A stretch of 58,331 nucleotides of DNA, from the NCBI GenBank assembly GCA_035502155.1, contig DATJUU010000118.1, forward strand, positions 1 through 58,331, written 5' to 3'. Each line of letters begins with the position of its first letter. Positions within the stretch are counted from its first letter, which is position 1. This DNA comes from Opitutaceae bacterium. Lineage in GTDB: Bacteria; Verrucomicrobiota; Verrucomicrobiia; Opitutales; Opitutaceae. The position numbers were made by a program, and so were the translations under genes. Below are positions 1 to 58,331 of this stretch, piece by piece. Below the pieces are notes generated by a model. It saw only the letters and a program-made list of their open reading frames with translations, did not search any database and was not told the origin of the DNA.

Positions 1-25
1 AGGCCACCGGCTGAACGTCGACGCC

Positions 26-559
26 ATGAGAATGCCCCTTTTCGCCTGCCCCGTCCTGGCGCTCGGTCTGCTGGCAGTGCCCGCCCGTGCGGACCCCAAC
101 CCGGAAATCGTGCCGCTGGGCCAGGACACCTATGCCCTGACGCGCTGGGCGGAGACTGGATTTACGCGCAACACGGAGAAACTGAAGGCGCAGGCCCTCG
201 AGGATGTCGCCGCCTATTGCGCCAAACTCCACAAGCAGCCGAAGATCATCAGCACCGAGGCGAGCCATCCGGTCGTCCCCCTCACCGGGTTTGCCCACGC
301 CAAGATTGTGTTCAAGGCGCTGGACGCGGACGATCCGGAACTTCGTGCGCCCCTCCCGGCCGCGGGGGCGGAGATGGCGCTTGGGGCGCCGGCCCCGGCG
401 GCGGCGCCGCCGGCAGCCGCGGAAAGCGCGCTGCCCCGAACCGCGACCGACCAGCTCTACAACGACCTGATGAAGCTGGATGACCTGCGCAAACGCGGGA
501 TCCTGACGGACGAGGAGTTTCAGGCGCAGAAGAAGAAGCTGTTGGACAAATCCAACTAG
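26..559 (+). CDS. Secreted protein with C-terminal SHOCT domain
   Basis: ATG at 26. N-terminal signal peptide (MRMPLFACPVLALGLLAVPARA), then an Ala/Pro-rich linker. The C-terminal LMKLDDLRKRGILTDEEFQAQKKKLL matches the SHOCT short-oligomerisation motif. Confidence 0.6.
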   Translation: MRMPLFACPVLALGLLAVPARADPNPEIVPLGQDTYALTRWAETGFTRNTEKLKAQALEDVAAYCAKLHKQPKIISTEASHPVVPLTGFAHAKIVFKALDADDPELRAPLPAAGAEMALGAPAPAAAPPAAAESALPRTATDQLYNDLMKLDDLRKRGILTDEEFQAQKKKLLDKSN

Positions 560-764
560 GTTTGCACCTGCAAGGCCCCTTGAGCCGAGATGGGGCCCGG
601 TGCCTTGGCGCGCCATACGAATAAGCCGGGGCGCGGTGGGTGAGCCCCCAGGCGTGGACTCGCCTGGCGCCACAGGCGCGCCGGAGCTCCCTGACTCACA
701 AGGTGGGCGACCCGCCGGCGGCGGGCGGCGTATTGCCATCTCCAGCCTCGAAAAGCATCCTGGC

Positions 765-2939
765 ATGCTCATCTTCAATCGCATGACCCGAGGCAGGCTC
801 TATGGAATCGTTTTCGCCCTCGTCGCGATTCCGTTCGCCGCGCGCTTCCAGATCTTCCTCGGGATGCGGCAGCAGATCCCGCTCGCGCTGTTTGCCCACA
901 TCCAGCGCGGCGGAATCGCAGGACCGGGCCAGCCGACGCTGGAGTCAAATATGGGCTTCACGGCGCAGGCGCTCGGCACGCGCGCCGCCCACGACTGGTT
1001 CCAGGGACGGGTGCCGCTCTGGAACTACTTCGAGGGCACCGGCGTCCCGCTGGGCGGCGAGATGCAGGGCGCCGCGCTGTTCCTGCCGTTCATCCTGCTC
1101 CTCAAATCGCCGGACGGGCAGATCTACTTCCATATCGCGCTGCAGATTCTGGCCGGGCTCTGCACGTTCTTCTACCTGCGCCGGATCCGCCTGGGCCCGG
1201 CAGCGTCCTTCTGCGGCGCGGTGTTCTTCGAACTCAACGGCACCTACGCCTGGATGGCCAATGCGGCCTATAATCCGGTCGCCTTCCTCCCCATGGCCTT
1301 GCTTGGCGCGGAGCTGGCGATCGCCGCCGCCGAACGGGGGGTCCGGGGCGGCTGGCTGGTCCTCTGCGCAGGCGCCGTCTGGTCCGTCTATGCAGGATTC
1401 CCTGAAGTGGCGTTGGTCGACAATCTCCTCGTTGCCATCTACCTCCTGGTCCGGGCGTCCCAGCTGACGCGGGCCGCCCGGTGGCGTCTGTTGGGCAAAC
1501 TGGGGCTCGGCTTGGCGGTCACCGTCCTGCTCATCGCTCCGCTGATCGGCCAGTTCGCCGATTTTCTGTCCTTTTCCTACCGTGAGGGCCGCGCCAATGC
1601 CGGCCTTGCGTCCGTTGATCCACGCATCGGCCTGGGCGCCCTGATTGTGCCCTACCTCTACGGACCGCTCATGGCTCTGGAGTCCTCCTACTGGGGCAAG
1701 GCGGCGGGATATCTCGGGTTCGCGTTGGTCGTGTTGGCGATCGCCGGCGTCCGCTGGCAATGGCGCCACCGGATCGTGCAATGCTTCGGCCTCTGGGCCG
1801 TGGTCTGTCTGCTCAAGATCTGCGGCGAGCCGCTGACCTCCGCCCTCCTGCTCAGGCTTCCCGTCCTGCGACTCATCGTGCTCGTTCGCTGGCTCATGCC
1901 GTCGTTGGAGTTTTCGTTCGTGGTGCTGGCCGCGACCGCGCTCCACGAGCTCTTCGTCCGGCCCCGGGCCTCCCTCTGGGCGCCGGCCCTCCTGGCGGTG
2001 GCGCTCGTGTGCGCCGCGCTGATTTTGGCGCGGAGCCAGGGCATCTTCGCCGCCCGGGGATACTTCCATTTCACCTACGCCGCCACCAACCTCCTGTTTG
2101 TCGCGCTCTTTGCGCTCGTGTGCGGCGTGGCGGCGCAGTTGGGGAGGCGCGCCGCGTGGGTGGTCTCGTCCCTCGGGCTGCTCGAAGCCTTCGTCCTGTT
2201 CAATGTCCCGCTGCTCGCGGCGCCGCGCCACTGCATCCTCGATCTCCAGGGCGTGGCCTTCCTGCGCGATCACCTCGGCCTCCAGCGCTTCTACACCCTC
2301 GGGCCGATCCTGCCCAACTATGGCTCGGCGTTTGATGCCGCGGAACTGAATTACGACGACATGCCGGTGAACAATAATCTGGTCCGGTATTTCCAGAACC
2401 ACCTCGATCCGTTCATGAACCCCACCAACACGAAGCCGAACTGGCAGCGCGGTTCACATCCGTCGAACAACGAGGTCTTCCGGCGGAACTTCGCCGCCTT
2501 CGGCGCGACGGGGGTCAAATATGTCGTGACCGAGCCGTTTGAGAACCTCGCCGGCCTGATGCAGCTGGTCTATCGCAGCCCGGTGATGGCCATCTACGAA
2601 CTGCCGGGCTACACCCCGTATTTCAGCGGCCGGGACTGCGACATCGACCCGATTTCCCGGGACCAGGTCGATGTTCGCTGCGATCGTCCCACCACGATCG
2701 TACGCTTGGAATCGTTCACTCCCAACTGGAAAGCCACCGTCAACGGCACGCCGGTTCCGGTGACGATGCATGACGAATTGTTCCAGTCCGTGGAGGTCCC
2801 CGCGGGTGCATCGACGGTGCAATTCACCTACGAATGTCCGTATGGTCGCCAGACCGTGCCCATGTTCTGGCTCGGGATTTTGGGGATCGTGGTCGCGGCG
2901 GCGGGCGAGTTATGGGCGCGACGCAAGGCGGCGGCGTAA
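765..2939 (+). CDS. Large polytopic integral membrane protein (YfhO/ArnT-like architecture)
   Basis: The track ORF 600..2939 starts at GTG. The first ATG at 765 (MLIFNRMTRGRLYGIVFALVAIPF) immediately precedes the first hydrophobic segment. There are more than 10 hydrophobic helices, a soluble C-terminal part and one final TM (MFWLGILGIVVAAAGELWARRK). The family assignment is tentative. Confidence 0.5.
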   Translation: MLIFNRMTRGRLYGIVFALVAIPFAARFQIFLGMRQQIPLALFAHIQRGGIAGPGQPTLESNMGFTAQALGTRAAHDWFQGRVPLWNYFEGTGVPLGGEMQGAALFLPFILLLKSPDGQIYFHIALQILAGLCTFFYLRRIRLGPAASFCGAVFFELNGTYAWMANAAYNPVAFLPMALLGAELAIAAAERGVRGGWLVLCAGAVWSVYAGFPEVALVDNLLVAIYLLVRASQLTRAARWRLLGKLGLGLAVTVLLIAPLIGQFADFLSFSYREGRANAGLASVDPRIGLGALIVPYLYGPLMALESSYWGKAAGYLGFALVVLAIAGVRWQWRHRIVQCFGLWAVVCLLKICGEPLTSALLLRLPVLRLIVLVRWLMPSLEFSFVVLAATALHELFVRPRASLWAPALLAVALVCAALILARSQGIFAARGYFHFTYAATNLLFVALFALVCGVAAQLGRRAAWVVSSLGLLEAFVLFNVPLLAAPRHCILDLQGVAFLRDHLGLQRFYTLGPILPNYGSAFDAAELNYDDMPVNNNLVRYFQNHLDPFMNPTNTKPNWQRGSHPSNNEVFRRNFAAFGATGVKYVVTEPFENLAGLMQLVYRSPVMAIYELPGYTPYFSGRDCDIDPISRDQVDVRCDRPTTIVRLESFTPNWKATVNGTPVPVTMHDELFQSVEVPAGASTVQFTYECPYGRQTVPMFWLGILGIVVAAAGELWARRKAAA

Positions 2940-2989
2940 GGGCGCCGGCCCGGCGGGGCTGCGGGTGACGCGGCCGGCCCAGCCGCCGG

Positions 2990-3931
2990 CTACGGCGCGG
3001 GCGGTGGATTCTCCGCCACGTATTTCGCGGCGGCCGCCGGCACCGCCACGCCCTTGGTGGAGAGCAGCGTGAGGAACGGGCTGTGGGGAAATGCCTTTAA
3101 TCCGGCAACGATGGTGGCGGCGACGAAATCGGCGCCGGGACCATAGGTGTGGTTGTGATCGCTGTAGAAGGCGTTGACCGCCTCGCGACCCATGGCCTCG
3201 TACCTGTCGGCGCACAGGTTGGTCAGATCGAGCACCGGCAGGTGCAGCCGCACGCCCAGTTCCCTGGTCCACGCGGTGTACCGGCCTTCGCCGGTGCCGC
3301 GCTCGATCCGATCCTCTTTCGGATCGTAGTCCGGCGGCAGCGGCCCGACGGGAGTGGCGTCGTGGAACTGCACCCTCGGGTTCGTCCAGATGTTGCGCGT
3401 CGTCACGGTCAGCAGGTAGACCTGCGCGCCCTGGTCCCGGGCCGCCGTGGCCATCGCGGCCATGTACCAGCCGTAGGTGTGGACGGTTTCCGCCGAGCCC
3501 TCCGCCCGCGCCACGCCGACGGTCTCGTCGCCGAGCCCCGGGAGGGAGCCGCGTGAGCGGGCCATGGTCGGCGGGCTGCCGTCGTTGATCCCGAACACGA
3601 GCAGGACGAAGTCGCCGGCCCGGATCAGCGGCCGGACGCGCGGCCAGTCGTTGGGCAGGGTGTAATAGGTGCGGCTGGACTGGCCGGCATGGGCGACGTT
3701 CTCGACCGCCACCCTGGCCGGATCGAAGTAGTCGGCGAGCGGAGTGCCCCACCCCTCCACCGGCTGGCCGTTGTGGCCACGACCGGAATTGCGGGCGGTG
3801 GAATCTCCCAGCACCCAGATCGTCGGCCGGGCCGCCGGCAGATCCGCGGCCGCGAGGCACGCGACTGCGAACAGCCAGACCCCGGCGACACAGAAACTGG
3901 TGCGCGCAAAATGAGAACCGGGAAAATGCAT
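2990..3931 (-). CDS. SGNH/GDSL hydrolase, rhamnogalacturonan acetylesterase-like (CE12)
   Basis: ATG at 3931 and a signal peptide. SGNH blocks are present: WVLGDSTARN (block I Ser), GWG, VFGINDG (block III) and DHNHTYGPGA (block V Asp/His). Confidence 0.75.
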   Translation of the reverse strand: MHFPGSHFARTSFCVAGVWLFAVACLAAADLPAARPTIWVLGDSTARNSGRGHNGQPVEGWGTPLADYFDPARVAVENVAHAGQSSRTYYTLPNDWPRVRPLIRAGDFVLLVFGINDGSPPTMARSRGSLPGLGDETVGVARAEGSAETVHTYGWYMAAMATAARDQGAQVYLLTVTTRNIWTNPRVQFHDATPVGPLPPDYDPKEDRIERGTGEGRYTAWTRELGVRLHLPVLDLTNLCADRYEAMGREAVNAFYSDHNHTYGPGADFVAATIVAGLKAFPHSPFLTLLSTKGVAVPAAAAKYVAENPPPAP

Positions 3932-4017
3932 CGACCGAGGGGACCAACGCGGGGGGCCGCGGCCGCACGATCGGCCGGGTTGGCGCTCGCGTCAAATCCG
4001 GGGCCGTCGCGCCGGGC

Positions 4018-4509
4018 TCACGACTCCGCGGCGCTCAGCGCCAGGCGCACCGGCCGCGCGACCCGCTCCCAGTCCGCCGCGGCCATGATGATCGAATCGG
4101 TGAGGCTGCCGGCGTTGAAGGCCACGTGCGGGTAGACGGTGCCGATGGCGGCATCCCCGAGCAGCTCGAAGGGCAGGATCGGCTCGCCGAAGGGCGGCAC
4201 GGAACCCGGCACGAGGCCGGTGAGCGCAAGGAGTTCCTCCGGTGAGGCGAACCGCAGGCGGCCGAGGCCGAGCAGGCGTTTCACCCGCGCCGAGTCGAGC
4301 TTGCGGTCGGCCGGCAGCACAAACAGCCGGAACCGGTCGTCGGTTTTCAGCAGCAGCGCCTTGGCCCCGCATCCGATCGGCTCGTCGCGGGCGCGGGCCG
4401 CGTCTGCCGAGGTCGGCGTGGGCGCATGATGGAGCTGGCGGAAGCCCACGCCGGCGGCGACCAGATGCTGCACGAGCCGCGCGTGCACCGGACTGGTTTC
4501 CTCGGCCAT
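4018..4509 (-). CDS. YbaK/EbsC-type aminoacyl-tRNA deacylase domain protein
   Basis: ATG at 4509, 163 aa. GAKALLLKTDDRFRLFVLPADRKLD...VPPFG is typical of YbaK/ProRS-associated editing domains. Confidence 0.65.
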   Translation of the reverse strand: MAEETSPVHARLVQHLVAAGVGFRQLHHAPTPTSADAARARDEPIGCGAKALLLKTDDRFRLFVLPADRKLDSARVKRLLGLGRLRFASPEELLALTGLVPGSVPPFGEPILPFELLGDAAIGTVYPHVAFNAGSLTDSIIMAAADWERVARPVRLALSAAES

Positions 4510-4587
4510 GGAGGGCAGTGTGCCCGGTCGCGGCGCCCAGGCGATCCTGAACGCGCCCGGCGCGCCGAAACGGCCGGCAGCGCGACG

Positions 4588-4622
4588 ATAAAAAAATCCG
4601 CCCCCGAAGGTCGGGGGCGGAT
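4588..4622 (-). terminator. Rho-independent terminator after TonB-dependent receptor 1
   Basis: Perfect 12-bp stem ATCCGCCCCCGA / TCGGGGGCGGAT (4596-4607 / 4611-4622) with a 3-nt loop. On the minus strand it is followed by a T-run (the A-run at 4590-4596 on the plus strand). It lies 32 nt past the stop at 4654. Confidence 0.8.
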
Positions 4623-4653
4623 GAATTCGTTCAGTTGTTGCGGATCTGCCGGC

Positions 4654-7600
4654 CTAGAACATGAACCTGCTGGAGAGCTCGAACGTCTGGCCCATCTCGA
4701 TGCGCTGGTGCGCCGGGGTGCCGTCGGGCTCGACGCTGACGGGAACCAGGTGCGGCTTCTCACCGACGTTATGCACATTGAGCTGCAATCTCCAATCCAG
4801 CTTGGAACTCAGCTTCGTCTGATAACCGATCCACGCATCGACGTGCTCATCGATCTTTCCATAGAGCGGCTTGGTGACATCCGTGTACCAGAGGTCGTTG
4901 CCGAGCGCATCTTGGGTCTTGGAGGGCGCGTAACCGAGGATTGGCTTCGACGCCCAGCGAACGCCGCCACCCACGTTGAAGCCCTTCAAGGCACTGCTCT
5001 TGAAGCTGTAGTTCGTGATCGCCTTGAAGTTCCACACTGACAATTCCGGCTGCTGGCAGCCCTTCTGGGCACTCTGCAGCAGGTAGCCGGACCAGATGTT
5101 TTGCAGGAAAGTATTATCCATCGAACCCGACTTGCTCCAGGCGCCGCCCCAGAAACCCCAGAGCGGCAGGTCACCGGCCGGACCGCTAAAGAAGGCATTC
5201 TCAGCCTGAATGAAGGCGACTGTCGACGCGCCCAAGGCGGTCTGAACCGTGTTCACCTTGGAGGCATTGAACGTGAGGTCCCAGTTGCTGACCGGCCGCA
5301 CCGTGGCTTCGATTTCATAGCCCTTCGACTGGAGATCCTCGCTGATGATCGGGAACGATCCGTTGATCTTCCCGCTGCCCGTGTTGGCAATGTTCCACGG
5401 GAAGGTGATCGGGCTGGCGTTGGGCTGGTTGTACACATTGACCCAGTTGCCCGTCGTGATCGCGTTCACGTTGACGCCGAGGCCGTAGGCATCGAAGAAC
5501 GACTGCGGAAAGTATTTGGCGAAGTTGGCCTTCCAGTCGGCAACGGCAGCCACGATTATATTGTGCGTGGCTGTCTCGCTCCCGTAATTCGGGTAATTCG
5601 TGAAACCCCAGTCGTTGGGGGCGGCGGGGTACACGGCCAACTGCTGTCCAAACGCGGCCGCGTCGGCCGCGCCCCAAGCCGGCAGGAGGTACAGGTAGTA
5701 GCCATTGTTGCCGAGGGGATCTGCCGCACCCGAAGTCGCCGGAGCGTTCTTATCGATGGTCTTGAAGACCGTCAGCCGGACCGTGGCATGGCCGTTGAGG
5801 GTATCCACCTGGATGCCATAATCGTCGGTCTTGCCGGTTTCGGCGGGGAGCAGGCCGTCATCGAAATCATAGCGCACCTTTGGCGACTCATTATTGCCAT
5901 GGAAGTAGTAGGCACTCACGTCGGTGCCGAGCGGCAGAGTGCCGCGGATGGACTTCGGCAGGTGCAGGGTCAGGCCGTAGCTGTTTGAATTCGTGCGGAT
6001 CGTGGTGACCGGACCTGTGATCCCGTAGTTCATGCTCGCGACGTGGGTGTTGGGATCCAACGGGGCGTTGGAGGAACTTTGCTTGATCGTGTCCTGTCTC
6101 CAGCCGTACTCGGGGATGATCATATCGTCCCACAGGTGGCCCTGGTACATGAATGCCGCCGATTGCAGCACTTGCAGGGTCTGGTTGCCCGAAAAATACA
6201 GGTCATTGATGTCATCGTGCCAATTGAGCACGTTGACCGGCATGGTCGTCCAGCCGCGATAGTTGGCGAGATTGTTGGCCTGCGTGCTGGCACCATTTGC
6301 CGGATCCGTCCACGGGTCACCCGGATTCACGCCGGCGGGGGGGTTCCACGTGGCGTTGAAGTTCAGGATTGAGCCGCTCTGCGGCTGGAGGTAGTTGGCG
6401 ACATTGCTCAGGTTCAGCCCGGCGGGCGAAGTCGCGTTGACCATGCTGGGTCCGAGGTAAGACACCCAATCAACTCCGCGGTTGGCCGAAATGAGGCCCA
6501 GCGGATCGCCCATCGCGTTCGCAAAGGCCACATCCGTCGCATTTCCAGCCCAAGTCCGGTTCTCGATCCGGGTCCGATAATCGCCCACCAGCGCGGTGAT
6601 CGAGTGGTGGCCGAGAAACGACGCCAACGGGCTCTTGGGCGCGTAATCTTCGACCCGCAAATCCCAGTTGGCGGTGATCTGGTAGTTGTCGTGGATGTAA
6701 TGGGCGCTGTTGTCTCCGGAGCCGAAGTCACCCGCGACGAGGGGCCGTCCCTCATTCGGATTCTTTACAGCCAAGCCGGGAAACGAGTTCGGGGGATACA
6801 TGATGCTGTAGGCATCGAGATCGACGGTGATGAAGGGCTCGGTGTATCCCCACATCGACACCTGGCCCTGATCGAATTCCTGGTGGTCGACGATTCCCTG
6901 AAGCGAGACCCGGCCATTGAGGAGGCTCTCCTCGGCCGTGACGTTGAACGACTTCCAGTTCTGCCACTCCTGCTTGTTCGGGCCGTCAATCAGTTTGTTA
7001 TAGAAGTCGAAGATCGACGGATCCGTCAGCGACTTGTTGTTGTAGTAGATCGACCCGGCAAAGGCACCGACGTACTTACTGGGATCCCGGTTGTTGACGG
7101 TGATGGCGTAATTGGTGAAGCCCGAAATATACATCGGGGCCGCCTGGGGAAGGCTACCGACAGTACCGCCGGCCACGCTCTGAACACTGTTCAAGGTCGT
7201 CATGGACTGCAGCAAGGCCCCGGTCCTTCCATCGTACACAAACGCGGCATTGGGGCCGGGCCAAAGATAGTGATAATCCTGAGCGTTGACCCACGGCGAC
7301 AGGCCCGAGAAGGTACCGACGCCGCCGAGCTGCGAACCCGTGGGGTAGGAGAAGGGATCGTACCCCTTCTTGTTCACCACTCCGTCAAAGTAGCCCGAGA
7401 TGAAGTCCATCGGAGGCAACTCGCGGGGGTTGTTGGACCGCACCCGTCCGACCTCGGCATTGGCCTCGATCTTCATGTGACTGGCGGCCGTGTCCAAAGT
7501 CTTCGGATCGTAGCGCAGGGCCAGATAGGCGCGTTGCGAATGATTGAATGCCGGCTTCTGCTGGTACTGGGTGTCGTCATTCAGCACGTCGAGCCGCACC

Positions 7601-8328
7601 GCGAGTTGCTCGGGGATGAGCACCCGGTTATAATCCAAGGACTCCCGGGTGGTGCCGAAGCTGCCGAGCTTGGTCTCGATCGATCCCGTATCCTTGAAGA
7701 CCGCCTCGTTGGTGGAATAGTTCGAGATACCCGACGGGCTGCCGACCCCATAAAGGAATGAGTTCGGGCCGCGGGAGATGTCGACCCGGAAGATGTTGAA
7801 GGAATCCCACGGGATCTCGCTCCCGAAATAGTTCCGCGTGTTGTCCATGGGGCTGAGTCCGCGGGCCCGGTTGGTCCCGGTCGGATTCTGGAGCCGTCCG
7901 GCCTCGGCATTGCTGTTGACGCCGTTGCCCCGGAAGGCGACCCCCGAGTAGTTGCCGTACAGACCCGCGACCTCGTTGTTGGTCGTGTAGATAAAGAGGT
8001 CCTGCGCATTGGTGATGCCCACGTCGTCCATCAGCGATTTCGTAATGACTGACAAGGCGGACGGAGTGTCGACCAACTTGGTCGCCACGCGCGCGCCGCC
8101 GAGCGTATCCACCGCCCGGTAGCCCTCGGTCTCCGTCGTCACGGTGAAGGGATCCATCTTCACCACCTGCTCCTCTTCGGCGGCGGCCGGCGCTGCGGGC
8201 GGCGGGTTTGCCGCCGTCTGGCAGAGCGCCCGCGGCGTAATCACCAAAGCAAAAAGGGCAACGGCATACGACATGCCCGCCCGTGCAATACGGATGGTCT
8301 GGGCCTTGGGCCCGTTGTCACTGTTCAT
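4654..8328 (-). CDS. TonB-dependent outer-membrane receptor, paralog 1 (~1224 aa)
   Basis: Plug-domain motif DTLGGARVATKLVDTPSALSVITKSLMDDVGITNAQDLFIYTTNNEVAG. Long beta-barrel rich in N/Y/G/T. C-terminal aromatic residue (...FELSSRFMF). Start re-set to the ATG at 8328 (MNSDNGPKAQ...signal peptide...ALCQTA), which aligns with the paralog start MNTKHDPQER. Confidence 0.85.
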   Translation of the reverse strand: MNSDNGPKAQTIRIARAGMSYAVALFALVITPRALCQTAANPPPAAPAAAEEEQVVKMDPFTVTTETEGYRAVDTLGGARVATKLVDTPSALSVITKSLMDDVGITNAQDLFIYTTNNEVAGLYGNYSGVAFRGNGVNSNAEAGRLQNPTGTNRARGLSPMDNTRNYFGSEIPWDSFNIFRVDISRGPNSFLYGVGSPSGISNYSTNEAVFKDTGSIETKLGSFGTTRESLDYNRVLIPEQLAVRLDVLNDDTQYQQKPAFNHSQRAYLALRYDPKTLDTAASHMKIEANAEVGRVRSNNPRELPPMDFISGYFDGVVNKKGYDPFSYPTGSQLGGVGTFSGLSPWVNAQDYHYLWPGPNAAFVYDGRTGALLQSMTTLNSVQSVAGGTVGSLPQAAPMYISGFTNYAITVNNRDPSKYVGAFAGSIYYNNKSLTDPSIFDFYNKLIDGPNKQEWQNWKSFNVTAEESLLNGRVSLQGIVDHQEFDQGQVSMWGYTEPFITVDLDAYSIMYPPNSFPGLAVKNPNEGRPLVAGDFGSGDNSAHYIHDNYQITANWDLRVEDYAPKSPLASFLGHHSITALVGDYRTRIENRTWAGNATDVAFANAMGDPLGLISANRGVDWVSYLGPSMVNATSPAGLNLSNVANYLQPQSGSILNFNATWNPPAGVNPGDPWTDPANGASTQANNLANYRGWTTMPVNVLNWHDDINDLYFSGNQTLQVLQSAAFMYQGHLWDDMIIPEYGWRQDTIKQSSSNAPLDPNTHVASMNYGITGPVTTIRTNSNSYGLTLHLPKSIRGTLPLGTDVSAYYFHGNNESPKVRYDFDDGLLPAETGKTDDYGIQVDTLNGHATVRLTVFKTIDKNAPATSGAADPLGNNGYYLYLLPAWGAADAAAFGQQLAVYPAAPNDWGFTNYPNYGSETATHNIIVAAVADWKANFAKYFPQSFFDAYGLGVNVNAITTGNWVNVYNQPNASPITFPWNIANTGSGKINGSFPIISEDLQSKGYEIEATVRPVSNWDLTFNASKVNTVQTALGASTVAFIQAENAFFSGPAGDLPLWGFWGGAWSKSGSMDNTFLQNIWSGYLLQSAQKGCQQPELSVWNFKAITNYSFKSSALKGFNVGGGVRWASKPILGYAPSKTQDALGNDLWYTDVTKPLYGKIDEHVDAWIGYQTKLSSKLDWRLQLNVHNVGEKPHLVPVSVEPDGTPAHQRIEMGQTFELSSRFMF

Positions 8329-8513
8329 ACGTGTTAGTTGGAGTCTGGGTTGCGTGGCACCGCCCAAGAACGCCAAAACGCCCACGAGGGGTACCACAGA
8401 GGGGTACGAGAGGGCTGGAGGCACTCTCGTCATGAACTGGACTGCGCCCATTCGAGCGCTATCGGGAGGCCCCTTTCAATTCCCGGATGGGGTCTCCGCC
8501 GCTTTTTTCACGC

Positions 8514-8529
8514 ATTTAATGCATTAAAT
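8514..8529. promoter_or_regulatory. Perfect 16-bp palindrome ATTTAATGCATTAAAT (putative operator), copy 1
   Basis: Read directly from the sequence. It is embedded in a block of about 55 bp (TTCAATTCC.GGAT...CTTTTTTCAC..ATTTAATGCATTAAATGAA) that recurs at 12701-12749. It lies 186 nt upstream of the receptor-1 start. Confidence 0.6.
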
Positions 8530-8662
8530 GAACAGGACCGATTTAGCGTGAAACGTCGGCTCCGGGAGGGGTCCCCGCGCCCTGCCGCGCCGCAAGCGTG
8601 CTCCGGGGGCGCCCACCCGGCCGATCCGCCGGCGTCAGGCGGTCGCCGGGGTCATCGGTGCG

Positions 8663-8691
8663 AAAACAAAATCCGCCCCCGAAGGCCGCGG
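8663..8691 (-). terminator. Probable (degenerate) terminator after TonB-dependent receptor 2
   Basis: AAAACAAAATCCGCCCCCGAAGGCCGCGG is homologous to the 4588-4622 terminator, but the right arm is degraded. Only an interrupted CCGCCC/GG..GCGG stem remains, followed on the minus strand by ATTTTGTTTT. Confidence 0.4.
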
Positions 8692-8759
8692 TTCCTCTGG
8701 CGAACCTGGCCCACGGGGGCGGACGGTCGAATTTGACAGGCCGGGGCGGGACGCCGCGC

Positions 8760-11700
8760 TTAGAACATGAACTTGTTGGAGATCTCGAACGTCTGGCCCT
8801 CTTCGATGCGCATTTGCGCCCAGGAGCCGTCCGGCTCGACGCTGACCGGGACCAGATGCGCCTTCTCGGTGAGGTTCCGGATGTTCAGCTGGATCCGCCA
8901 ATCGACCTTGGAAGTCAGCTTGTGCTGATAACCGATCCAGAGATCGGCATGTTCATCAATCTTGCCGTAGAGCGGCTTGTTGACGTCCATGATCCACGAC
9001 TTGTTGCCGAGCGGGTCGGTGACCTGGCTGATGCCGTAGCCGAGGATCGGCTTCGACGCCCAGCGGACGCCGCCGCCCACATTGAAGCCCTTGAACCGGC
9101 CGTTCTTGAACGTGTAGTTCGTGACAGCCTTGAAATTCCACTGCCGCAACTCCGGCTGGGCGGTGCCCGTCTGGGCGGTCTGGAGCTGATAGGCGGACCA
9201 GATGTTCTGAATGAAGTAATCGTAGACCCGGCCGCCCACCGCGTTGGTGCCGCCCCAGAGAGGCATCTGGCCCGCCGGGGAGCTGAAGAACGCGTATTCC
9301 TGCTGGATGAAGGCGGAGTCCGCCGCGCCCAGCGCGGTCTGGACGGCATTCACCTTCGAGGCATTGAAGGTGAGATCCCAGTTGCTGACCGGCCGCACCG
9401 TGGCCTCGAGCTCATAGCCCTTCGACTCGATGTCCTGACTGATGATGGGGAATGAGCCGTTGATCTTGCCGCCGCCGGTGTTGGAGACCACCCACGGGTA
9501 TGGGAAGGCGGCCGGATTGTTGAAGACGTTGGCCCAGTTCCCCGCCGTGACCGCGGCCACATTGACGCCGAGACCGTAGGCATCAAAGAAGGACTGCGGG
9601 AAGTACTTGGCGAAATTCTGCTGGAGCGAGGCGACGGCCGCCTTTTCCGCCACGGTTTGGGATGAATTCAGGAAGGCCGAGGACGAGTAATCGCCGTAGC
9701 CGACGCCGGACACGCCGGCGTTGTTCGCCCAGTTCCAGAACCAGGAGCTGCCGGTCTGGTCCTGCCCGGCCAGGCCGATGGCGTTGGAGGCCGCGTCGCC
9801 GGCAATCCACGCCGGCAGGAGATACAGATAATAACCGTTGTTCCCCAGGGGATCCGCCGCCCCCGAACCCGCCTGACCGTTCTTGTCGAGGGTCTTGAAG
9901 TAGGTGAGCCGCAGCGTGGCGTGGCCGTTCAGGGTGTCCACCTGGATGCCGTAATCGTCCGTCCGGCCCGTTTCGGCGGGCAGCAGGCTGGCATCGAACG
10001 CATAGCGCACCTTCGGCGTCTCGTTGTTGCCCCGGAAATAATAGGCGCTCACGTCCGTGCCCAGCGGCAGTTTGCCGCGGATCGACTTCGGCAGGTGCAG
10101 GGTCAGGCCCCAACTCGTCGAATTCGTGCTGAATTTGGTGTCACTGCCCGAAATCCCATAATTCATGCTGGCGACCTGGGTGTTGGGATCGAGCGGCGCG
10201 TTGGAGGACCGCTGCGTGATCGTGTCCCGCCGCCAGCCCCACTCGGGGATGATGATGTCGTCCCAGAGGTGCCCCTGGTACATGAGGGCGGCCGACTTCA
10301 GGGTCTGCTCGGTCTTGTTGCCCGAGGTATACAGATCATTGATGTTGTCGTGCCAGTTGAGCATGTTGACCGGCGTGGTCGTCCAGCCCTTGTAGTTGGC
10401 GGGATTGTCGGACTGGGTCTCGGTGCCCGTTCGATACGGGGATGGGTTGGCCCACGGATCGGAGGGATTCACCCCGGTGGCGGTCCACGTGTTGCTGAAG
10501 TAGCTGGTGGTGCCGCTGGTCGGCGCGACCAGGTTGGCGATGTTCCCGAGGCTCAGCCCGGAGGGGGACGACACGCCGGCCAGGCTGGGCCCGAGGTAGG
10601 CCACCCAGTCCGGCACGCGGTTGCCCGAGATGCTGCCGGTTCCGGAGCCCATCAGCTGGGCAAACGTCGTGTCCGTCGCATACGTGTCCCAATGCCGGTC
10701 TTCCTCCTGGGTCCGGTATTCGCTGCCCAAGGCCGTGAACGAGTGGTGGCCGAGAAACTCCGTCAGCGGGCTCTTGGCCAGGAAATCGTCGAAGCGCAGA
10801 TCTCCGTTGGCCGTCAGCTGGTAGTTGTCGTGGATGTACTTGGTGCTGCCGGCTCCCGAGCCAAAGTCGCTCGCGGCAAACGGCCGGCCCTCATTCGGGT
10901 TGGTCACGGCCAGTCCCGGCAGCCAAGAGGGGTACTTGATCTGGTAGGCATCCAGATCGACCGAGATGAAGGGTTCGGTGTAGCCAAAGATGGACACCGA
11001 GCCTTCATCGAACTCCTGGTGATCCACCACGCCCTGAATCGCGATCCGTCCATTGAGGAGCGTTTCCTCCATCGTGACGTTGAACGCATTCCAGTTCTGC
11101 CATTCCTGCTTGTTCGGGCCGTCGATCAGGCTGTCGTAGAAATTGAAGATCGACGGGTCCGTCAGCGACTTGTCGTTGTACGTCACAGTCCCGGCATAGG
11201 CTCCAGGGAACAGGTTGGAATTGCGGTAGTTGACGGTCTTGGCGTAGTTGGCAAAGCCCGAGACGTAGAGCGGGGCCGCCTGGGGGAAGCCGCCGATGCC
11301 GAGGCCATTGGCGCCCACCGCGCCGTTGAAGGTCGTCGAGGACTGCAACAGGGCACCGGTCTTGGCATCGTACACATACGCCGCATTGGGACCGGGCCAG
11401 AGATAGTGATAATCCTGGGCGTTGACCCACGGGTTCAGGGACGGGGCCGCGGGGGCTGCACCCGAGCCCGAGAAGGAACCGGCCCCGACGAGCTGCTGGT
11501 TCGTGTTGTAGAGGAACGGATCGTAACCGCCCTTGTTCAGGCCACCGCCGGAGAAATAGCCTGTGATGAAGTCCATCGGCGGCAGCTCGCGGGGGTTGTT
11601 GGAACGCACCTGTCCGCTCTCGGCGTTGAGCTTGATGGAGAAATGGCTGGAGTCCGTGCTCAGGGCCTTCGGGTCATAGCGCAGGGCCCCATAGGCGCGC

Positions 11701-12548
11701 TTGGCATGATTGAACGCCGGCTGCTGCCGGTACTGGGTGTCGTCATTCAACAGGTCGACCCGGATCGCCAGTTCTCCCGGCACGATCGATCGGTTGAGAT
11801 CCAAGGATTCGCGGGTGCTGCCGAAGCTGCCGTAGCGGGCCTCGACCGTGCCTTGGTTCTTGTCGATGATCGCCTCGTTGGTCGAATAATTCGCGATGCC
11901 CGACGGGCTGCCGACGCCGAACAGGAAGGAATTCGGGCCGCGGGAGATGTCGACCCGGCTGATGTTGAAGGAATCCCAGGGAATCTCGCTCGAGAAATAG
12001 TTCCGCGTGTTGTCCATCGGCGTGAGCCCGCGCGCCCGGTTGATGGAATTCGGATTCAGGAGCCGCGCGGCCTCCGCGTTGCTGCTGACGCCGATGCCCC
12101 GGGAGGCGACCCCCGAGAAATTGCCGTTCAGGCCCGCGACCTCGGTGTCGGTCGTGTAGATCAGGAGTTCCTGCGCATTGGTGATCCCCAGGTCGTCCAG
12201 GAAGGACTTGGTGATGACCGACAAAGCCGAGGGCGTGTCGACCAGCTTGGTCGCGACGCGCGCGCCGCCGAGTGTGTCCACCGCCTGGTAGCCCTCCGTT
12301 TCCGCCGTCACGGTGAAGGGATTCATGTGGACCACCTGTTCTTGCGATTCCGCCGCAGGGGTCGCGACCGGAGCCTGAGCCGGCGTACTCGTCTGATCCG
12401 CCGTGGCGCTTGGCGCTGGAGCGGCCTGGCCGAGCACTCTCGGACCAATCGCACTGGCAAAAAGGGCGGCTGCGCAGAACGCACCCGCCCCACGGAGACG
12501 GCACGGCAGGATATGCCGCCGCTCTTGTGGGTCATGCTTGGTGTTCAT
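8760..12548 (-). CDS. TonB-dependent outer-membrane receptor, paralog 2 (~1262 aa)
   Basis: Collinear with paralog 1 along its whole length, with the same plug motif (DTLGGARVATKLVDTPSALSVITKSFLDDLGITNAQELLIYTTDTEVAG) and the same C-terminus (FEISNKFMF). ATG at 12548 followed by a signal peptide. Confidence 0.85.
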   Translation of the reverse strand: MNTKHDPQERRHILPCRLRGAGAFCAAALFASAIGPRVLGQAAPAPSATADQTSTPAQAPVATPAAESQEQVVHMNPFTVTAETEGYQAVDTLGGARVATKLVDTPSALSVITKSFLDDLGITNAQELLIYTTDTEVAGLNGNFSGVASRGIGVSSNAEAARLLNPNSINRARGLTPMDNTRNYFSSEIPWDSFNISRVDISRGPNSFLFGVGSPSGIANYSTNEAIIDKNQGTVEARYGSFGSTRESLDLNRSIVPGELAIRVDLLNDDTQYRQQPAFNHAKRAYGALRYDPKALSTDSSHFSIKLNAESGQVRSNNPRELPPMDFITGYFSGGGLNKGGYDPFLYNTNQQLVGAGSFSGSGAAPAAPSLNPWVNAQDYHYLWPGPNAAYVYDAKTGALLQSSTTFNGAVGANGLGIGGFPQAAPLYVSGFANYAKTVNYRNSNLFPGAYAGTVTYNDKSLTDPSIFNFYDSLIDGPNKQEWQNWNAFNVTMEETLLNGRIAIQGVVDHQEFDEGSVSIFGYTEPFISVDLDAYQIKYPSWLPGLAVTNPNEGRPFAASDFGSGAGSTKYIHDNYQLTANGDLRFDDFLAKSPLTEFLGHHSFTALGSEYRTQEEDRHWDTYATDTTFAQLMGSGTGSISGNRVPDWVAYLGPSLAGVSSPSGLSLGNIANLVAPTSGTTSYFSNTWTATGVNPSDPWANPSPYRTGTETQSDNPANYKGWTTTPVNMLNWHDNINDLYTSGNKTEQTLKSAALMYQGHLWDDIIIPEWGWRRDTITQRSSNAPLDPNTQVASMNYGISGSDTKFSTNSTSWGLTLHLPKSIRGKLPLGTDVSAYYFRGNNETPKVRYAFDASLLPAETGRTDDYGIQVDTLNGHATLRLTYFKTLDKNGQAGSGAADPLGNNGYYLYLLPAWIAGDAASNAIGLAGQDQTGSSWFWNWANNAGVSGVGYGDYSSSAFLNSSQTVAEKAAVASLQQNFAKYFPQSFFDAYGLGVNVAAVTAGNWANVFNNPAAFPYPWVVSNTGGGKINGSFPIISQDIESKGYELEATVRPVSNWDLTFNASKVNAVQTALGAADSAFIQQEYAFFSSPAGQMPLWGGTNAVGGRVYDYFIQNIWSAYQLQTAQTGTAQPELRQWNFKAVTNYTFKNGRFKGFNVGGGVRWASKPILGYGISQVTDPLGNKSWIMDVNKPLYGKIDEHADLWIGYQHKLTSKVDWRIQLNIRNLTEKAHLVPVSVEPDGSWAQMRIEEGQTFEISNKFMF

Positions 12549-12729
12549 ACTAGTTTTGGAGTCTTGGTTCGGAGCGAAACCATTCGGGGTTGCCTGGTGT
12601 CTCAAACTAAGATGAGACGCTCACTGGATTAGCCCACAGGCTCGAAAACAACGGCTAACGGCACGATTGGTGGATCGTCGCCGATGCGGCTTCAATTCCG
12701 GGATTGCCATCGGAGCCCTTTTTTCACCG

Positions 12730-12745
12730 ATTTAATGCATTAAAT
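12730..12745. promoter_or_regulatory. Perfect 16-bp palindrome ATTTAATGCATTAAAT (putative operator), copy 2
   Basis: Identical to 8514-8529. It lies 182 nt upstream of the receptor-2 start. Its last two bases are the A and T of the ATG (12744) of the divergent regulator gene. Confidence 0.6.
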
Positions 12746-14585
12746 GAAGACGGCCTCCCGCCAACGGCCGGTTGACCTCGCGCTCAGCGGCTACGAGCGA
12801 TTACTCCGCGACCAGCAGGGCCGGACGTCGGCCGTCTTTCCCTCCGAGCTGGAACTCGCCCTGCGCTGGGGCGTCAGCCAGTCGGCGGTCAACCGGGCCG
12901 CCCAGCGCCTGATCGCCGCCGGCCGGTTGCGCCGCCAGGGCTACAAATTGATGCCGGCCGCGGCCAACACCGAGGCCGGATCACTGACGGGCGCGCGCCT
13001 GGTGGTTATCACCCACCCGACCGCCCGGCTCACCACCTTGCCGGAGGAGGCGACCCGGCGGGGCGTCACGGTCGAGGAGATCTTCTGCAACGGGCGGGAC
13101 ATCTTCCGCCACAATCTGCGCCTGGCCGCACAGGACCGGGTCGACGGGGTCATCTTCCGCCTCCTGGGCGAAAGCGGATGGGAATGGGACAACGAGGTGG
13201 CGGAATTCGACCGCCTGCGGATCCCCTATGTCGTGTGCGAGGAGGCGCCGCCCGGCCACAACCTGGTGACCGAGGATTTGCAGGGCGCCACCGCCAGCCT
13301 CGTGGCGCACCTCAGCAGCCTCGGCCACACCAACATGGTGTACCTCGGGTCGCTGCGCCTGGGCGACCGCTCCACCGCCATCCGGCAGGCCTACGAGGGC
13401 GCTTGTCTGCGGCTGGGCATGCAGGATTCCGCGCGGCAGAAGCAGGAACTCAGCGCCCACACGCGCGAGATCATCCGTCTGTCCCTGCGACGGATCCGGC
13501 TGCAATATCCCGCCGCCACCGCCTTGGTGCTCTTCGACGCCTACCAGGTCGAACCGTTCCTCGCCGCCGCCAAGGAGGAGCAGATCGCCATCCCCCGCGA
13601 CCTTTCGCTGGTCTGCGTGGGCGACTCCCCCGTGGCGCGCAACAGCCAGCCCTCAGTGACCTGCGCCGGCTTCGACACCCGCACCCTGGGGCACACCGCC
13701 CTGGATCTGCTCTGCCAGAACATGCTGGAAATCCGGCGCACCGGCCGGCTCCTGCCCCGACAACGGCTGCGCCTCGAGGCCACGCTGCGCCTGCGCGCCT
13801 CCGTCGCCCCCCGCACCACCCCCAGCCCCGCCGCCGAACCCGGGATCCCGCCGGGACGGTCCTCCTCGCGCCGCTGGCCGCAGGCCCGCGACCAGCGCCT
13901 GCGCGAGGCCGAGGAGAGCTGGCAGCAGCCACACCGGCTCGCCGCCGGCGCCCGCCCGGGATCCTTGGCGCCGCTCGATCTCAGCGGCCTGGCCAACCGC
14001 TCCCTCTCCCACCAGAACGGCTGGCTCGGACACCTGCCGCTGCTGCATTTCGGCCCCGGACGCAAATCCATCCACGGCGTGACGTTTGATGTCCTCGACG
14101 AGCACCAAAACCACGGCAAGGGCGCGATCGTGCTCCGCTCGAACCGCTCCCTCTCCACCGCCGGACGTGTCCTCCCCGTCGAGATCGCCGTGCCGGTCCG
14201 CCGGCGGGTGCGGGCGGTGTATTTCCTGCACGCCTGCGGCTACGCCGGCGAACCCATGCCCTTCGCGTGGTACGACTTCTACCTCGCCGGCCGGCGCCCG
14301 ATCTCGGTGCCGCTCGTCGCCCGGGGCCTGGGCGACCTGCCCGCCGGCGCCCCGCCGCCTAACATCCAGGACTGGTGGCCGGACTTTCCGCAGTTCAACG
14401 GCGTCGGCGTGCGCCACCTGGTGATCACCGAAAACGGCGACCCGTTCGACTACGAGCGCTACCTCTACACGCTCGAGTGGGCGAATCCGTTTCCCGAGGC
14501 CGAGCTGACGACGCTGTACATCCGCTCCAACCCCGCGCTCGAGACCACCCTCGCCCTGCTCGCCCTCACCCTGCTGGTCGACTAG
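12744..14585 (+). CDS. Hybrid transcriptional regulator: GntR-type wHTH, LacI/PBP1-type sugar-sensor domain and an unassigned ~200-aa C-terminal domain
   Basis: N-terminus FPSELELALRWGVSQSAVNRAAQRLIAAGRLRRQGYKL is a GntR wHTH. Residues ~85-350 look like a periplasmic-binding-protein type I sensor (HTNMVYLG..., IPRDLSLVCVGDSP). A Pro-rich linker follows. The extra domain starts near LAPLDLSGLANRSL (about nt 13960). Confidence 0.75.
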   Translation: MKTASRQRPVDLALSGYERLLRDQQGRTSAVFPSELELALRWGVSQSAVNRAAQRLIAAGRLRRQGYKLMPAAANTEAGSLTGARLVVITHPTARLTTLPEEATRRGVTVEEIFCNGRDIFRHNLRLAAQDRVDGVIFRLLGESGWEWDNEVAEFDRLRIPYVVCEEAPPGHNLVTEDLQGATASLVAHLSSLGHTNMVYLGSLRLGDRSTAIRQAYEGACLRLGMQDSARQKQELSAHTREIIRLSLRRIRLQYPAATALVLFDAYQVEPFLAAAKEEQIAIPRDLSLVCVGDSPVARNSQPSVTCAGFDTRTLGHTALDLLCQNMLEIRRTGRLLPRQRLRLEATLRLRASVAPRTTPSPAAEPGIPPGRSSSRRWPQARDQRLREAEESWQQPHRLAAGARPGSLAPLDLSGLANRSLSHQNGWLGHLPLLHFGPGRKSIHGVTFDVLDEHQNHGKGAIVLRSNRSLSTAGRVLPVEIAVPVRRRVRAVYFLHACGYAGEPMPFAWYDFYLAGRRPISVPLVARGLGDLPAGAPPPNIQDWWPDFPQFNGVGVRHLVITENGDPFDYERYLYTLEWANPFPEAELTTLYIRSNPALETTLALLALTLLVD

Positions 14586-15682
14586 GGGGACGGCACCATC
14601 CGCGGCGTGGCCGCGGGCGCGCCGACTGACGCCCGCCACACCAGCTCGGTCGGGAACACGATCGTTTCCTGCGCCGTCGGCGCGCCCTGGCTGTGGTGGT
14701 GATGGAGGCGGGCCAGCAGGGCCTCCACCGCCCGGCTGCCCATGGCGTGCAGCGGCTGCCGGACGGTCGTCAGTTGCGGTACCGTGGTCCGGGCCACCAG
14801 CGTGTCGTCAAACCCGGCCAGTGAGACATCCTCCGGCACCCGGAAGCCGACCTCCGCCAGCGCCTCAAGGCAGCCGATGGCGCAGGCGTCGTTGCCGCAG
14901 AAGACCGCCTGCGGCAGCGTCTGGCCCGCGGACCGGTCCAGCCAGCCGTGCATCGCCCGCCGGCCCTCGTCCACGGTGTAGCCGGCGTCCACCAGCAGCG
15001 AGGGTTCAAACGGGATCCGGGCCGCGCCGAGCGCGCGCTTGTACCCCTGGATGCGCCGTTCGGCGCCGAGCAGGCCGCGATTGCCGGTGAGGTGCAGGAT
15101 CCGGCGGTGGCCCCGGGAAATCAGGTGGCGCACCATCTCGAAGGCGCCGGTGGTCTCATCGCTCTCCAGGTTCACCGAGCCCGGAATCGGCACGTTGGAG
15201 TGCAGCGCCACGAACGGCGTGTGGTCCGGCAGCGCCCGCACGGCCTCGGGCGACAGGACCGGGGCGATGAGGATCAGGCCGTCGATGCGGCCGTCGCACA
15301 GCCCGGGCAGCCGGGCGGAATCGCGCTCCCAGTCCGAGAGCGTGAAGACCGAGGTGTTCTGCCGGTGGCGGGTGGCCGCCTCCAGGATCCCGTTGAACAC
15401 CTCGAGGAAATAATGGTTCAGGGCGCCGCCAATATCGACGACGGTCGCCACGCCCAGCGTGTGCATCCGGCGTTCCGCCAGCGCGCGCGCGGCCGCATTC
15501 GGCCGGTAACGCAGCCGCGCCGCCGCCGCGAGAATGCGCGCCCGCGTCCCGGCCGCGATCCGCGAGGACGAGCGCGCGCCGTTGAGCACCACCGAGGCCG
15601 CCATGGCCGAGACGCCGGCGGCGCGACCCACGTCCGCGAGGGTGGCGGCGCGCACGGGTTTCTTTTTCCGGGAACGGGGCAT
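14582..15682 (-). CDS. LacI-family transcriptional regulator
   Basis: ATG at 15682. HTH ATLADVGRAAGVSAMAASVVLNG...RILAAAARLRYRPNAAARALA, followed by a PBP1 sensor domain. It lies 8 nt downstream of yicI on the same strand. Confidence 0.85.
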   Translation of the reverse strand: MPRSRKKKPVRAATLADVGRAAGVSAMAASVVLNGARSSSRIAAGTRARILAAAARLRYRPNAAARALAERRMHTLGVATVVDIGGALNHYFLEVFNGILEAATRHRQNTSVFTLSDWERDSARLPGLCDGRIDGLILIAPVLSPEAVRALPDHTPFVALHSNVPIPGSVNLESDETTGAFEMVRHLISRGHRRILHLTGNRGLLGAERRIQGYKRALGAARIPFEPSLLVDAGYTVDEGRRAMHGWLDRSAGQTLPQAVFCGNDACAIGCLEALAEVGFRVPEDVSLAGFDDTLVARTTVPQLTTVRQPLHAMGSRAVEALLARLHHHHSQGAPTAQETIVFPTELVWRASVGAPAATPRMVPSP

Positions 15683-15690
15683 GGCGCACC

Positions 15691-18030
15691 TCAGGAGGCG
15701 GGCGCGAGCGTGACGCGCAGCCGCCGGACGCCGCGGGCCGGCGTGATCTCCACGCCCAGCGGCTGCTTCTCCGCGGTGCCGCCTTCAACCGCGGCGACGC
15801 GCGACACGCCGGCCAGCTGGAGTTTCCAAGGCCGGCCGGCCGCCGCCGGGCTGAGCCGGGCCTCGAGCACCCGCCGCTCGCGGCGCACCGCCAGGCGGAT
15901 CCCCGCGCCGCCCCGCAGAGTCGGCACGCGGCACACCGCCTCGGCGCCGTCCGCGAGTTCGTACACGCGGAAGGTCGTGCCGGCGGTGAAATCGTAGTCG
16001 GGGCGGTCCTCCACCGCGCCGACCGGCAGGATCGTCCCCGGCCGCACAAACAGCGGCAGGCTGAGAAAGCCGTGCTGCGCCCGGCGCCAGCAGCCGCCCG
16101 TCTCGACCTCCCCGGTGAGCAGATGCGTCCACCGCCCCTCGGGCAGGTAGTAGTTCACGGTCCCCTCCGCGGTGAACACCGGCGCCACCAGCAGCGAGTC
16201 ACCCAGCATGTACTGCCGGTCGAGCGTGTCGGCGGCGGGTTCGTCCGGAAACTCAAGCACCATGGCGCGCATCAGCGGGAGCCCCTCCTCGTGGGCGGTC
16301 ACCGCCTGTCCGTACAGGTAGGGCATGAGCCGGCACTTGAGCCGGGTGAAAAGCCGCAGCACGTCGCAGGCCTCCTCGTCGTAGTTCCACGGGACGCGGT
16401 AGGACGACGAGCCGTGAAGCCGGCTGTGCGAGGACAGGAGGCCGAAGGCCACCCAGCGCTTGTACACCGCCGCCGGCGCCTGACCCTCAAAGCCGCCGAT
16501 GTCGTGGCTCCAGAAGCCGAACCCGCAGAGCCCGAGCGACAGCCCGCCCCGCAGCGATTCCGCCATCGACTCGAACGTCGACCAGCAGTCGCCGCCCCAG
16601 TGCACCGGGAAACGCTGGCCGGAGGCGTAGGCCGAGCGGGCGAACACCACCGCCTCGCCCCGGCCCCGGGCCCGCTCCAGCAGCCGGAAGACGCACGCGT
16701 TGTACAGCACCGGATAGAAATTGTGCATGCCCGCCGGGTCCGAGCCGTCGTGATAGACGGCGTCCTCCACCGGGATGCGCTCGCCGAAGTCGGTCTTGAA
16801 ACAATCCACGCCCATCGCCAACAGCCGCCGCAGGTGGCCGGCAAACCACCGGGCCGCCGCGGGATTGGTGAAATCGACGATCGCCATGCCCGGCTGCCAC
16901 AGGTCGGTCTGCCACACGTCGCCGTTGGTCCGGCGGACGAAGTAGCCGCGCGCCCGGCCCTCGGCGAACAGCCGCGAGCGCTGGCTGACGTACGGGTTGA
17001 TCCACACGCAGATCCGGACGCCGAGCCGGTGCAGGCGCTTCAGCATGCCGGCCGGATCGCGGAAGACGCGCGGATCCCACTCGAAGTCGCACCAGTTGAA
17101 CGCGCGCATCCAGAAGCAGTCGAAGTGAAACACGTGCAGCGGGAGCCGGCGCGCCCGCATGCCCTCGATGAAACGGGTGCAGGTTTTCTCGTCGTAGTCG
17201 GTCGTGAACGACGTGCTCAGCCACAGGCCGAACGACCAGGCCGGGGGGAGCGCCGGCCGCCCCGTCAGCCGGGTGAGCCGGCGGAGCACCTCCTTCGGTG
17301 TCGGGCCGTGGATGACAAAATAGTCGAGCCGTTCGCCCGGCACGCTGAACTGCACGCGAGAGACCCGCTCCGACGCCACCTCGAACGACACCGGGCCGGT
17401 GGTGTCCACGAGCACGCCGTAGCCGCGGTTCGTGAGGTAGAAGGGCACGGACTTGTACGCCTGCTCGCTGCCCGTGCCGCCGTCCCGGTTCTCATTCTCC
17501 ACCACCTGGCCGTTCTTCACGAACGCGGTGAAGCGCTCGCCCAGCCCGTAGACGCACTCGCCCACGCCGAGGTGGAGGCGCTCGTGCACGAACGCGGTCC
17601 CGTCGGCATGCTGCACGTACCCGATCCCGCGCCCGGCGGTCCGCGTCAGCAGCCGGCCCCCGGCCTTGAACGCGAGCTCCCATCCGTCCTTGCTCACGTG
17701 CACAGCCAGCCGCCCCGCGTGCAGCACGGCTTCCTGACGGCCGTTCTCGATCGTGACCCTTGGCGGCGGCGGCGGCGGCAGCGGAATCCCCGGCTTCCGG
17801 TCGGTTCCGCCGCTGAAATGCTCGATGCTGACATGGATCACGTCCTCCGCGGGCGCGGTCAGCCGGATGGTCAGCAGGGGCCCGCCCAGCGTGTCGCCGC
17901 GGTGGCGCACCGGGCGCGTCGTCGCGTGGACCGTCAACGTGTCGCCGTCGGCGGTCACCTCATGCACCTGTATGGGGTAGTGAGCCGAAATTCCCGGCTG
18001 CATCAGCCATTCACCGTCGCTGAACTTCAT
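15691..18030 (-). CDS. yicI: Alpha-xylosidase, glycoside hydrolase family 31
   Basis: Near end-to-end similarity to my recollection of E. coli YicI. Matching stretches include MKFSDGEWLMQPG, LGVGECVYGLGERFTAFVKNGQ, GRPALPPAWSFGLWLSTSFTTDYDE, VDCFKTDFGERIP, FPVHWGGDC and GFGFWSHDIGGFE. Confidence 0.93.
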   Translation of the reverse strand: MKFSDGEWLMQPGISAHYPIQVHEVTADGDTLTVHATTRPVRHRGDTLGGPLLTIRLTAPAEDVIHVSIEHFSGGTDRKPGIPLPPPPPPRVTIENGRQEAVLHAGRLAVHVSKDGWELAFKAGGRLLTRTAGRGIGYVQHADGTAFVHERLHLGVGECVYGLGERFTAFVKNGQVVENENRDGGTGSEQAYKSVPFYLTNRGYGVLVDTTGPVSFEVASERVSRVQFSVPGERLDYFVIHGPTPKEVLRRLTRLTGRPALPPAWSFGLWLSTSFTTDYDEKTCTRFIEGMRARRLPLHVFHFDCFWMRAFNWCDFEWDPRVFRDPAGMLKRLHRLGVRICVWINPYVSQRSRLFAEGRARGYFVRRTNGDVWQTDLWQPGMAIVDFTNPAAARWFAGHLRRLLAMGVDCFKTDFGERIPVEDAVYHDGSDPAGMHNFYPVLYNACVFRLLERARGRGEAVVFARSAYASGQRFPVHWGGDCWSTFESMAESLRGGLSLGLCGFGFWSHDIGGFEGQAPAAVYKRWVAFGLLSSHSRLHGSSSYRVPWNYDEEACDVLRLFTRLKCRLMPYLYGQAVTAHEEGLPLMRAMVLEFPDEPAADTLDRQYMLGDSLLVAPVFTAEGTVNYYLPEGRWTHLLTGEVETGGCWRRAQHGFLSLPLFVRPGTILPVGAVEDRPDYDFTAGTTFRVYELADGAEAVCRVPTLRGGAGIRLAVRRERRVLEARLSPAAAGRPWKLQLAGVSRVAAVEGGTAEKQPLGVEITPARGVRRLRVTLAPAS

Positions 18031-18051
18031 GGGAAGCTGGCCATCAAACAG

Positions 18052-18065
18052 GTTTATCGCTAAAT
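18052..18065. promoter_or_regulatory. GTTTATCGCTAAAT motif (candidate LacI-type operator, site A)
   Basis: Lies 22-35 nt upstream of the yicI ATG. It has TTTA/TAAA inverted arms around a central CG. The outer bases GTTTA...CTAAAT are the same as in site B. Confidence 0.3.
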
Positions 18066-18383
18066 CTCAAAATAAAACTGCACGGCCCCCGGAATCGCCG
18101 GTCGGGGTCCCGGAATATCCGGTTCCCGGCCCGCCGGACGCCGACGGCGGCATCCGCCTGACGCCGCGCGGCGGGAGTCATCGCCCGGTCGGCGCTGGTC
18201 AGAGGCGCTGCGTGTTTCGTCCCGCCGCCACGAGTGAAAATCCACGTTCGGGACCGCTGCGGTCGCGCAGTCCGGCCGGACCGGGGCACGTCTGTTTTCC
18301 GTCGGTGCTCCGCTCCGGAATCCGGCCTCCCGGCCTGCCGCGCTTCGCGTCCCGTTGGGCCGGCGCCGAGTGCGGCCGCCCTA

Positions 18384-18397
18384 GTTTAGGGCTAAAT
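18384..18397. promoter_or_regulatory. GTTTAGGGCTAAAT motif (site B)
   Basis: Arms TTTAG/CTAAA form a perfect 5-bp inverted repeat. It lies 332 bp from site A in the same 384-bp intergenic region. Confidence 0.25.
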
Positions 18398-18414
18398 CAC
18401 CGGCCCAGCCGGGC

Positions 18415-19143
18415 TCAGCTGCCGTCCTTGAAATTGAACGTCTGCACCGCCTTCACCAGCGCCGCCCGGCCCCGGGACGTGGGCGGCGTGAATTTCCACT
18501 GGCTCAACGCGGCGATGGCCAGGCTGCCGAGCTCAAGGTTTTCGCCCGGCGCCAGACTGGGCAGGCGCACCGCGCCGGTCTCGTCGATGTAGAACTCGAC
18601 GTTGACCGATCCGCGCACACCCTGCTCCGCCAGCGCGCGGGGATAGGCCGGCGCCACCGTGCGGAGCGGCGCGGGCACCCGGTCCAGCTCCGCCGGCACG
18701 CAGGCGCGGAACCGGTACCGGCCGTCGAGCAGCCGCATCGTCTGGATTTCGGCCAGTTCGGCGAGGTTCACCGACGACACCACCACGCCCTGCGCGGTGA
18801 ACTGGAACGTGAGCTCGGCGATTGCGCCCATGGGCTCGCCGCGCAGCCGCGCGGGTTCGAACTTCCACTCCTTGATCGCGTCCACCGCCGCGGTGGCGAA
18901 CTCCGGCCGGGAGTAGCCGGTCACCAGCCACTCGGTGAGCGCACCCTTGCGGTCGACGCTGATGACGACGCGCGCCTCTCCCTGCGTCACGGCCAGCTGC
19001 ATCAGGCGCGGCGGGAATACCGGGTCGCTGGACTCCACGACCTTCAACGACTGCCAGTCCGGCCGGTCGACGGCGGCCGGCGCGGGGGCGCTGCCTGCCA
19101 GCAGCAACCCGATTCCAAGAGCGAGCATAGGGGATGTTCTCAT
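18415..19143 (-). CDS. Secreted protein with two tandem TonB C-terminal domains
   Basis: The track ORF (601 aa) is over-extended. The ATG at 19143 gives MRTSPMLALGIGLLLAGSAPAPA (signal peptide). Two TonB_C-like units follow: PVFPPRLMQLAVTQGEARVVISVDRKGALTEW...AIKEWKFEPA and APAYPRALAEQGVRGSVNVEFYIDETGAV...ALSQWKFTPP. Confidence 0.7.
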   Translation of the reverse strand: MRTSPMLALGIGLLLAGSAPAPAAVDRPDWQSLKVVESSDPVFPPRLMQLAVTQGEARVVISVDRKGALTEWLVTGYSRPEFATAAVDAIKEWKFEPARLRGEPMGAIAELTFQFTAQGVVVSSVNLAELAEIQTMRLLDGRYRFRACVPAELDRVPAPLRTVAPAYPRALAEQGVRGSVNVEFYIDETGAVRLPSLAPGENLELGSLAIAALSQWKFTPPTSRGRAALVKAVQTFNFKDGS

Positions 19144-19226
19144 GGTCAAATGCGGTTGCCCGGCACAACACCGGCCGGCGCCGCATCCCTTCAGCGCGCG
19201 CCTCACCCGCCGTCGCGGCTCCTCGC

Positions 19227-20651
19227 TCAGGAGCCCAGCAACTCGGCCTCGATGCGCTCGAGCGACTTCTGCTTCGTCTCGGGCAGCGACCGCAGCAGGT
19301 AGGCCAGGCCGGCGAGACAGATCGCCGCGTAGATGCCGAAGGTGCCGGCCGCCCCCAGCCGCCGGTTCAGCAGCGGGAAGGTGTAGGTGAGGACGAAGCA
19401 CGCGAGCCAGAGCGCGGTCACGCCCACCGCCATCGCCGCGCCGCGGATGCGGTTGGGGAAGATCTCCGCGATCACCACCCAGGTCACCGGCGCGAGCGAC
19501 ATGGCGTAGCAGCCGATCGCCGCCAGCACGAGGAGCAGGAGCGGCAGCCCGTGCACGCCGGCGTGGTAGCAGAGCGCAAGCGCGGTGTAGATCACGGCCA
19601 GCCCGGCCGCCCCGCCCACCAGCAGCGGCCGGCGCCCAAACCGGTCGACGGTGCCCAGCGCCACGAAGGTGAAGAGCAGGTTCACCGAGCCGGTCCAGGC
19701 GATGTTCTGGAGCACGCTCGACAGGTCGTAGCCCGCGGCGCGGAAGATCTCCTCGGCGTAGTTGAAGATGACGTTGATGCCGCACCACTGCTGGAACACC
19801 GCCAGGGTCACGCCCAGGACCAGGACCCGCCGCAGCCGCGGATCCAGCAGATCCTGGAAGCGCACGTGCCGGATCTCCTCCGCCGCCAGCGTGGCCTGGA
19901 TCGCGCGCACCTCCGCCGCCGCATGCGCCTCGCCGCCGATCCGCGCCAGCACGGCCGCGGCCCGCTCCCGGCGCCCGTTCTTCACCAGCCAGCGCGGGCT
20001 CTCCGGCACCACGAACATGCCGGCGAAGAACAGCAGCGCGGGCGCGGCCGTCAGGGCGAACATCCAGCGCCAGCCCGTCTGCCCGTACCAGGAGTGGCGG
20101 ATGAATTCGTCGCCGGCCCCGGCCGGCAGCCCCCGCACCAGGAACCAGTTGATGAACTGCGCGAGCAGGATGCCGACCACGATCGTGAGCTGGTTGACCG
20201 ACACCAGCTTCCCGCGCCACGCCGCCGGGGCGACCTCCGCGATGTACAGCGGCGATAGGGCCGATGCCAGGCCGATGGCCACGCCGCCCAGCATCCGCCA
20301 GGCCACGAACACGCGGAAGGTCGCGGCGGAACCGTTGCCGAGCGAGGTCACCGCGAAGAGCAGCGCGGCCAGGATCAGCAGGCGCTTGCGTCCGAACCGG
20401 TCGCTGAGCGCGCCCGCGGCCACCGCTCCCGCCAGGCAGCCGAGCAGCGCGCAGCTGTTCGCCCAGCCGGAAAGGGCCGGATCGTTGAGGTGAAAGTAGC
20501 GCTCGAAAAACGGCTTCGCCCCGCCGATCACCACCCAGTCGTAGCCGAAGAGCAGCCCGCCCAGCGCGGCCACCGTGCAGATCAGCCAGATGTAGCCCCG
20601 ATTGAATTGGGCCGGCGGCGGAACGGACTCGGCGGCGGGGGCTGTGCTCAT
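19227..20651 (-). CDS. MFS sugar porter (xylose/H+ symporter-like)
   Basis: Start re-set to the ATG at 20651 (MSTAPAAESV...). Sugar-porter signatures: LGGLLFGYDWVVIGGAKPFF, GRKRLLILAA, PESPRWLVKNGR and PETKQKSLE. Confidence 0.85.
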   Translation of the reverse strand: MSTAPAAESVPPPAQFNRGYIWLICTVAALGGLLFGYDWVVIGGAKPFFERYFHLNDPALSGWANSCALLGCLAGAVAAGALSDRFGRKRLLILAALLFAVTSLGNGSAATFRVFVAWRMLGGVAIGLASALSPLYIAEVAPAAWRGKLVSVNQLTIVVGILLAQFINWFLVRGLPAGAGDEFIRHSWYGQTGWRWMFALTAAPALLFFAGMFVVPESPRWLVKNGRRERAAAVLARIGGEAHAAAEVRAIQATLAAEEIRHVRFQDLLDPRLRRVLVLGVTLAVFQQWCGINVIFNYAEEIFRAAGYDLSSVLQNIAWTGSVNLLFTFVALGTVDRFGRRPLLVGGAAGLAVIYTALALCYHAGVHGLPLLLLVLAAIGCYAMSLAPVTWVVIAEIFPNRIRGAAMAVGVTALWLACFVLTYTFPLLNRRLGAAGTFGIYAAICLAGLAYLLRSLPETKQKSLERIEAELLGS

Positions 20652-20658
20652 GCGGCGT

Positions 20659-21783
20659 TCAGGGATCGTGCTCCGGCAGCCGGCCGCGGGTGAAGCGGTC
20701 GAACACCGCCAGCACCGGCAGCGCGTCGCCGGCGTCGTCGAACATGCCCCGGCGGATGAGCGGGCCGGAGACGGCCGGCTCCCACCAGAACACACCCGCG
20801 CCGCGCCCGTGGGGCGTGGCCAGCACCAGCCGGTTCACCTCGTCGAGGAAGTCGCGCTGCCCCGCCGGCGTCTCCGGAAACGGCCCCGGGTGGTTGCGGT
20901 ACTCGGACGGCTTCCAGTTGTAGGCCACCTCCACGAGGATGATGTCCTTGCCGTAGGTGTCGGCCATGAAGGCGAGGTTGTCGCGCAGGTCGAGCAGCGA
21001 ACCCTGCCACCAGGGGTAATAGGACTGCCCGATCACGTCGTAGGGGATTCCGTAGGCGTTGAAGCGGTCGAAGAACGCCTGGGTCTTCGCCCGGCTTCCG
21101 CCCTGGTCGATGTGGATCATGATCCGCGGCCGCGCCGCCGGCGCGCTGCCCGCCTCGACGCCCCGGACGCCCGCCCGCACCAGCTCGGCGAACTGGTCCC
21201 AATGGTCGGGCAGCCGCCCGTCGGGCCAGAGCATGCCGTTGGTGATCTCATTGCCGATCTGCACCATGTCCGGCAGCACGCCGGCCTCGCGGAAGCGGGC
21301 GATCGTGTCGCGCGTGTATGCGAAAACCGCCGCCACCAGCTCGGCGTGCGACATTCCCTCCCACGCCTTGGGGATGAACTGCTTTCCCGGGTCGGCCCAC
21401 GTGTCGGAGTAGTGAAAATCCAGCAGGAACTTGTAGCCGAGCGCCCGGGCCGCGCGGGCCTCCGCCAGCGTGTAGTCGAGGTTGTTCGGCAACTGGGTCG
21501 GCGTGTGGAACAGCCGCAGGCGGATCCAGTTGTACCCGTGGTCGCGGAAGATCTGCAGCCCCGGCTTTTCCTCGCCGCCGTCCTTGAACCGGACCCCGCG
21601 CGCCTCCGCCTGGCGCAGGAACGACAGGTCCGCGCCGATGGCATAGGCATCCGGCGCCGACGGCGGTGCGGCGGCACCCGGCCCAGTGGCGCAGCCGGCA
21701 AGCAGCAGGAACGCGGCGAAACCGGGAATGACGGCGGCGCCGACGGCCGCCGGGCTCGATCGCGAAAATCTCCTCAGGCGCAT
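20659..21783 (-). CDS. Arabinogalactan endo-beta-1,4-galactanase (GH53), lipoprotein
   Basis: Start re-set to the ATG at 21783 (MRLRRFSRSS...FLLLAGCATG, a lipobox). GH53 motifs: GADLSFL...NWIRLRLF and VQIGNEITNGMLWP (catalytic Glu context). The shorter start removes the overlap with the upstream gene. Confidence 0.85.
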   Translation of the reverse strand: MRLRRFSRSSPAAVGAAVIPGFAAFLLLAGCATGPGAAAPPSAPDAYAIGADLSFLRQAEARGVRFKDGGEEKPGLQIFRDHGYNWIRLRLFHTPTQLPNNLDYTLAEARAARALGYKFLLDFHYSDTWADPGKQFIPKAWEGMSHAELVAAVFAYTRDTIARFREAGVLPDMVQIGNEITNGMLWPDGRLPDHWDQFAELVRAGVRGVEAGSAPAARPRIMIHIDQGGSRAKTQAFFDRFNAYGIPYDVIGQSYYPWWQGSLLDLRDNLAFMADTYGKDIILVEVAYNWKPSEYRNHPGPFPETPAGQRDFLDEVNRLVLATPHGRGAGVFWWEPAVSGPLIRRGMFDDAGDALPVLAVFDRFTRGRLPEHDP

Positions 21784-21826
21784 GGACAACCAGTGCACGG
21801 ATTGGCCCGGTGGGTCGAATTTTTCC

Positions 21827-24800
21827 TCACCGGTCCGCCGCGAGATCGGCGGCCAGGGCATGACTGGGGTCGCGGCGCAGGATTCGCGCGAGGAGGCGTT
21901 GCGCGGCGGTCCGCTGCCCCAGTCCGAGGCGGGCCTGGGCTTCGAGCACCAGCGCCGTTGTGATCCTCCGCGCCGGCAGATCGTCGTCGAAGAGCAGCAT
22001 CGTCGGCAGCGACGTGGCGAAGTAGTCGATCCGTGCCGGTGTCCGGGCCAGCCGGCGGGCGTGGCCGAGCAGGCCCCGCAACAGGCGGCGCGCCCGTGCC
22101 GTCCGTCCCAGCCGTCGCCACGCGAGCGCCGAGAAATAGGTCTGCTCGGAGAACGTGCGCACGCTCATCTCCTGAAAGTCGCCCCGGAACGTCGCGGCGG
22201 CGGTCCAGTGGACGCGCGCCGACCGCAGGTCGCCGGCGGCGGCGCCGGCCTCGCCCAGCCAGAAATGGACGTCGCTCTGGTTGGCGAGCAGATGGCGCGC
22301 CTCGCCCAGGTTTTCCGGCGCGGCCAGCGCCGCCTCGAACCATTTCCTCGCGCCGGCGGCGTCACCGCGCCGCAGCGCGGCCCGGCCGAGGAGCAGATGC
22401 GCGCGGGTGTGCTGCCCCAGGGCCTGCCCTTCCCCGCCCTCCCAGGGCTGGAAACGGCGGCGGGCGAGGATCTCCCGGGCCCGCGCCGGCCGGCCGGTCT
22501 GGTTGTAGAGGGCGCACAGCTCGACCGACAGATCGTCGCGCGTCTCCACGAGCGGGCGGTGCCGCTCCAGTTCCCGCCGCCGGCGCGCCGGGGCCACGCC
22601 CAGACGCTTCCAGAGCTGGTCGCGTTCGAACAGCAGCCGCGCGTCCGCCGGATCGGCGCGAAACGCCCGCTCGTAAGCCGTCCGCGCCCGGGCCGGCCGT
22701 CGCTGGATGTTGAAATAACCGATGCCCAGATTGCGCCACGCGACCGCATTGGCCGGCTCCAGGCGCACGGCGCGCTCCCAGCAGGCGATCGCCTCCTGGT
22801 GACGGCGGCGCGCATAAAGCAGGTTGCCGAGATAGAACGGTGCGCGAGCGTCCCGCGGGTCGGCGGCGATCGCGGTCTCGAGGACCGCGATCTCCTCCAG
22901 GCGCGCGGGAAAACAATAATCCGGTGGCGCCTTGGCCGCGGCCGCCCGCGCGCGCCGCGCGGCGCCGGCCTTCCCTTGCCGCTCCAGCAGCCAGCCGCAA
23001 TAATAGCCCACCAGCGGCGCGGTGCCGCTGGGCGGCTCCGGTTTCGCCCCGTCCAGAATGTCCAGCGCCTCGGCGACCAGTCCCGCCCGGGCGCAGTCCA
23101 GCGCCAGATCCAGGCGCACTTGGGTGTCGCACGTCAGCGCGGCGCCCCGCAGGTGCCGCGCCCACCAGTCGAGCGGATCGAGTGCCAGCGTCGCCGCCAG
23201 CCGCGCATCCGCCTCGGCGCCGCGCCCGAGGCGCCGCAGCACGATGCCCTGCAGATCCCGCGCGCGCAGATTCCCGGCGTTCACCGCCAGCGCCCGTTCC
23301 AGGTGATCCAGCGCCGCCGTCCAGTCGCCGCGGCCGCAGTCGATCTCGGCCAGGGCGTGGTAACCGGCCGCCTGCCAGGCCTGGTTCCATGTCGCCTTGG
23401 CGAAGGCCTCACCAGCCTCGGCGTCGCGGCCCTGGTGGCGCAGGCAGCGGCCGAGCTGATAGAACGTCTCGCCCTCGGCGGGATTCGGATTCCGCGCCGT
23501 CAGGCGCGCGATGCTGGCGCGCAGGTGCCGCTCCGCGTCCGCCCACTCGCCGCGGCGCAGGTGCCAGCGGCCCAGCGCCAGATTGCAGCGCGCGTCGCCC
23601 GGATCGCGGCGCAGCGCCTCGCGCCAGTAGGCCTCCGGCGCACGGGTCGCGTGGCGGTATTGCTCGAGATGCAGGCCCGTCAGGTAGAGCTCATCGGCGT
23701 CCGCCGTCGCCTCGGGCGCGGGCGGCTCCCCGGCCGGCGGCGGCACCGGGCCGTGTGGCGGCGGTCGCGGCTGGTACCGGATCAACTCCCGGCCCCCGGC
23801 CGCAAGCACGCGCAGCGTCAGGTCGGCGGCCCGCCCGCCGCGCGGCATCCGCGCCCCGGCCACCAGCGGGCGGTCCGGCGTCAGGTCGCGCGTCCAGCGC
23901 GCCACCGGCCGGCCGCGGATTTCGAGGCGGACCACGGCGCGCCGCTGGGGCGCGGTGACCGCCACGCCCACCCGCGCGGTGCCAGCCGCCAGGCGCAGGC
24001 TCACCGCGGCATCCAGAGTGGCGTGCTGCGCCGGTCCGATCGCGCGGATCGGATACCAATACTGGCTCCAGTGCTTGGTCTCGCCCGGCTGGAGAAAGGA
24101 GAAATCCGGCTGGTTGTCGGTGTACACGCCCGCCATCAGCTCGATGTACGGCCAGTGCACGCCGCGCGCGTCGGCATCGGTGAGATTCCGGTCCCAGGCG
24201 TAGCCGAACGCGTGGTTGCCCCACGTCCACTGCTTCTTGCCGGGCGCGATGCGGTGGTCGGCGACGTGGATGATTCCGGCCTGCGCGGCGTGGTCGTAGC
24301 CGCCGAAGAAATCCTCCCGGCTGCCCATGCACATATAAGAGGTGGGAACGGGGATGTTGGCGTACCAGGAAAGATCGTCGGCGCGGTAGGACGGGAGTTT
24401 TGGGTTTTGAGTTTTGAGTTCTGGGTCGCAGTGCGGCGGAACGAACCGCCGGGGCTTTTCGCCGGCGGGCACGCCGGCGCGCCCCCGGGCGGCGTAATCC
24501 ACGCCGTAGTAGCGGCCCGCGCAGCGCGGATAGGCGCTCATCGCACGCTTGGCGTGGTCGGCGACGTAGTAGACGTCGGGCGGGAAGAACGACTGGTATT
24601 GCTCGTGCACCCGCGTGGCCGCGTTGGCCCACCAGAGGAAGGTCTGCACGTCGGCCGTGCGGTTGTAGGCGCGCACCTTCAGCTCCAGGTACGCGCGGCC
24701 GGGATGCAGGCAGGCGCCGTGCATGCCCTTCAGGCGCGCCAGCGGATCGTGTTCGGACAGCCAGACCGTGGCCGCGCCGCCGGGGTGGCGCTCGACCGCG

Positions 24801-25201
24801 ACGTCGACCGGCATGAAGGTTGAGGGCCGGTGGTGCTGGGGCCAGTTGAACTCGATCCCGCCGCTGATCCACGGCCCCGCCAGGCCGACCAGCGCCGGTT
24901 TGATCACCGCCTGGTAATAGAGCAGGTCGTAGCCGTTGGTCTTGTCAGTGATCCGGTGGATGCGCCCGCCCAGCTCCGGCAGGATCATCACGCGCAGGAA
25001 TTCGTTTTCCAGCCACACCGCGTCCCACCGCCGCGGCACCGGTTTTTCCGCGATCCGGTCCGTGAACGGCAGCGGGTAGACGCTCCCGCTCGAGCCCTGG
25101 TAGACCCGTTTTTCCAGGAACATCGGATTCCGGTCCGGAGCGCACGGTTCGTAGGTCGGCAGGACGACGGCGGCGCGGCGCACGGAGACGGGGGCGGGCA
25201 T
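21827..25201 (-). CDS. DUF5107-like N-terminal domain + TPR-repeat protein (1124 aa), function unknown
   Basis: ATG at 25201. The N-terminus (YPLPFTDRI...WLENEFLRVMILPELGGRIHRITDKTNGYDLLYYQAVIKPALVGLAGPWISGGIEFNWPQHHRP) matches my recollection of the DUF5107 family. The C-terminal half consists of TPR-like Ala/Arg/Leu-rich repeats. Confidence 0.7.
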   Translation of the reverse strand: MPAPVSVRRAAVVLPTYEPCAPDRNPMFLEKRVYQGSSGSVYPLPFTDRIAEKPVPRRWDAVWLENEFLRVMILPELGGRIHRITDKTNGYDLLYYQAVIKPALVGLAGPWISGGIEFNWPQHHRPSTFMPVDVAVERHPGGAATVWLSEHDPLARLKGMHGACLHPGRAYLELKVRAYNRTADVQTFLWWANAATRVHEQYQSFFPPDVYYVADHAKRAMSAYPRCAGRYYGVDYAARGRAGVPAGEKPRRFVPPHCDPELKTQNPKLPSYRADDLSWYANIPVPTSYMCMGSREDFFGGYDHAAQAGIIHVADHRIAPGKKQWTWGNHAFGYAWDRNLTDADARGVHWPYIELMAGVYTDNQPDFSFLQPGETKHWSQYWYPIRAIGPAQHATLDAAVSLRLAAGTARVGVAVTAPQRRAVVRLEIRGRPVARWTRDLTPDRPLVAGARMPRGGRAADLTLRVLAAGGRELIRYQPRPPPHGPVPPPAGEPPAPEATADADELYLTGLHLEQYRHATRAPEAYWREALRRDPGDARCNLALGRWHLRRGEWADAERHLRASIARLTARNPNPAEGETFYQLGRCLRHQGRDAEAGEAFAKATWNQAWQAAGYHALAEIDCGRGDWTAALDHLERALAVNAGNLRARDLQGIVLRRLGRGAEADARLAATLALDPLDWWARHLRGAALTCDTQVRLDLALDCARAGLVAEALDILDGAKPEPPSGTAPLVGYYCGWLLERQGKAGAARRARAAAAKAPPDYCFPARLEEIAVLETAIAADPRDARAPFYLGNLLYARRRHQEAIACWERAVRLEPANAVAWRNLGIGYFNIQRRPARARTAYERAFRADPADARLLFERDQLWKRLGVAPARRRRELERHRPLVETRDDLSVELCALYNQTGRPARAREILARRRFQPWEGGEGQALGQHTRAHLLLGRAALRRGDAAGARKWFEAALAAPENLGEARHLLANQSDVHFWLGEAGAAAGDLRSARVHWTAAATFRGDFQEMSVRTFSEQTYFSALAWRRLGRTARARRLLRGLLGHARRLARTPARIDYFATSLPTMLLFDDDLPARRITTALVLEAQARLGLGQRTAAQRLLARILRRDPSHALAADLAADR

Positions 25202-25341
25202 GGGCGGCGGGATCCGCCTACCCTAGGCGCAAAGCGCCGCTTTCTGCAACGGGCGAAGCGCCGGTCCGCCCCAAACGCGCTCGACGCCCGCCCGGAAAAG
25301 TCGCTTCATGTCCGCCGAAACGTCTTAATGTCTGCCGACCC

Positions 25342-25417
25342 GTCCCTGTAGCTCAACAGGATAGAGCAGCGGTTTCCTAAACCGCCGATCCCGGTTCAAG
25401 TCCGGGCGGGGATACCA
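25342..25417 (+). tRNA. tRNA-Arg (anticodon CCT)
   Basis: Manual cloverleaf, 76 nt with encoded CCA. Acceptor GTCCCTG/CGGGGAT with two G.U pairs. D-arm GCTC-AACAGGATA-GAGC. Anticodon arm GCGGT-TTCCTAA-ACCGC. 4-nt variable loop. T-arm CCCGG-TTCAAGT-CCGGG. Discriminator A. Confidence 0.88.
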
Positions 25418-25437
25418 GCGGGTCGGTCGCCGCCTCG

Positions 25438-26664
25438 TCACGCCGGCACGCGGCGCAGGATCTCCAAGCAGGCCCGGCCGTTGTGGTAGGGACACTTCCA
25501 CGGGCCGATCTTGTAGCCGTCGCGAAACTCCGGATAGGGCGGCTTCGGCCGGCCCGCGCGATCCACCCCCGGCCGCCACTCGCCCAGATCGCGGTCGATG
25601 ATCCGGTCCTCGATGAACCGCCAGCTGCGCAGCGCCGCCGCCTGAAACCGCGCCTCGCCGGTCCGCGCGTGGGCGTTGAGGAACCCGACCACCGCCTCCG
25701 CCTGCGGCCACCATTTTTTGTCCGCGTCGGTCACCCGTCCGTCCCAGCCCTCGTGGAACACGCCGCCGTCCGCATCCATGCCGTGGGCCAGGACCGCGTC
25801 GGCCAGCGCCCGCGCCACCGCCTGCACCCGCCCCGCGAGGGCGGGATCACCCAGCAGGTCGGCCGCCTCGCCCAGCAGCCAGCTCGCCTCGATGTCGTGA
25901 CCGAACGACACGACGCCGTCGGCCGACTGCCAGTCGGCGGCGAAGAACAGCCGGCAGTGCGGGGCGGGATGCGCGGCGTAGACGCGGTCGAGAAACAGCG
26001 TCACCAACTCGGTCAGGCGCGCGCGCAGCCGGGCCTCGGGCCAAACCCGCAGCAGCGCGGTGTACGCCTCGAGCACGTGCAGCAGCGTGTTCATCGACTT
26101 CGGCGTGTTGGGCTCGACCTCGCTCAGGCGCAGGTCGGCCAGCGGCTCCCAGCGGCCGGTGCACGCCTCGAAATAGCCGCCGTGCCGCGGGTCGTGCAGG
26201 TGGCGCTCCAGCAGTGCGAAGAGCTCCTGTGCCCGCGCCAGGGCCCCCGCCTCGCCGGTGGCCGCGTGCCACTCCGCCAGGCCGTAGATCGCGAAGGCCT
26301 GGGCGTAACCCTGTTTCTTGTCCGAGACCACCCGGCCGGCCGCGTCGAGGCTCCAGTACACCCCGCCCCGGGACGCGTCCCGGAACGGTCCGAGCAGCTG
26401 GGCCCGCGCCTGCTCCGCCGCCCGGCGCCAGGCGGGATCAGGCCCGAGCTGTCGCAGCGCCGCCGCGAAAGTCCAGAGCACCCGCGCGCAGATCACGACG
26501 TGGCGCGGCACGTCGTCCACCCGTTCGCCGCGGCAGGTGACCATGCCGGTGAGCCGCCCGTCGGCCTCGAAGCCGTGCCGCGCCCAATAGGGCAGGATGT
26601 CGCCGGTGAGCTCGGCGTGCGCGGCCCGGCGCAGGTCGGCGAGGGAGTCGAGGAGGCCCGGCAT
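25438..26664 (-). CDS. AGE-family (N-acylglucosamine 2-epimerase / cellobiose-mannose epimerase-isomerase-like) protein
   Basis: ATG at 26664, 408 aa. Alpha/alpha-barrel epimerase motifs: ILPYWARHG, GGVYWSLDAAGRVVSDKKQGYAQAFAIYGLAE, WWPQAEAVVG and KCPYHNGRACLE. Confidence 0.8.
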   Translation of the reverse strand: MPGLLDSLADLRRAAHAELTGDILPYWARHGFEADGRLTGMVTCRGERVDDVPRHVVICARVLWTFAAALRQLGPDPAWRRAAEQARAQLLGPFRDASRGGVYWSLDAAGRVVSDKKQGYAQAFAIYGLAEWHAATGEAGALARAQELFALLERHLHDPRHGGYFEACTGRWEPLADLRLSEVEPNTPKSMNTLLHVLEAYTALLRVWPEARLRARLTELVTLFLDRVYAAHPAPHCRLFFAADWQSADGVVSFGHDIEASWLLGEAADLLGDPALAGRVQAVARALADAVLAHGMDADGGVFHEGWDGRVTDADKKWWPQAEAVVGFLNAHARTGEARFQAAALRSWRFIEDRIIDRDLGEWRPGVDRAGRPKPPYPEFRDGYKIGPWKCPYHNGRACLEILRRVPA

Positions 26665-26721
26665 GGGCCGAAGTTATACCGGGGCCGCCACTGAATTGGA
26701 AAGGTCGAAGTCCTCCATGCC

Positions 26722-27327
26722 TCACGCGGCGCGCCGGCGGCCCCGCCACCCTATCGCCAGATACGCAATCCCGGCGCAGGCGACCCCGCCGAGGTGGGCC
26801 ATCGGCACCACGCGCACGTCCGGGTCAAACCGCGCGAACAGCGGCGCCGGTCCGCCCGCCTCCAGCGCGATCTTCACCGCGACCAGCACCAGCACCGACG
26901 GCCAGAACCACCAAGGCGCCGCCCGGTCGCGGCGCCATTGCACCAGCGCCAGCAGCACCAGCACGCCCGTCGCCACTCCGGAAAGCCCGGCGTAGCGCTC
27001 GAGCGATGGCTCGGCCCCGAGCAGCAAGACCGAGATTGCCGGCGGCGCCAGCAGGTAGAACCAGCGCGCCGCCCGCGGCCGGATCCACTCCAGCCACCCG
27101 CCCGCTGCGACGAACACTGCGAGATCCAGCCACAGATGGCTGGAGCTGTAGTGCACCAGATGCCCGGTCCACAGCCGCCAGACCTGGCCGGCCAGGATTG
27201 CCGGCCGCTCGTAGATCCAGGCGCCGGCCAGCGGCGGCCAGACATAGGCCAGCCCCGCTGCCGCCGTGATCGCCAGCGTTGCCGCGAGCCGGGTCAGCGC
27301 CGGGGCCGGCTTTTTTGCCGCATCCAT
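26722..27327 (-). CDS. rrtA: Rhombosortase-like rhomboid-family intramembrane serine protease
   Basis: ATG at 27327, 201 aa, about 6 TM segments. WRLWTGHLVHYSSSHLWLDL (rhomboid TM2 motif), GLSGVATG (catalytic GxSG) and AHLGGVACAG (catalytic His). The small size and lack of extra domains fit rhombosortase. The 5' end overlaps the 3' end of the NHL gene by 34 nt. Confidence 0.7.
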   Translation of the reverse strand: MDAAKKPAPALTRLAATLAITAAAGLAYVWPPLAGAWIYERPAILAGQVWRLWTGHLVHYSSSHLWLDLAVFVAAGGWLEWIRPRAARWFYLLAPPAISVLLLGAEPSLERYAGLSGVATGVLVLLALVQWRRDRAAPWWFWPSVLVLVAVKIALEAGGPAPLFARFDPDVRVVPMAHLGGVACAGIAYLAIGWRGRRRAA

Positions 27328-30300
27328 CGCGCCGCCCCCAGCAGCGCCAGCGCGCCCGCCAGCCAGGGATCGACGGTTCCGCCGCCGCCGCTGGAGGAGC
27401 CGCCGGCCGACGCGGACGCCGAGCCGCTGCCCGAACTCGAGGAGTTCGACGCGCTGCTGGTGGCGGAGGCCGCCGTCAGCGCCATCGTCGTCACCGCGCC
27501 GCTCGTCGAGATCTTGCGGATCGCGGCGTTGCCCGTGTCCGCCACGTACAGGTTGCCGCTGCCGTCGGCCACGATGCCGCGCGGCTGATTGAAGAGCGCG
27601 GTGGTGCCCATGCCGTCGCCCAGGCCCGCGGTGCCGGCCACGCCCGCCACCGTGCTCACGACGCCGGCCGGCGTGACGCGGCGGATCGTGGCGTTGCCGG
27701 TGTCGGCGACATAGAGATTGCCGCTGGCGTCGAGCGTCGCGCCCACCGGCTGGTTGAACAGGCCGTACTGGCCCGTGCCGTCGTTGGTCCCGCTCAGCCC
27801 GGCCGAGCCGGCGAGCGTGCTCACCGCCGCGGCCGGCGTGATCTTGCGGATCGTGTCGTTGTAGGTGTCGGCCACGTAGAGATTGCCCGCGCCGTCCACC
27901 GTCACCCCGCTGGGATAATTGAACTGGGCCGCCGTCCCGGTGCCGTCGGCGTCGCCCTTGGCCGCGGCCGCACCCGCCACCGTGGTGACCGCGCCCGCCG
28001 CCGTGACCTTGCGGATCGTGTCGGTGAAGGCGTCCGCCACGTAGAGATTGCCCGCGCCGTCGACGGTGAGGCCGACCGGATAATTGAACTGCGCCGCGGT
28101 GCCCGTGCCGTCGACGTTGCCGCGGCTGCCCGCGGCCCCGGCGAGGGTCGAGACGGTGCCGGCCGTGGTGATCTTGCGGATCGTGGCGTTGCCGGTGTCG
28201 GCGACATAGACGTTGCCGGCGGAATCCACCGCCACGCCGTTCGGCTGGTTAAACAGGGCGCTCATGCCGTCCTGCATGCCGGCGACGCCGGTCGAGCCGG
28301 CCAGCGTGCTCACCGTGCCGCCGGCGGTGATCTTCCGGATCACATTGGCCGAGGCATCGGCCACGTACAGGTTGCCGGCGGTGTCCGCGGCGAGGGCGGA
28401 GGGATAAACCAGCAACCCTCCGGAGCCCGCGCCGCTCGACCCCGAGCCGGAGGAACTCGAACTGGAGCTGGACGAGGAGCTCGAACTGCCGGAGCCGGAG
28501 CTGCCGGACCCGCTGCCGCTCGAACTGCCGGAGCCGCTGCTGCCGGAGCTGTCGCCCGACCCGGAGGAGCCCGAGCCGGTCGTGGAGTTGGTGCTCGATG
28601 ACGGCACGCCCTTGCGGATCGTGTTGTTGAAGGTATCGGAGACGTAGAGATTGCCGGCGCTGTCCACCGCCACCCCGCTCGGCGTGTTGAACAGCGCCCC
28701 GCTGCCCGTGCCGTCCACGCTGCCGATGACGCCGTGCATGCCGGCCACGGTGGTGACCACCCCCGCCGGCGTGATCCGGCGGATCGTGTCCCCGTTGTCC
28801 TCCGCGACGAAAATGTTGCCCGCGTTGTCCACGGTCAGCGCCGTGGGCGAGTCGAACCACGCGTTGGTGCCCGTTCCGTCCCGGTCGCCGGCGTTCAGTG
28901 CCGAGCCGGCCACCGTGGTCACAACCAGGTTGGGCGTGATCTTGCGGATGACGTTGTTGCCCGTGTCGGCCACGTAGACGTTGCCCGTGATGTCGGTCGC
29001 GACTCCGCCCGGTGCCCGGAAGCTGGCGCCGCTGCCGGTGCCGTCGATCGCGCCGGCGATCCCCGCGATGCCCGCGAAAGTCGTCACGATCCCATCCTGG
29101 GTGACCTTGCGAATCACGCTGTTGGCGGTGTCCGCCACGAAGATGTTGCCGGAGGGATCGACCGCCACGGACTTGGGCAGGAAGAATGCCGCGTCCGAGG
29201 CCGTGCCGTCGACGCTCCCCCGGACATTCGCCGCGCCGGCCAGCGTCGTCACCACCCCGCCCGGGGCGATCTTGCGGATCGTGGCGTTGTAGGCGTCGGC
29301 CACGAAGATGTTGCCGTTGCTGTCCAGCGCCACGCCCACCGGCAGGAAGAATGTCGCCAGGTTGCCCGTGCCGTCGGCGGCGCCCTCGCTGCCGGGCGAT
29401 CCCGCCACCGTGCTGACCGTGCCGTCGGGCGCGATCATGCGCACCGTGGCGTTGAACGTGTCGCCGACATACAGGTTGCCCGCGTGGTCCACCGCGATCC
29501 CGTTGGGTTCGTTGAACCGGGCGTTGCGGCCGACGCCATCGTCAGCGCCCTTGGTGCCGACAAACGCCGACCCGGCGAGCGTGGTCACCACGCCGGCGGG
29601 CGTGACCTCGCGGATGATGTTGTTCTGGGAATCCGAGACGTAGAGGTTGCCCGCGCTGTCCAGCGAGATGCCCTGGGGATAGCTAAAGCGGGCGGCGCTG
29701 CCCGTGCCGTCACCGAATCCGACGCTGCCCACCTGGCCGGCCAGCGTGCTGACCACGCCCGCCGAGGTGATCTTGCGGATCGTGAAATTGTTCGTGTCAG
29801 ACACATAGACGTTGCCCGCGCTGTCCACCGCCACGCCGCCGGGAGAGTCAAACTCGGCCGCCGTCCCGGCGCCGTCCACCGAGCCCCGCGTGCCCGCCAT
29901 GCCCGCGAAGGTCGAGACGGCGCCGCCCGCGGTCACTTTCCGGATCGTGTGGTTGCCGGTGTCGGCCACGTAGACCGTGCCTGCGCTGTCCACCGCCACG
30001 GCGGTGGGGCCGGAGAAGGTCGCCACCGTGCCGCCGGCGTCGAGCGTGCCGGTGGTCCCGGCGGAGCCGGCCAGGGTCGTGACCACGCCCCCGGGGGTGA
30101 CCTTGCGGATCGTGTTGTTGCTCGTGTCGGCCACATAGGCGTTGCCGGAACTATCGACCGTGATCCCCGTGGGCGAGCTGAACAACGCCCCAGTGCCCGT
30201 GCCATCCGTGCTGCCGGCGGGACCGGAGACGCCGGCGATCGTGGTCACGACGCCGGCCGGCGAGACCAGGCGGATCAGCTGGTTGCCCGGGTCCGCGACC

Positions 30301-32729
30301 CAGATGTTCCCGGACGGATCCACCGCCACGCCGCCGGGCGAATTGAACCGGGCCGAGCTGCCCGTGCCGTCCGTGCTGCCCGGCGTGCCGGGCAGGCCCG
30401 CCAGGGTCGTGACGAGGCCGGCGGGGGTGAGCTTGCGGATGGTGTCATTGAAGGTGTCGGCCACGTAGACGTTGCCGCTCGCGTCGACCGCCGTGGCGCG
30501 CGGCGAACTGAAGCGGGCGGCGCTGCCGATGCCGTCGGCGCTGCCGCGGCTGCTGGCCGTGCCGGCCAGCGTGGTGACGACGCCGGCGGAGGTCACCTGG
30601 CGCACCGCGTTGTTGTAGGTGTCCGCCACGTAGGCGACCCCGGAGCCGTCCACCGCGATGCCCTCCGGCTGGTTGAGCAGGGCGCCGGCGCCGGTGCCGT
30701 CGGCGAGGCCGCGCACGCCCGCCTCGCCCGCGATCGTGCTGACCACGCCCGCCGGGGTGATGAAGCGGACCTCGCTGTTGTTCGTATCCGCGACAAAAAT
30801 GTTCCCGGCGCCGTCCACCGCCACGCCCATCGGGCCATCAAACCGGGCGAGGATCGCCTGGCCGTCCCGGCTGAGGTTGCTCCGGTCGGCGCCCGAACCC
30901 GCAACGGTGGTCACCACCGCTCCCGGCGCGATCTTCCGGATGCAGTTGTTGCCCGTGTCCGCCACGTAGAGGTTGCCGGAGCTGTCGCGCCACATGCCGG
31001 CCGGATAATTGAACTGCGCGGCGCTGCCCGTGCCGTCGGCCCGGCCCGCGTTGCTCGGCGCTCCCGCGACCGTGGTCACCACGCCGGCGGCGGTCACCTT
31101 CCGGATGGTGTTGTTGCCGTTGTCGGCCACATAGATCGTGCCCGAGCTGTCCACCGCCACCCCGGTGGGAAAATTGAACTTCGCCGCCGTGCCCGTCCCG
31201 TCCACCGCGCCCTTGATCCCCACGGTGCCGGCGAGCGTCGAGGACACACCAGCCGGGGTGATCTTCCGGATCGTGTTGCTGCCGGTGTCCGACACGTATA
31301 CGTTGCCCCCGCTGTCCACCGCAATGCCCTGCGGGGAATTGAACAGGATCGCCGTGCCGGTGCCGTCGGTGGAGCCGATGCCGCCCGCATAGCCCGCAAA
31401 GGTGGTCACCACCCCCGCCGAGGTGATCTTGCGCACGTCATGGCTGGAGGTGTCGGTCACGTACAGGTTGCCGCCGCTGTCCACCGCCACCCCGATCGGG
31501 CTGTTGAACGTCGCCTTGGTGCCGGTGCCATCGTCGATCCCGGCCGTGCCCGTCGAACCGGCCAGCGTTGTCACCACGCCCCCCGAGGTGACCTTGCGGA
31601 TCGTGTTGTTGCTGCTGTCCGTCACGTAAATGTTGCCCGCGCTGTCGAGCGCCAGTGAGGTCGGCGCGCCAAACCGCGCGGCCGTGCCCGTGCCGTCGGT
31701 GCTGCCGGCGAAACCCGCGGCGCCCGCCAGGGTGGTCACCACCCCCGCCGACGTGATCCTGCGGATGACGGCGTTGGAGGCGTCCGCCACGAAGACGTTG
31801 CCGCTCGCGTCCGACGCCACGTAACCCGGCCCGAAGAACAGGGCGCCTGTCCCCGTGCCGTCCTGCGTGCCGCGCACGCCCGCGGTTCCGGCCAGAGTGC
31901 TCACCACCCCCGCCGGCGTGATCTTGCGGATCGTCTGGTTGCCGGAGTCCCCGACGTAGATGTTGCCCGCGCTGTCGAGGGCGACCCCGCGGGGCTGGTT
32001 GAAGCGGGCGACGCTGCCGGTGCCGTCGGTGGAGCCCTGGCTCGGCAGGACCCCGACCCCGGCATAGGTGGTGACCACGCCCGCCGAAGTCACCTTGCGG
32101 ATCGTGTTGGCCCCGGCGTCCGAAACGAAAACGTTGCCGCTGCCGTCCACCGCGACGCCGAACGGAAGGACGAAGCTCGCCGCGGTGCCGGTGCCGTCCG
32201 ACACGCCCACGACATCCGGCGAACCGGCCAGCGTCGTCACCACGCCCGCAGGCGTGACCTTGCGGACCGTGCCGTTGCCGGAGTCCGTCACGAAGAAATT
32301 GCCCGCCCCGTCCATCGCAATGCCGGTCGGATCCAGAAAGCGCGCCGCGGTCCCGGTGCCGTCGGCCGTGCCGGTGAGTGTCGGCGACCCCGCAAACGTC
32401 GTGGCCACGCCTGCCGGGGTGATCTTCCGGATGGTGCTGTTGTTGGTGTCGACCAGATAGGTGTTGCCCTGGCTGTCCACCACCAGGCTGGCGGGGTGGT
32501 TGAACTGGGCGGCGCTGCCGGTGCCGTCGACGCTGCCGATGCCCGGCAACCCGGCCACCGTCGTGAACGTGTAGGGCGTGTAGGTGGTGGTATAGGTCGG
32601 CGGGTTCGAATTGGTCTGCGCCAGGGCCAGCGCCGGCGACAGCCCCGCCGCGGCCAGCAGGCCGCGCCAGGCGGGGAGGTGGAAGCTTGCGCGCCAGACG
32701 GACGCGACGCGCCAAACACTGACATTCAT
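27294..32729 (-). CDS. Giant secreted NHL-repeat protein (1811 aa, 30 blades) with Gly-rich/hydrophobic/basic C-terminal sorting signal
   Basis: ATG at 32729 and a signal peptide (...SPALALAQT). 30 units of about 55 aa of the form DGTG.AA.FN.P.GVAVDSAGN.YVAD..N.TIRK.T.AGVVTTLAG. Internal Ser/Gly linker. The tail is ...SSSGGGGTVDPWLAGALALLGAARWMRQKSRPRR. Confidence 0.88.
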   Translation of the reverse strand: MNVSVWRVASVWRASFHLPAWRGLLAAAGLSPALALAQTNSNPPTYTTTYTPYTFTTVAGLPGIGSVDGTGSAAQFNHPASLVVDSQGNTYLVDTNNSTIRKITPAGVATTFAGSPTLTGTADGTGTAARFLDPTGIAMDGAGNFFVTDSGNGTVRKVTPAGVVTTLAGSPDVVGVSDGTGTAASFVLPFGVAVDGSGNVFVSDAGANTIRKVTSAGVVTTYAGVGVLPSQGSTDGTGSVARFNQPRGVALDSAGNIYVGDSGNQTIRKITPAGVVSTLAGTAGVRGTQDGTGTGALFFGPGYVASDASGNVFVADASNAVIRRITSAGVVTTLAGAAGFAGSTDGTGTAARFGAPTSLALDSAGNIYVTDSSNNTIRKVTSGGVVTTLAGSTGTAGIDDGTGTKATFNSPIGVAVDSGGNLYVTDTSSHDVRKITSAGVVTTFAGYAGGIGSTDGTGTAILFNSPQGIAVDSGGNVYVSDTGSNTIRKITPAGVSSTLAGTVGIKGAVDGTGTAAKFNFPTGVAVDSSGTIYVADNGNNTIRKVTAAGVVTTVAGAPSNAGRADGTGSAAQFNYPAGMWRDSSGNLYVADTGNNCIRKIAPGAVVTTVAGSGADRSNLSRDGQAILARFDGPMGVAVDGAGNIFVADTNNSEVRFITPAGVVSTIAGEAGVRGLADGTGAGALLNQPEGIAVDGSGVAYVADTYNNAVRQVTSAGVVTTLAGTASSRGSADGIGSAARFSSPRATAVDASGNVYVADTFNDTIRKLTPAGLVTTLAGLPGTPGSTDGTGSSARFNSPGGVAVDPSGNIWVADPGNQLIRLVSPAGVVTTIAGVSGPAGSTDGTGTGALFSSPTGITVDSSGNAYVADTSNNTIRKVTPGGVVTTLAGSAGTTGTLDAGGTVATFSGPTAVAVDSAGTVYVADTGNHTIRKVTAGGAVSTFAGMAGTRGSVDGAGTAAEFDSPGGVAVDSAGNVYVSDTNNFTIRKITSAGVVSTLAGQVGSVGFGDGTGSAARFSYPQGISLDSAGNLYVSDSQNNIIREVTPAGVVTTLAGSAFVGTKGADDGVGRNARFNEPNGIAVDHAGNLYVGDTFNATVRMIAPDGTVSTVAGSPGSEGAADGTGNLATFFLPVGVALDSNGNIFVADAYNATIRKIAPGGVVTTLAGAANVRGSVDGTASDAAFFLPKSVAVDPSGNIFVADTANSVIRKVTQDGIVTTFAGIAGIAGAIDGTGSGASFRAPGGVATDITGNVYVADTGNNVIRKITPNLVVTTVAGSALNAGDRDGTGTNAWFDSPTALTVDNAGNIFVAEDNGDTIRRITPAGVVTTVAGMHGVIGSVDGTGSGALFNTPSGVAVDSAGNLYVSDTFNNTIRKGVPSSSTNSTTGSGSSGSGDSSGSSGSGSSSGSGSGSSGSGSSSSSSSSSSSSSGSGSSGAGSGGLLVYPSALAADTAGNLYVADASANVIRKITAGGTVSTLAGSTGVAGMQDGMSALFNQPNGVAVDSAGNVYVADTGNATIRKITTAGTVSTLAGAAGSRGNVDGTGTAAQFNYPVGLTVDGAGNLYVADAFTDTIRKVTAAGAVTTVAGAAAAKGDADGTGTAAQFNYPSGVTVDGAGNLYVADTYNDTIRKITPAAAVSTLAGSAGLSGTNDGTGQYGLFNQPVGATLDASGNLYVADTGNATIRRVTPAGVVSTVAGVAGTAGLGDGMGTTALFNQPRGIVADGSGNLYVADTGNAAIRKISTSGAVTTMALTAASATSSASNSSSSGSGSASASAGGSSSGGGGTVDPWLAGALALLGAARWMRQKSRPRR
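27420..32565 (-). repeat. Coding tandem repeat array (~165-nt period, 30 diverged units)
   Basis: This is the DNA counterpart of the NHL blades. The recurring ...GTGATCTTGCGGATCGTG... (TIRKIT on the minus strand) is visible throughout the array. Confidence 0.8.
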
Positions 32730-33051
32730 ACGGTGGAGGTGTCGGGTACCCGGGGGATCCCTAACAGACGTGGTTTCTGATGATTTGTTTCATCTTTTGG
32801 CCCCCCTGCCAATGTGCAAGGCAATCCAAGGCTGCGGGATTCGGCGCGCGCGGAGCAGGGGGACCGAGGCATGGTGACAAGGGGCCCGGGATACGCGACT
32901 CCCCGCCCGGTTTCAACCTCGATTCCGCCATTTTTTTACCCCCGCCAAAGGCGGACGGACGGCGGGTTCAAAACCCGGTCCCGTCGCACAAAATGCGCGT
33001 TGACAACGCCGCCCCGCGGCGCAGCCTCACCCCTCCCTGAATTTCGCCGCC

Positions 33052-33246
33052 ATGACCACACCGGAAACCACGCCGCGCAGCCTCACGCCGCCGGAAGTCC
33101 CCTTCACCAACCCGCACATGTTCAACCGCTGCGTGACGGACACCGGCAAGATCCTGCCCCGCAAGTACACCGGCCTCAGCTCGAAGCACCAGCGCGCGGT
33201 CACCAAGACCCTCAAGCGCTCCCGCGCGATGCTGCTGGCCCAGTAA
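33052..33246 (+). CDS. rpsR: 30S ribosomal protein S18
   Basis: ATG at 33052, 64 aa. The core GKILPRKYTGLSSKHQRAVTKTLKRSRAMLL matches the conserved S18 core. Confidence 0.9.
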   Translation: MTTPETTPRSLTPPEVPFTNPHMFNRCVTDTGKILPRKYTGLSSKHQRAVTKTLKRSRAMLLAQ

Positions 33247-33274
33247 GGCGCCGCACCGCCGCCCGCCCCCGCCG

Positions 33275-33301
33275 GCCGGAGCTTCCGCTCCGGCCTTTTT
33301 T
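33275..33301 (+). terminator. Rho-independent terminator after rpsR
   Basis: GCCGGAGC-TTCC-GCTCCGGC (8-bp stem) followed by CTTTTTT. Confidence 0.8.
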
Positions 33302-33316
33302 GTGCTCAGCTGCGCC

Positions 33317-34309
33317 ATGGCCGCCACGATTTACCGCGGCACCCCCGCGAATTTGCGCCGTCTCGCCCGCGTCCTCCGCCGCGGCGGGCTCGTCGCCGTG
33401 CCGACCGAAACCGTCTACGGCCTCGCCGCCTGCGCGCTGCGCGCGGACGCCTGCCGGCGCATCTTCCGCGCCAAGGGCCGCCCGGCCCACGATCCGCTGA
33501 TCGTTCACGTGGCCGACCTGCCCATGCTCGAGCGCGTGGCGCGGTCCAACCCCGCCGTCGCCCGCCTGGCCCGGGCGTTTTGGCCGGGGCCGCTGACGCT
33601 GGTGCTGGCCCGCCGGCCCGCGGTGCCGGCGTTGGTGACCGCCGGGCTGCCCAGCGTGGCCGTGCGCATGCCGGCCCACCCACTGCTGCGGCGCCTGCTG
33701 CGCCTCTGCGACGAGCCGCTGGCTGCCCCGAGCGCCAATCCGTTCGGCTACCTCAGCCCCACCACCGCCGCCCACGTGCGGGAAAGCCTGGGCACACGCA
33801 TCCGGCACATTCTGGACGGCGGCCCGTGCCGGCATGGACTGGAGTCGACCATTGTGGACGTCCGCAACCCGCGGCGGCCGGTGTTGTTGCGGCCGGGCGT
33901 GATCACCGCCTCCCAGCTCGCGCGCGTGCTCGGGGTACCCGTGCGGCGCGCGCATCCGCGCCGCGACCCGGCGGCGCCGATGCTGGCGCCGGGCCAGCTG
34001 CCCCGCCATTACAGCCCGCGCCGTCCGCTCCGCCTTCACCGCCGCCTCACCCCGGCCCTGGTCGACCGCGGCGCGCGCCACGAGGCCTGGATCTGTTTCC
34101 GCCGGCCGGCGTGGGCCGCCGGACGGAAAAACGTCTTCTGGCTCAGCGCCGCCGGCGATCCGGCCGCCGCGGGACGAAAGCTGTTTGCACTGCTGCGCCG
34201 GCTGGACCGCGGATCCTGGCGGCGCCTGCATGCCAGCCTGGCGCCGGACGGCGGCCCCGGCGCCGCGATCAACGACCGCCTGCGCCGGGCCGCGGCCCGG
34301 CCGGCCTGA
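33317..34309 (+). CDS. tsaC: L-threonylcarbamoyladenylate synthase (Sua5/YwlC long form)
   Basis: The track ORF starts at a GTG at 33302; I prefer the ATG at 33317. YrdC-domain motifs VAVPTETVYGLAA, KGRPAHDPLIVHV and PSANPFG, followed by a Sua5-type C-terminal domain. Confidence 0.85.
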   Translation: MAATIYRGTPANLRRLARVLRRGGLVAVPTETVYGLAACALRADACRRIFRAKGRPAHDPLIVHVADLPMLERVARSNPAVARLARAFWPGPLTLVLARRPAVPALVTAGLPSVAVRMPAHPLLRRLLRLCDEPLAAPSANPFGYLSPTTAAHVRESLGTRIRHILDGGPCRHGLESTIVDVRNPRRPVLLRPGVITASQLARVLGVPVRRAHPRRDPAAPMLAPGQLPRHYSPRRPLRLHRRLTPALVDRGARHEAWICFRRPAWAAGRKNVFWLSAAGDPAAAGRKLFALLRRLDRGSWRRLHASLAPDGGPGAAINDRLRRAAARPA

Positions 34310-34316
34310 GCCCGCC

Positions 34317-35450
34317 ATGCGCCGCCTCGCGCTGCTGCTCCTGACGCTCGCGGCCGCCGTGTTCCCGGCATCCGCCGGCGGAGCGCCGCGCCCGCCCGCC
34401 GTGGCGGCGGTCCGCCTCGACACCGGCGAGATCGAGGGCGCGAAATACACGATCGCGCGGCCGCCGGGCTGGAACGGCTACCTCCTGCTCTACGCCCACG
34501 GCCAGCGCGACGAGCACGCGCCGCTCCTCGCCGATCTCAACCCGGGCCAGCTCGCCTACCGGACGCTGCTCGGCGAGGGCTGGATGCTCGCCACCACCAG
34601 CTACCGCCGCAACGGAATGATCGTCCGCGACGCCATCACCGACCTCGAGAACCTGTGGGTGCACATCGCCAAAACCTATGGCGATCCGCAGGTCACGATC
34701 CTCGTCGGGGCCTCGATGGGTGGCGCCATCGTCACCCTGATGGCGGAGCAGTTCGCCGACCACTGCCAGGGGGCGGTGGCGGTCGGCGCCGCGCTCCAGG
34801 CGCACGAGCCCGGCGGCACGCTCGCCTTCAGCCTCGAGCCGAAGATTCCGCTCGTGTTCCTCACCAACCAGAGCGAGCTCGACGGACCGCGCCGCTATCT
34901 GGCCGCGCCGTTCGACCGTCCCGTCGCGCCGGTGTTGCTGGAGGTGCGGCGGGACGGCCATGTGAACGTCAACCAGCGCGAACTGCTCGCGGCGGTCCGC
35001 GCCGTCCTCACGCGCATCGACGGCCAGCCCCCGGCCCTGCCGCCCGTCGAGGGCGCACCGGGCTGGTTTGATGCGACGCAGACACCCGCCCCGGGGCCCT
35101 CGCAGGTCCGGTTGCTGAACGACGGCGGCTTCGAGGCCCGCGTCACCGAGATCAACCCGGTCTACGGCAATGTGACGCTCAACGCCCAGCCGCTCGATCT
35201 CGCCCAGGCGTCCATCGCGACCGGCACGGCCTTCGAACTGGCGGCGAACGGCCAGACCCTTCGCGTGCGCTACGGCCGCGACTTCACCAGCGTGCCGCGC
35301 GGCGGATGGGTCGCCTTCCCCGACGCCGACGGCTTCCTGCTGGTGGCGCGACGCGAGGCGGACGCGGCCGCCACCGCCGGCCTCCACGAAGGCGACACGG
35401 TTGTCATCCATCGCCTGATCGGGGACGCCGGCGACACGCCGGCGCCTTGA
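34317..35450 (+). CDS. Secreted alpha/beta-hydrolase-fold protein with extra C-terminal beta-rich domain
   Basis: Start re-set to the ATG at 34317 (MRRLALLLLTLAAAVFPASA, a signal peptide). Nucleophile elbow GASMGG. The C-terminal ~110 aa are of uncertain family. Confidence 0.55.
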   Translation: MRRLALLLLTLAAAVFPASAGGAPRPPAVAAVRLDTGEIEGAKYTIARPPGWNGYLLLYAHGQRDEHAPLLADLNPGQLAYRTLLGEGWMLATTSYRRNGMIVRDAITDLENLWVHIAKTYGDPQVTILVGASMGGAIVTLMAEQFADHCQGAVAVGAALQAHEPGGTLAFSLEPKIPLVFLTNQSELDGPRRYLAAPFDRPVAPVLLEVRRDGHVNVNQRELLAAVRAVLTRIDGQPPALPPVEGAPGWFDATQTPAPGPSQVRLLNDGGFEARVTEINPVYGNVTLNAQPLDLAQASIATGTAFELAANGQTLRVRYGRDFTSVPRGGWVAFPDADGFLLVARREADAAATAGLHEGDTVVIHRLIGDAGDTPAP

Positions 35451-35463
35451 CCGCCGGCCGGCC

Positions 35464-36081
35464 TCACGTCGCCGGAGTCGGGGCGTGGCCGCGGCTGGGG
35501 ACATGCACCACCTGCATGCCCGCGGCCCGCGCGCCGATGATCCCGGGCTCCGCGTCCTCGAACACCAGGCAGCGCGCCGGCGGCACCCCCATGTGCCGTG
35601 CCGCGACCAGAAACATGTCCGGCGCCGGCTTGCCGCGGCCCTGGGGCACGTCCGCCGGAGTGATCACGAGGGTGAAGAGCCGGTCGAGTCCCGTCAGCGT
35701 GAGCGAGGCGTGCGCCACATGCGGCATGCCGCCGGTCACGACGGCCACCGGACGGGTGGCCGCCACGCGGCGGGCGAACGCCACCACCGGCTCGATCAGC
35801 TTCGCCCCCCGCAGCCGCGCCACATAGAGCTCCTCCTTCACGTGCTCGACGCGCGCGGCGTCGAGCGGCACTCCGTAGTGCTCGCCGATGCGCCGGGCCA
35901 CCAGCAGCGTCGGCACGCCGCCGAGCGAGTAGAAGAAATCCTCCTCCAGGTCGCGGCCCAGCCCGCACTGGCGCAGCGCGTCGCGCCAGGCCGTGAAGTG
36001 CAGCGGCATGGTGTCGACCAGCGTGCCGTCGAGGTCGAAGATGTACCCGGCGAAGTCGCCCGCGGGAATGTCGAGCTTCAT
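35464..36081 (-). CDS. HAD-superfamily hydrolase (beta-phosphoglucomutase-like subfamily IA)
   Basis: ATG at 36081. Motif I FDLDGTLVDT, then VVTGG..., and motif IV VFEDAEPGIIGARAAGM. Confidence 0.8.
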   Translation of the reverse strand: MKLDIPAGDFAGYIFDLDGTLVDTMPLHFTAWRDALRQCGLGRDLEEDFFYSLGGVPTLLVARRIGEHYGVPLDAARVEHVKEELYVARLRGAKLIEPVVAFARRVAATRPVAVVTGGMPHVAHASLTLTGLDRLFTLVITPADVPQGRGKPAPDMFLVAARHMGVPPARCLVFEDAEPGIIGARAAGMQVVHVPSRGHAPTPAT

Positions 36082-36151
36082 GGAGCCGCGCAACAGAGCA
36101 GACCCGGCGCGGCCTGGCAAACGAAAGCGGCGCTTTCCGCGCCCGGCCCGG

Positions 36152-37225
36152 TCAGGGCGCCGGCTGGAACCGCGTCGTCCGCCAGCGCAGGGCCACGGTC
36201 ACGAGGCCGATCAGCGCCGGCACCTCCACCAGCGGCCCGACGACGGCCGCGAACGCCGCCCCCGAATGGATCCCGAACACGCCCACCGCCACGGCGATCG
36301 CCAGCTCGAAATTGTTGCCGGAGGCCGTGAAGGCGAGCGTCGCCGAGCGCGGGTAGTCCGCGCCGGCCCGCACGCTCATCGCGAAGGTCAACGCGAACAT
36401 CATGCCGAAATAGACCAGCAGCGGCGCCGCCACACGCAGGACATCCAGCGGAATCCGCAGGACCATGTCGCCCTTGAGGCTGAACATGACGAAGATCGTG
36501 AAGAGCAGCGCCGTCAGGGTCAGCGGGCTGATCAGCGGCAGGAACCTGCCGTCATACCAGGCCGTGCCCGCCGGGCCCCGCCGCAGCACCCGCCGCCCGG
36601 CCCAGCCCGCCAGGAACGGGATGCCGAGGTAGATGAAGACGCTCCGGGCGATGGCGCCCATGGTGACGCTGGACAGGTCCAGGGTCCCGAGCTGGATGCC
36701 CAGCGCCGGGGGCAGGATCTTGAGGAAAAACCAGGCCAGCGGCGCGTAGCAGAAGACCTGGAAGAGGGCGTTGAACGCCACCAGGCCGGCGCAGTATTCG
36801 CGGCTGCCCTGCGCGAGGTCGTTCCAGACGATCACCATCGCGATGCACCGGGCCAGACCGATGAGCACCAGGCCCGCGAAGTAATCCGGATGGCCGCGCA
36901 GGAATAGCACCGCGAGCGCAAACATCAGCACGGGCCCGACGAGCCAGTTCTGCACCAGCGACAGGGCGAGCACCCGCCGGTCGCGAAAGACGTCACCCAA
37001 CTCCTCGTAGTGCACCTTGGCCAGCGGCGGGTACATCATCAGGATCAGCCCGATCGCGATCGGCACCGAGGTCGTGCCGACGCTCCACGCGGTCAGCAGC
37101 GCCGGAATCCGCGGCACGAACCGGCCGGCCAGCAGGCCGGCGGCCATCGCCAGGAAGATCCAGAGCGTCAGATACCGGTCCAGAAACGAGAGCCGGCCGA
37201 GCAGGGGGTGGCGGTCGGGGTTCAT
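36152..37225 (-). CDS. acr3: Arsenite efflux permease, ACR3 family
   Basis: Start re-set to the ATG at 37225 ([27 protein letters not shown]). ACR3 motifs: [18 protein letters not shown] and LARCIAMV. The 4-nt ATGA overlap with arsC supports this start. Confidence 0.9.
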
Positions 37226-37740
37226 CGCCGCGCCCCGGTCCCCTCCCCGGATGGGCCGGCGTGGGCAATCGCGTTGAGATCCGTGACCCGGAACGCCGCC
37301 AGCTGCCGGTCGGAGAAGGCGCAGAACAACTCGACGCGCCGGGCGATCTCCGAGGCGACCGTGACGAAGGCGCGATATCTGACCTCCTCCGATCCCGTCA
37401 CCGCCGCCGGATCGGGCGAGCCCCAGTGCCCGACGACCGGCTGACCCGGCCAGACGGGGCAGGACTCCCGCGCCCGGTCGCACACCGTGATGACGAAATC
37501 GAACTTCACGTCCCGGAACTCGTCCCACGCCTTCGACCGGGCGTCGCCGGCGTCGATGCCGTAGCGCTCCGAGAGCACGCGCAGCGCCAGCGGGTTCACG
37601 CGCCCCGTGGGATGCGCGCCGGCGCTGAAGACCTCGAACCGCCCGCGGCCCCGCGTCCGCAGCAGATACTCGCCCATGATCGAACGGGCCGAGTTGCCCG
37701 TGCAAAGGATCAACACTTTGAAGGGAGGTCGGGAGTTCAT
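37222..37740 (-). CDS. arsC: Arsenate reductase, LMW-PTPase/thioredoxin-coupled type
   Basis: ATG at 37740. P-loop LCTGNSARS. Cys pair in [10 protein letters not shown]. Confidence 0.9.
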
Positions 37741-38201
37741 GGAAGAGTCGGCCGGGACCGGTGCGCCCGCCGCGGCCCGGGGGCGGGCCGCCCGCACGCG
37801 CACGGCCCCGCCGGCGGCAGCGCGGGCGCGAGCCGCGCCAGCCGGAGCCGGTCGCGCCGAAAAACCGGTTGCTCGGCCGCACAGTCCTGCAGGCAGGCCA
37901 GATTGGCGGCGAGTTCGCGGGGGCGGCGGCGCGGCAGGGCATAGATCATCCAGTTGCCCCGGCGGGTGGCGGTCACGAACCCCCGGGCCCGCAGATAGGC
38001 CAGATGCTTGGAAACCTTCACCTGCGGTTCGCGCAACACCGCCTGGAAATGGCAGACGCACAGGGGCCCCTGCAGCAGCATGTTCAGGATGCGCAGCCGG
38101 GTGCCGTCGCACAGGCATTCGTAGATGCGGATCAACTCCACCGGCAAACAATATGCCTGCGCCGGAATATAGATCAAGTCCGGAGCAACCCCGTCACCCA
38201 A
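37737..38201 (-). CDS. arsR: ArsR/SmtB-family metalloregulator
   Basis: [23 protein letters not shown] (CVC As(III) site) followed by a wHTH. The ORF begins at TTG (38201) and there is no upstream in-frame ATG. A GTG at the VELIRIY position is an alternative start, so the 5' end is uncertain. Confidence 0.8.
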
Positions 38202-38392
38202 TCGTCACGCCCGGCGGTGTCACGGACAGCAGAGCAGCTGCCGCGCGGCCAGCAGGCAGTCGAAGCCGGCGATGTCGTCCGCCGAATAGCCCAGCTTCTC
38301 GGCGTAGGTGGTGGCGGCCCCGCCGGGCCCACCGGGCGGCGCGGACGGACGGGAGGTGCCCGGCTTTTCGCCGCGCGCCCCGGGGGCGACGC

Positions 38393-39916
38393 TCAGCGCC
38401 GCATGCCGCGGTGGAGGCGGCTCGCCGGCTTGCTCACGTCCTCCAGGGCCGTCGCCCGCTCGTCGAACAAGGCCGAATAGACGTACGGAAAATCGTCGAG
38501 GCGCTTCCACTCGATCGCGCGGCCGATGAAGCGCTCGATGCTCCGGGCATCGCGCATGGTCTCCTCCGTCACCAGGGTGAAGGCGTCGCCGGTGTGGTGG
38601 GCGCGGCCCGTGCGGCCGATCCGGTGCACGTAATCCTCCGGGTTCTCCGGCACGTCGTAGTTGACCACGTGGCTGATCCCCGCGATGTCGAGCCCGCGGG
38701 CGGCGACGTCGGTGGCGACCAGCACCTCGTAGCGTCCGTCCTTGAAGCCGGCGAGCGCCTCCTGGCGTTCCTGCTGGCTGCGATCCGCATGCATCACCGC
38801 GACCAGGTGCTTGTGCGACTTCAGCCAGGCCGCGACGCGGTCGGCGCCGATCTTGGTGCGGCAGAACACGAGGACGCTCTTGTACTCGGTCCGCGCGAGG
38901 AGGGTGCGGAGCAGGTCGAATTTCTGCGACCCGACCACGGGGTAGAACGCGTGCGCCACGGTCTCCGCCGGCGCCTGGCGCCGGCCGATGGACACCGTGA
39001 CGGGGTTGCGCAGCGCCCAGCCGGCGAGCGACTCGATCTCCGGCGGCAGCGTGGCGGTGAAGAACAGCGTCTGCCGGTCGCGGGGGCACTGGGCCACGAT
39101 GCGCTTCACGTCCGGCAGGAAGCCCATGTCGAGCATCCGGTCGACCTCGTCGAGGACGAGGATGGTGACGCCGCGCAGGGTCAGCGTGCGCTGCTCGAGG
39201 TGGTCGAGCAGCCGGCCGGGCGTGGCGACGACGACGTCGACGCCGCGCTTGAGGTCGTCGCGCTGGCGGCCGTAGCCGACGCCGCCGTAGACGACGGTGG
39301 CGCGCAGGTTCGTGAACTTGCCGTAGTCCTTGAACGCCTGCTCGACCTGCAGTGCAAGTTCGCGCGTCGGCTCCAGGATGAGGCAGCGCAGGTTGCCGTG
39401 CTGGCCGAGGAGCTGGAGGATCGGCAGGGCGAAGGCGGCGGTCTTGCCTGTGCCGGTCTGGGCCGAGCCGATGACGTCGCGACCGGTGAGCACGAGCGGA
39501 ATGGCCTGCTCCTGCACCGGGGTGGGCTCGGTATAGCCCATCTCCTGCACGGCGTAAGCGTAGGCGTCCGCGAGCCCAAGGCGGCTGAAAACGGTGTCCA
39601 TCTTCGGCACCGCGGGGGGAGGCGGGGCCGACGCCACGGGCCGGGGCGCGGGCCGCGGTTCGGGCTTCAGCTCGGCGCGCGGCGGCGCCGGCCTCGCGGA
39701 CTGGGCGGCGGGCGGACGGTGGTGGTGGTGGCCGCGACCGCGATCACGTTCTCGATCACGATCTCCCTCGGGCCTGGACCCGGGCCTCGGCTTGTGGCCC
39801 GCGGGCTGGCCGTGGCCGGCGGGTCGGTGGGACGATTTGGGCGAGGGTTTGGGAGGGGCACCGGCCGGCGGAGGGGTGAAACTCTTCCGGATCGATGCAA
39901 TGAGCTTGCGCAGCAT
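38393..39916 (-). CDS. rhlE: DEAD-box ATP-dependent RNA helicase (RhlE-like) with N-terminal Arg/Pro/Gly-rich extension
   Basis: ATG at 39916. Q-motif region GYTEPTPVQ, motif I AQTGTGKT, motif II VLDEVD, motif III TAT and motif VI HRIGRTGR. Confidence 0.9.
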   Translation of the reverse strand: MLRKLIASIRKSFTPPPAGAPPKPSPKSSHRPAGHGQPAGHKPRPGSRPEGDRDRERDRGRGHHHHRPPAAQSARPAPPRAELKPEPRPAPRPVASAPPPPAVPKMDTVFSRLGLADAYAYAVQEMGYTEPTPVQEQAIPLVLTGRDVIGSAQTGTGKTAAFALPILQLLGQHGNLRCLILEPTRELALQVEQAFKDYGKFTNLRATVVYGGVGYGRQRDDLKRGVDVVVATPGRLLDHLEQRTLTLRGVTILVLDEVDRMLDMGFLPDVKRIVAQCPRDRQTLFFTATLPPEIESLAGWALRNPVTVSIGRRQAPAETVAHAFYPVVGSQKFDLLRTLLARTEYKSVLVFCRTKIGADRVAAWLKSHKHLVAVMHADRSQQERQEALAGFKDGRYEVLVATDVAARGLDIAGISHVVNYDVPENPEDYVHRIGRTGRAHHTGDAFTLVTEETMRDARSIERFIGRAIEWKRLDDFPYVYSALFDERATALEDVSKPASRLHRGMRR

Positions 39917-39992
39917 GTCAGTTAAAAGCCTGACAGCTTCCGGCTTTCGGCGGGATTGGCAACCATGGAAACCGGTTCCCGGGCCGCCGGAC

Positions 39993-40664
39993 TCATTTGC
40001 GGGTGGTGACGGCGCGCCGCCGGCCGGGGAAGAGCGTGCGGCAAAGCTCGCACCGCGTGCCGTCGCAACCCCGTGCGGTGCAGTGCTCGCGGCCGTAGAA
40101 GATCATGCGCAGGTGGAGGCGGTTCCAGTGGGCGCGCGGGAAGAGGCCCTTCAGGTCCCGTTCGGTCTGCTCCACGCTGCGCCCGTCCGTCAGGCGCCAG
40201 CGCTGGGCCAGGCGGTGGATGTGGGTGTCGACCGGAAACGCCGGTTCGCCGAAGGCCTGCGCCATGACCACCGACGCCGTCTTGTGGCCCACGCCCGGCA
40301 GCGCCTCGAGTTCGGCGTAGGTGCGCGGCACCCGGCCGCCGTGCCGCCCGATTATTTCCCGCGAGAGGCCGGCAATGGCCCGGGCCTTCTGCGGTGCCAG
40401 CCCGCAGGGACGGATGATCGCCTCGATCGTCGCCACCGGCACCCGGCTCATGGCCTCCGGCGTGGCTGCCACCGCCCACAGCCGCGGCGTGACCCGGTTC
40501 ACCCGCGCGTCCGTGCACTGCGCCGACAGCAGCACGGCGACGAGCAGGGTGAAGGGATCCTCGTGCCGTAGCGGCACCGGCGTCTCCGGGTAGAGTTCCG
40601 CCAGCCGCCGGTCGAGGTAGGCGGCGCGGGCGGCCCGGGTGCCGAAGGGGTTCGTGCGGGTCAT
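39993..40664 (-). CDS. nth: Endonuclease III
   Basis: Start re-set to the ATG at 40664 (MTRTNPFG...). HhH-GPD motif LPGVGHKTASVV...VDTHI. [4Fe-4S] cluster loop CTARGCDGTRCELC. Confidence 0.88.
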   Translation of the reverse strand: MTRTNPFGTRAARAAYLDRRLAELYPETPVPLRHEDPFTLLVAVLLSAQCTDARVNRVTPRLWAVAATPEAMSRVPVATIEAIIRPCGLAPQKARAIAGLSREIIGRHGGRVPRTYAELEALPGVGHKTASVVMAQAFGEPAFPVDTHIHRLAQRWRLTDGRSVEQTERDLKGLFPRAHWNRLHLRMIFYGREHCTARGCDGTRCELCRTLFPGRRRAVTTRK

Positions 40665-40777
40665 GAGCGGGTCTCCGGCCGCAAATTGGCCCGCGCCGCG
40701 CGAGCCCGCAAGCCGCCGGTGGCCCCGCCCCAAATGCAGTTGCGCGCCCACCGGCCCCGCCTACCGTCCGCACAGGT

Positions 40778-43654
<2,877 letters not shown>

Positions 43655-43708
43655 AAGCCGCAGGCCGCAGGCTTATGCCGCGCCCGCGGGGCCGGCCTGA
43701 AGTCCGCG

Positions 43709-43984
43709 TCAGCCGCCGGAGACGGCCTGAAGGACGAACAGCTGGTCGCCGGCCTGAAGCGGCACGGCGGGATCCGGGATCGCGGCCAGGTTGCGCTCGT
43801 TGTAGAAGATCAGGACGTGGCGGCGCAGGCGCATGGCCTCGTCGTAGAGGTGTGGCCGCAGCCGCGGGTGCTCCTCCAGCATCCGCTGCAGCGCCCCGGC
43901 CAGCGTGTCCGCCTGGAGCGTGAACCGCCGCCGGCCGCCGGCGCAGTCGGCGAGCAGGCTCGGGATCGTCACCTGAATCTGCAT
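43709..43984 (-). CDS. MoaD/ThiS-family ubiquitin-like sulfur-carrier protein
   Basis: ATG at 43984, 91 aa, ends in ...LQAVSGG (C-terminal Gly-Gly). Beta-grasp-like pattern. Confidence 0.7.
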   Translation of the reverse strand: MQIQVTIPSLLADCAGGRRRFTLQADTLAGALQRMLEEHPRLRPHLYDEAMRLRRHVLIFYNERNLAAIPDPAVPLQAGDQLFVLQAVSGG

Positions 43985-43999
43985 TTGGATCTACTTGAA

Positions 44000-44112
44000 C
44001 AGGAGCAAACGGAGGTAACGGAGAAATGGAGGGCTTCACTTACGCTGCCGTCGGCCTCTGAATACAGATTTCAGCAATCTCCCGGCTGCTCCGTTCCCTC
44101 CGTTTCCTCCTG
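44000..44112. repeat. 113-bp intergenic inverted-repeat element (24-nt arms, 65-nt spacer)
   Basis: CAGGAGCAAACGGAGGTAACGGAG (44000-44023) versus CTCCGTTCCCTCCGTTTCCTCCTG (44089-44112), 22/24 complementary. The arms are built from reiterated AACGGAG units. The local GC is visibly lower than the surroundings. Confidence 0.75.
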
Positions 44113-44125
44113 TGAAAACAATCCG

Positions 44126-45223
44126 CTACACCAGCCAGGTCTTGACGGTCGTGATGCGCGGGAGCTGGCCGGGCAGCTGGGTCCAGGACCCGCCGTTGTC
44201 GGCGGAGGCGAACACCTCGCCCATCGTGGTGCCGAAATAGACCCCCGCCGGGTCCAGGGCGTCGACGGCCATGGCGTCGCGCAGGACGCCGACAAAGCGC
44301 GGCTCGGTCGGCAGGCCCCTGGCCAGCGCCTTCCAGGTCCGGCCGCGGTCCCGCGAGCGGTAGACCTTGAGCACGCCCTTCGGCACGAAGCGCTGCTCAT
44401 CGCTCTGCAGCGGCACGAGGAACAGGTCGCCGCCGGCCGTGACGACCATCGGGAAGCCGAAATCGCTCGGCAGCCCCTGCGCAATGGGCGTCCACGACTC
44501 CGCGCCGTCCTCGGACTTGAACACACCGCCGTGGAACTGCTGGTAGAGCACGCCGGGGCGCGCGGGATCGAGCACCATCTTGTGTACGCAGCGGCCGACC
44601 TCGGTCTCGACCGGCTGGCCCGTCGGCACGGTGGGCAGGCCGCGGTTGCAGACCTTCCACGTGGCGCCGGCATCGTCGCTGCGAAACACGCCGATGGCGG
44701 AGGCCGCCGCCCAGATGCGGCGGGGATTCGCCGGGTCGACCAGGATGGTGTGCAGGCACATGCCGCCGTTGCCGGGCGCCCACTGGCTGCGGGTCGGATG
44801 GCGGGTGAAGCCGTCGAGTTCGGTCCACGTGCGGCCGTCGTCGCGGCTGACGAACAGCCCGGCCTCCTCCACCCCGGCGTACCAGGTGCCGGGCTGCGCG
44901 GCGGGCCCCGGCACGATCTGCCAGATGCGGTTGAGCTTGAAGCCCGACTCCGCGGCGTACGCGGGGCTGCGCTCGACCTCCTTCCAGGTCCTGCCGCGGT
45001 CGCGCGACACCCGGATGGTCGGGCCGTAGACGTAGCTGCAGGTGCCGGCGAACACGCGGCCGTCGTTCGGGTCGCCGCAGAGGCTGTAAACCTCCCAGCC
45101 CCCGAGATGCGGGCCGGTCAGTTTCCACTGCCGGCGATCGCGGTTGGCGTGGTAGAAGAATGCGCCCTTGACGGTGCCCACCAGGACCACGACCTGGCGG
45201 GCGGAGCGGCGGGGGGTGGCCAT
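44126..45223 (-). CDS. BNR/Asp-box repeat beta-propeller protein (sialidase-fold, function unknown)
   Basis: Start re-set to the ATG at 45223. Six Asp-box-like motifs: SRDRGRTW, SRDDGRTW, SDDAGATW, SEDGAESW, SRDRGRTW and SADNGGSW. Confidence 0.75.
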   Translation of the reverse strand: MATPRRSARQVVVLVGTVKGAFFYHANRDRRQWKLTGPHLGGWEVYSLCGDPNDGRVFAGTCSYVYGPTIRVSRDRGRTWKEVERSPAYAAESGFKLNRIWQIVPGPAAQPGTWYAGVEEAGLFVSRDDGRTWTELDGFTRHPTRSQWAPGNGGMCLHTILVDPANPRRIWAAASAIGVFRSDDAGATWKVCNRGLPTVPTGQPVETEVGRCVHKMVLDPARPGVLYQQFHGGVFKSEDGAESWTPIAQGLPSDFGFPMVVTAGGDLFLVPLQSDEQRFVPKGVLKVYRSRDRGRTWKALARGLPTEPRFVGVLRDAMAVDALDPAGVYFGTTMGEVFASADNGGSWTQLPGQLPRITTVKTWLV

Positions 45224-45419
45224 GCGCCCGAATATACCCACGGGCGCCGCTCCCGCCACGGGGCCTCACTTTTTTCCGACGGTGCGGGCGCCGCTGCCGG
45301 GGTCCCGCCCGCCGGCTCATAGCCCTCGGCCGAGGCCGGACCGATCTCGCCCCTGCCCAGCGGCACCAGCGTCTCGGCGATTTGCTGGGGCAAGCCGGTC
45401 TCCCGACCGAAGAACGGCG

Positions 45420-46937
45420 TCACGGCGCCCCAGGGCTCGCGACGGCCGGCGCCGCGGGCCGCACCGCCAGCTGGATCGCCGCGGAGGTGGCCCGGCCCAC
45501 CGCGTTGGTGGCCACAAAAGTGTAACTGCCGGCATCGCCGGCCTGCACATTCGTGATCGCCAGCGTGGTGTTGGTCGCGCCAGAAATGTTGCCTGCGTTC
45601 ACCAGATTGACGCCGTTCTTGCGCCACTGGCAGGCTGGGACGGGATTGCCGGCGGCGCTGGCCGAAAACGTCACGGAGTCGCCGGACTGGGCGGTGACGC
45701 CATCCGGAGCGAGAACGATGGCCGGCACCTGGGGCGGCCCGGCGCGAACGAAAACCCGCCGTGGCATGGTGGTGTGCCGCGAGCCGTCGGCGAAGGTGAC
45801 CAGCGCATGATAGACCGAGTAGCCCGGCGCGGTTGGCGTCGTAGTCACCGCCAGGTTGTCTCCATCCACGGGCCGGACGCGTTTCAGCAGCACGTCGCCC
45901 TCGTAGAACTCCACGGACGTCCACGGCGCGACGGGCTGGCCAATGGTGTAGGTGACGCTCGTTCCCCAGTCGACGGGGCCGGTGCCCGGGCCAATCGTGG
46001 CGGTGGGCGTGGCCTTGTGGTAACTCGCAAACGCCCGGAAAATATAGGCGAGCCGGCGGTTCGGCAACCAGCCCGCGCGCGATCGATCCTTCGGGTAAAC
46101 GGCGTACGGAGCGATGTCGGCGAATCCCGCCCGGTAGGAATCCGGATCGGTCAGCCAGCCCTCCGCCGGGTTCAGCGCGCCCAGAGGCACCAGCCCGGCC
46201 ACCGGCGACGCTCCCACCGGGTAGCGCGCGCGAAACATCGCCTCCAGGTACGGATAGAAGAACTCGCGCGCATTGCCGGTATTGTGGGCCACGCCTTCCT
46301 CCTCCATCGCCACCCACAAGGCACCGCGCAGACGATTGCCCGTGAACAAATCCTGGATGACCGCGTGATGACCCCCGTCGTCGCGCTCCCCTGCGATGAG
46401 GACTCCCGGGGTGGCCAATGCCTCCACCGCCGGCCGCAGATGACTGTAGTAGCCGCCCTTGTTGGTCATGAAGGCGATGACCTTGGCCGGACGCTGCGCG
46501 TTCAGCTCGTAGGCCATGTTGCCGCCGTTCGACATGCCCGACGGCAGCCAAGGGGCATTGAAGATCTCCGGGTGTCCGCTCTCCCGGCCCAGCTGCTGCA
46601 GCCCAAATTTGAAGGCGGGCAGTTCCATGGGCGTATCGATGGTGGAAAAATAGCCCCAGTATGCGGTGCCCATCACCGCGCATTCCAGCGAGGTGGCCAA
46701 TGCGACCAGCTCCGGATCGGTCGCCGCGTCGCGGGCATCCAGATTGGCGCCGTTGCCGTAAATGATGATCCCCCGCACCACCGGCACGGAATCGGGGATG
46801 TTCAACCGCAGCGAGCGATTCCCGGCATCGCCGAGCGAAAAATCGTAGACTGCCGCGCGGATGAATGGAACGAAGCAGACGAGCGCCGCACACCCGAGTT
46901 GGCACAGGAGCATGTTCTTTGCGCCGGTGAAGTTCAT
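45420..46937 (-). CDS. Secreted esterase-like protein with C-terminal immunoglobulin (I-set-like) domain
   Basis: The track ORF starts at TTG; I prefer the ATG at 46937 (MNFTGAKNMLLCQLGCAALVCFVPFIRAAV, a signal peptide). Candidate nucleophile elbow GMSNGG. C-terminal Ig pattern SVTFSASAAGNPVPACQWRKNGVNL...AGSYTFVATNAVG. Confidence 0.6.
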   Translation of the reverse strand: MNFTGAKNMLLCQLGCAALVCFVPFIRAAVYDFSLGDAGNRSLRLNIPDSVPVVRGIIIYGNGANLDARDAATDPELVALATSLECAVMGTAYWGYFSTIDTPMELPAFKFGLQQLGRESGHPEIFNAPWLPSGMSNGGNMAYELNAQRPAKVIAFMTNKGGYYSHLRPAVEALATPGVLIAGERDDGGHHAVIQDLFTGNRLRGALWVAMEEEGVAHNTGNAREFFYPYLEAMFRARYPVGASPVAGLVPLGALNPAEGWLTDPDSYRAGFADIAPYAVYPKDRSRAGWLPNRRLAYIFRAFASYHKATPTATIGPGTGPVDWGTSVTYTIGQPVAPWTSVEFYEGDVLLKRVRPVDGDNLAVTTTPTAPGYSVYHALVTFADGSRHTTMPRRVFVRAGPPQVPAIVLAPDGVTAQSGDSVTFSASAAGNPVPACQWRKNGVNLVNAGNISGATNTTLAITNVQAGDAGSYTFVATNAVGRATSAAIQLAVRPAAPAVASPGAP

Positions 46938-47417
46938 GGTCGGCCACTCTGCGCCCAACGGACCTCAGAACTCCCGGCTCAGGCCGAAGCCGGGCAGCCG
47001 GAGCAACAGCGTCAGCGGCAGTTGGGTCTCGATCAGCTGGCCGTTCACGAAGGTGGCTGACGGCGTGTCGTCGCCGTCCCCTTGATGATGGTTGTCGGCG
47101 TTGCCGATGTCCACCAAAGCCGGCAGCGGGCCGTGCTTGAGCCGATTCGTCCGGGGGGGCGCGCAGGTCATGCCGGTGATACGCGGGCGCGAACAGGCCG
47201 TTGTGCGGGCCGTTGATCCGGAAATCGGCAAGCGCGCCGCTGTTCCGGATGCTGGGATGGCAATCGATGTCCGCAATCGGACACCCGGTGTGGTCCTGCC
47301 ATGAAGCGCCCAGATGCCGGTGGGGCGCCGAGGATTCCCGCCCCACCTTTCGGCCCCGCGCCGGCCGGCTCCAACCTGCGGTTGATTTCCCGGGCAACCC
47401 GGCCGAATGTCCTCGCC

Positions 47418-48224
47418 ATGAGACTGATCCGACACCTCACCCCGGCGGGCCCGGCCCTCGCCGCGCTGCAGCCGGACGGCACGGCCCGCGAGATCGCGGG
47501 CGATCTCTTCGGGGACTTCCGCGTGACCGACCGCGTGGTCCGGCCCGGCAAGCTGCTCGCGCCGGTCGCCCCGGCCGGCCTGCTGGCCATCGGGCTGAAC
47601 TACAAGAAACACGCCGAGGAGGGAGGGCGCGGTGCGCCGGAGAAGCCGGTCCTGTTCCTCAAGGCCACGAGCTCGGTGCAGAATCCCGCCGACCCGATCG
47701 AGCTGCCGCGGCACCTGGCAAGCGCGGAGGTGGACTACGAGTGCGAACTGGCGGTGGTCATCGGCCGGCGCTGCAAAAACGCCACCCGGGCCAACGCCCT
47801 CGACCATGTGCTCGGCTACACCTGCGCGAACGACGTCAGCGCCCGCGACTGGCAGGGCAAGGCGTGGGGCGGCGGCCAGTGGTGCCAGGCCAAAAGTTTC
47901 GACACCTTCTGCCCGCTCGGGCCGGCGCTGGTGACGAAGGACGAGATTCCCGACCCCAACCGGCTCCGCATCCGCACCCTGCTCAACGGCGCGACGATGC
48001 AGGACTGGAACACGAACGACATGATCTTCGACGTGCCCGCGCTGATCGAATTTCTCAGCGGCAGCAAGACGCTCCTGCCCGGCACCGTGATCCTCACCGG
48101 CACGCCGCACGGCGTCGGCTTCGCCCGCACGCCGCCGGTGTGGCTGAAGCCCGGCGACACCGTGACGATCGAGATCGAGAAGATCGGCGCGCTGACGAAT
48201 CCCGTGATGGCGGAAAAAATCTGA
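47418..48224 (+). CDS. Fumarylacetoacetate hydrolase (FAH) family protein
   Basis: Start re-set to the ATG at 47418 (MRLIRHL...). FAH motifs GLNYKKHAEE, VDYECELAVVIG, DVSARDWQ, KSFDTFCPLGP and GTPHGVG. Confidence 0.85.
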   Translation: MRLIRHLTPAGPALAALQPDGTAREIAGDLFGDFRVTDRVVRPGKLLAPVAPAGLLAIGLNYKKHAEEGGRGAPEKPVLFLKATSSVQNPADPIELPRHLASAEVDYECELAVVIGRRCKNATRANALDHVLGYTCANDVSARDWQGKAWGGGQWCQAKSFDTFCPLGPALVTKDEIPDPNRLRIRTLLNGATMQDWNTNDMIFDVPALIEFLSGSKTLLPGTVILTGTPHGVGFARTPPVWLKPGDTVTIEIEKIGALTNPVMAEKI

Positions 48225-48330
48225 CCCGGTAGGGCGGGACCGCCGGGCCCGCCGCGTCGATTTCGGCACGCCCGGCTCTGCTGGCCAGCAGAGCGCCCCT
48301 ACGAACTCGGGGCTCCGGCGCCCTGTCCGT

Positions 48331-48945
48331 TCAACCCATCAACAGCGCGATCTGCCGGCCGGGGCCGTGCACGCCCTCGATCAGGATGCCCTCGACGTCC
48401 GCCGTCTTCGACGGGCCGGTGCACCAGATGACGTTCGGGTCGTCGCCCAGCACCGCCACCGCCTGCGCCACGTTGGCCAGCACCTCCTCGCGCCGGAGGA
48501 CCGCGATGTGCACCCACGGCGCCAGCGCGCCGAGCCGGCGGGAGGTCGTCGTGTCGTTGAGCATGATCGTGCCGGTCTCGGCGATCGCGCCCACTGCGCG
48601 GGTGATGCCGAACTGGTAGTCGTCGACCCGCGCGCGGTCCAATTCCGTCTCCACGCTGAACTCCGCCCCGAAGGCCGGCGCCAGCCGCGGCCACAGCTTC
48701 GGATCGCAGTAGCCGTGGAGCCACTGCCCCGCGCGCAGCAGGGCCACGACGTCCTCCACCCGCTCCACGCCCTCGCCATTGACCAGCTTCGCGCGCTGGC
48801 AGAAGACGCTCCACGGGTCCTTCCAGTCCACGATCTCGCGCATCACCGCGACATCGCCCGGATAGCTCGGATAGGGCGCGCGCCGCTCCAGCGGCGCCAG
48901 CGCGCCGCGCACGCGGCTGAGGATCACTTCACGGTCATCGTTCAT
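48331..48945 (-). CDS. lutC: Lactate utilisation protein C (LUD domain, YkgG/LutC)
   Basis: ATG at 48945, 204 aa. AIAETGTIML...WVHIAVL...GPSKTADVEGILIEGVHGPGR is typical of LutC. Confidence 0.8.
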   Translation of the reverse strand: MNDDREVILSRVRGALAPLERRAPYPSYPGDVAVMREIVDWKDPWSVFCQRAKLVNGEGVERVEDVVALLRAGQWLHGYCDPKLWPRLAPAFGAEFSVETELDRARVDDYQFGITRAVGAIAETGTIMLNDTTTSRRLGALAPWVHIAVLRREEVLANVAQAVAVLGDDPNVIWCTGPSKTADVEGILIEGVHGPGRQIALLMG

Positions 48946-48964
48946 GGTGGATGGAGGAACTTTA

Positions 48965-49081
48965 CCACGGATTACACGGATCTACACGGATGGGAGTCAG
49001 TGCGGTGATACTCGTGAGGGATTGAGCCCGATCCTCATCCGCCGGTCCGAAGACATCCGTGTGCATCCGTGAAATCCGTGG
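48965..49081. repeat. 117-bp intergenic inverted-repeat element (28-nt arms, 61-nt spacer)
   Basis: CCACGGATTACACGGATCTACACGGATG (48965-48992) versus CATCCGTGTGCATCCGTGAAATCCGTGG (49054-49081), 25/28 complementary. Each arm carries three copies of CACGGAT. The element abuts the OPT stop codon (49082-49084). Confidence 0.75.
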
Positions 49082-51400
49082 TCAATGCAGGCTATCCGCG
49101 ACTGGCGCTTTGGGCGCGAGGAACTTCTCGCGCGCCACCAAATAGAGGAAAACCGTCAGCGCGGCAAACGGGATCAAGGTGAGGGCATCGGACCAGGGCC
49201 CGGCGTAGAAGGGATTGTGGGCCCCGGCCCATTGCTCGATCGCGTCGTTGAGACCCTCGAAGGCCGGCACGCCCTGGAGGATCGCAATGATGATGCCGGC
49301 GATCGCCCCGCCGGCAATATAGCCGGAGGCGAGCAGCACGCCCGGACTCTTGTCGCTCTCGTGCGCGAACTCGTCCGCGCCCATCGCCGCATACTTCGGC
49401 TGCCGCCGGGTGTGACGGTCCGCCAGCCAGCGGGCAAAGCCGCCGATGAAGATCGGCGACGAGGAGGAGAGCGGCAGATACACCCCGACGGCGAACGCGA
49501 GCGCCGGCACGAAGGACATCTGCAGGGTCACCGCAATCATCACCCCGAGCAGGACCAGCGCCCACGGGAGCTTTCGGTCGAGAATGCCCTTGATGATGTA
49601 GGACATGAGGGTGGCCTTGGGCGCATCGAACTTCCGGACGGTGCTGCCATCGGGCCGGGTCGGGTGGGTGCCGTTGATGCCCGGGTCCACCAGCCAGACC
49701 GCATCGCCCTTGGGATTGACGAGATAGCGGCCGGCGGGGGCGCCGATTTCGTCAGTCTTCTGCCAGACGAGATAGCGGTTCCGGTCGTCACGGATCTGTG
49801 GGCCCACGAGCCCCTCCATCTGGTTCAGCCGGCTGGCATCGGTGTGCAGGCCGGCGGGCGCCACCTCCTTGATCGGCACGTAAACCGTGGCGGAATTGTT
49901 GAGCACGAGCAGGATCGGGCCGAGACAGACGGCCGAGAGCGCCGCCCCGGCAAGGATGGCCCACTGCTGGAACCTCGGCGTGGAGCCGAGGAGAAAGCCG
50001 GTCTTCAAATCCTGCGAGGTCGTGCCGCCGTTCGAGGCGGCAATGCACACGATCGCACCGACCGAGAGCGCGGTGACGTAGTGCGTGCCCCCCGTCCAGC
50101 CGACGAGCAGGAAGATCAGGCAGGTGAACAGCAGCGTGGCCACGGTCATGCCGGAAATCGGATTGGACGAGGAGCCGATCTCGCCGGTCAGCCGCGACGA
50201 GACGGTGACGAACAAGAATCCGAACAGCACGATGAGCAGCGCGCCGAGCAGGTTCATCTCCAGGGTGGGCGCAAAGGTGATCGCCGCGAGCAGCACGATC
50301 ACGCCGCCGGCCACAAACTTCATCGACAGGTCGCGCTCGGTGCGCGGCGTCCCGCCCGCCGGCCGGGCGCCGGCGCGGGACAGGCCGAGGTCCCGCAGGC
50401 CCTCCCGCAAGCCGTGCCAGATGGTCGGTGCCGACTGGATCAGGCTGAAGATCCCGCCCGCCGCGACCGCCCCCGCGCCGATATAGAGGACGTACGCCCC
50501 GCGGATCTCCCCCGGACTCATGGCGGAGATCAGCCTGGTGCCGGGGGACAGCGGCGCCGTCAGATGCTCGCCGAAGAACTTGATCATCGGGATGAGCAGG
50601 AGGTAGCTCAGCACGCCGCCCCCGCACATGATCGAGGCGATGCGGGGCCCGATGATGTAACCGACCCCCAGCAGCGCGGGGGAAACCTCGACGCTCGCCG
50701 AGCCGGCGTTGAACGGCGGACCGAAGACCTTTTCCGACACATCCTTCCAGCCCTTGCACGCGATGTTGAGCGTCGTGTAGAGCAGCCCGATGCCGAAGCC
50801 GCCGAAAATCGCCTTCGCCCCCGGGGCGGCGCCCAGCCCGGCGGCGGTGGCCGCGCGAATCTCGGCCTGCGCGCCGGGCGAGGCGTGGGCGCGGTCCTCC
50901 GCGTTGGCGCCGGCCTTGAGCACGGCCGCACAGGCGGTGCCCTCGGGATACTTGAGGGTGGCGTGCTCCTTGACGATCAGCGCGCGCCGCAGCGGGATCA
51001 TCATGAGGATGCCGAGCAGCCCGCCGAGCATCGCCACCAGCATGACGCGCGTCAGCTCGAGATCGAAGCCGAGGATGAGGATCGCCGGCATGGTGACGCC
51101 GATGCCGAACGCCAGCGATTCACCGGCGGAGCCGGCCGTCTGCGTGATATTGTGCTCGAGGATCGTGGAATCGCGCACGCCGAGCTTCGAGAGGCCGCGG
51201 AACAGGGCCAGCGAGATGACCGCGACGGGAATCGAGGCGCTCACCGTCAGGCCCACCTTGAGCACGAGGTAGAGCGACGAGGCCCCGAAGATCACCCCCA
51301 GCACCGTGCCGGTGAGCACGGCGCGCAGGGTGAACTCGCGCATCACCGCCGCGTCCGGGATGAAGGGCTCGAATTTCGCGGGGGAGACGGGCTCAGCCAT
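49082..51400 (-). CDS. OPT-family oligopeptide transporter
   Basis: ATG at 51400, 772 aa, about 16 TM segments. Motifs: FTLRAVLTGTVLGVIFGASSLYLVLKVGLTVSASIP and SQDLKTGFLLGSTPR. Confidence 0.88.
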   Translation of the reverse strand: MAEPVSPAKFEPFIPDAAVMREFTLRAVLTGTVLGVIFGASSLYLVLKVGLTVSASIPVAVISLALFRGLSKLGVRDSTILEHNITQTAGSAGESLAFGIGVTMPAILILGFDLELTRVMLVAMLGGLLGILMMIPLRRALIVKEHATLKYPEGTACAAVLKAGANAEDRAHASPGAQAEIRAATAAGLGAAPGAKAIFGGFGIGLLYTTLNIACKGWKDVSEKVFGPPFNAGSASVEVSPALLGVGYIIGPRIASIMCGGGVLSYLLLIPMIKFFGEHLTAPLSPGTRLISAMSPGEIRGAYVLYIGAGAVAAGGIFSLIQSAPTIWHGLREGLRDLGLSRAGARPAGGTPRTERDLSMKFVAGGVIVLLAAITFAPTLEMNLLGALLIVLFGFLFVTVSSRLTGEIGSSSNPISGMTVATLLFTCLIFLLVGWTGGTHYVTALSVGAIVCIAASNGGTTSQDLKTGFLLGSTPRFQQWAILAGAALSAVCLGPILLVLNNSATVYVPIKEVAPAGLHTDASRLNQMEGLVGPQIRDDRNRYLVWQKTDEIGAPAGRYLVNPKGDAVWLVDPGINGTHPTRPDGSTVRKFDAPKATLMSYIIKGILDRKLPWALVLLGVMIAVTLQMSFVPALAFAVGVYLPLSSSSPIFIGGFARWLADRHTRRQPKYAAMGADEFAHESDKSPGVLLASGYIAGGAIAGIIIAILQGVPAFEGLNDAIEQWAGAHNPFYAGPWSDALTLIPFAALTVFLYLVAREKFLAPKAPVADSLH

Positions 51401-51433
51401 GGAGGGGTAACCTGCCGCACGCTGCCGGCGCGC

Positions 51434-52855
51434 TCAGGCCGACGCTTTCCGGCCGCCGGTCCCCGGCTTCCGGCTCTGGTGCCGGCGCCACCAGCGGCGG
51501 AACTCGCCGCCGCGCCATTTCGGCAGCGTGCGCCGCGACACCCATGCCTGCGCCGCCGGCACCGGGATGAGCCGGTGCGGGAGGACGTTGAGCAGGCGCC
51601 CGCCCACCAGCACGGCCTGCCACGCCGCGGGCGACGAAGCCACCAGCGCCCACGGCCCCATCGGCGGCAGGCCGGGCGACGGGGCCCCGGCCCGTTTGCC
51701 CTGGTCGCGCAGCCGCAGGAGGAGGTCGGGGATCGGAATGTTGACCGGGCAGACCTCGTTGCACGCGCCGCACAGGCTCGAGGCCTTGGGCAGGTCGGCG
51801 AGGTCGAGAAAGTGCGCGCCCGCCAGCAGCGGCGAGAGCACGGCGCCCACGGGGCCCGGGTAGACCGCGCGGTAGGCGTGGCCGCTGGCCTGCCGGTAGA
51901 CCGGGCACACGTTCATGCACGCGCCGCAGCGGATGCAGCGCAGGATCTCGCGGCACTCGCCGGCCAGCACCTCGGTGCGGCCGTTGTCGACGAGGATGAC
52001 GTGCATCTCCTCCGGGCCGTCCGGCTGGCCGGGGGCGCGCGGGCCATGGATGAACTCGGTGTAGACCGACAGCTGCTGGGCGGTGGCTGAGCGCGCGAGG
52101 AGGTTGAGGAGCACGGCGAGGTCGCGGTCGCGCGGCAGGATCTTCTCGATGCCCACCAGCGCGATGTGGCACTTCGGCGCCGCGAGGCTGAAGCGCGAAT
52201 TGCCCTCGTTGGTCACGACCACGATCCGGCCGCTCTCCGCCACGAGGAAGTTGGCGCCGGTCAGGCCCACGTCCGCCGCGAGGTACTTCCGGCGCATGAA
52301 CGACCGGGCCCGGCGGGTGATGACCTCCGGGTCGTCGTCGTAGGCGCCCAGGCCCTCCCGCTCGAAGCTGGTGGCGATCTCCCGGCGGTTCTTGTGGATG
52401 ATCGGCCGGACGATGTGGCTGGGGTGGTCGTGGTCGATCTGGATGATGAACTCGCCGAGGTCGGTCTCGAGGCATTCGATGCCGTGGTGCTCGAGGAAGT
52501 GGGCCAGCTCGATCTCCTCGCTGACCATCGTCTTCGCCTTCACCATGCGCGTCGCCCCGCGCCGCTGCATGATCGCCAGCACGTGGCGGCACGCCGCCTC
52601 GGCGTCGACCGCCCAGTGCACCTGGGCGCCGCCGGCCTTCAGCCGCTCCTCGGCCAGCGGCAGCAGGGTGTCGAGGTTTTCGATCGCGTGCTGCTTGATC
52701 TCGCCCGCCAGCCGCCGCAGCCCGTCGGCGTCGGCGAACTGCGCCGCGAGCATTGTCGTGCGCTTCTCGTGGGTCAGCTTGGTGCTCCGGTAGACGGACT
52801 CCCGTTTCTCCGCGGCCAGCCGGGTGGCAAACTGGTCGATGGGTTGCGTGCTCAT
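51434..52855 (-). CDS. lutB: Lactate utilisation protein B (4Fe-4S ferredoxin-type, LutB/YkgF)
   Basis: Start re-set to the ATG at 52855 (MSTQPIDQF...), 4 nt after the lutA stop. Two cluster motifs CIRCGACMNVCPVY and CGACNEVCPVNIPI, plus a LUD domain. Confidence 0.88.
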   Translation of the reverse strand: MSTQPIDQFATRLAAEKRESVYRSTKLTHEKRTTMLAAQFADADGLRRLAGEIKQHAIENLDTLLPLAEERLKAGGAQVHWAVDAEAACRHVLAIMQRRGATRMVKAKTMVSEEIELAHFLEHHGIECLETDLGEFIIQIDHDHPSHIVRPIIHKNRREIATSFEREGLGAYDDDPEVITRRARSFMRRKYLAADVGLTGANFLVAESGRIVVVTNEGNSRFSLAAPKCHIALVGIEKILPRDRDLAVLLNLLARSATAQQLSVYTEFIHGPRAPGQPDGPEEMHVILVDNGRTEVLAGECREILRCIRCGACMNVCPVYRQASGHAYRAVYPGPVGAVLSPLLAGAHFLDLADLPKASSLCGACNEVCPVNIPIPDLLLRLRDQGKRAGAPSPGLPPMGPWALVASSPAAWQAVLVGGRLLNVLPHRLIPVPAAQAWVSRRTLPKWRGGEFRRWWRRHQSRKPGTGGRKASA

Positions 52856-52859
52856 GGCC

Positions 52860-53627
52860 TCAGAGCAATCCGCCGTTCCGGAGCGCGTCGCGCAGCACCT
52901 GGGCCACATGCCGGTATTCCACCGGCCGGCCCTCCTTCTCCGCCAGCCCGCCGAGGTGCATCAGGCAGCTGGTGTCGATGCCGACGAGGTAGCGCGGCTG
53001 CGCCGCGCGCAGGTGCTCGAGCTTCAGCCGGCCCATCGCCTCGGAGATGTTGGGGAACGTGACCGAGAACGTCCCGCCGAAGCCGCAGCACTGCTCGCCC
53101 TCGCCGAACTCCACCAGCGTCACCCCGGCGATCGAGCGCATCAGCGCGGCGGCCGCCTCGCCGCTTCCGGTGCCGCGCGAGTGGCAGGAGCGGTGAAAGG
53201 CCAGCGCGCCGTCGAACCGGCCGGGCCAGGTCTTCACCCCCAGGCCGTTGACGATGAAGTCGGCCAGCTCCCAGGTCCGGCGCGCGAGCTGCTCCACTTC
53301 CGGCCGGTCCGGCTCGTGCTCGAACTCCAGCAGCGAGCCATGGAACACCATCGCGGCGCACGAACTCGACGGCACGATCACGGGCAGTTCCCCCCGGAAC
53401 GCATGCACCATGTGGCGCACCACCCGCCGGGAGGCCGTCCAGTCGCCAGCGTTGAACGCCGGCTGCCCGCAGCAGGTCTGGGCCTCGGGAAACTCGACCG
53501 TGATGCCCAGGTGCTCCAGCACCTCCACCGTGGCGATGGCGGCGTCATCGTAGAACGCGTCGCACAGGCAGGTGGCGAGCAATTGGACCTTCTTCCCCAG
53601 CGGGGGCTTGCGCTCGAGCGACATCAT
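52860..53627 (-). CDS. lutA: Lactate utilisation protein A ((Fe-S) oxidoreductase, CCG domains, LutA/YkgE)
   Basis: ATG at 53627. VQLLATCLCDAFY...AQTCCGQPAFNAG and CCGFGGTFSV (CCG motifs). Confidence 0.88.
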   Translation of the reverse strand: MMSLERKPPLGKKVQLLATCLCDAFYDDAAIATVEVLEHLGITVEFPEAQTCCGQPAFNAGDWTASRRVVRHMVHAFRGELPVIVPSSSCAAMVFHGSLLEFEHEPDRPEVEQLARRTWELADFIVNGLGVKTWPGRFDGALAFHRSCHSRGTGSGEAAAALMRSIAGVTLVEFGEGEQCCGFGGTFSVTFPNISEAMGRLKLEHLRAAQPRYLVGIDTSCLMHLGGLAEKEGRPVEYRHVAQVLRDALRNGGLL

Positions 53628-53663
53628 GGCGCGTCACTTCCAACCTGCGGGATTCGACCGGGC

Positions 53664-53682
53664 CCGCAATCTCGATTTGCGG
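53664..53682. promoter_or_regulatory. Imperfect palindrome CCGCAAT-CTCG-ATTTGCGG in the lutA/rhaB divergent promoter region
   Basis: Read directly from the sequence. Two further TTTGCGG/CCGCAAA half-sites lie at 53716-53722 and 53744-53750. Confidence 0.3.
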
Positions 53683-53761
53683 CCGGCGCGTCGGACGGTC
53701 CGACGGCCCGCGGAGTTTGCGGGCTCGCCATCGCCGGGCGCCGCCGCAAAATCGTCGTGTC

Positions 53762-55192
53762 ATGCCCACCGTCTACTCCGCCGCCATCGACCTCGGGGCG
53801 ACCAGCGGCCGGGTCATCCTCGGCGCCTGGTCGGCCAACCGCCTCACCCTCCGCGAAGTCCACCGTTTCCCCAACGCCTTCCGTTCGCTCGGGGCGCACG
53901 ACTACTGGGACGTGGCCGGGCTGTGGGCGGAGGTGCGCACGGGTCTGCAGCGGGCCGCCGCTGCCCTGCCGCGCGGCGCCCGCCTCGCCTCCGTCGGCGT
54001 CGACACCTGGGGCGTCGACTACGCGCTGCTCAACGACGCCGGCCGGCTGGTATTTCCCGTCCACGCCTACCGCGACGCCCGCACCCAGCCCGGCCTGCAC
54101 CACCTTGGCAACACCCGCGCCGCGCTGGAGCGCATCTACGCCGCCACCGGCATCCCGAACGCCTTCTACAACTCGAGCCTCCAGCTCGCCGAGGTGGTCG
54201 CGAACTGCCCGGCGATCGCCGACCTCGCCACCCGCTGCCTCTTCCTGCCCGACTACTTCAACCACCTCCTCTCCGGCCGGATGGAAAACGAGCTCTCCAT
54301 CGCCAGCACCACGCAGCTCCTCGACGTCCACTCGATCGAGTGGTCGCGCGCCGCGCTCGACTACTTCCACCTCCCGGCCCACTGGTTCACGCCGCCGATC
54401 CTCGCCGGCACGCGCCTGGGTCCCGTGCGGGAGCTGCCCGGGCTCAAGGGCACGCAGGTCGTCGCCGTGCCCGGGCACGACACCGCCTGCGCCTACGACG
54501 CGATGCCGGCCGCGCCCGAGGGCGGCGACCTGTTCCTCAGCTCCGGCACCTGGTCGCTGGTCGGGTTCGAGAGCGACACCCCCGTGCTCGGCCCGGCCGC
54601 CCTGGCCGCGCGGGTGGCCAACGAGCGCATCGGCGACGGCCGCTACCGCCCGCTGACCAACGTCGTGGGGCTGTGGCTCTGCGAACAGACGATGAAGGAT
54701 TTCGCCGCCCGACCGTGCAGCGACCGGGAGTGGGCCGGGCTCATCGCCGCCGCCGCCAAGCTGCCGGCGCCGCCCGTGTTGCTGGATACCGCCGATCCGG
54801 CGTTCACGAATCCGCCGTCGATGCGCGCCGCCATCGACGCCCAGCTGAAGCAGCATCGCGCCGCGGCGCCGAAGACCCTCGCCGGCTACGTGCGCCTGAT
54901 CTGCGCCTCGCTCGGCCGCGGCCACGCCAACGCCCTGCGGGCCTTCGAGGGAATGACCGGGCGGAAGTTCCGCCGCATCCTCATCGTGGGCGGCGGCTCG
55001 AAGAACCCGCTCCTCTGCCAGGCCACGGCGGACGCGGCCGGCCTCCCCGTCGTGTCGTTCAGTCTGGAAGGCACCGCGGTGGGCAACCTCGCCAGCCAGC
55101 TCGTCGCGCTCGGCGCGGTCTCCAGCCTCCGGGCCTTCCGCGGCCACCTCGCCGGCCATCTCAAGCAAAAGACATATCAGCCGCGCGGCTGA
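53762..55192 (+). CDS. rhaB: Rhamnulokinase (FGGY family)
   Basis: Start re-set to the ATG at 53762 (MPTVYSAAIDLGATSGRV). Collinear with my recollection of E. coli RhaB: LREVHRF, GVDTWGVDYALL, AYRDART, VPGHDTA, LSSGTWSLVGFES, GRYR, GLWL and IVGGGSKN. Confidence 0.87.
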   Translation: MPTVYSAAIDLGATSGRVILGAWSANRLTLREVHRFPNAFRSLGAHDYWDVAGLWAEVRTGLQRAAAALPRGARLASVGVDTWGVDYALLNDAGRLVFPVHAYRDARTQPGLHHLGNTRAALERIYAATGIPNAFYNSSLQLAEVVANCPAIADLATRCLFLPDYFNHLLSGRMENELSIASTTQLLDVHSIEWSRAALDYFHLPAHWFTPPILAGTRLGPVRELPGLKGTQVVAVPGHDTACAYDAMPAAPEGGDLFLSSGTWSLVGFESDTPVLGPAALAARVANERIGDGRYRPLTNVVGLWLCEQTMKDFAARPCSDREWAGLIAAAAKLPAPPVLLDTADPAFTNPPSMRAAIDAQLKQHRAAAPKTLAGYVRLICASLGRGHANALRAFEGMTGRKFRRILIVGGGSKNPLLCQATADAAGLPVVSFSLEGTAVGNLASQLVALGAVSSLRAFRGHLAGHLKQKTYQPRG

Positions 55193-55226
55193 GCCGCCGA
55201 CTGGCTAATCTGGGCAGGCATCCGAA

Positions 55227-57227
55227 ATGAATGGCCACAATCCCGCGGCCGATCCCCGCGCCCCCGTGTACATGGGCCTGCCGGCGGCGCGCTACCTGTG
55301 GCCGAAATTCTGGGTCGCCTTGGTCCTGAGCCTGCCGGTGCTGGGCCTCGCGATGAGCGAGATGGTCCCGGGACTCGCCCATGCGGTGAATCCGCGGCTC
55401 TCGGGCTGGGTGCAATTCGCGCTGACCACGCCGGTGTTCTTCTGGAGCGGCGCGCCGTTCATCCGCCGCTGGTGGATCTCCCTGCGCGAGCGCGACACCA
55501 ACATGTTCACGCTCATCGTCACCGGCACCGGCGCCGCCTACGGCTACAGCGTCGCCGCCCTGCTGGTCGGCGACCGCTTCCCCGCGGCGCTCCGGGGCGC
55601 TCACGGCGTGCCGCTCTATTTTGAGGCCGCCGCGGTCATCACCACCATCGTGCTGATCGGGCAGATCCTCGAGCAGCTCGCCCATGCCCGCACCGATGCC
55701 GCGATCCGCGCGCTCATGGACCTGGCCCCGGCCGTCGCGCACCGGATCGTCGGCGGCCGCGAGGAGGACGTGCCGCTCGCCGCCGTCGGGCCCGGCGACC
55801 TCCTGCGCGTGCGCCCCGGCGAAAAGGTGCCGGTCGACGGCAAGGTGACCGCCGGCGGCAGCCACGTCGACGAGTCCATGCTGACCGGCGAGCCCGTCCC
55901 GGTGGCGAAAGCGGAGGGCGACGACGTCGCGGGCGGCACGCTCAACACCACCGGCAGCTTTGTCCTGCGCGCCGAGAAAGTGGGCCGCGACACGCTTCTG
56001 GCCCAGATCATCCAACTGGTCGAGGCGGCGCAGGAGAGCGAGGCGCCGATCCAGCGGCTGGCGGACCGGGTGGCGGCGTGGTTCGTGCCGGCGGTGGCGG
56101 GCATTGCCTTCCTGACCTTCGCGCTGTGGTGGTGGCTGGGGCCGGAGCCGAAGCTCATCTTCGCGCTGCTCAACGCCGTCGCCGTGCTCATCATCGCCTG
56201 TCCGTGCGCCCTGGGCCTCGCCACGCCGGTTTCGCTCGTCACCGGCATCGGCCGCGGCGCGCAGGCCGGTGTGCTCGTGAAGAACGCGGAAGTGCTCGAG
56301 CGCCTCGCCCACGCCACCACCGTGCTCGTCGACAAGACCGGCACGCTCACCGAGGGCCGGCCGCGCCTGGTGGCGATTGAGCCGGCGGCGGGTTTTGGCG
56401 GAGCCGAATTGCTGGGGCTGGCCGCCGCCGCCGAGAGCCACAGCGAGCACCCGCTGGCGCGCGCCATCGTGGCCGCCGCGCGCGAGCGGAGCCTGACGCT
56501 GGCCGCCGCGGAGGACTTCGCCGCCGCGCCGGGCCTGGGCGTGACCGCCCGCGTCGCCGGCCGGACTGTCCGGGTCGGCCGCGCGCCGGAATCCGCGACC
56601 GGCGGCCACCCCGCCGCGACGCTGGTCGGGGTCGAGGTCGACGGGCGCCCGGCGGGCGTCCTCGCGCTGGCCGACCCGGTCAAGGCGACCACCCCGCAGG
56701 CGGTGGCCGAGCTGCACCGGCTCGGCTTGAACGTGGTCATGGTCACCGGCGACCGCGAGGAGACGGCGCAGGCCGTGGCCCAGCCGCTCGGCCTCGACGG
56801 CGTGCACGCGGGCGTCACCCCGGCGCGCAAGCAGGCGCTGGTGCGCGAGCTCCGCGACCGCGGCGAGCGCGTGGTGTTCGCAGGCGACGGGATCAACGAC
56901 GCCCCGGCCCTGGCCGCGGCCGACGTGGCCATCGCGATGGGCACCGGCAGCGACATCGCCATGCACAGCGCCGGCCTCGTGCTCGTCCGCGGCGACCTCC
57001 GCGGGATCGTCAAGGCGGTGCACCTGAGCCGCGCCGTGCTGCGCACCATCAAGCAGAACCTCTTCCTGGCGTTCCTCTACAACGGCCTCGGGATTCCCAT
57101 CGCCGCCGGCGCCCTCTATCCCCTCTGTGGCTGGCTGCTCAATCCCATGCTGGCCGGCGTGGCGATGAGCCTGAGCTCGATCTGCGTCGTGAGCAACGCC
57201 CTGCGGCTGAGACACATCGCCCTCTGA
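55227..57227 (+). CDS. copA: Heavy-metal (Cu+/Ag+-type, P1B-1) translocating P-type ATPase lacking an N-terminal HMA domain
   Basis: ATG at 55227. TGEP, CPC in [28 protein letters not shown], and the TM7/8 signatures LYNGLGIP and MSLSS. There is no GMTCxxC motif anywhere in the protein. Confidence 0.87.
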
Positions 57228-57285
57228 ACCGGCCGCGGTGCAACCGACGGCCCTTTTTCGGGGTCAAACCCTCAAGCGATCCACC

Positions 57286-57732
57286 ATGCAGCGATGCCTT
57301 CCAATCCTGTTGGCCGCCGGGCTCGCCGCCCTCGCCGGCTGCAGCACGGTCAACAGCCGCATCCGGGAAAAACAGGCCGTGTTCGACACGCTGCCGCCCG
57401 CGACCCGGGCGGAGATCCGTCGCGGCCAGGTCGGCGTCGGCTTCACCCCTGACATGGTCTACATGGCGATCGGCAAGCCGGACGAGACGCGAGAGCGCGT
57501 CGACCCGGCTGGCCGCGAATCGGTCTGGAAATACAACACTTATTACGACCGCTATGAGGGCAGCTATCGCGCCGGCTACCGGCGCTGGGTCCGGTTCGAC
57601 CCGCGGCGCAACGCCTACATCATCTACGACGAGCCGATTGACGCCAGCGTCTACCAGCCGGTGCGCGAAACCTACATCCGGGTCACCTTCCGCGACGGCA
57701 AGGTGACGGCGATCGACCAGATGACGTCCTGA
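57286..57732 (+). CDS. Small lipoprotein (BamE/SmpA-OmlA-like motif), function unknown
   Basis: Start re-set to the ATG at 57286 (MQRCLPILLAAGLAALAGCST, a lipobox). GFTPDMVYMAIGKPDE resembles the SmpA/OmlA fold motif. Confidence 0.5.
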   Translation: MQRCLPILLAAGLAALAGCSTVNSRIREKQAVFDTLPPATRAEIRRGQVGVGFTPDMVYMAIGKPDETRERVDPAGRESVWKYNTYYDRYEGSYRAGYRRWVRFDPRRNAYIIYDEPIDASVYQPVRETYIRVTFRDGKVTAIDQMTS

Positions 57733-57774
57733 GGCGCCCGCGTCCGCCGGACCGGAGTCCGGGTGGCGCGGCGA

Positions 57775-58296
57775 TCATTCCAGCGCCTTCAGCACCTCGG
57801 CGGGCTGGTCCTTGAGCGAGGCGTTGAGCGTGCGCCAGATGATCAGGCCGTTCTTGTCGACCAGGAACGACTGCCGCATCGCGCGCGGGCCGCCGCCCCA
57901 TTCCTCGCTCAGCGGCACGCCAAAGGCCTTGGTCACCGCGTGGTCGACGTCGGCAATGAGCATGAAGGGAAGCTCGTTCTTCTCCTTGAACGCCTTGAGT
58001 GTGGCCGGATCGTCGACGCTCACGCCGATCACCGTGACGCCCTTGGCGGCGAGGTCCTTGGTCGCCGCCGCCAGGCTCGCTGCCTCGACCATATCGTCGT
58101 GCGCCCCGGCCATCGGGAAGAAGTACACCAGGGTGTAGCCCCTGGCATACGCCGCGCCGAGATCGAGCTTGGCGCCAGATTCCGTGGTGGCGGTGACCGC
58201 GGGCGCCTTGGCGCCGACCGCGAGCGGCTCGGCCCGGCCGACGGCGCCGAGGGCCAACAATCCAAGTACGAGTGAGAGTCCGCGTAGGATGCGCAT
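57775..58296 (-). CDS. Secreted peroxiredoxin/redoxin-fold protein without any cysteine
   Basis: ATG at 58296 and a signal peptide. AhpC/TSA-BCP-like layout (GAKAPAV...LVYFFP....VIGVSVDDPATLKAFKEKNELPFMLIAD...RQSFLVDKNG). The peroxidatic-Cys position reads PMAGAHDDMVE, and the whole 173-aa sequence contains no Cys. Confidence 0.7.
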   Translation of the reverse strand: MRILRGLSLVLGLLALGAVGRAEPLAVGAKAPAVTATTESGAKLDLGAAYARGYTLVYFFPMAGAHDDMVEAASLAAATKDLAAKGVTVIGVSVDDPATLKAFKEKNELPFMLIADVDHAVTKAFGVPLSEEWGGGPRAMRQSFLVDKNGLIIWRTLNASLKDQPAEVLKALE

Positions 58297-58331
58297 GGGG
58301 TGACGGGGTAGGGATGGTTCGCGCGGCGGGC

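Follow-up and report, generated by a model that had tools for sequence, protein, structure and literature searches.

A conserved, unnamed all-β domain at the C terminus of an AraR-type regulator family of Verrucomicrobiota

Opitutaceae and other Verrucomicrobiota rank among the main degraders of polysaccharides in soils, peat, freshwater, oceans and guts, and we know of essentially no study of how their TonB-receptor and CAZyme loci are regulated. The window analysed here, a 58,331-nt stretch of DNA from an Opitutaceae bacterium of soil or water, contains a gene whose product was predicted to join a GntR-type helix-turn-helix (HTH) and a LacI-type sensor to a C-terminal segment of no recognizable family. 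What is this segment, and what might it do on a transcriptional regulator?

A single reading frame encodes a three-module regulator

The open reading frame (ORF) is as originally described, and its translation contains all of the peptide stretches quoted in that description. Its codon-position GC content (0.71/0.50/0.91) resembles that of the neighbouring genes, and the ORF is conserved in L002–L031 and P0176–P0218. The 613-amino-acid protein has four parts: a GntR-type winged helix, a LacI/GalR-type sensor (Peripla_BP_3), a variable linker of around 23 residues and a C-terminal unit of around 235 residues. We labelled this last unit X; it comprises a pre-X segment (amino acids 378–408) and an all-β domain (amino acids 409–613).

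12744–14585, plus strand: complete ORF of 613 amino acids with an ATG start (third-position GC 0.91)
12744–12968, plus strand: GntR-type winged HTH (wHTH) DNA-binding domain, amino acids 1–75, by weak Pfam GntR/MarR_2 matches, homologues and family profile
12981–13805, plus strand: LacI/GalR-type effector sensor of the periplasmic-binding-protein (PBP) fold, amino acids ~80–354, by Peripla_BP_3, NCBIfam and PDB chains
13806–13874, plus strand: variable Pro/Ser/Arg-rich linker, amino acids 355–377
13875–13967, plus strand: conserved pre-X segment (W..R-rich..W..P), amino acids 378–408, belonging to the X unit
13968–14582, plus strand: domain X, all-β, unnamed family, amino acids 409–613, running to the C terminus of the protein, by AlphaFold (AF2) and profile search

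Pfam, the family profile and AlphaFold agree with the anatomy first proposed, namely a GntR-type HTH, a LacI-type sensor, a flexible linker and an unassigned β-rich globular domain. Such an ORF could instead reflect a sequencing frameshift that merges two genes, or carry a disordered or decaying tail, and the gene is indeed split into two calls on two related contigs (P0001 in L001 and P0178 in L086). On these contigs, however, the TonB-dependent receptor (TBDR) and GH31 genes are fragmented too, and the L001 copy has +1, +6 and −2 indels relative to the window, pointing to assembly errors. P0001 as a stand-alone X and P0178 as a truncated form were accordingly rejected as frameshift artefacts of error-prone assemblies. 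Elsewhere the junction lies in frame within a single three-module ORF in more than 20 orthologous loci and in around 40 to around 80 sequence clusters, and X is both the most conserved module and confidently folded (pLDDT 96). The in-frame conservation, the conservation of X, the folded model and the indels of the split copies refute an artefact, to which we assign practically no probability.

The two-module hybrids of 370–400 residues that had been expected in Opitutaceae did not appear among relatives of the N-terminal 377 residues. Down to 39% identity, all of these are around 604–635 residues long and carry X, save for short partial or truncated calls (P0178, 412 residues; P0190, 448 residues, partial; P0189, 574 residues). 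Nor is the three-module architecture unusual, as had been supposed: with 79 of the 147 best representatives, it prevails in a large Verrucomicrobial family of regulators, and X sits at the C terminus of LacI- and AraC-type regulators too. Literature searches found no earlier account of three-module regulators of this kind in Verrucomicrobia. We show that the product of 12744–14585 is a cytoplasmic one-component regulator whose first two modules form an AraR-type chimera, followed by a tether and the unit of around 235 residues.

The DNA-binding domain is of the GntR/AraR type

Within the window protein, residues 27–65 match Pfam GntR (PF00392; 16.5 bits) and MarR_2 (19.3 bits) weakly, under the 27-bit cut-offs, and the homologues P0017 (29.8 bits) and P0133 (27.8 bits) score above the GntR cut-off. 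A profile of the wHTH family built from 20 sequences matched GntR-family DNA-binding domains in the PDB at E values of 1.5e-8 to 1e-5, with the N-terminal domain of AraR (4egy; E = 1.8e-7) among the top matches. By profile comparison, the winged helix is clearly of the GntR type at the family level. Pfam searches of the window protein gave no match to the LacI-type HTH (PF00356) at E ≤ 1, and PF00356 matched the product of the adjacent gene (14582–15682) at 9e-10. Public records name related proteins "LacI family transcriptional regulator" or "substrate-binding domain-containing protein". As judged from these matches, the DNA-binding domain is GntR/AraR-type and not LacI-type, which corrects the database label (LacI family).

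The sensor is identified by Peripla_BP_3 at amino acids 187–354 (E = 2e-21), and also by LacI-family NCBIfam equivalogs and LacI-family PDB chains aligned over amino acids 99–355. Its end, at around residue 354 (nucleotide 13805), agrees with the predicted position near nucleotide 13800. As in the AraR subfamily, a LacI/GalR-type effector domain follows a GntR DNA-binding domain; that subfamily has two modules and ends with the sensor, whereas here 259 residues extend beyond it, around 235 of them conserved and folded. The linker (amino acids 355–377) is the least conserved of all segments, with 17% mean identity across orthologues and paralogues. It does follow the sensor as predicted, but its C-terminal boundary had been placed around 30 residues too late, as conservation returns at W378 (nucleotide 13875).

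X is an all-β domain outside the curated families

An AlphaFold (AF2) model of X built from a 44-sequence alignment is all-β and of high confidence (pLDDT 96.2, pTM 0.92), covering the domain without the pre-X segment (amino acids 378–408); an earlier model from 11 sequences was poor (pLDDT 64.7) and was replaced. Conservation among orthologues is 56% identity in the pre-X segment, and its W378 and W394/P397 positions recur in secreted proteins joining a β-helix to X and in PHP proteins with X. The original prediction had named three findings that would overturn it: a disordered C terminus, a known Pfam domain and a frameshift fusion. The model excludes the first and the in-frame junctions the last.

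As for the second, nothing significant was found in Pfam or NCBIfam with X alone, with the whole protein or with 44 family members; NCBIfam returned no families, the best Pfam trace was DUF7182 at E = 0.2, and no Pfam family was common to more than two of the 44. The X profile matched PDB sequences only through a spurious hit to eL38 (0.017). Foldseek searches of the model against PDB and BFVD returned no match at E ≤ 1e-3 and no neighbour with TM above 0.35. The weak matches (E = 2e-3 to 9e-2) were to Cry toxin domain III, to carbohydrate-binding modules (CBM4, 16, 22 and 29) and to jelly-roll lyases, and TM to the CBM/Cry-type matches was 0.29–0.33 when normalized by query and at most 0.46 when normalized by target. 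Because no structural neighbour exceeds TM 0.35, a CBM-like label for X is weak, and with no Foldseek match at E ≤ 1e-3 we assign X to no CBM or lyase family. On the strength of these sequence and fold searches and the model, X is an unnamed family, absent from curated domain libraries, with a predicted fold that has no solved relative.

X is shared by regulators and secreted proteins and is unusually uniform

A profile search for X recovered 1034 representatives of clusters at 50% identity, mainly from Verrucomicrobiota and Planctomycetota. X always lies at the extreme C terminus, with a tail of at most 24 residues in 135 representatives. Hosts among the 147 best representatives include GntR+PBP regulators (79), β-helix proteins (24), AraC-type (8) and LacI-type (5) regulators, and around four fifths of the classified members in this set are transcription factors. 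Further hosts are PAP-like and PHP proteins. Secreted hosts bear signal peptides or lipoboxes, and their genes adjoin sulfatase genes; the β-helix hosts are pectate-lyase-like and lie in sulfatase loci, and regulator paralogues with X occur within polysaccharide-degradation loci. A few genuine fusions of a LacI HTH with X exist (L076, P0111), and P0063 combines an anti-sigma-like transmembrane segment, FecR, a β-helix and X. The domain survey that had been proposed at the outset thus places X on carbohydrate-active-looking β-helix proteins as well, and only rarely on its own, P0028 being an apparently genuine stand-alone copy. No other ORF in the window bears X.

Among orthologues, X is 65% identical, compared with 61% for the wHTH and 55% for the sensor; among paralogues the values are 52%, 48% and 33%. 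Within single genomes, the comparison among paralogues gives 57–60% for X against 37–41%. Across 118 X domains from all hosts, 28 positions are at least 80% conserved, of which 14 are polar or aromatic (three W, two Y, two H, two R, two N, one Q, one S and D543, the last at 100%), half of them in loops; Q, D, W, H and Y residues are around 97–100% invariant across sequences that are only around 30% identical. That X exceeds the sugar sensor in conservation among paralogues and keeps the same near-invariant residues in all host classes weighs against a second substrate-specific pocket and in favour of a role that all members of the family share.

An invariant D543 with near-invariant Q542, H496, Y575 and R572 could also mark an active site. 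X would then be a small catalytic jelly-roll, lyase- or hydrolase-like, converting an imported oligosaccharide to or away from the true inducer and acting as a second catalytic module on secreted proteins. The H/Y/Q/R inventory is reminiscent of β-jelly-roll polysaccharide lyases, the weak Foldseek matches include the ulvan lyase PL28 and a GH16 kappa-carrageenase, and the hosts and the products of adjacent genes are active on carbohydrates or phosphoesters. Those structural matches are poor, however (TM 0.26–0.32, root-mean-square deviation 17–19 Å), X resembles none of the CAZy-type Pfam families in sequence, transcription factors are an unlikely main home for an enzyme, and one and the same putative active site would need to suit very different substrates from locus to locus. 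We consider catalysis quite improbable.

A candidate operator lies upstream of two TonB-dependent receptor genes

Around the regulator gene, the window contains the following features.

4654–8451, minus strand: TBDR1, TonB-dependent receptor 1, 1265 amino acids, a tandem paralogue 66% identical to TBDR2; presumed regulon member
8514–8529, no strand: second, identical palindrome ATTTAATGCATTAAAT, 63 bp upstream of the start codon of TBDR1; blocks flanking the two copies are shared
8760–12605, minus strand: TBDR2, TonB-dependent receptor 2, 1281 amino acids (Plug domain), divergent to the regulator; presumed regulon member
12730–12745, no strand: perfect palindrome ATTTAATGCATTAAAT of 16 bp, overlapping the ATG and lying in the divergent promoter region common to TBDR2 and the regulator; candidate operator
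14582–15682, minus strand: classical LacI-family regulator (LacI HTH and Peripla_BP_1/3), convergent with the three-module gene; last gene of a GH31–LacI operon
15691–18030, minus strand: GH31 glycoside hydrolase, conserved neighbour

A TBDR2-type gene is the conserved upstream neighbour in L002, L003, L005 and L009. As a family-wide rule, adjacency to a TonB receptor was rejected: it holds for close orthologues only and is absent in distant paralogues. The convergent LacI gene, joined to the three-module gene by a CTAG stop-codon overlap, is kept in most of L002–L032, with the 4-nt overlap in L002–L007 and L009; distant paralogues lack a LacI neighbour.

The two copies of ATTTAATGCATTAAAT in the window compare with none expected. 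It is identical in L001–L006, L009 and L086 and has one mismatch in L017 and L018, and no match was found in L010–L016 or L019–L031, so that its presence in only some orthologous loci counts against this part of our explanation. The orthologous loci fetched, some of them from genomes with a single TBDR, showed no second copy, and the one-TBDR genomes have only one copy in the stretch fetched. No sigma-70 consensus emerged from a scan around the two palindromes.

Alternatively, the neighbouring LacI protein could be what binds the palindrome, whose core AATGCATT does not have the GT..AC signature of GntR operators. Related ATTTGT..ACAAAT palindromes, however, lie upstream of paralogues that have no LacI neighbour. 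One such site, ATTTGTTTAAACAAAT, fits the AraR operator consensus ATTTGTACGTACAAAT (PMC1950556) at 12 of 16 positions; ATTTAATGCATTAAAT shares only the outer ATTT/AAAT arms with that consensus, and the ATTTGTTTAAACAAAT sites fit it better. Because nothing convincing was found as a separate LacI-type operator upstream of GH31, assigning the palindrome to the three-module protein rests on this paralogue evidence. We regard ATTTAATGCATTAAAT as the likely, candidate operator of the three-module regulator.

Possible roles of X

We favour, with a probability of roughly 0.45, an AraR-type repressor of TonB-receptor genes in which X binds a family-common ligand as a second input. The protein would sit as a dimer on ATTTAATGCATTAAAT, both at its own start codon facing TBDR2 and at the second copy upstream of TBDR1, and would repress itself and the two receptor genes until an imported sugar or oligosaccharide fills the LacI-type pocket. 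Less certain than this operator step, X would be a ligand-binding β-sandwich whose site, assuming that the residues cluster, would comprise N418, R419, W427, H444, H496, Y510, Q542, D543, W544, R572, Y575, W579 and N581. Since these residues are identical in all paralogues and host classes, the ligand would be common to the family, most likely a carbohydrate or anionic sugar derivative, and X would give each locus-specific repressor a shared input beside its own specific sugar pocket. On the secreted β-helix, PAP-like and PHP enzymes it would serve as a binding or targeting module.

Ligand binding is supported by the carbohydrate-related hosts and by fold matches that are weak but thematically consistent. 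X is modelled as all-β and occurs on β-helix proteins in sulfatase loci, whereas its CBM fold matches are weak (TM ≤ 0.33) and its hosts mostly transcription factors. Counting against ligand binding, carbohydrate-binding modules normally diversify with substrate and X is unusually uniform; CBM-like modules are also rare on cytoplasmic transcription factors.

The main rival, which we judge rather unlikely, is that X is a higher-order oligomerization module that joins sensor dimers into a tetramer or bridges regulators, allowing cooperative or looping repression, and multimerizes secreted enzymes. Its models are the C-terminal tetramerization helix of LacI and AraR, for which operator cooperativity is documented (PMC1950556). 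The extreme C-terminal position on a variable linker, the presence on three regulator families (AraR-like, LacI and AraC) that classically use looping or cooperativity, the two identical palindromes in the window, conservation that is family-wide and not substrate-specific, and the rarity of stand-alone copies all fit such a module. By contrast, the many same-genome paralogues with 57–60% identity in X and the same invariant residues would form promiscuous hetero-oligomers, which evolution usually avoids; an interface would less typically keep Q, D, W, H and Y so nearly invariant than would a ligand or catalytic site; and the one-TBDR orthologous genomes have a single palindrome copy in the stretch fetched.

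X might also dock a protein partner in the cytoplasm, for instance a global co-regulator, a transporter domain or the LacI protein encoded next to it, giving common protein-mediated control as in CcpA–HPr or Mlc–PtsG. Family-wide conservation above that of the specific sensor and the conserved convergent pairing with the LacI gene in orthologues would suit this, but the same residues are conserved in secreted and lipoprotein hosts out of reach of such a partner, and the LacI neighbour is missing from distant paralogues, making docking very improbable.

A broader proposal, which we consider unlikely, is that X is a family-wide signal-integration module of Verrucomicrobiota and Planctomycetota through which all bearers, whether AraR-like, LacI or AraC, read the same second signal. 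Candidates for this signal are an anionic sugar metabolite that would reflect global carbon status, and contact between regulators carrying X. If so, X would be a built-in catabolite-control or substrate-prioritization device for polysaccharide utilization loci, doing the job of HPr/CcpA or cAMP/CRP in model bacteria.

No curated library names the domain that is most strongly conserved in this expanded regulator family, and defining the family corrects an annotation, replacing a LacI-type by a GntR/AraR-type DNA-binding domain. With 1034 clusters at 50% identity and a high-confidence model, X is a concrete target for structural and biochemical work, and the candidate operator ATTTAATGCATTAAAT upstream of two TonB-dependent receptors offers a testable regulon. 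X is common to three unrelated regulator families and to secreted enzymes, and if it proves a common second input, it would reveal a phylum-specific logic for polysaccharide prioritization.

Comparison with known systems

Bacillus subtilis AraR, like the window protein, joins an N-terminal GntR winged helix to a C-terminal GalR/LacI-type effector domain (PMC1950556). The likeness extends to a 16-bp palindromic operator with ATTT...AAAT arms, which in the window is a candidate site, and to the placing of operators both at the gene of the regulator itself and at genes for sugar uptake, for which the window has candidate sites. AraR has no third unit, whereas the window protein adds around 235 residues (pre-X and X). 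The operator cores differ (AATGCATT in the candidate operator, GTACGTAC in AraR), as do the phyla (Verrucomicrobiota and Firmicutes), and the presumed targets in the window are TonB-dependent receptors.

The LacI/GalR repressors (LacI, PurR and CcpA), under whose label NCBI and JGI records file this protein family, have the same sensor fold (Peripla_BP_3), but the window protein lacks their LacI-type HTH. Its addition after the sensor occupies the position of the LacI tetramerization helix, as a β module of 235 residues compared with a helix of around 18.

RsgI-type anti-sigma factors of Clostridium thermocellum carry C-terminal CBM or PA14 sensor modules (PMC6852018, PMC10328401) and provide a precedent for reusing enzyme-type β-sandwich carbohydrate-binding modules at the C terminus of a regulator as polysaccharide sensors; the layout of P0063 is analogous. 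RsgI sensors are extracytoplasmic and signal via proteolysis, whereas the window protein is a soluble, cytoplasmic protein predicted to bind DNA, and X is unrelated in sequence to CBM3, CBM42 and PA14. CBM4, 16, 22 and 29 and Cry-toxin domain III, which gave the best, if weak, matches in Foldseek, are likewise all-β and appended to carbohydrate-active enzymes. Compared with them, X is larger (around 205 residues plus pre-X), is strictly C-terminal, shares no sequence similarity and has far more uniform conserved residues.

A GntR-type winged helix and a LacI-type sensor precede a third module

The regulator gene is the open reading frame described in the original prediction, made by eye; all of the quoted peptides were found in its translation, and its codon-position GC (0.71/0.50/0.91) resembles that of surrounding genes (window GC 69.5%).

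12744–14585, + strand: three-module regulator, ATG start, 613 aa

Pfam assigned aa 187–354 to Peripla_BP_3 (E = 2e-21), and NCBIfam and PDB sequence searches aligned LacI-family sensors to approximately aa 100–355. At the N terminus, aa 27–65 gave weak GntR and MarR_2 matches under the curated Pfam cut-offs, with no LacI-type HTH detected in the protein by the same scan. Two homologues, P0017 and P0133, score above the Pfam GntR threshold. When the N terminus was searched as a 20-sequence profile, PDB entries for GntR-family DNA-binding domains were matched at 1.5e-8 to 1e-5, the AraR N-terminal domain (4egy) being among the top four (1.8e-7). Judged at family level, profile similarity thus places the winged helix in the GntR type; because it is joined to a LacI-type sensor without a LacI-type HTH, modules 1 and 2 are an AraR-type chimera. 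Relatives are labelled 'LacI family' regulators in NCBI and JGI records, a systematic mis-annotation of the family that this assignment corrects.

Module X is a predicted all-beta domain of no known family

The originally drawn module boundaries needed only a small correction: the variable tether is confined to aa 355–377 (17% identity), conservation restarts at W378, and the 'pre-X' segment at aa 378–408 is common to other host proteins of the C-terminal unit that follows, X (aa 409–613). AlphaFold2 modelled aa 401–613 from a 44-sequence alignment as an all-beta structure with 11 strands of at least three residues (pLDDT 96.2, pTM 0.92); an earlier model from 11 sequences only was poor. No match was found in Pfam-A (2025) or NCBIfam 20.0, whether the query was X alone or each of 44 members in turn, and a profile search of PDB sequences returned nothing meaningful. 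Our literature search found no published description of X, which is unnamed in public annotation and clearly qualifies as a candidate new domain family.

The three modules stay in one unbroken frame in about 40 database clusters and at over 20 orthologous genome loci, and proteins related to the first 377 aa, at identities as low as 39%, are all about 604–635 aa long, barring short partial or truncated calls. All three grounds for refutation named in the original prediction (disorder, a known Pfam domain, a frameshift fusion) are thus contradicted, and we give an artefact as the origin of this ORF practically no chance.

Foldseek searches of the X model against PDB and BFVD gave no match at E≤1e-3. 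Weak matches, all with query-normalised TM-scores ≤0.35, included viral capsid and tail-fibre jelly rolls and jelly-roll lyases and glycosidases, with CBM4/16/22/29 and Cry-toxin domain III likewise resembling X only weakly. These matches are compatible with a divergent jelly-roll-like sandwich and support no known fold family; that X is itself a catalytic jelly roll, as the lyases and glycosidases among them are, seems improbable.

X is widespread in Verrucomicrobiota and crosses host classes

A word-indexed search recovered just 10 relatives. When 1.84 billion cluster representatives were searched exhaustively with a profile, 1,034 were recovered at E≤1e-3, of which 362 reached E≤1e-10 and 171 reached E≤1e-30. 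X ends at most 24 residues from the C terminus in 135 full-coverage representatives.

Hosts among the 147 best representatives
GntR + sensor + X: 79
Right-handed beta-helix/DUF1565 + X: 24
AraC (cupin + HTH_18) + X: 8
LacI-HTH + X: 5
Unclassified, mainly fragments: 31

The three-module design, originally thought unusual, is therefore not a one-off; it is the standard form in a large Verrucomicrobial family. The proposed survey of X elsewhere also turned up the beta-helix/DUF1565 fusions and an intact-neighboured stand-alone copy (P0028, 218 aa). One beta-helix host, P0063, combines an anti-sigma-like TM segment, FecR, beta-helix and X, and the unclassified representatives include one purple-acid-phosphatase (PAP)-like and several PHP-domain proteins. 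Those beta-helix, PAP and PHP hosts that were checked have signal peptides or lipoboxes. X closes the PHP-domain and PAP-like phosphoesterases P0169 (6001–7008 of locus L082, within a GH127/GHL6/GHL15 cluster), P0101 (lipobox), P0132, P0140 and P0069 (PAP-like, signal peptide), so the enzymes that X accompanies are phosphoester-active in some cases and glycan-active in others.

Members from reference genomes come mainly from Verrucomicrobiota (Opitutaceae, Rariglobus, Nibricoccus, Chthoniobacterales/'Spartobacteria', Methylacidiphilales), with some in Planctomycetota and two in MAGs labelled Anaerolineales. The nearest relatives of the window protein, from Opitutaceae MAGs, are 87% and 81% identical in X, which makes an Opitutaceae origin of the window most likely. 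X domains cluster by host type, secreted hosts forming one sub-clade (38–43% identity), and identity across host classes is approximately 30%. Several paralogues occur per genome and even per contig; the 47-kb Opitutaceae MAG contig JBAZSJ010000040.1 has four X-bearing regulator genes (L045, L054, L057 and L061), so that three-module paralogues are clustered locally there.

Two split versions of the regulator gene were found, P0001 in L001 (ENA ERZ25039480) and P0178 in L086 (ENA ERZ25039540). Relative to the window, the L001 copy carries +1/+6/−2 indels, which point to assembly error. Most large genes of both contigs (TonB receptor, GH31, regulator) are likewise cut into several calls, pointing to indel-rich assemblies that create false 'stand-alone X' and 'truncated regulator' database proteins.

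X is the most conserved module of the regulator

Identity by module (orthologues; 28 paralogues; same-genome paralogues)
X: 65%; 52%; 57–60%
wHTH: 61%; 48%; 42–55%
Sensor: 55%; 33%; 37–41% (three multi-paralogue genomes)
Linker: 17%; 17%; 13–22%

X is the best conserved module among orthologues and paralogues alike. Conservation reaches at least 80% at 28 positions across 118 X domains drawn from every host class; 14 of these positions are polar or aromatic (N418, R419, W427, H444, S466, H496, Y510, Q542, D543, W544, R572, Y575, W579 and N581; D543 at 100%), and seven of the 14 fall in predicted loops. The specific sensor diverges and X does not, which speaks against a second substrate-specific pocket. 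Conserved motifs are common to regulators and secreted proteins; retention of the same residues by secreted hosts argues against a cytoplasm-only partner, and makes a cytoplasmic docking domain most improbable.

The conservation fits a common-ligand site, and a common interface less well. A strict C-terminal placement on a flexible tether would suit a higher-order oligomerisation module, as would the tendency of the three X-bearing regulator families to looping or cooperative action, but many near-identical paralogous X domains in one cell speak against it, and we consider it somewhat unlikely. We favour, at a probability of roughly 45%, a ligand-binding beta-sandwich that would give the whole regulator family a second input through its bound ligand and would serve secreted enzymes as a module for binding or targeting. 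A carbohydrate or an anionic sugar derivative is the probable ligand, to judge from the residue inventory (His, Arg, Trp, Tyr, Gln, Asp and Asn) and from the sulfatases and phosphoesterases that occur with X.

A conserved palindrome marks a candidate operator

The regulator gene is divergent from a TonB-dependent receptor gene with a tandem paralogue beyond it, and the window holds exactly two copies of a perfect 16-bp palindrome, ATTTAATGCATTAAAT, versus 0 copies expected by chance.

8760–12605, − strand: TonB-dependent receptor TBDR2, 1,281 aa
4654–8451, − strand: tandem paralogue TBDR1, 1,265 aa, 66% identical to TBDR2
12730–12745: ATTTAATGCATTAAAT, overlapping the regulator ATG and facing TBDR2
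8514–8529: ATTTAATGCATTAAAT, 63 bp upstream of TBDR1

Both receptors are unusually long, Plug being their sole Pfam match and no Pfam model recognising the barrel part. The regions 8452–8560 and 12668–12776 have flanking blocks in common (TTCAATTCC-GGAT, about 14 nt, then CTTTTTTCAC-NN-palindrome-GAA); duplication of the receptor gene seems to have taken a promoter/operator cassette with it. L001 and L086, unlike the window, have one receptor only. The palindrome is identical in L001–L006, L009 and L086, with one mismatch in L017 and L018.

Downstream, a classical LacI-family gene, the last of a GH31–LacI operon, converges on the regulator with a 4-nt overlap at 14582–14585 (CTAG, TAG on each strand) and no terminator between the two, which leaves room for transcriptional interference. 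This neighbour is kept in most of L002–L032; the closest orthologues (L002–L007 and L009) also keep the overlap. It is a formal alternative owner of the palindrome. Where a distant paralogue lacks the LacI neighbour, related palindromes can still be seen upstream of the paralogue's own gene (ATTTGTTTAAACAAAT in L046 and L047, AATTGTGGCCACAAAT in L035); together with the AraR operator consensus, ATTTGTACGTACAAAT (PMC1950556), these tie the candidate operator to the AraR-like DNA-binding domain on sequence grounds. AT-rich 16-bp palindromes precede 12 of 67 family genes versus 1.8% of background windows.

Beyond the operon lie an MFS sugar transporter, GH53, a GlcNAc-2-epimerase-like gene and, adjoining these within the sugar-utilisation cluster, a DUF5107–TPR protein (21827–25201, − strand, 1,124 aa). 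Elsewhere in the window, an 1,811-aa ORF (27294–32729, − strand) consists almost wholly of teneurin-NHL-like NHL/beta-propeller repeats (13 NHL stretches), and tRNA-Arg (CCT; 25342–25417, + strand) is the sole RNA gene detected by Rfam and ARAGORN. Around the paralogues and the beta-helix + X genes lie pectate-lyase-like proteins, sulfatases, MFS_2 transporters, ExbBD and DUF1559/pseudopilin-like genes, neighbourhoods of polysaccharide breakdown. An unlikely reading is that polysaccharide-utilisation regulators have in X a global-input or coupling device specific to the phylum.

Anatomy, family distribution, constraint on X and conserved operator-like palindromes are established by these results. 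In the model that we infer, the window protein would repress its own gene and the TonB-receptor genes in the manner of AraR, with repression lifted by a sugar in the LacI-type pocket. X is accompanied by an operator and a regulon that can be put to the test.

Comparison with AraR

Fusion of a GntR DNA-binding domain to a LacI-type sensor is documented in B. subtilis AraR (PMC1950556), whose chimeric two-module design matches the first two modules of the window protein. The window protein differs from this chimera in its extension, the unnamed, structurally unplaced and widely distributed module X.

Follow-up and report, generated by a model that had tools for sequence, protein, structure and literature searches.

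Within a 58,331-nt contig from an Opitutaceae bacterium (hereafter the window), a pair of overlapping genes on the minus strand is best explained, with high confidence, as an RrtA rhombosortase gene and the adjacent gene for its GlyGly-CTERM cargo. The protease gene, rrtA, occupies 26722–27327 and encodes 201 residues; the cargo gene occupies 27294–32729 and encodes a putatively secreted protein of 1811 residues which carries NHL repeats and a GlyGly-CTERM tail. All features described below lie on the same strand. The open reading frames and their translations bear out the initial annotation, made from sequence alone, in its description of the giant NHL protein, its tail and the six-TM rhomboid, and its guess that the genome was verrucomicrobial was right, as the close homologues come from Opitutaceae and Opitutae. 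The cassette is a clean example of a type of system first described in 2011, and no new kind of sorting.

The protease and its overlap with the cargo gene

The rrtA product matches the rhombosortase equivalog model TIGR03902 at 111.1 bits (cutoff 84, E=4.6e-32, profile positions 5–152 of 154), compared with 38 bits for Pfam Rhomboid and 11–21 bits for the GlpG equivalog models, the cutoffs of which are 250–335. Its proposed identity as a rhombosortase, and as more than a generic rhomboid, is thus supported by a curated model, and homologues already carry the name rhombosortase at NCBI and JGI. Six hydrophobic segments and an AlphaFold2 model (pLDDT 92.5) predict a rhomboid-family intramembrane serine protease with six transmembrane helices and a Ser/His dyad (GxSG in TM4, His in TM6). 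In Foldseek the best PDB matches of this model are GlpG structures without exception, and their TM-scores, normalised to target length, range from 0.63 to 0.76. The motifs WRLWTGHLVH, HLWLD, GLSGV and AHLGG are all present as originally quoted. The predicted catalytic serine, Ser115 (codon at 26983–26985), lies in GLSGV and aligns to the GLSG of H. influenzae GlpG, and the predicted catalytic histidine, His177 (codon at 26797–26799), lies in AHLGG. Both are invariant across 34 homologues, as are W49, R50, H55, H58, H63 and the remainder of the G113-L-S115-G116 motif. The protein shares with the GlpG enzymes of E. coli and H. influenzae the six-TM fold, the WR loop motif, the GxSG serine and the TM6 histidine, but has no cytoplasmic domain, and the position of the HxxxN asparagine falls in HLWLD.

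The overlap with the cargo gene is exactly the 34 nt first noted (27294–27327). The ATG of rrtA is embedded in the Arg-Trp codons of the cargo (cGATGg), upstream of the cargo stop codon at 27294–27296. This arrangement probably couples translation of the two genes, such that the protease would be made together with its substrate.

The giant NHL protein and its sorting tail

The cargo gene has a GC3 of 0.93, and its product matches Pfam NHL at 573 bits over 29 stretches. Thirty blades can be counted at a 55-aa period, arranged as 24, a linker and then six. The putative Sec signal peptide (32619–32729; residues 1–37), read by hand from the sequence, resembles such a signal in having basic residues followed by GLLAAAGLSPALALA and a putative cleavage site before QT; the orthologues in L002, L003 and L008 retain this N-terminus. 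Blades 1–24 (28602–32552; residues ~60–1376) repeat the core motif D-x-x-G-N-x-[YFW]-V-x-D every 55–57 residues and are encoded by DNA tandem repeats with a 165-nt period; their number is sufficient for four six-bladed propellers. A Ser/Gly low-complexity linker (28416–28601; residues 1377–1438) leads into blades 25–30, the presumptive fifth propeller (27477–28415; residues ~1439–1751), and this last module is found alone with the tail, fused to an M10 peptidase, in relative L012. A Ser/Ala/Gly-rich unstructured spacer (27390–27476; residues 1752–1780) precedes the sorting motif and resembles the unstructured linker described for VesB (PMC13393428). No hydrolase domain was detected in the cargo, only NHL repeats.

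The chain ends ...SGSGSASASAGGSSSGGGGTVDPWLAGALALLGAARWMRQKSRPRR, followed directly by the stop codon. This tail (27297–27389; residues 1781–1811) has three parts at the extreme C-terminus: a GGGG motif, followed by TVDP, the helix WLAGALALLGAA and the basic cluster RWMRQKSRPRR. Assignment as a GlyGly-CTERM-type tripartite signal, as initially proposed, is supported by this architecture and by TIGR03867, the model for the MprA variant of the GlyGly-CTERM tail, which the isolated tail passes at 24.6–25.9 bits (cutoff 19.7) although the whole protein scores 17.2 bits, under that cutoff. The generic GlyGly-CTERM model TIGR03501 (cutoff 15.5 bits), a check suggested at the outset, gave no match to the window tail, and the best orthologous tail (L003) reaches 13.5 bits. 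At 14.3 bits, the tail of a Duganella gene that immediately precedes a rhombosortase gene misses the cutoff as well, which indicates that the sensitivity of TIGR03501 on such tails is limited; in annotation, this model would miss the tail of the giant protein. The MYXO-CTERM model TIGR03901 was also considered and rejected: the tail scores 17.8 bits (cutoff 20), and it has no Cys, which is invariant in the MYXO-CTERM signature motif (Haft preprint, bioRxiv 10.1101/2023.06.07.544157).

A regular expression written for tails of this kind was run on the six reading frames of the window and of 37 fetched loci, with open frames shorter than 150 codons disregarded. Every match was an open frame whose end lies immediately before a rhombosortase gene or gene pair, and the association between tail and protease therefore goes beyond chance. 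The cargo is the sole tailed gene in the window by this search.

The initial annotation had also seen a hybrid with PEP-CTERM signals in the tail and, from this, a possibly different sorting chemistry. At its strongest, this would make the tail a substrate for an exosortase encoded elsewhere, with the neighbouring rhomboid incidental. The V-D-P, LALLG and basic cluster do superficially resemble VPEP-helix-RR, and Verrucomicrobiota have been reported to possess PEP-CTERM systems (bioRxiv 10.1101/2023.06.07.544157). In addition, the NHL body matches NF035926, the model for the PEP-CTERM NHL protein ScyF, at 411.5 bits (cutoff 350). However, that match is an artefact of repeats in which the tail takes no part: the score sums 11 partial stretches against a 376-position profile, and an 1811-aa protein without a PEP-CTERM tail is not the 376-aa ScyF, though such a repeat-inflated score would give it that name in annotation. 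No PEP-CTERM model, TIGR02595 included, matches the window tail or six orthologous Opitutae tails even at E<=10. The tails of six related Opitutae loci follow GGGG-A-x-[D/E/G]-x-W...ARW, and the Pro of 'VDP' is present in one of eight orthologous tails, the others reading TEA, MDG, IGA, MES, MES, IDG and MET. The same GGG-A-M-[D/G]-W motif is carried by betaproteobacterial genes that adjoin rhombosortase genes of their own. Furthermore, Pfam scans of 30 predicted proteins in the window (all except two short right-end ORFs) found no exosortase, the sole match to an exosortase model being a chance-level 11.3 bits to XrtN (cutoff 200), while the overlap with rrtA is conserved. We consider an exosortase signal very improbable here.

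Cargo exchange beside a stable protease gene

The adjacency of protease and cargo persists in relatives. The pair, overlap included, is kept in five related species (L002, L003, L006, L007 and L008), with orthologues of the NHL giant at 54–67% identity upstream of rrtA. In all six NHL-containing relatives (these five and the L012 fusion) the overlap measures 34 or 22 nt and the start codon lies within the R-W codons. In the other Opitutae clade an M10 metalloprotease with a like tail takes the position upstream of rrtA. Relatives without the giant carry this type of cargo or an M10-NHL fusion, or have no cargo beside rrtA. Of the 12 Opitutae loci with upstream sequence available, 9 have a tailed cargo gene directly upstream of rrtA. 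Three close relatives (L001, L004 and L005) have rrtA in the same synteny without adjacent cargo, and no tailed gene was found within 16–20 kb of it. RrtA is thus not obligatorily linked to the NHL cargo.

The retention of rrtA without cargo in these three relatives, together with the unrelated housekeeping and carbohydrate genes downstream of rrtA, would fit a different arrangement, in which the tail would serve as a C-terminal membrane anchor that is not cleaved, and the next gene would by chance encode a rhomboid protease of general membrane quality control. This we find barely credible, as the protein passes the rhombosortase equivalog model and scores far below the GlpG cutoffs, the tailed genes in the fetched loci always directly abut rrtA across cargo types and phyla, and the overlap with its embedded start codon is conserved.

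A further, doubtful extension of the rhombosortase reading is that the Opitutae loci form a distinct 'cargo slot' subtype, with a lipid acceptor or destination possibly unlike the T2SS-dependent Vibrio route. The upstream position would then hold interchangeable cargo, being occupied by the 30-blade NHL giant, by an M10 metalloprotease or by an M10-NHL fusion, or left empty. All of these cargos end GGGG-[A/T]-x-[D/E]-x-W, and the NHL-type loci have the rrtA start codon inside the tail. The lipid acceptor or destination that might differ from that in Vibrio is that of the ~175-kDa five-propeller protein. The exchange or loss of cargo beside a stable protease gene is in itself a small point on how sorting systems gain clients.

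Proposed processing and comparison with known systems

The route that we propose for the cargo is modelled on V. cholerae VesB and RssP; how the cargo is cut, joined to lipid and finally located is inferred wholly by analogy with them. After export through Sec, the cargo would stay anchored in the inner membrane through its C-terminal helix, and its basic cluster would lie in the cytoplasm. RrtA, using Ser115 and His177, would cut at the GGGG motif, and the new C-terminal glycine would probably be joined to a glycerophosphoethanolamine-containing lipid. The ~175-kDa five-propeller chain may then stay associated with the membrane or cell surface as a binding or adhesion protein. Should the chain cross the outer membrane, it would require additional machinery, for example a type II secretion system; the window contains no T2SS genes.

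Alternatively, the cut made by RrtA could merely shed the NHL protein in a soluble periplasmic or secreted form, with neither lipid re-attachment nor surface anchoring. Rhombosortase has so far been described solely as an endopeptidase, with lipid transfer in Vibrio only 'possibly' performed by the enzyme (Haft 2023 preprint, bioRxiv 10.1101/2023.06.07.544157), regulated release was discussed by Haft and Varghese in 2011 (PMC3237569), and VesC eventually leaves cells (PMC13393428). Against this, cleaved VesB, from the sole chemically analysed system, bears a glycerophosphoethanolamine-containing moiety and remains on the cell (PMC6219818), and the tail and RssP are reported to suffice for membrane association (PMC13393428). 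We regard simple shedding as distinctly unlikely, though the sequence does not itself tell the two outcomes apart.

The cassette changes little conceptually. It confirms that the pairing of rhombosortase and GlyGly-CTERM protein, tested experimentally in Vibrio alone, reaches Opitutaceae, and here in its simplest form, one protease beside the sole tailed gene visible in the window. No Verrucomicrobiota enzyme features in the experimental rhombosortase papers cited here. The single overlapping pair would be a minimal system for asking whether cleavage and lipid attachment need RrtA alone, and whether such a tail can anchor so large a multi-propeller protein.

The V. cholerae system is the expected mechanistic template. 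VesB is cut at its GG motif, modified with glycerophosphoethanolamine and dependent on the T2SS, and tail cleavage has been demonstrated for V. cholerae RssP alone (PMC6219818); GG-motif cleavage, the same modification and membrane association would be the corresponding expectations here. The two systems share the protease family, the three-part tail and a preceding unstructured Ser/Gly-rich linker (PMC6219818, PMC13393428). They differ in that six targets, mostly hydrolases and encoded at unlinked sites, share one protease in Vibrio, whereas here there is one adjacent target with NHL repeats only. In the Opitutae tail, unlike those of Vibrio, the Gly run is also separated from the helix by four residues, usually including one that is acidic, and a Trp.

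A closer likeness in the tail is seen in betaproteobacterial loci (Duganella, Rugamonas and Ralstonia-type), where the gene directly upstream of the rhombosortase gene encodes a ~300-aa target ending GGGAM[G/D]W-helix-basic, a motif shared with the Opitutae GGGGAM[D/E]xW. These loci belong to another phylum, their cargo is small and unrelated, and their proteases are 31–40% identical to that of the window. Their target resembles the 'rhombotarget lipoprotein' model TIGR04179 very weakly, at 11 bits (cutoff 150) when the tail alone is scanned.

The nearest precedent is that of Haft and Varghese (PMC3237569), who in 2011 described dedicated adjacent rhombosortase/GlyGly-CTERM pairs and listed one from Opitutus terrae PB90-1, such that the novelty implied in the initial annotation was overstated. 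No NHL or propeller cargo is mentioned in that paper. As in the present cassette, their pairs set a TIGR03902-class protease beside a protein with a tail of Gly motif, helix and basic cluster, in the O. terrae case within the same bacterial family; that pair has consecutive GI numbers in their Table 3 (182412621 and 182412622), which fits the order of target then protease. What the window adds is a set of minor details: a cargo of unusual size (1811 aa, 30 NHL blades) that is swapped or lost among relatives, and a 34-nt gene overlap that embeds the start codon of the protease in the tail of its presumed substrate.

RrtA and the giant NHL-repeat protein

Translation of the 201-codon ORF rrtA (window positions 26722-27327, minus strand) gives a protein with six hydrophobic segments and the motifs WRLWTGHLVH, HLWLD, GLSGV and AHLGG. 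RrtA scores 111.1 bits against the NCBIfam rhombosortase equivalog TIGR03902 (cutoff 84), whereas the GlpG models of the same collection give only 11-21 bits (cutoffs 250-335); Pfam Rhomboid gives 38 bits. The protein is therefore not only a generic rhomboid, and its proposed identity as a rhombosortase stands. An alignment of 34 homologues shows no variation at W49, R50, H55, H58, H63, G113-L-S115-G116 or H177, and the same pattern is seen across a wider set of 121 sequences. The top PDB matches of an AlphaFold2 model of RrtA (pLDDT 92.5, pTM 0.89) are all GlpG, with TM-scores, normalised to target length, of 0.63-0.76. The nearest database proteins are from Opitutaceae/Opitutae, as anticipated by the initial annotation, which had guessed a verrucomicrobial genome, and several close homologues are named "rhombosortase" (NCBI) or "rhomboid family GlyGly-CTERM serine protease" (JGI).

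The cargo gene (27294-32729, minus strand) translates into a protein of 1811 aa. In a window of ~70% G+C, the third-position G+C of the cargo (0.93) and protease (0.88) genes is at the high level of real genes. The cargo N-terminus reads as signal-peptide-like (...GLLAAAGLSPALALA/QT, the stroke marking the apparent cleavage site) and is followed by 30 NHL blades spaced 55-57 aa apart, arranged as 24 blades, a 62-residue Ser/Gly linker and 6 further blades; by sequence this would be enough for five six-bladed propellers. Pfam recognises 29 NHL stretches, and the gene contains tandem DNA repeats with a 165-nt period. At the C-terminal end, a Ser/Ala/Gly spacer leads into the sorting tail, GGGG-TVDP-WLAGALALLGAA-RWMRQKSRPRR. 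The protein also scores 411.5 bits on the NCBIfam 'equivalog' NF035926 (ScyF, scytonemin biosynthesis PEP-CTERM protein; cutoff 350); it clears that cutoff only because the score adds up 11 partial matches to the repeats, so an automated pipeline could misname it as ScyF.

The other genes of the window are ordinary. Downstream of rrtA on the same strand lies an N-acylglucosamine 2-epimerase-family gene, then a tRNA-Arg (anticodon CCT; 25342-25417, plus strand), which is unrelated to the cassette and is the only feature found by Rfam and tRNA scans of the window, and then a gene for a DUF5107/TPR protein. Upstream of the cargo gene, and divergent from it, are genes for ribosomal protein S18 and Sua5, followed by a hydrolase, a HAD phosphatase and an SBF transporter; TonB-dependent receptor-like proteins, GH31, LacI regulators, GcvP and LutABC-like genes are found elsewhere. 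Searches of the 58-kb window turned up neither an exosortase nor a T2SS gene, and no second tailed protein. A scan of 25200-33300 returned no sigma-70-like promoter and no more terminator-like sites than shuffled sequence, none of them between the cargo gene, rrtA and the epimerase gene. Two paralogous ~1270-aa genes with a TonB-dependent-receptor Plug domain (4654-8451 and 8760-12605, minus strand) have near-identical C-termini (...FELSSRFMF and ...FEISNKFMF); the stretch that holds them has a lower G+C (0.60-0.64) than the rest of the window (~0.70). An ORF at 18415-19180 (minus strand), between the GH31 gene and a sugar transporter gene, was missed by gene picking on third-position G+C and by eye resembles a secreted protein in which a TonB-C-like repeat occurs twice.

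The sorting tail and the embedded start codon

The cargo gene and rrtA overlap by exactly 34 nt, and with this every element of the original sequence observation (both ORFs, the tail, the motifs and the overlap) is confirmed. The rrtA ATG (27325-27327) arises within the Arg-Trp codons of the cargo (cGATGg). These codons belong to a conserved 'ARW' just past the tail helix, and an ATG or GTG start for rrtA falls within them in all six relatives with NHL-containing cargoes (the giants at the fetched rrtA loci L002, L003, L006, L007 and L008, and the cargo at L012), with an overlap of 34 or 22 nt set by the length of the basic cluster. Some of the tail's apparent conservation may therefore stem from the overlapping start codon and not from tail function. 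Where the tail is of the M10 type, found in a metalloprotease cargo, the overlap is only 4 nt (ATGA), without RW.

Taken alone, the tail scores 24.6 and 25.9 bits on the curated GlyGly-CTERM variant model TIGR03867, above its cutoff of 19.7; in the context of the full protein the match is 17.2 bits, under the cutoff. The generic GlyGly-CTERM model TIGR03501 (cutoff 15.5) does not match the window tail. This model has limited sensitivity for tails of this kind and is uninformative here, since it also leaves below its cutoff the tails of rhombosortase-adjacent genes in other phyla, including one from Duganella encoded immediately upstream of a rhombosortase (14.3 bits); the orthologue at L003 scores 13.5 bits. 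A MYXO-CTERM assignment was rejected, the tail scoring 17.8 bits against a cutoff of 20 and lacking the family's invariant Cys.

The initial annotation had also read the tail as a hybrid with PEP-CTERM features and suggested a correspondingly different sorting chemistry, which we do not find supported. PEP-CTERM models gave no match at E<=10 to the window tail or to the six orthologous Opitutae tails scanned, and the Pro that suggested this reading is confined to the window's version, being absent from the tails of the five NHL giants (GGGGATEAWFIGALALLGMARW..., GGGGAMDGWFVGALLLLGMARW..., GGGGGAIGAWFVGALVLLGAARW..., GGGGAMESWWVGALALLAMARCW... and GGGGAMESWWVAALALLGAARW...) and of the database NHL protein P0153 (GGGGAMETWILGALALLGLARW). 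The NHL-type tails share the consensus GGGG-[A/T]-x-[D/E/G]-x-W-helix-ARW-basic, and betaproteobacterial rhombosortase-adjacent genes have their own ends of the form GGGAM[G/D]W-helix-basic, essentially the same motif. Used as a protein query, the last propeller and tail matched more than 7000 generic NHL proteins; among the 120 matches listed, P0153 is the only one with the same tail. A regular expression for the tail was applied to the window and to all 37 loci, in all six frames and with a minimum open-frame length of 150 codons; its sole matches were frames whose end lies immediately ahead of a rhombosortase gene or a pair of such genes.

Cargo genes beside rrtA in relatives

Used as a query on species-representative genomes, the protease found 30 loci, of which 13 belong to Opitutae. 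A giant NHL protein is encoded immediately upstream of rrtA in L002, L003, L006, L007 and L008, with 54-67% identity to that of the window; the complete genes span 1521-1869 codons stop to stop, and the L007 copy ends at a contig edge. Two of these cargoes (L006:5457-10022 and L007:3-3971) read by eye as Ig-like just ahead of the tail (...YTVTVSNGYGSVTSSKATLTVN...), a stretch missing from the window's cargo. Elsewhere in the window, a 512-aa protein (45420-46958, minus strand) has a C-terminal Ig I-set domain and no sorting tail.

In an Opitutae clade represented by L009, L010, L013 and L031-L034, the cargo is instead a 420-aa M10 metalloprotease with the C-terminal end GGGGGGGAPSVWFLGALSLLVFARRLRPKEE, a tail of the form GGGGGGG...VWFLGALSLLVFARRLRPKEE. 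Downstream of it lie two rhombosortase paralogues in tandem, each scoring over the TIGR03902 cutoff; at L031:6055-8633 these are 203 and 210 aa long, the first with GLSAV in place of GLSGV. ORFs upstream in L009, L010 and L013 were considered as small tailed targets and rejected, as they are a second rhombosortase paralogue in its stop-to-stop frame, the true cargo being the M10 protease further upstream. Two rhombosortases in one genome were recorded as a single case by Haft & Varghese, 2011 (PMC3237569). The L012 cargo (1938-4667, upstream of rrtA) is a chimera in which an N-terminal region homologous to the L031 M10 cargo is joined to one NHL propeller, 53% identical to the window's last, and a tail, which suggests domain shuffling among rhombosortase cargoes.

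Three further loci (L001:3986-6055, L004:8375-10574 and L005:8512-10571, compared with window 26754-34303) keep the Sua5-S18 and rrtA arrangement, the DNA identity to the window being ~77% over Sua5-S18 and 72-78% over rrtA. The 5.7-kb NHL-gene segment is absent and replaced by ~210-340 bp, and no tailed gene is found within these 16-20 kb loci; the cargo gene is thus a presence/absence polymorphism, and the protease gene next to it is stable. The dedicated pairing originally proposed would be refuted if the same protease sat beside unrelated genes, and this is partly what we see, the neighbour being an M10 protease, a fusion or no cargo at all. The pairing itself is not broken, however: a tailed gene abuts rrtA in every fetched locus that has one, including 9 of the 12 Opitutae loci with upstream sequence.

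Predicted processing and comparison with known systems

The experimentally tested case is that of Vibrio cholerae, in which the rhombosortase RssP cuts VesB so that the motif's second Gly is exposed; this newly formed C-terminus bears a glycerophosphoethanolamine-containing moiety, and surface localisation requires the T2SS (PMC6219818). The tail and RssP suffice there for membrane association, but outer-membrane translocation requires a second signal (PMC13393428). By analogy, the cargo would be exported by Sec and retained in the inner membrane by its C-terminal helix, and the predicted Ser115/His177 of RrtA would cleave within the GGGG run. Lipid attachment would probably follow, and the five-propeller chain, membrane- or surface-bound, might then act as a binding or adhesion protein.

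Taken whole, the initial interpretation is partly supported. No paper in the literature searched combines "GlyGly-CTERM" with "NHL", and NHL is unmentioned in the study that defined rhombosortase and GlyGly-CTERM (Haft & Varghese, 2011; PMC3237569). That literature likewise yielded no mention of the very large 30-blade NHL cargo, of cargo being exchanged or lost beside a stable rrtA, of the tandem duplication of rrtA seen in one clade or of a start codon lying within the tail; these are modest additions. The same 2011 study describes dedicated adjacent pairs and lists for Opitutus terrae PB90-1 one target (GI 182412621) adjoining its rhombosortase (GI 182412622). Given this published pair, the window cassette adds one more member to a system type already in print, from the same bacterial family as the O. 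terrae pair, and automated annotation already covers its homologues.
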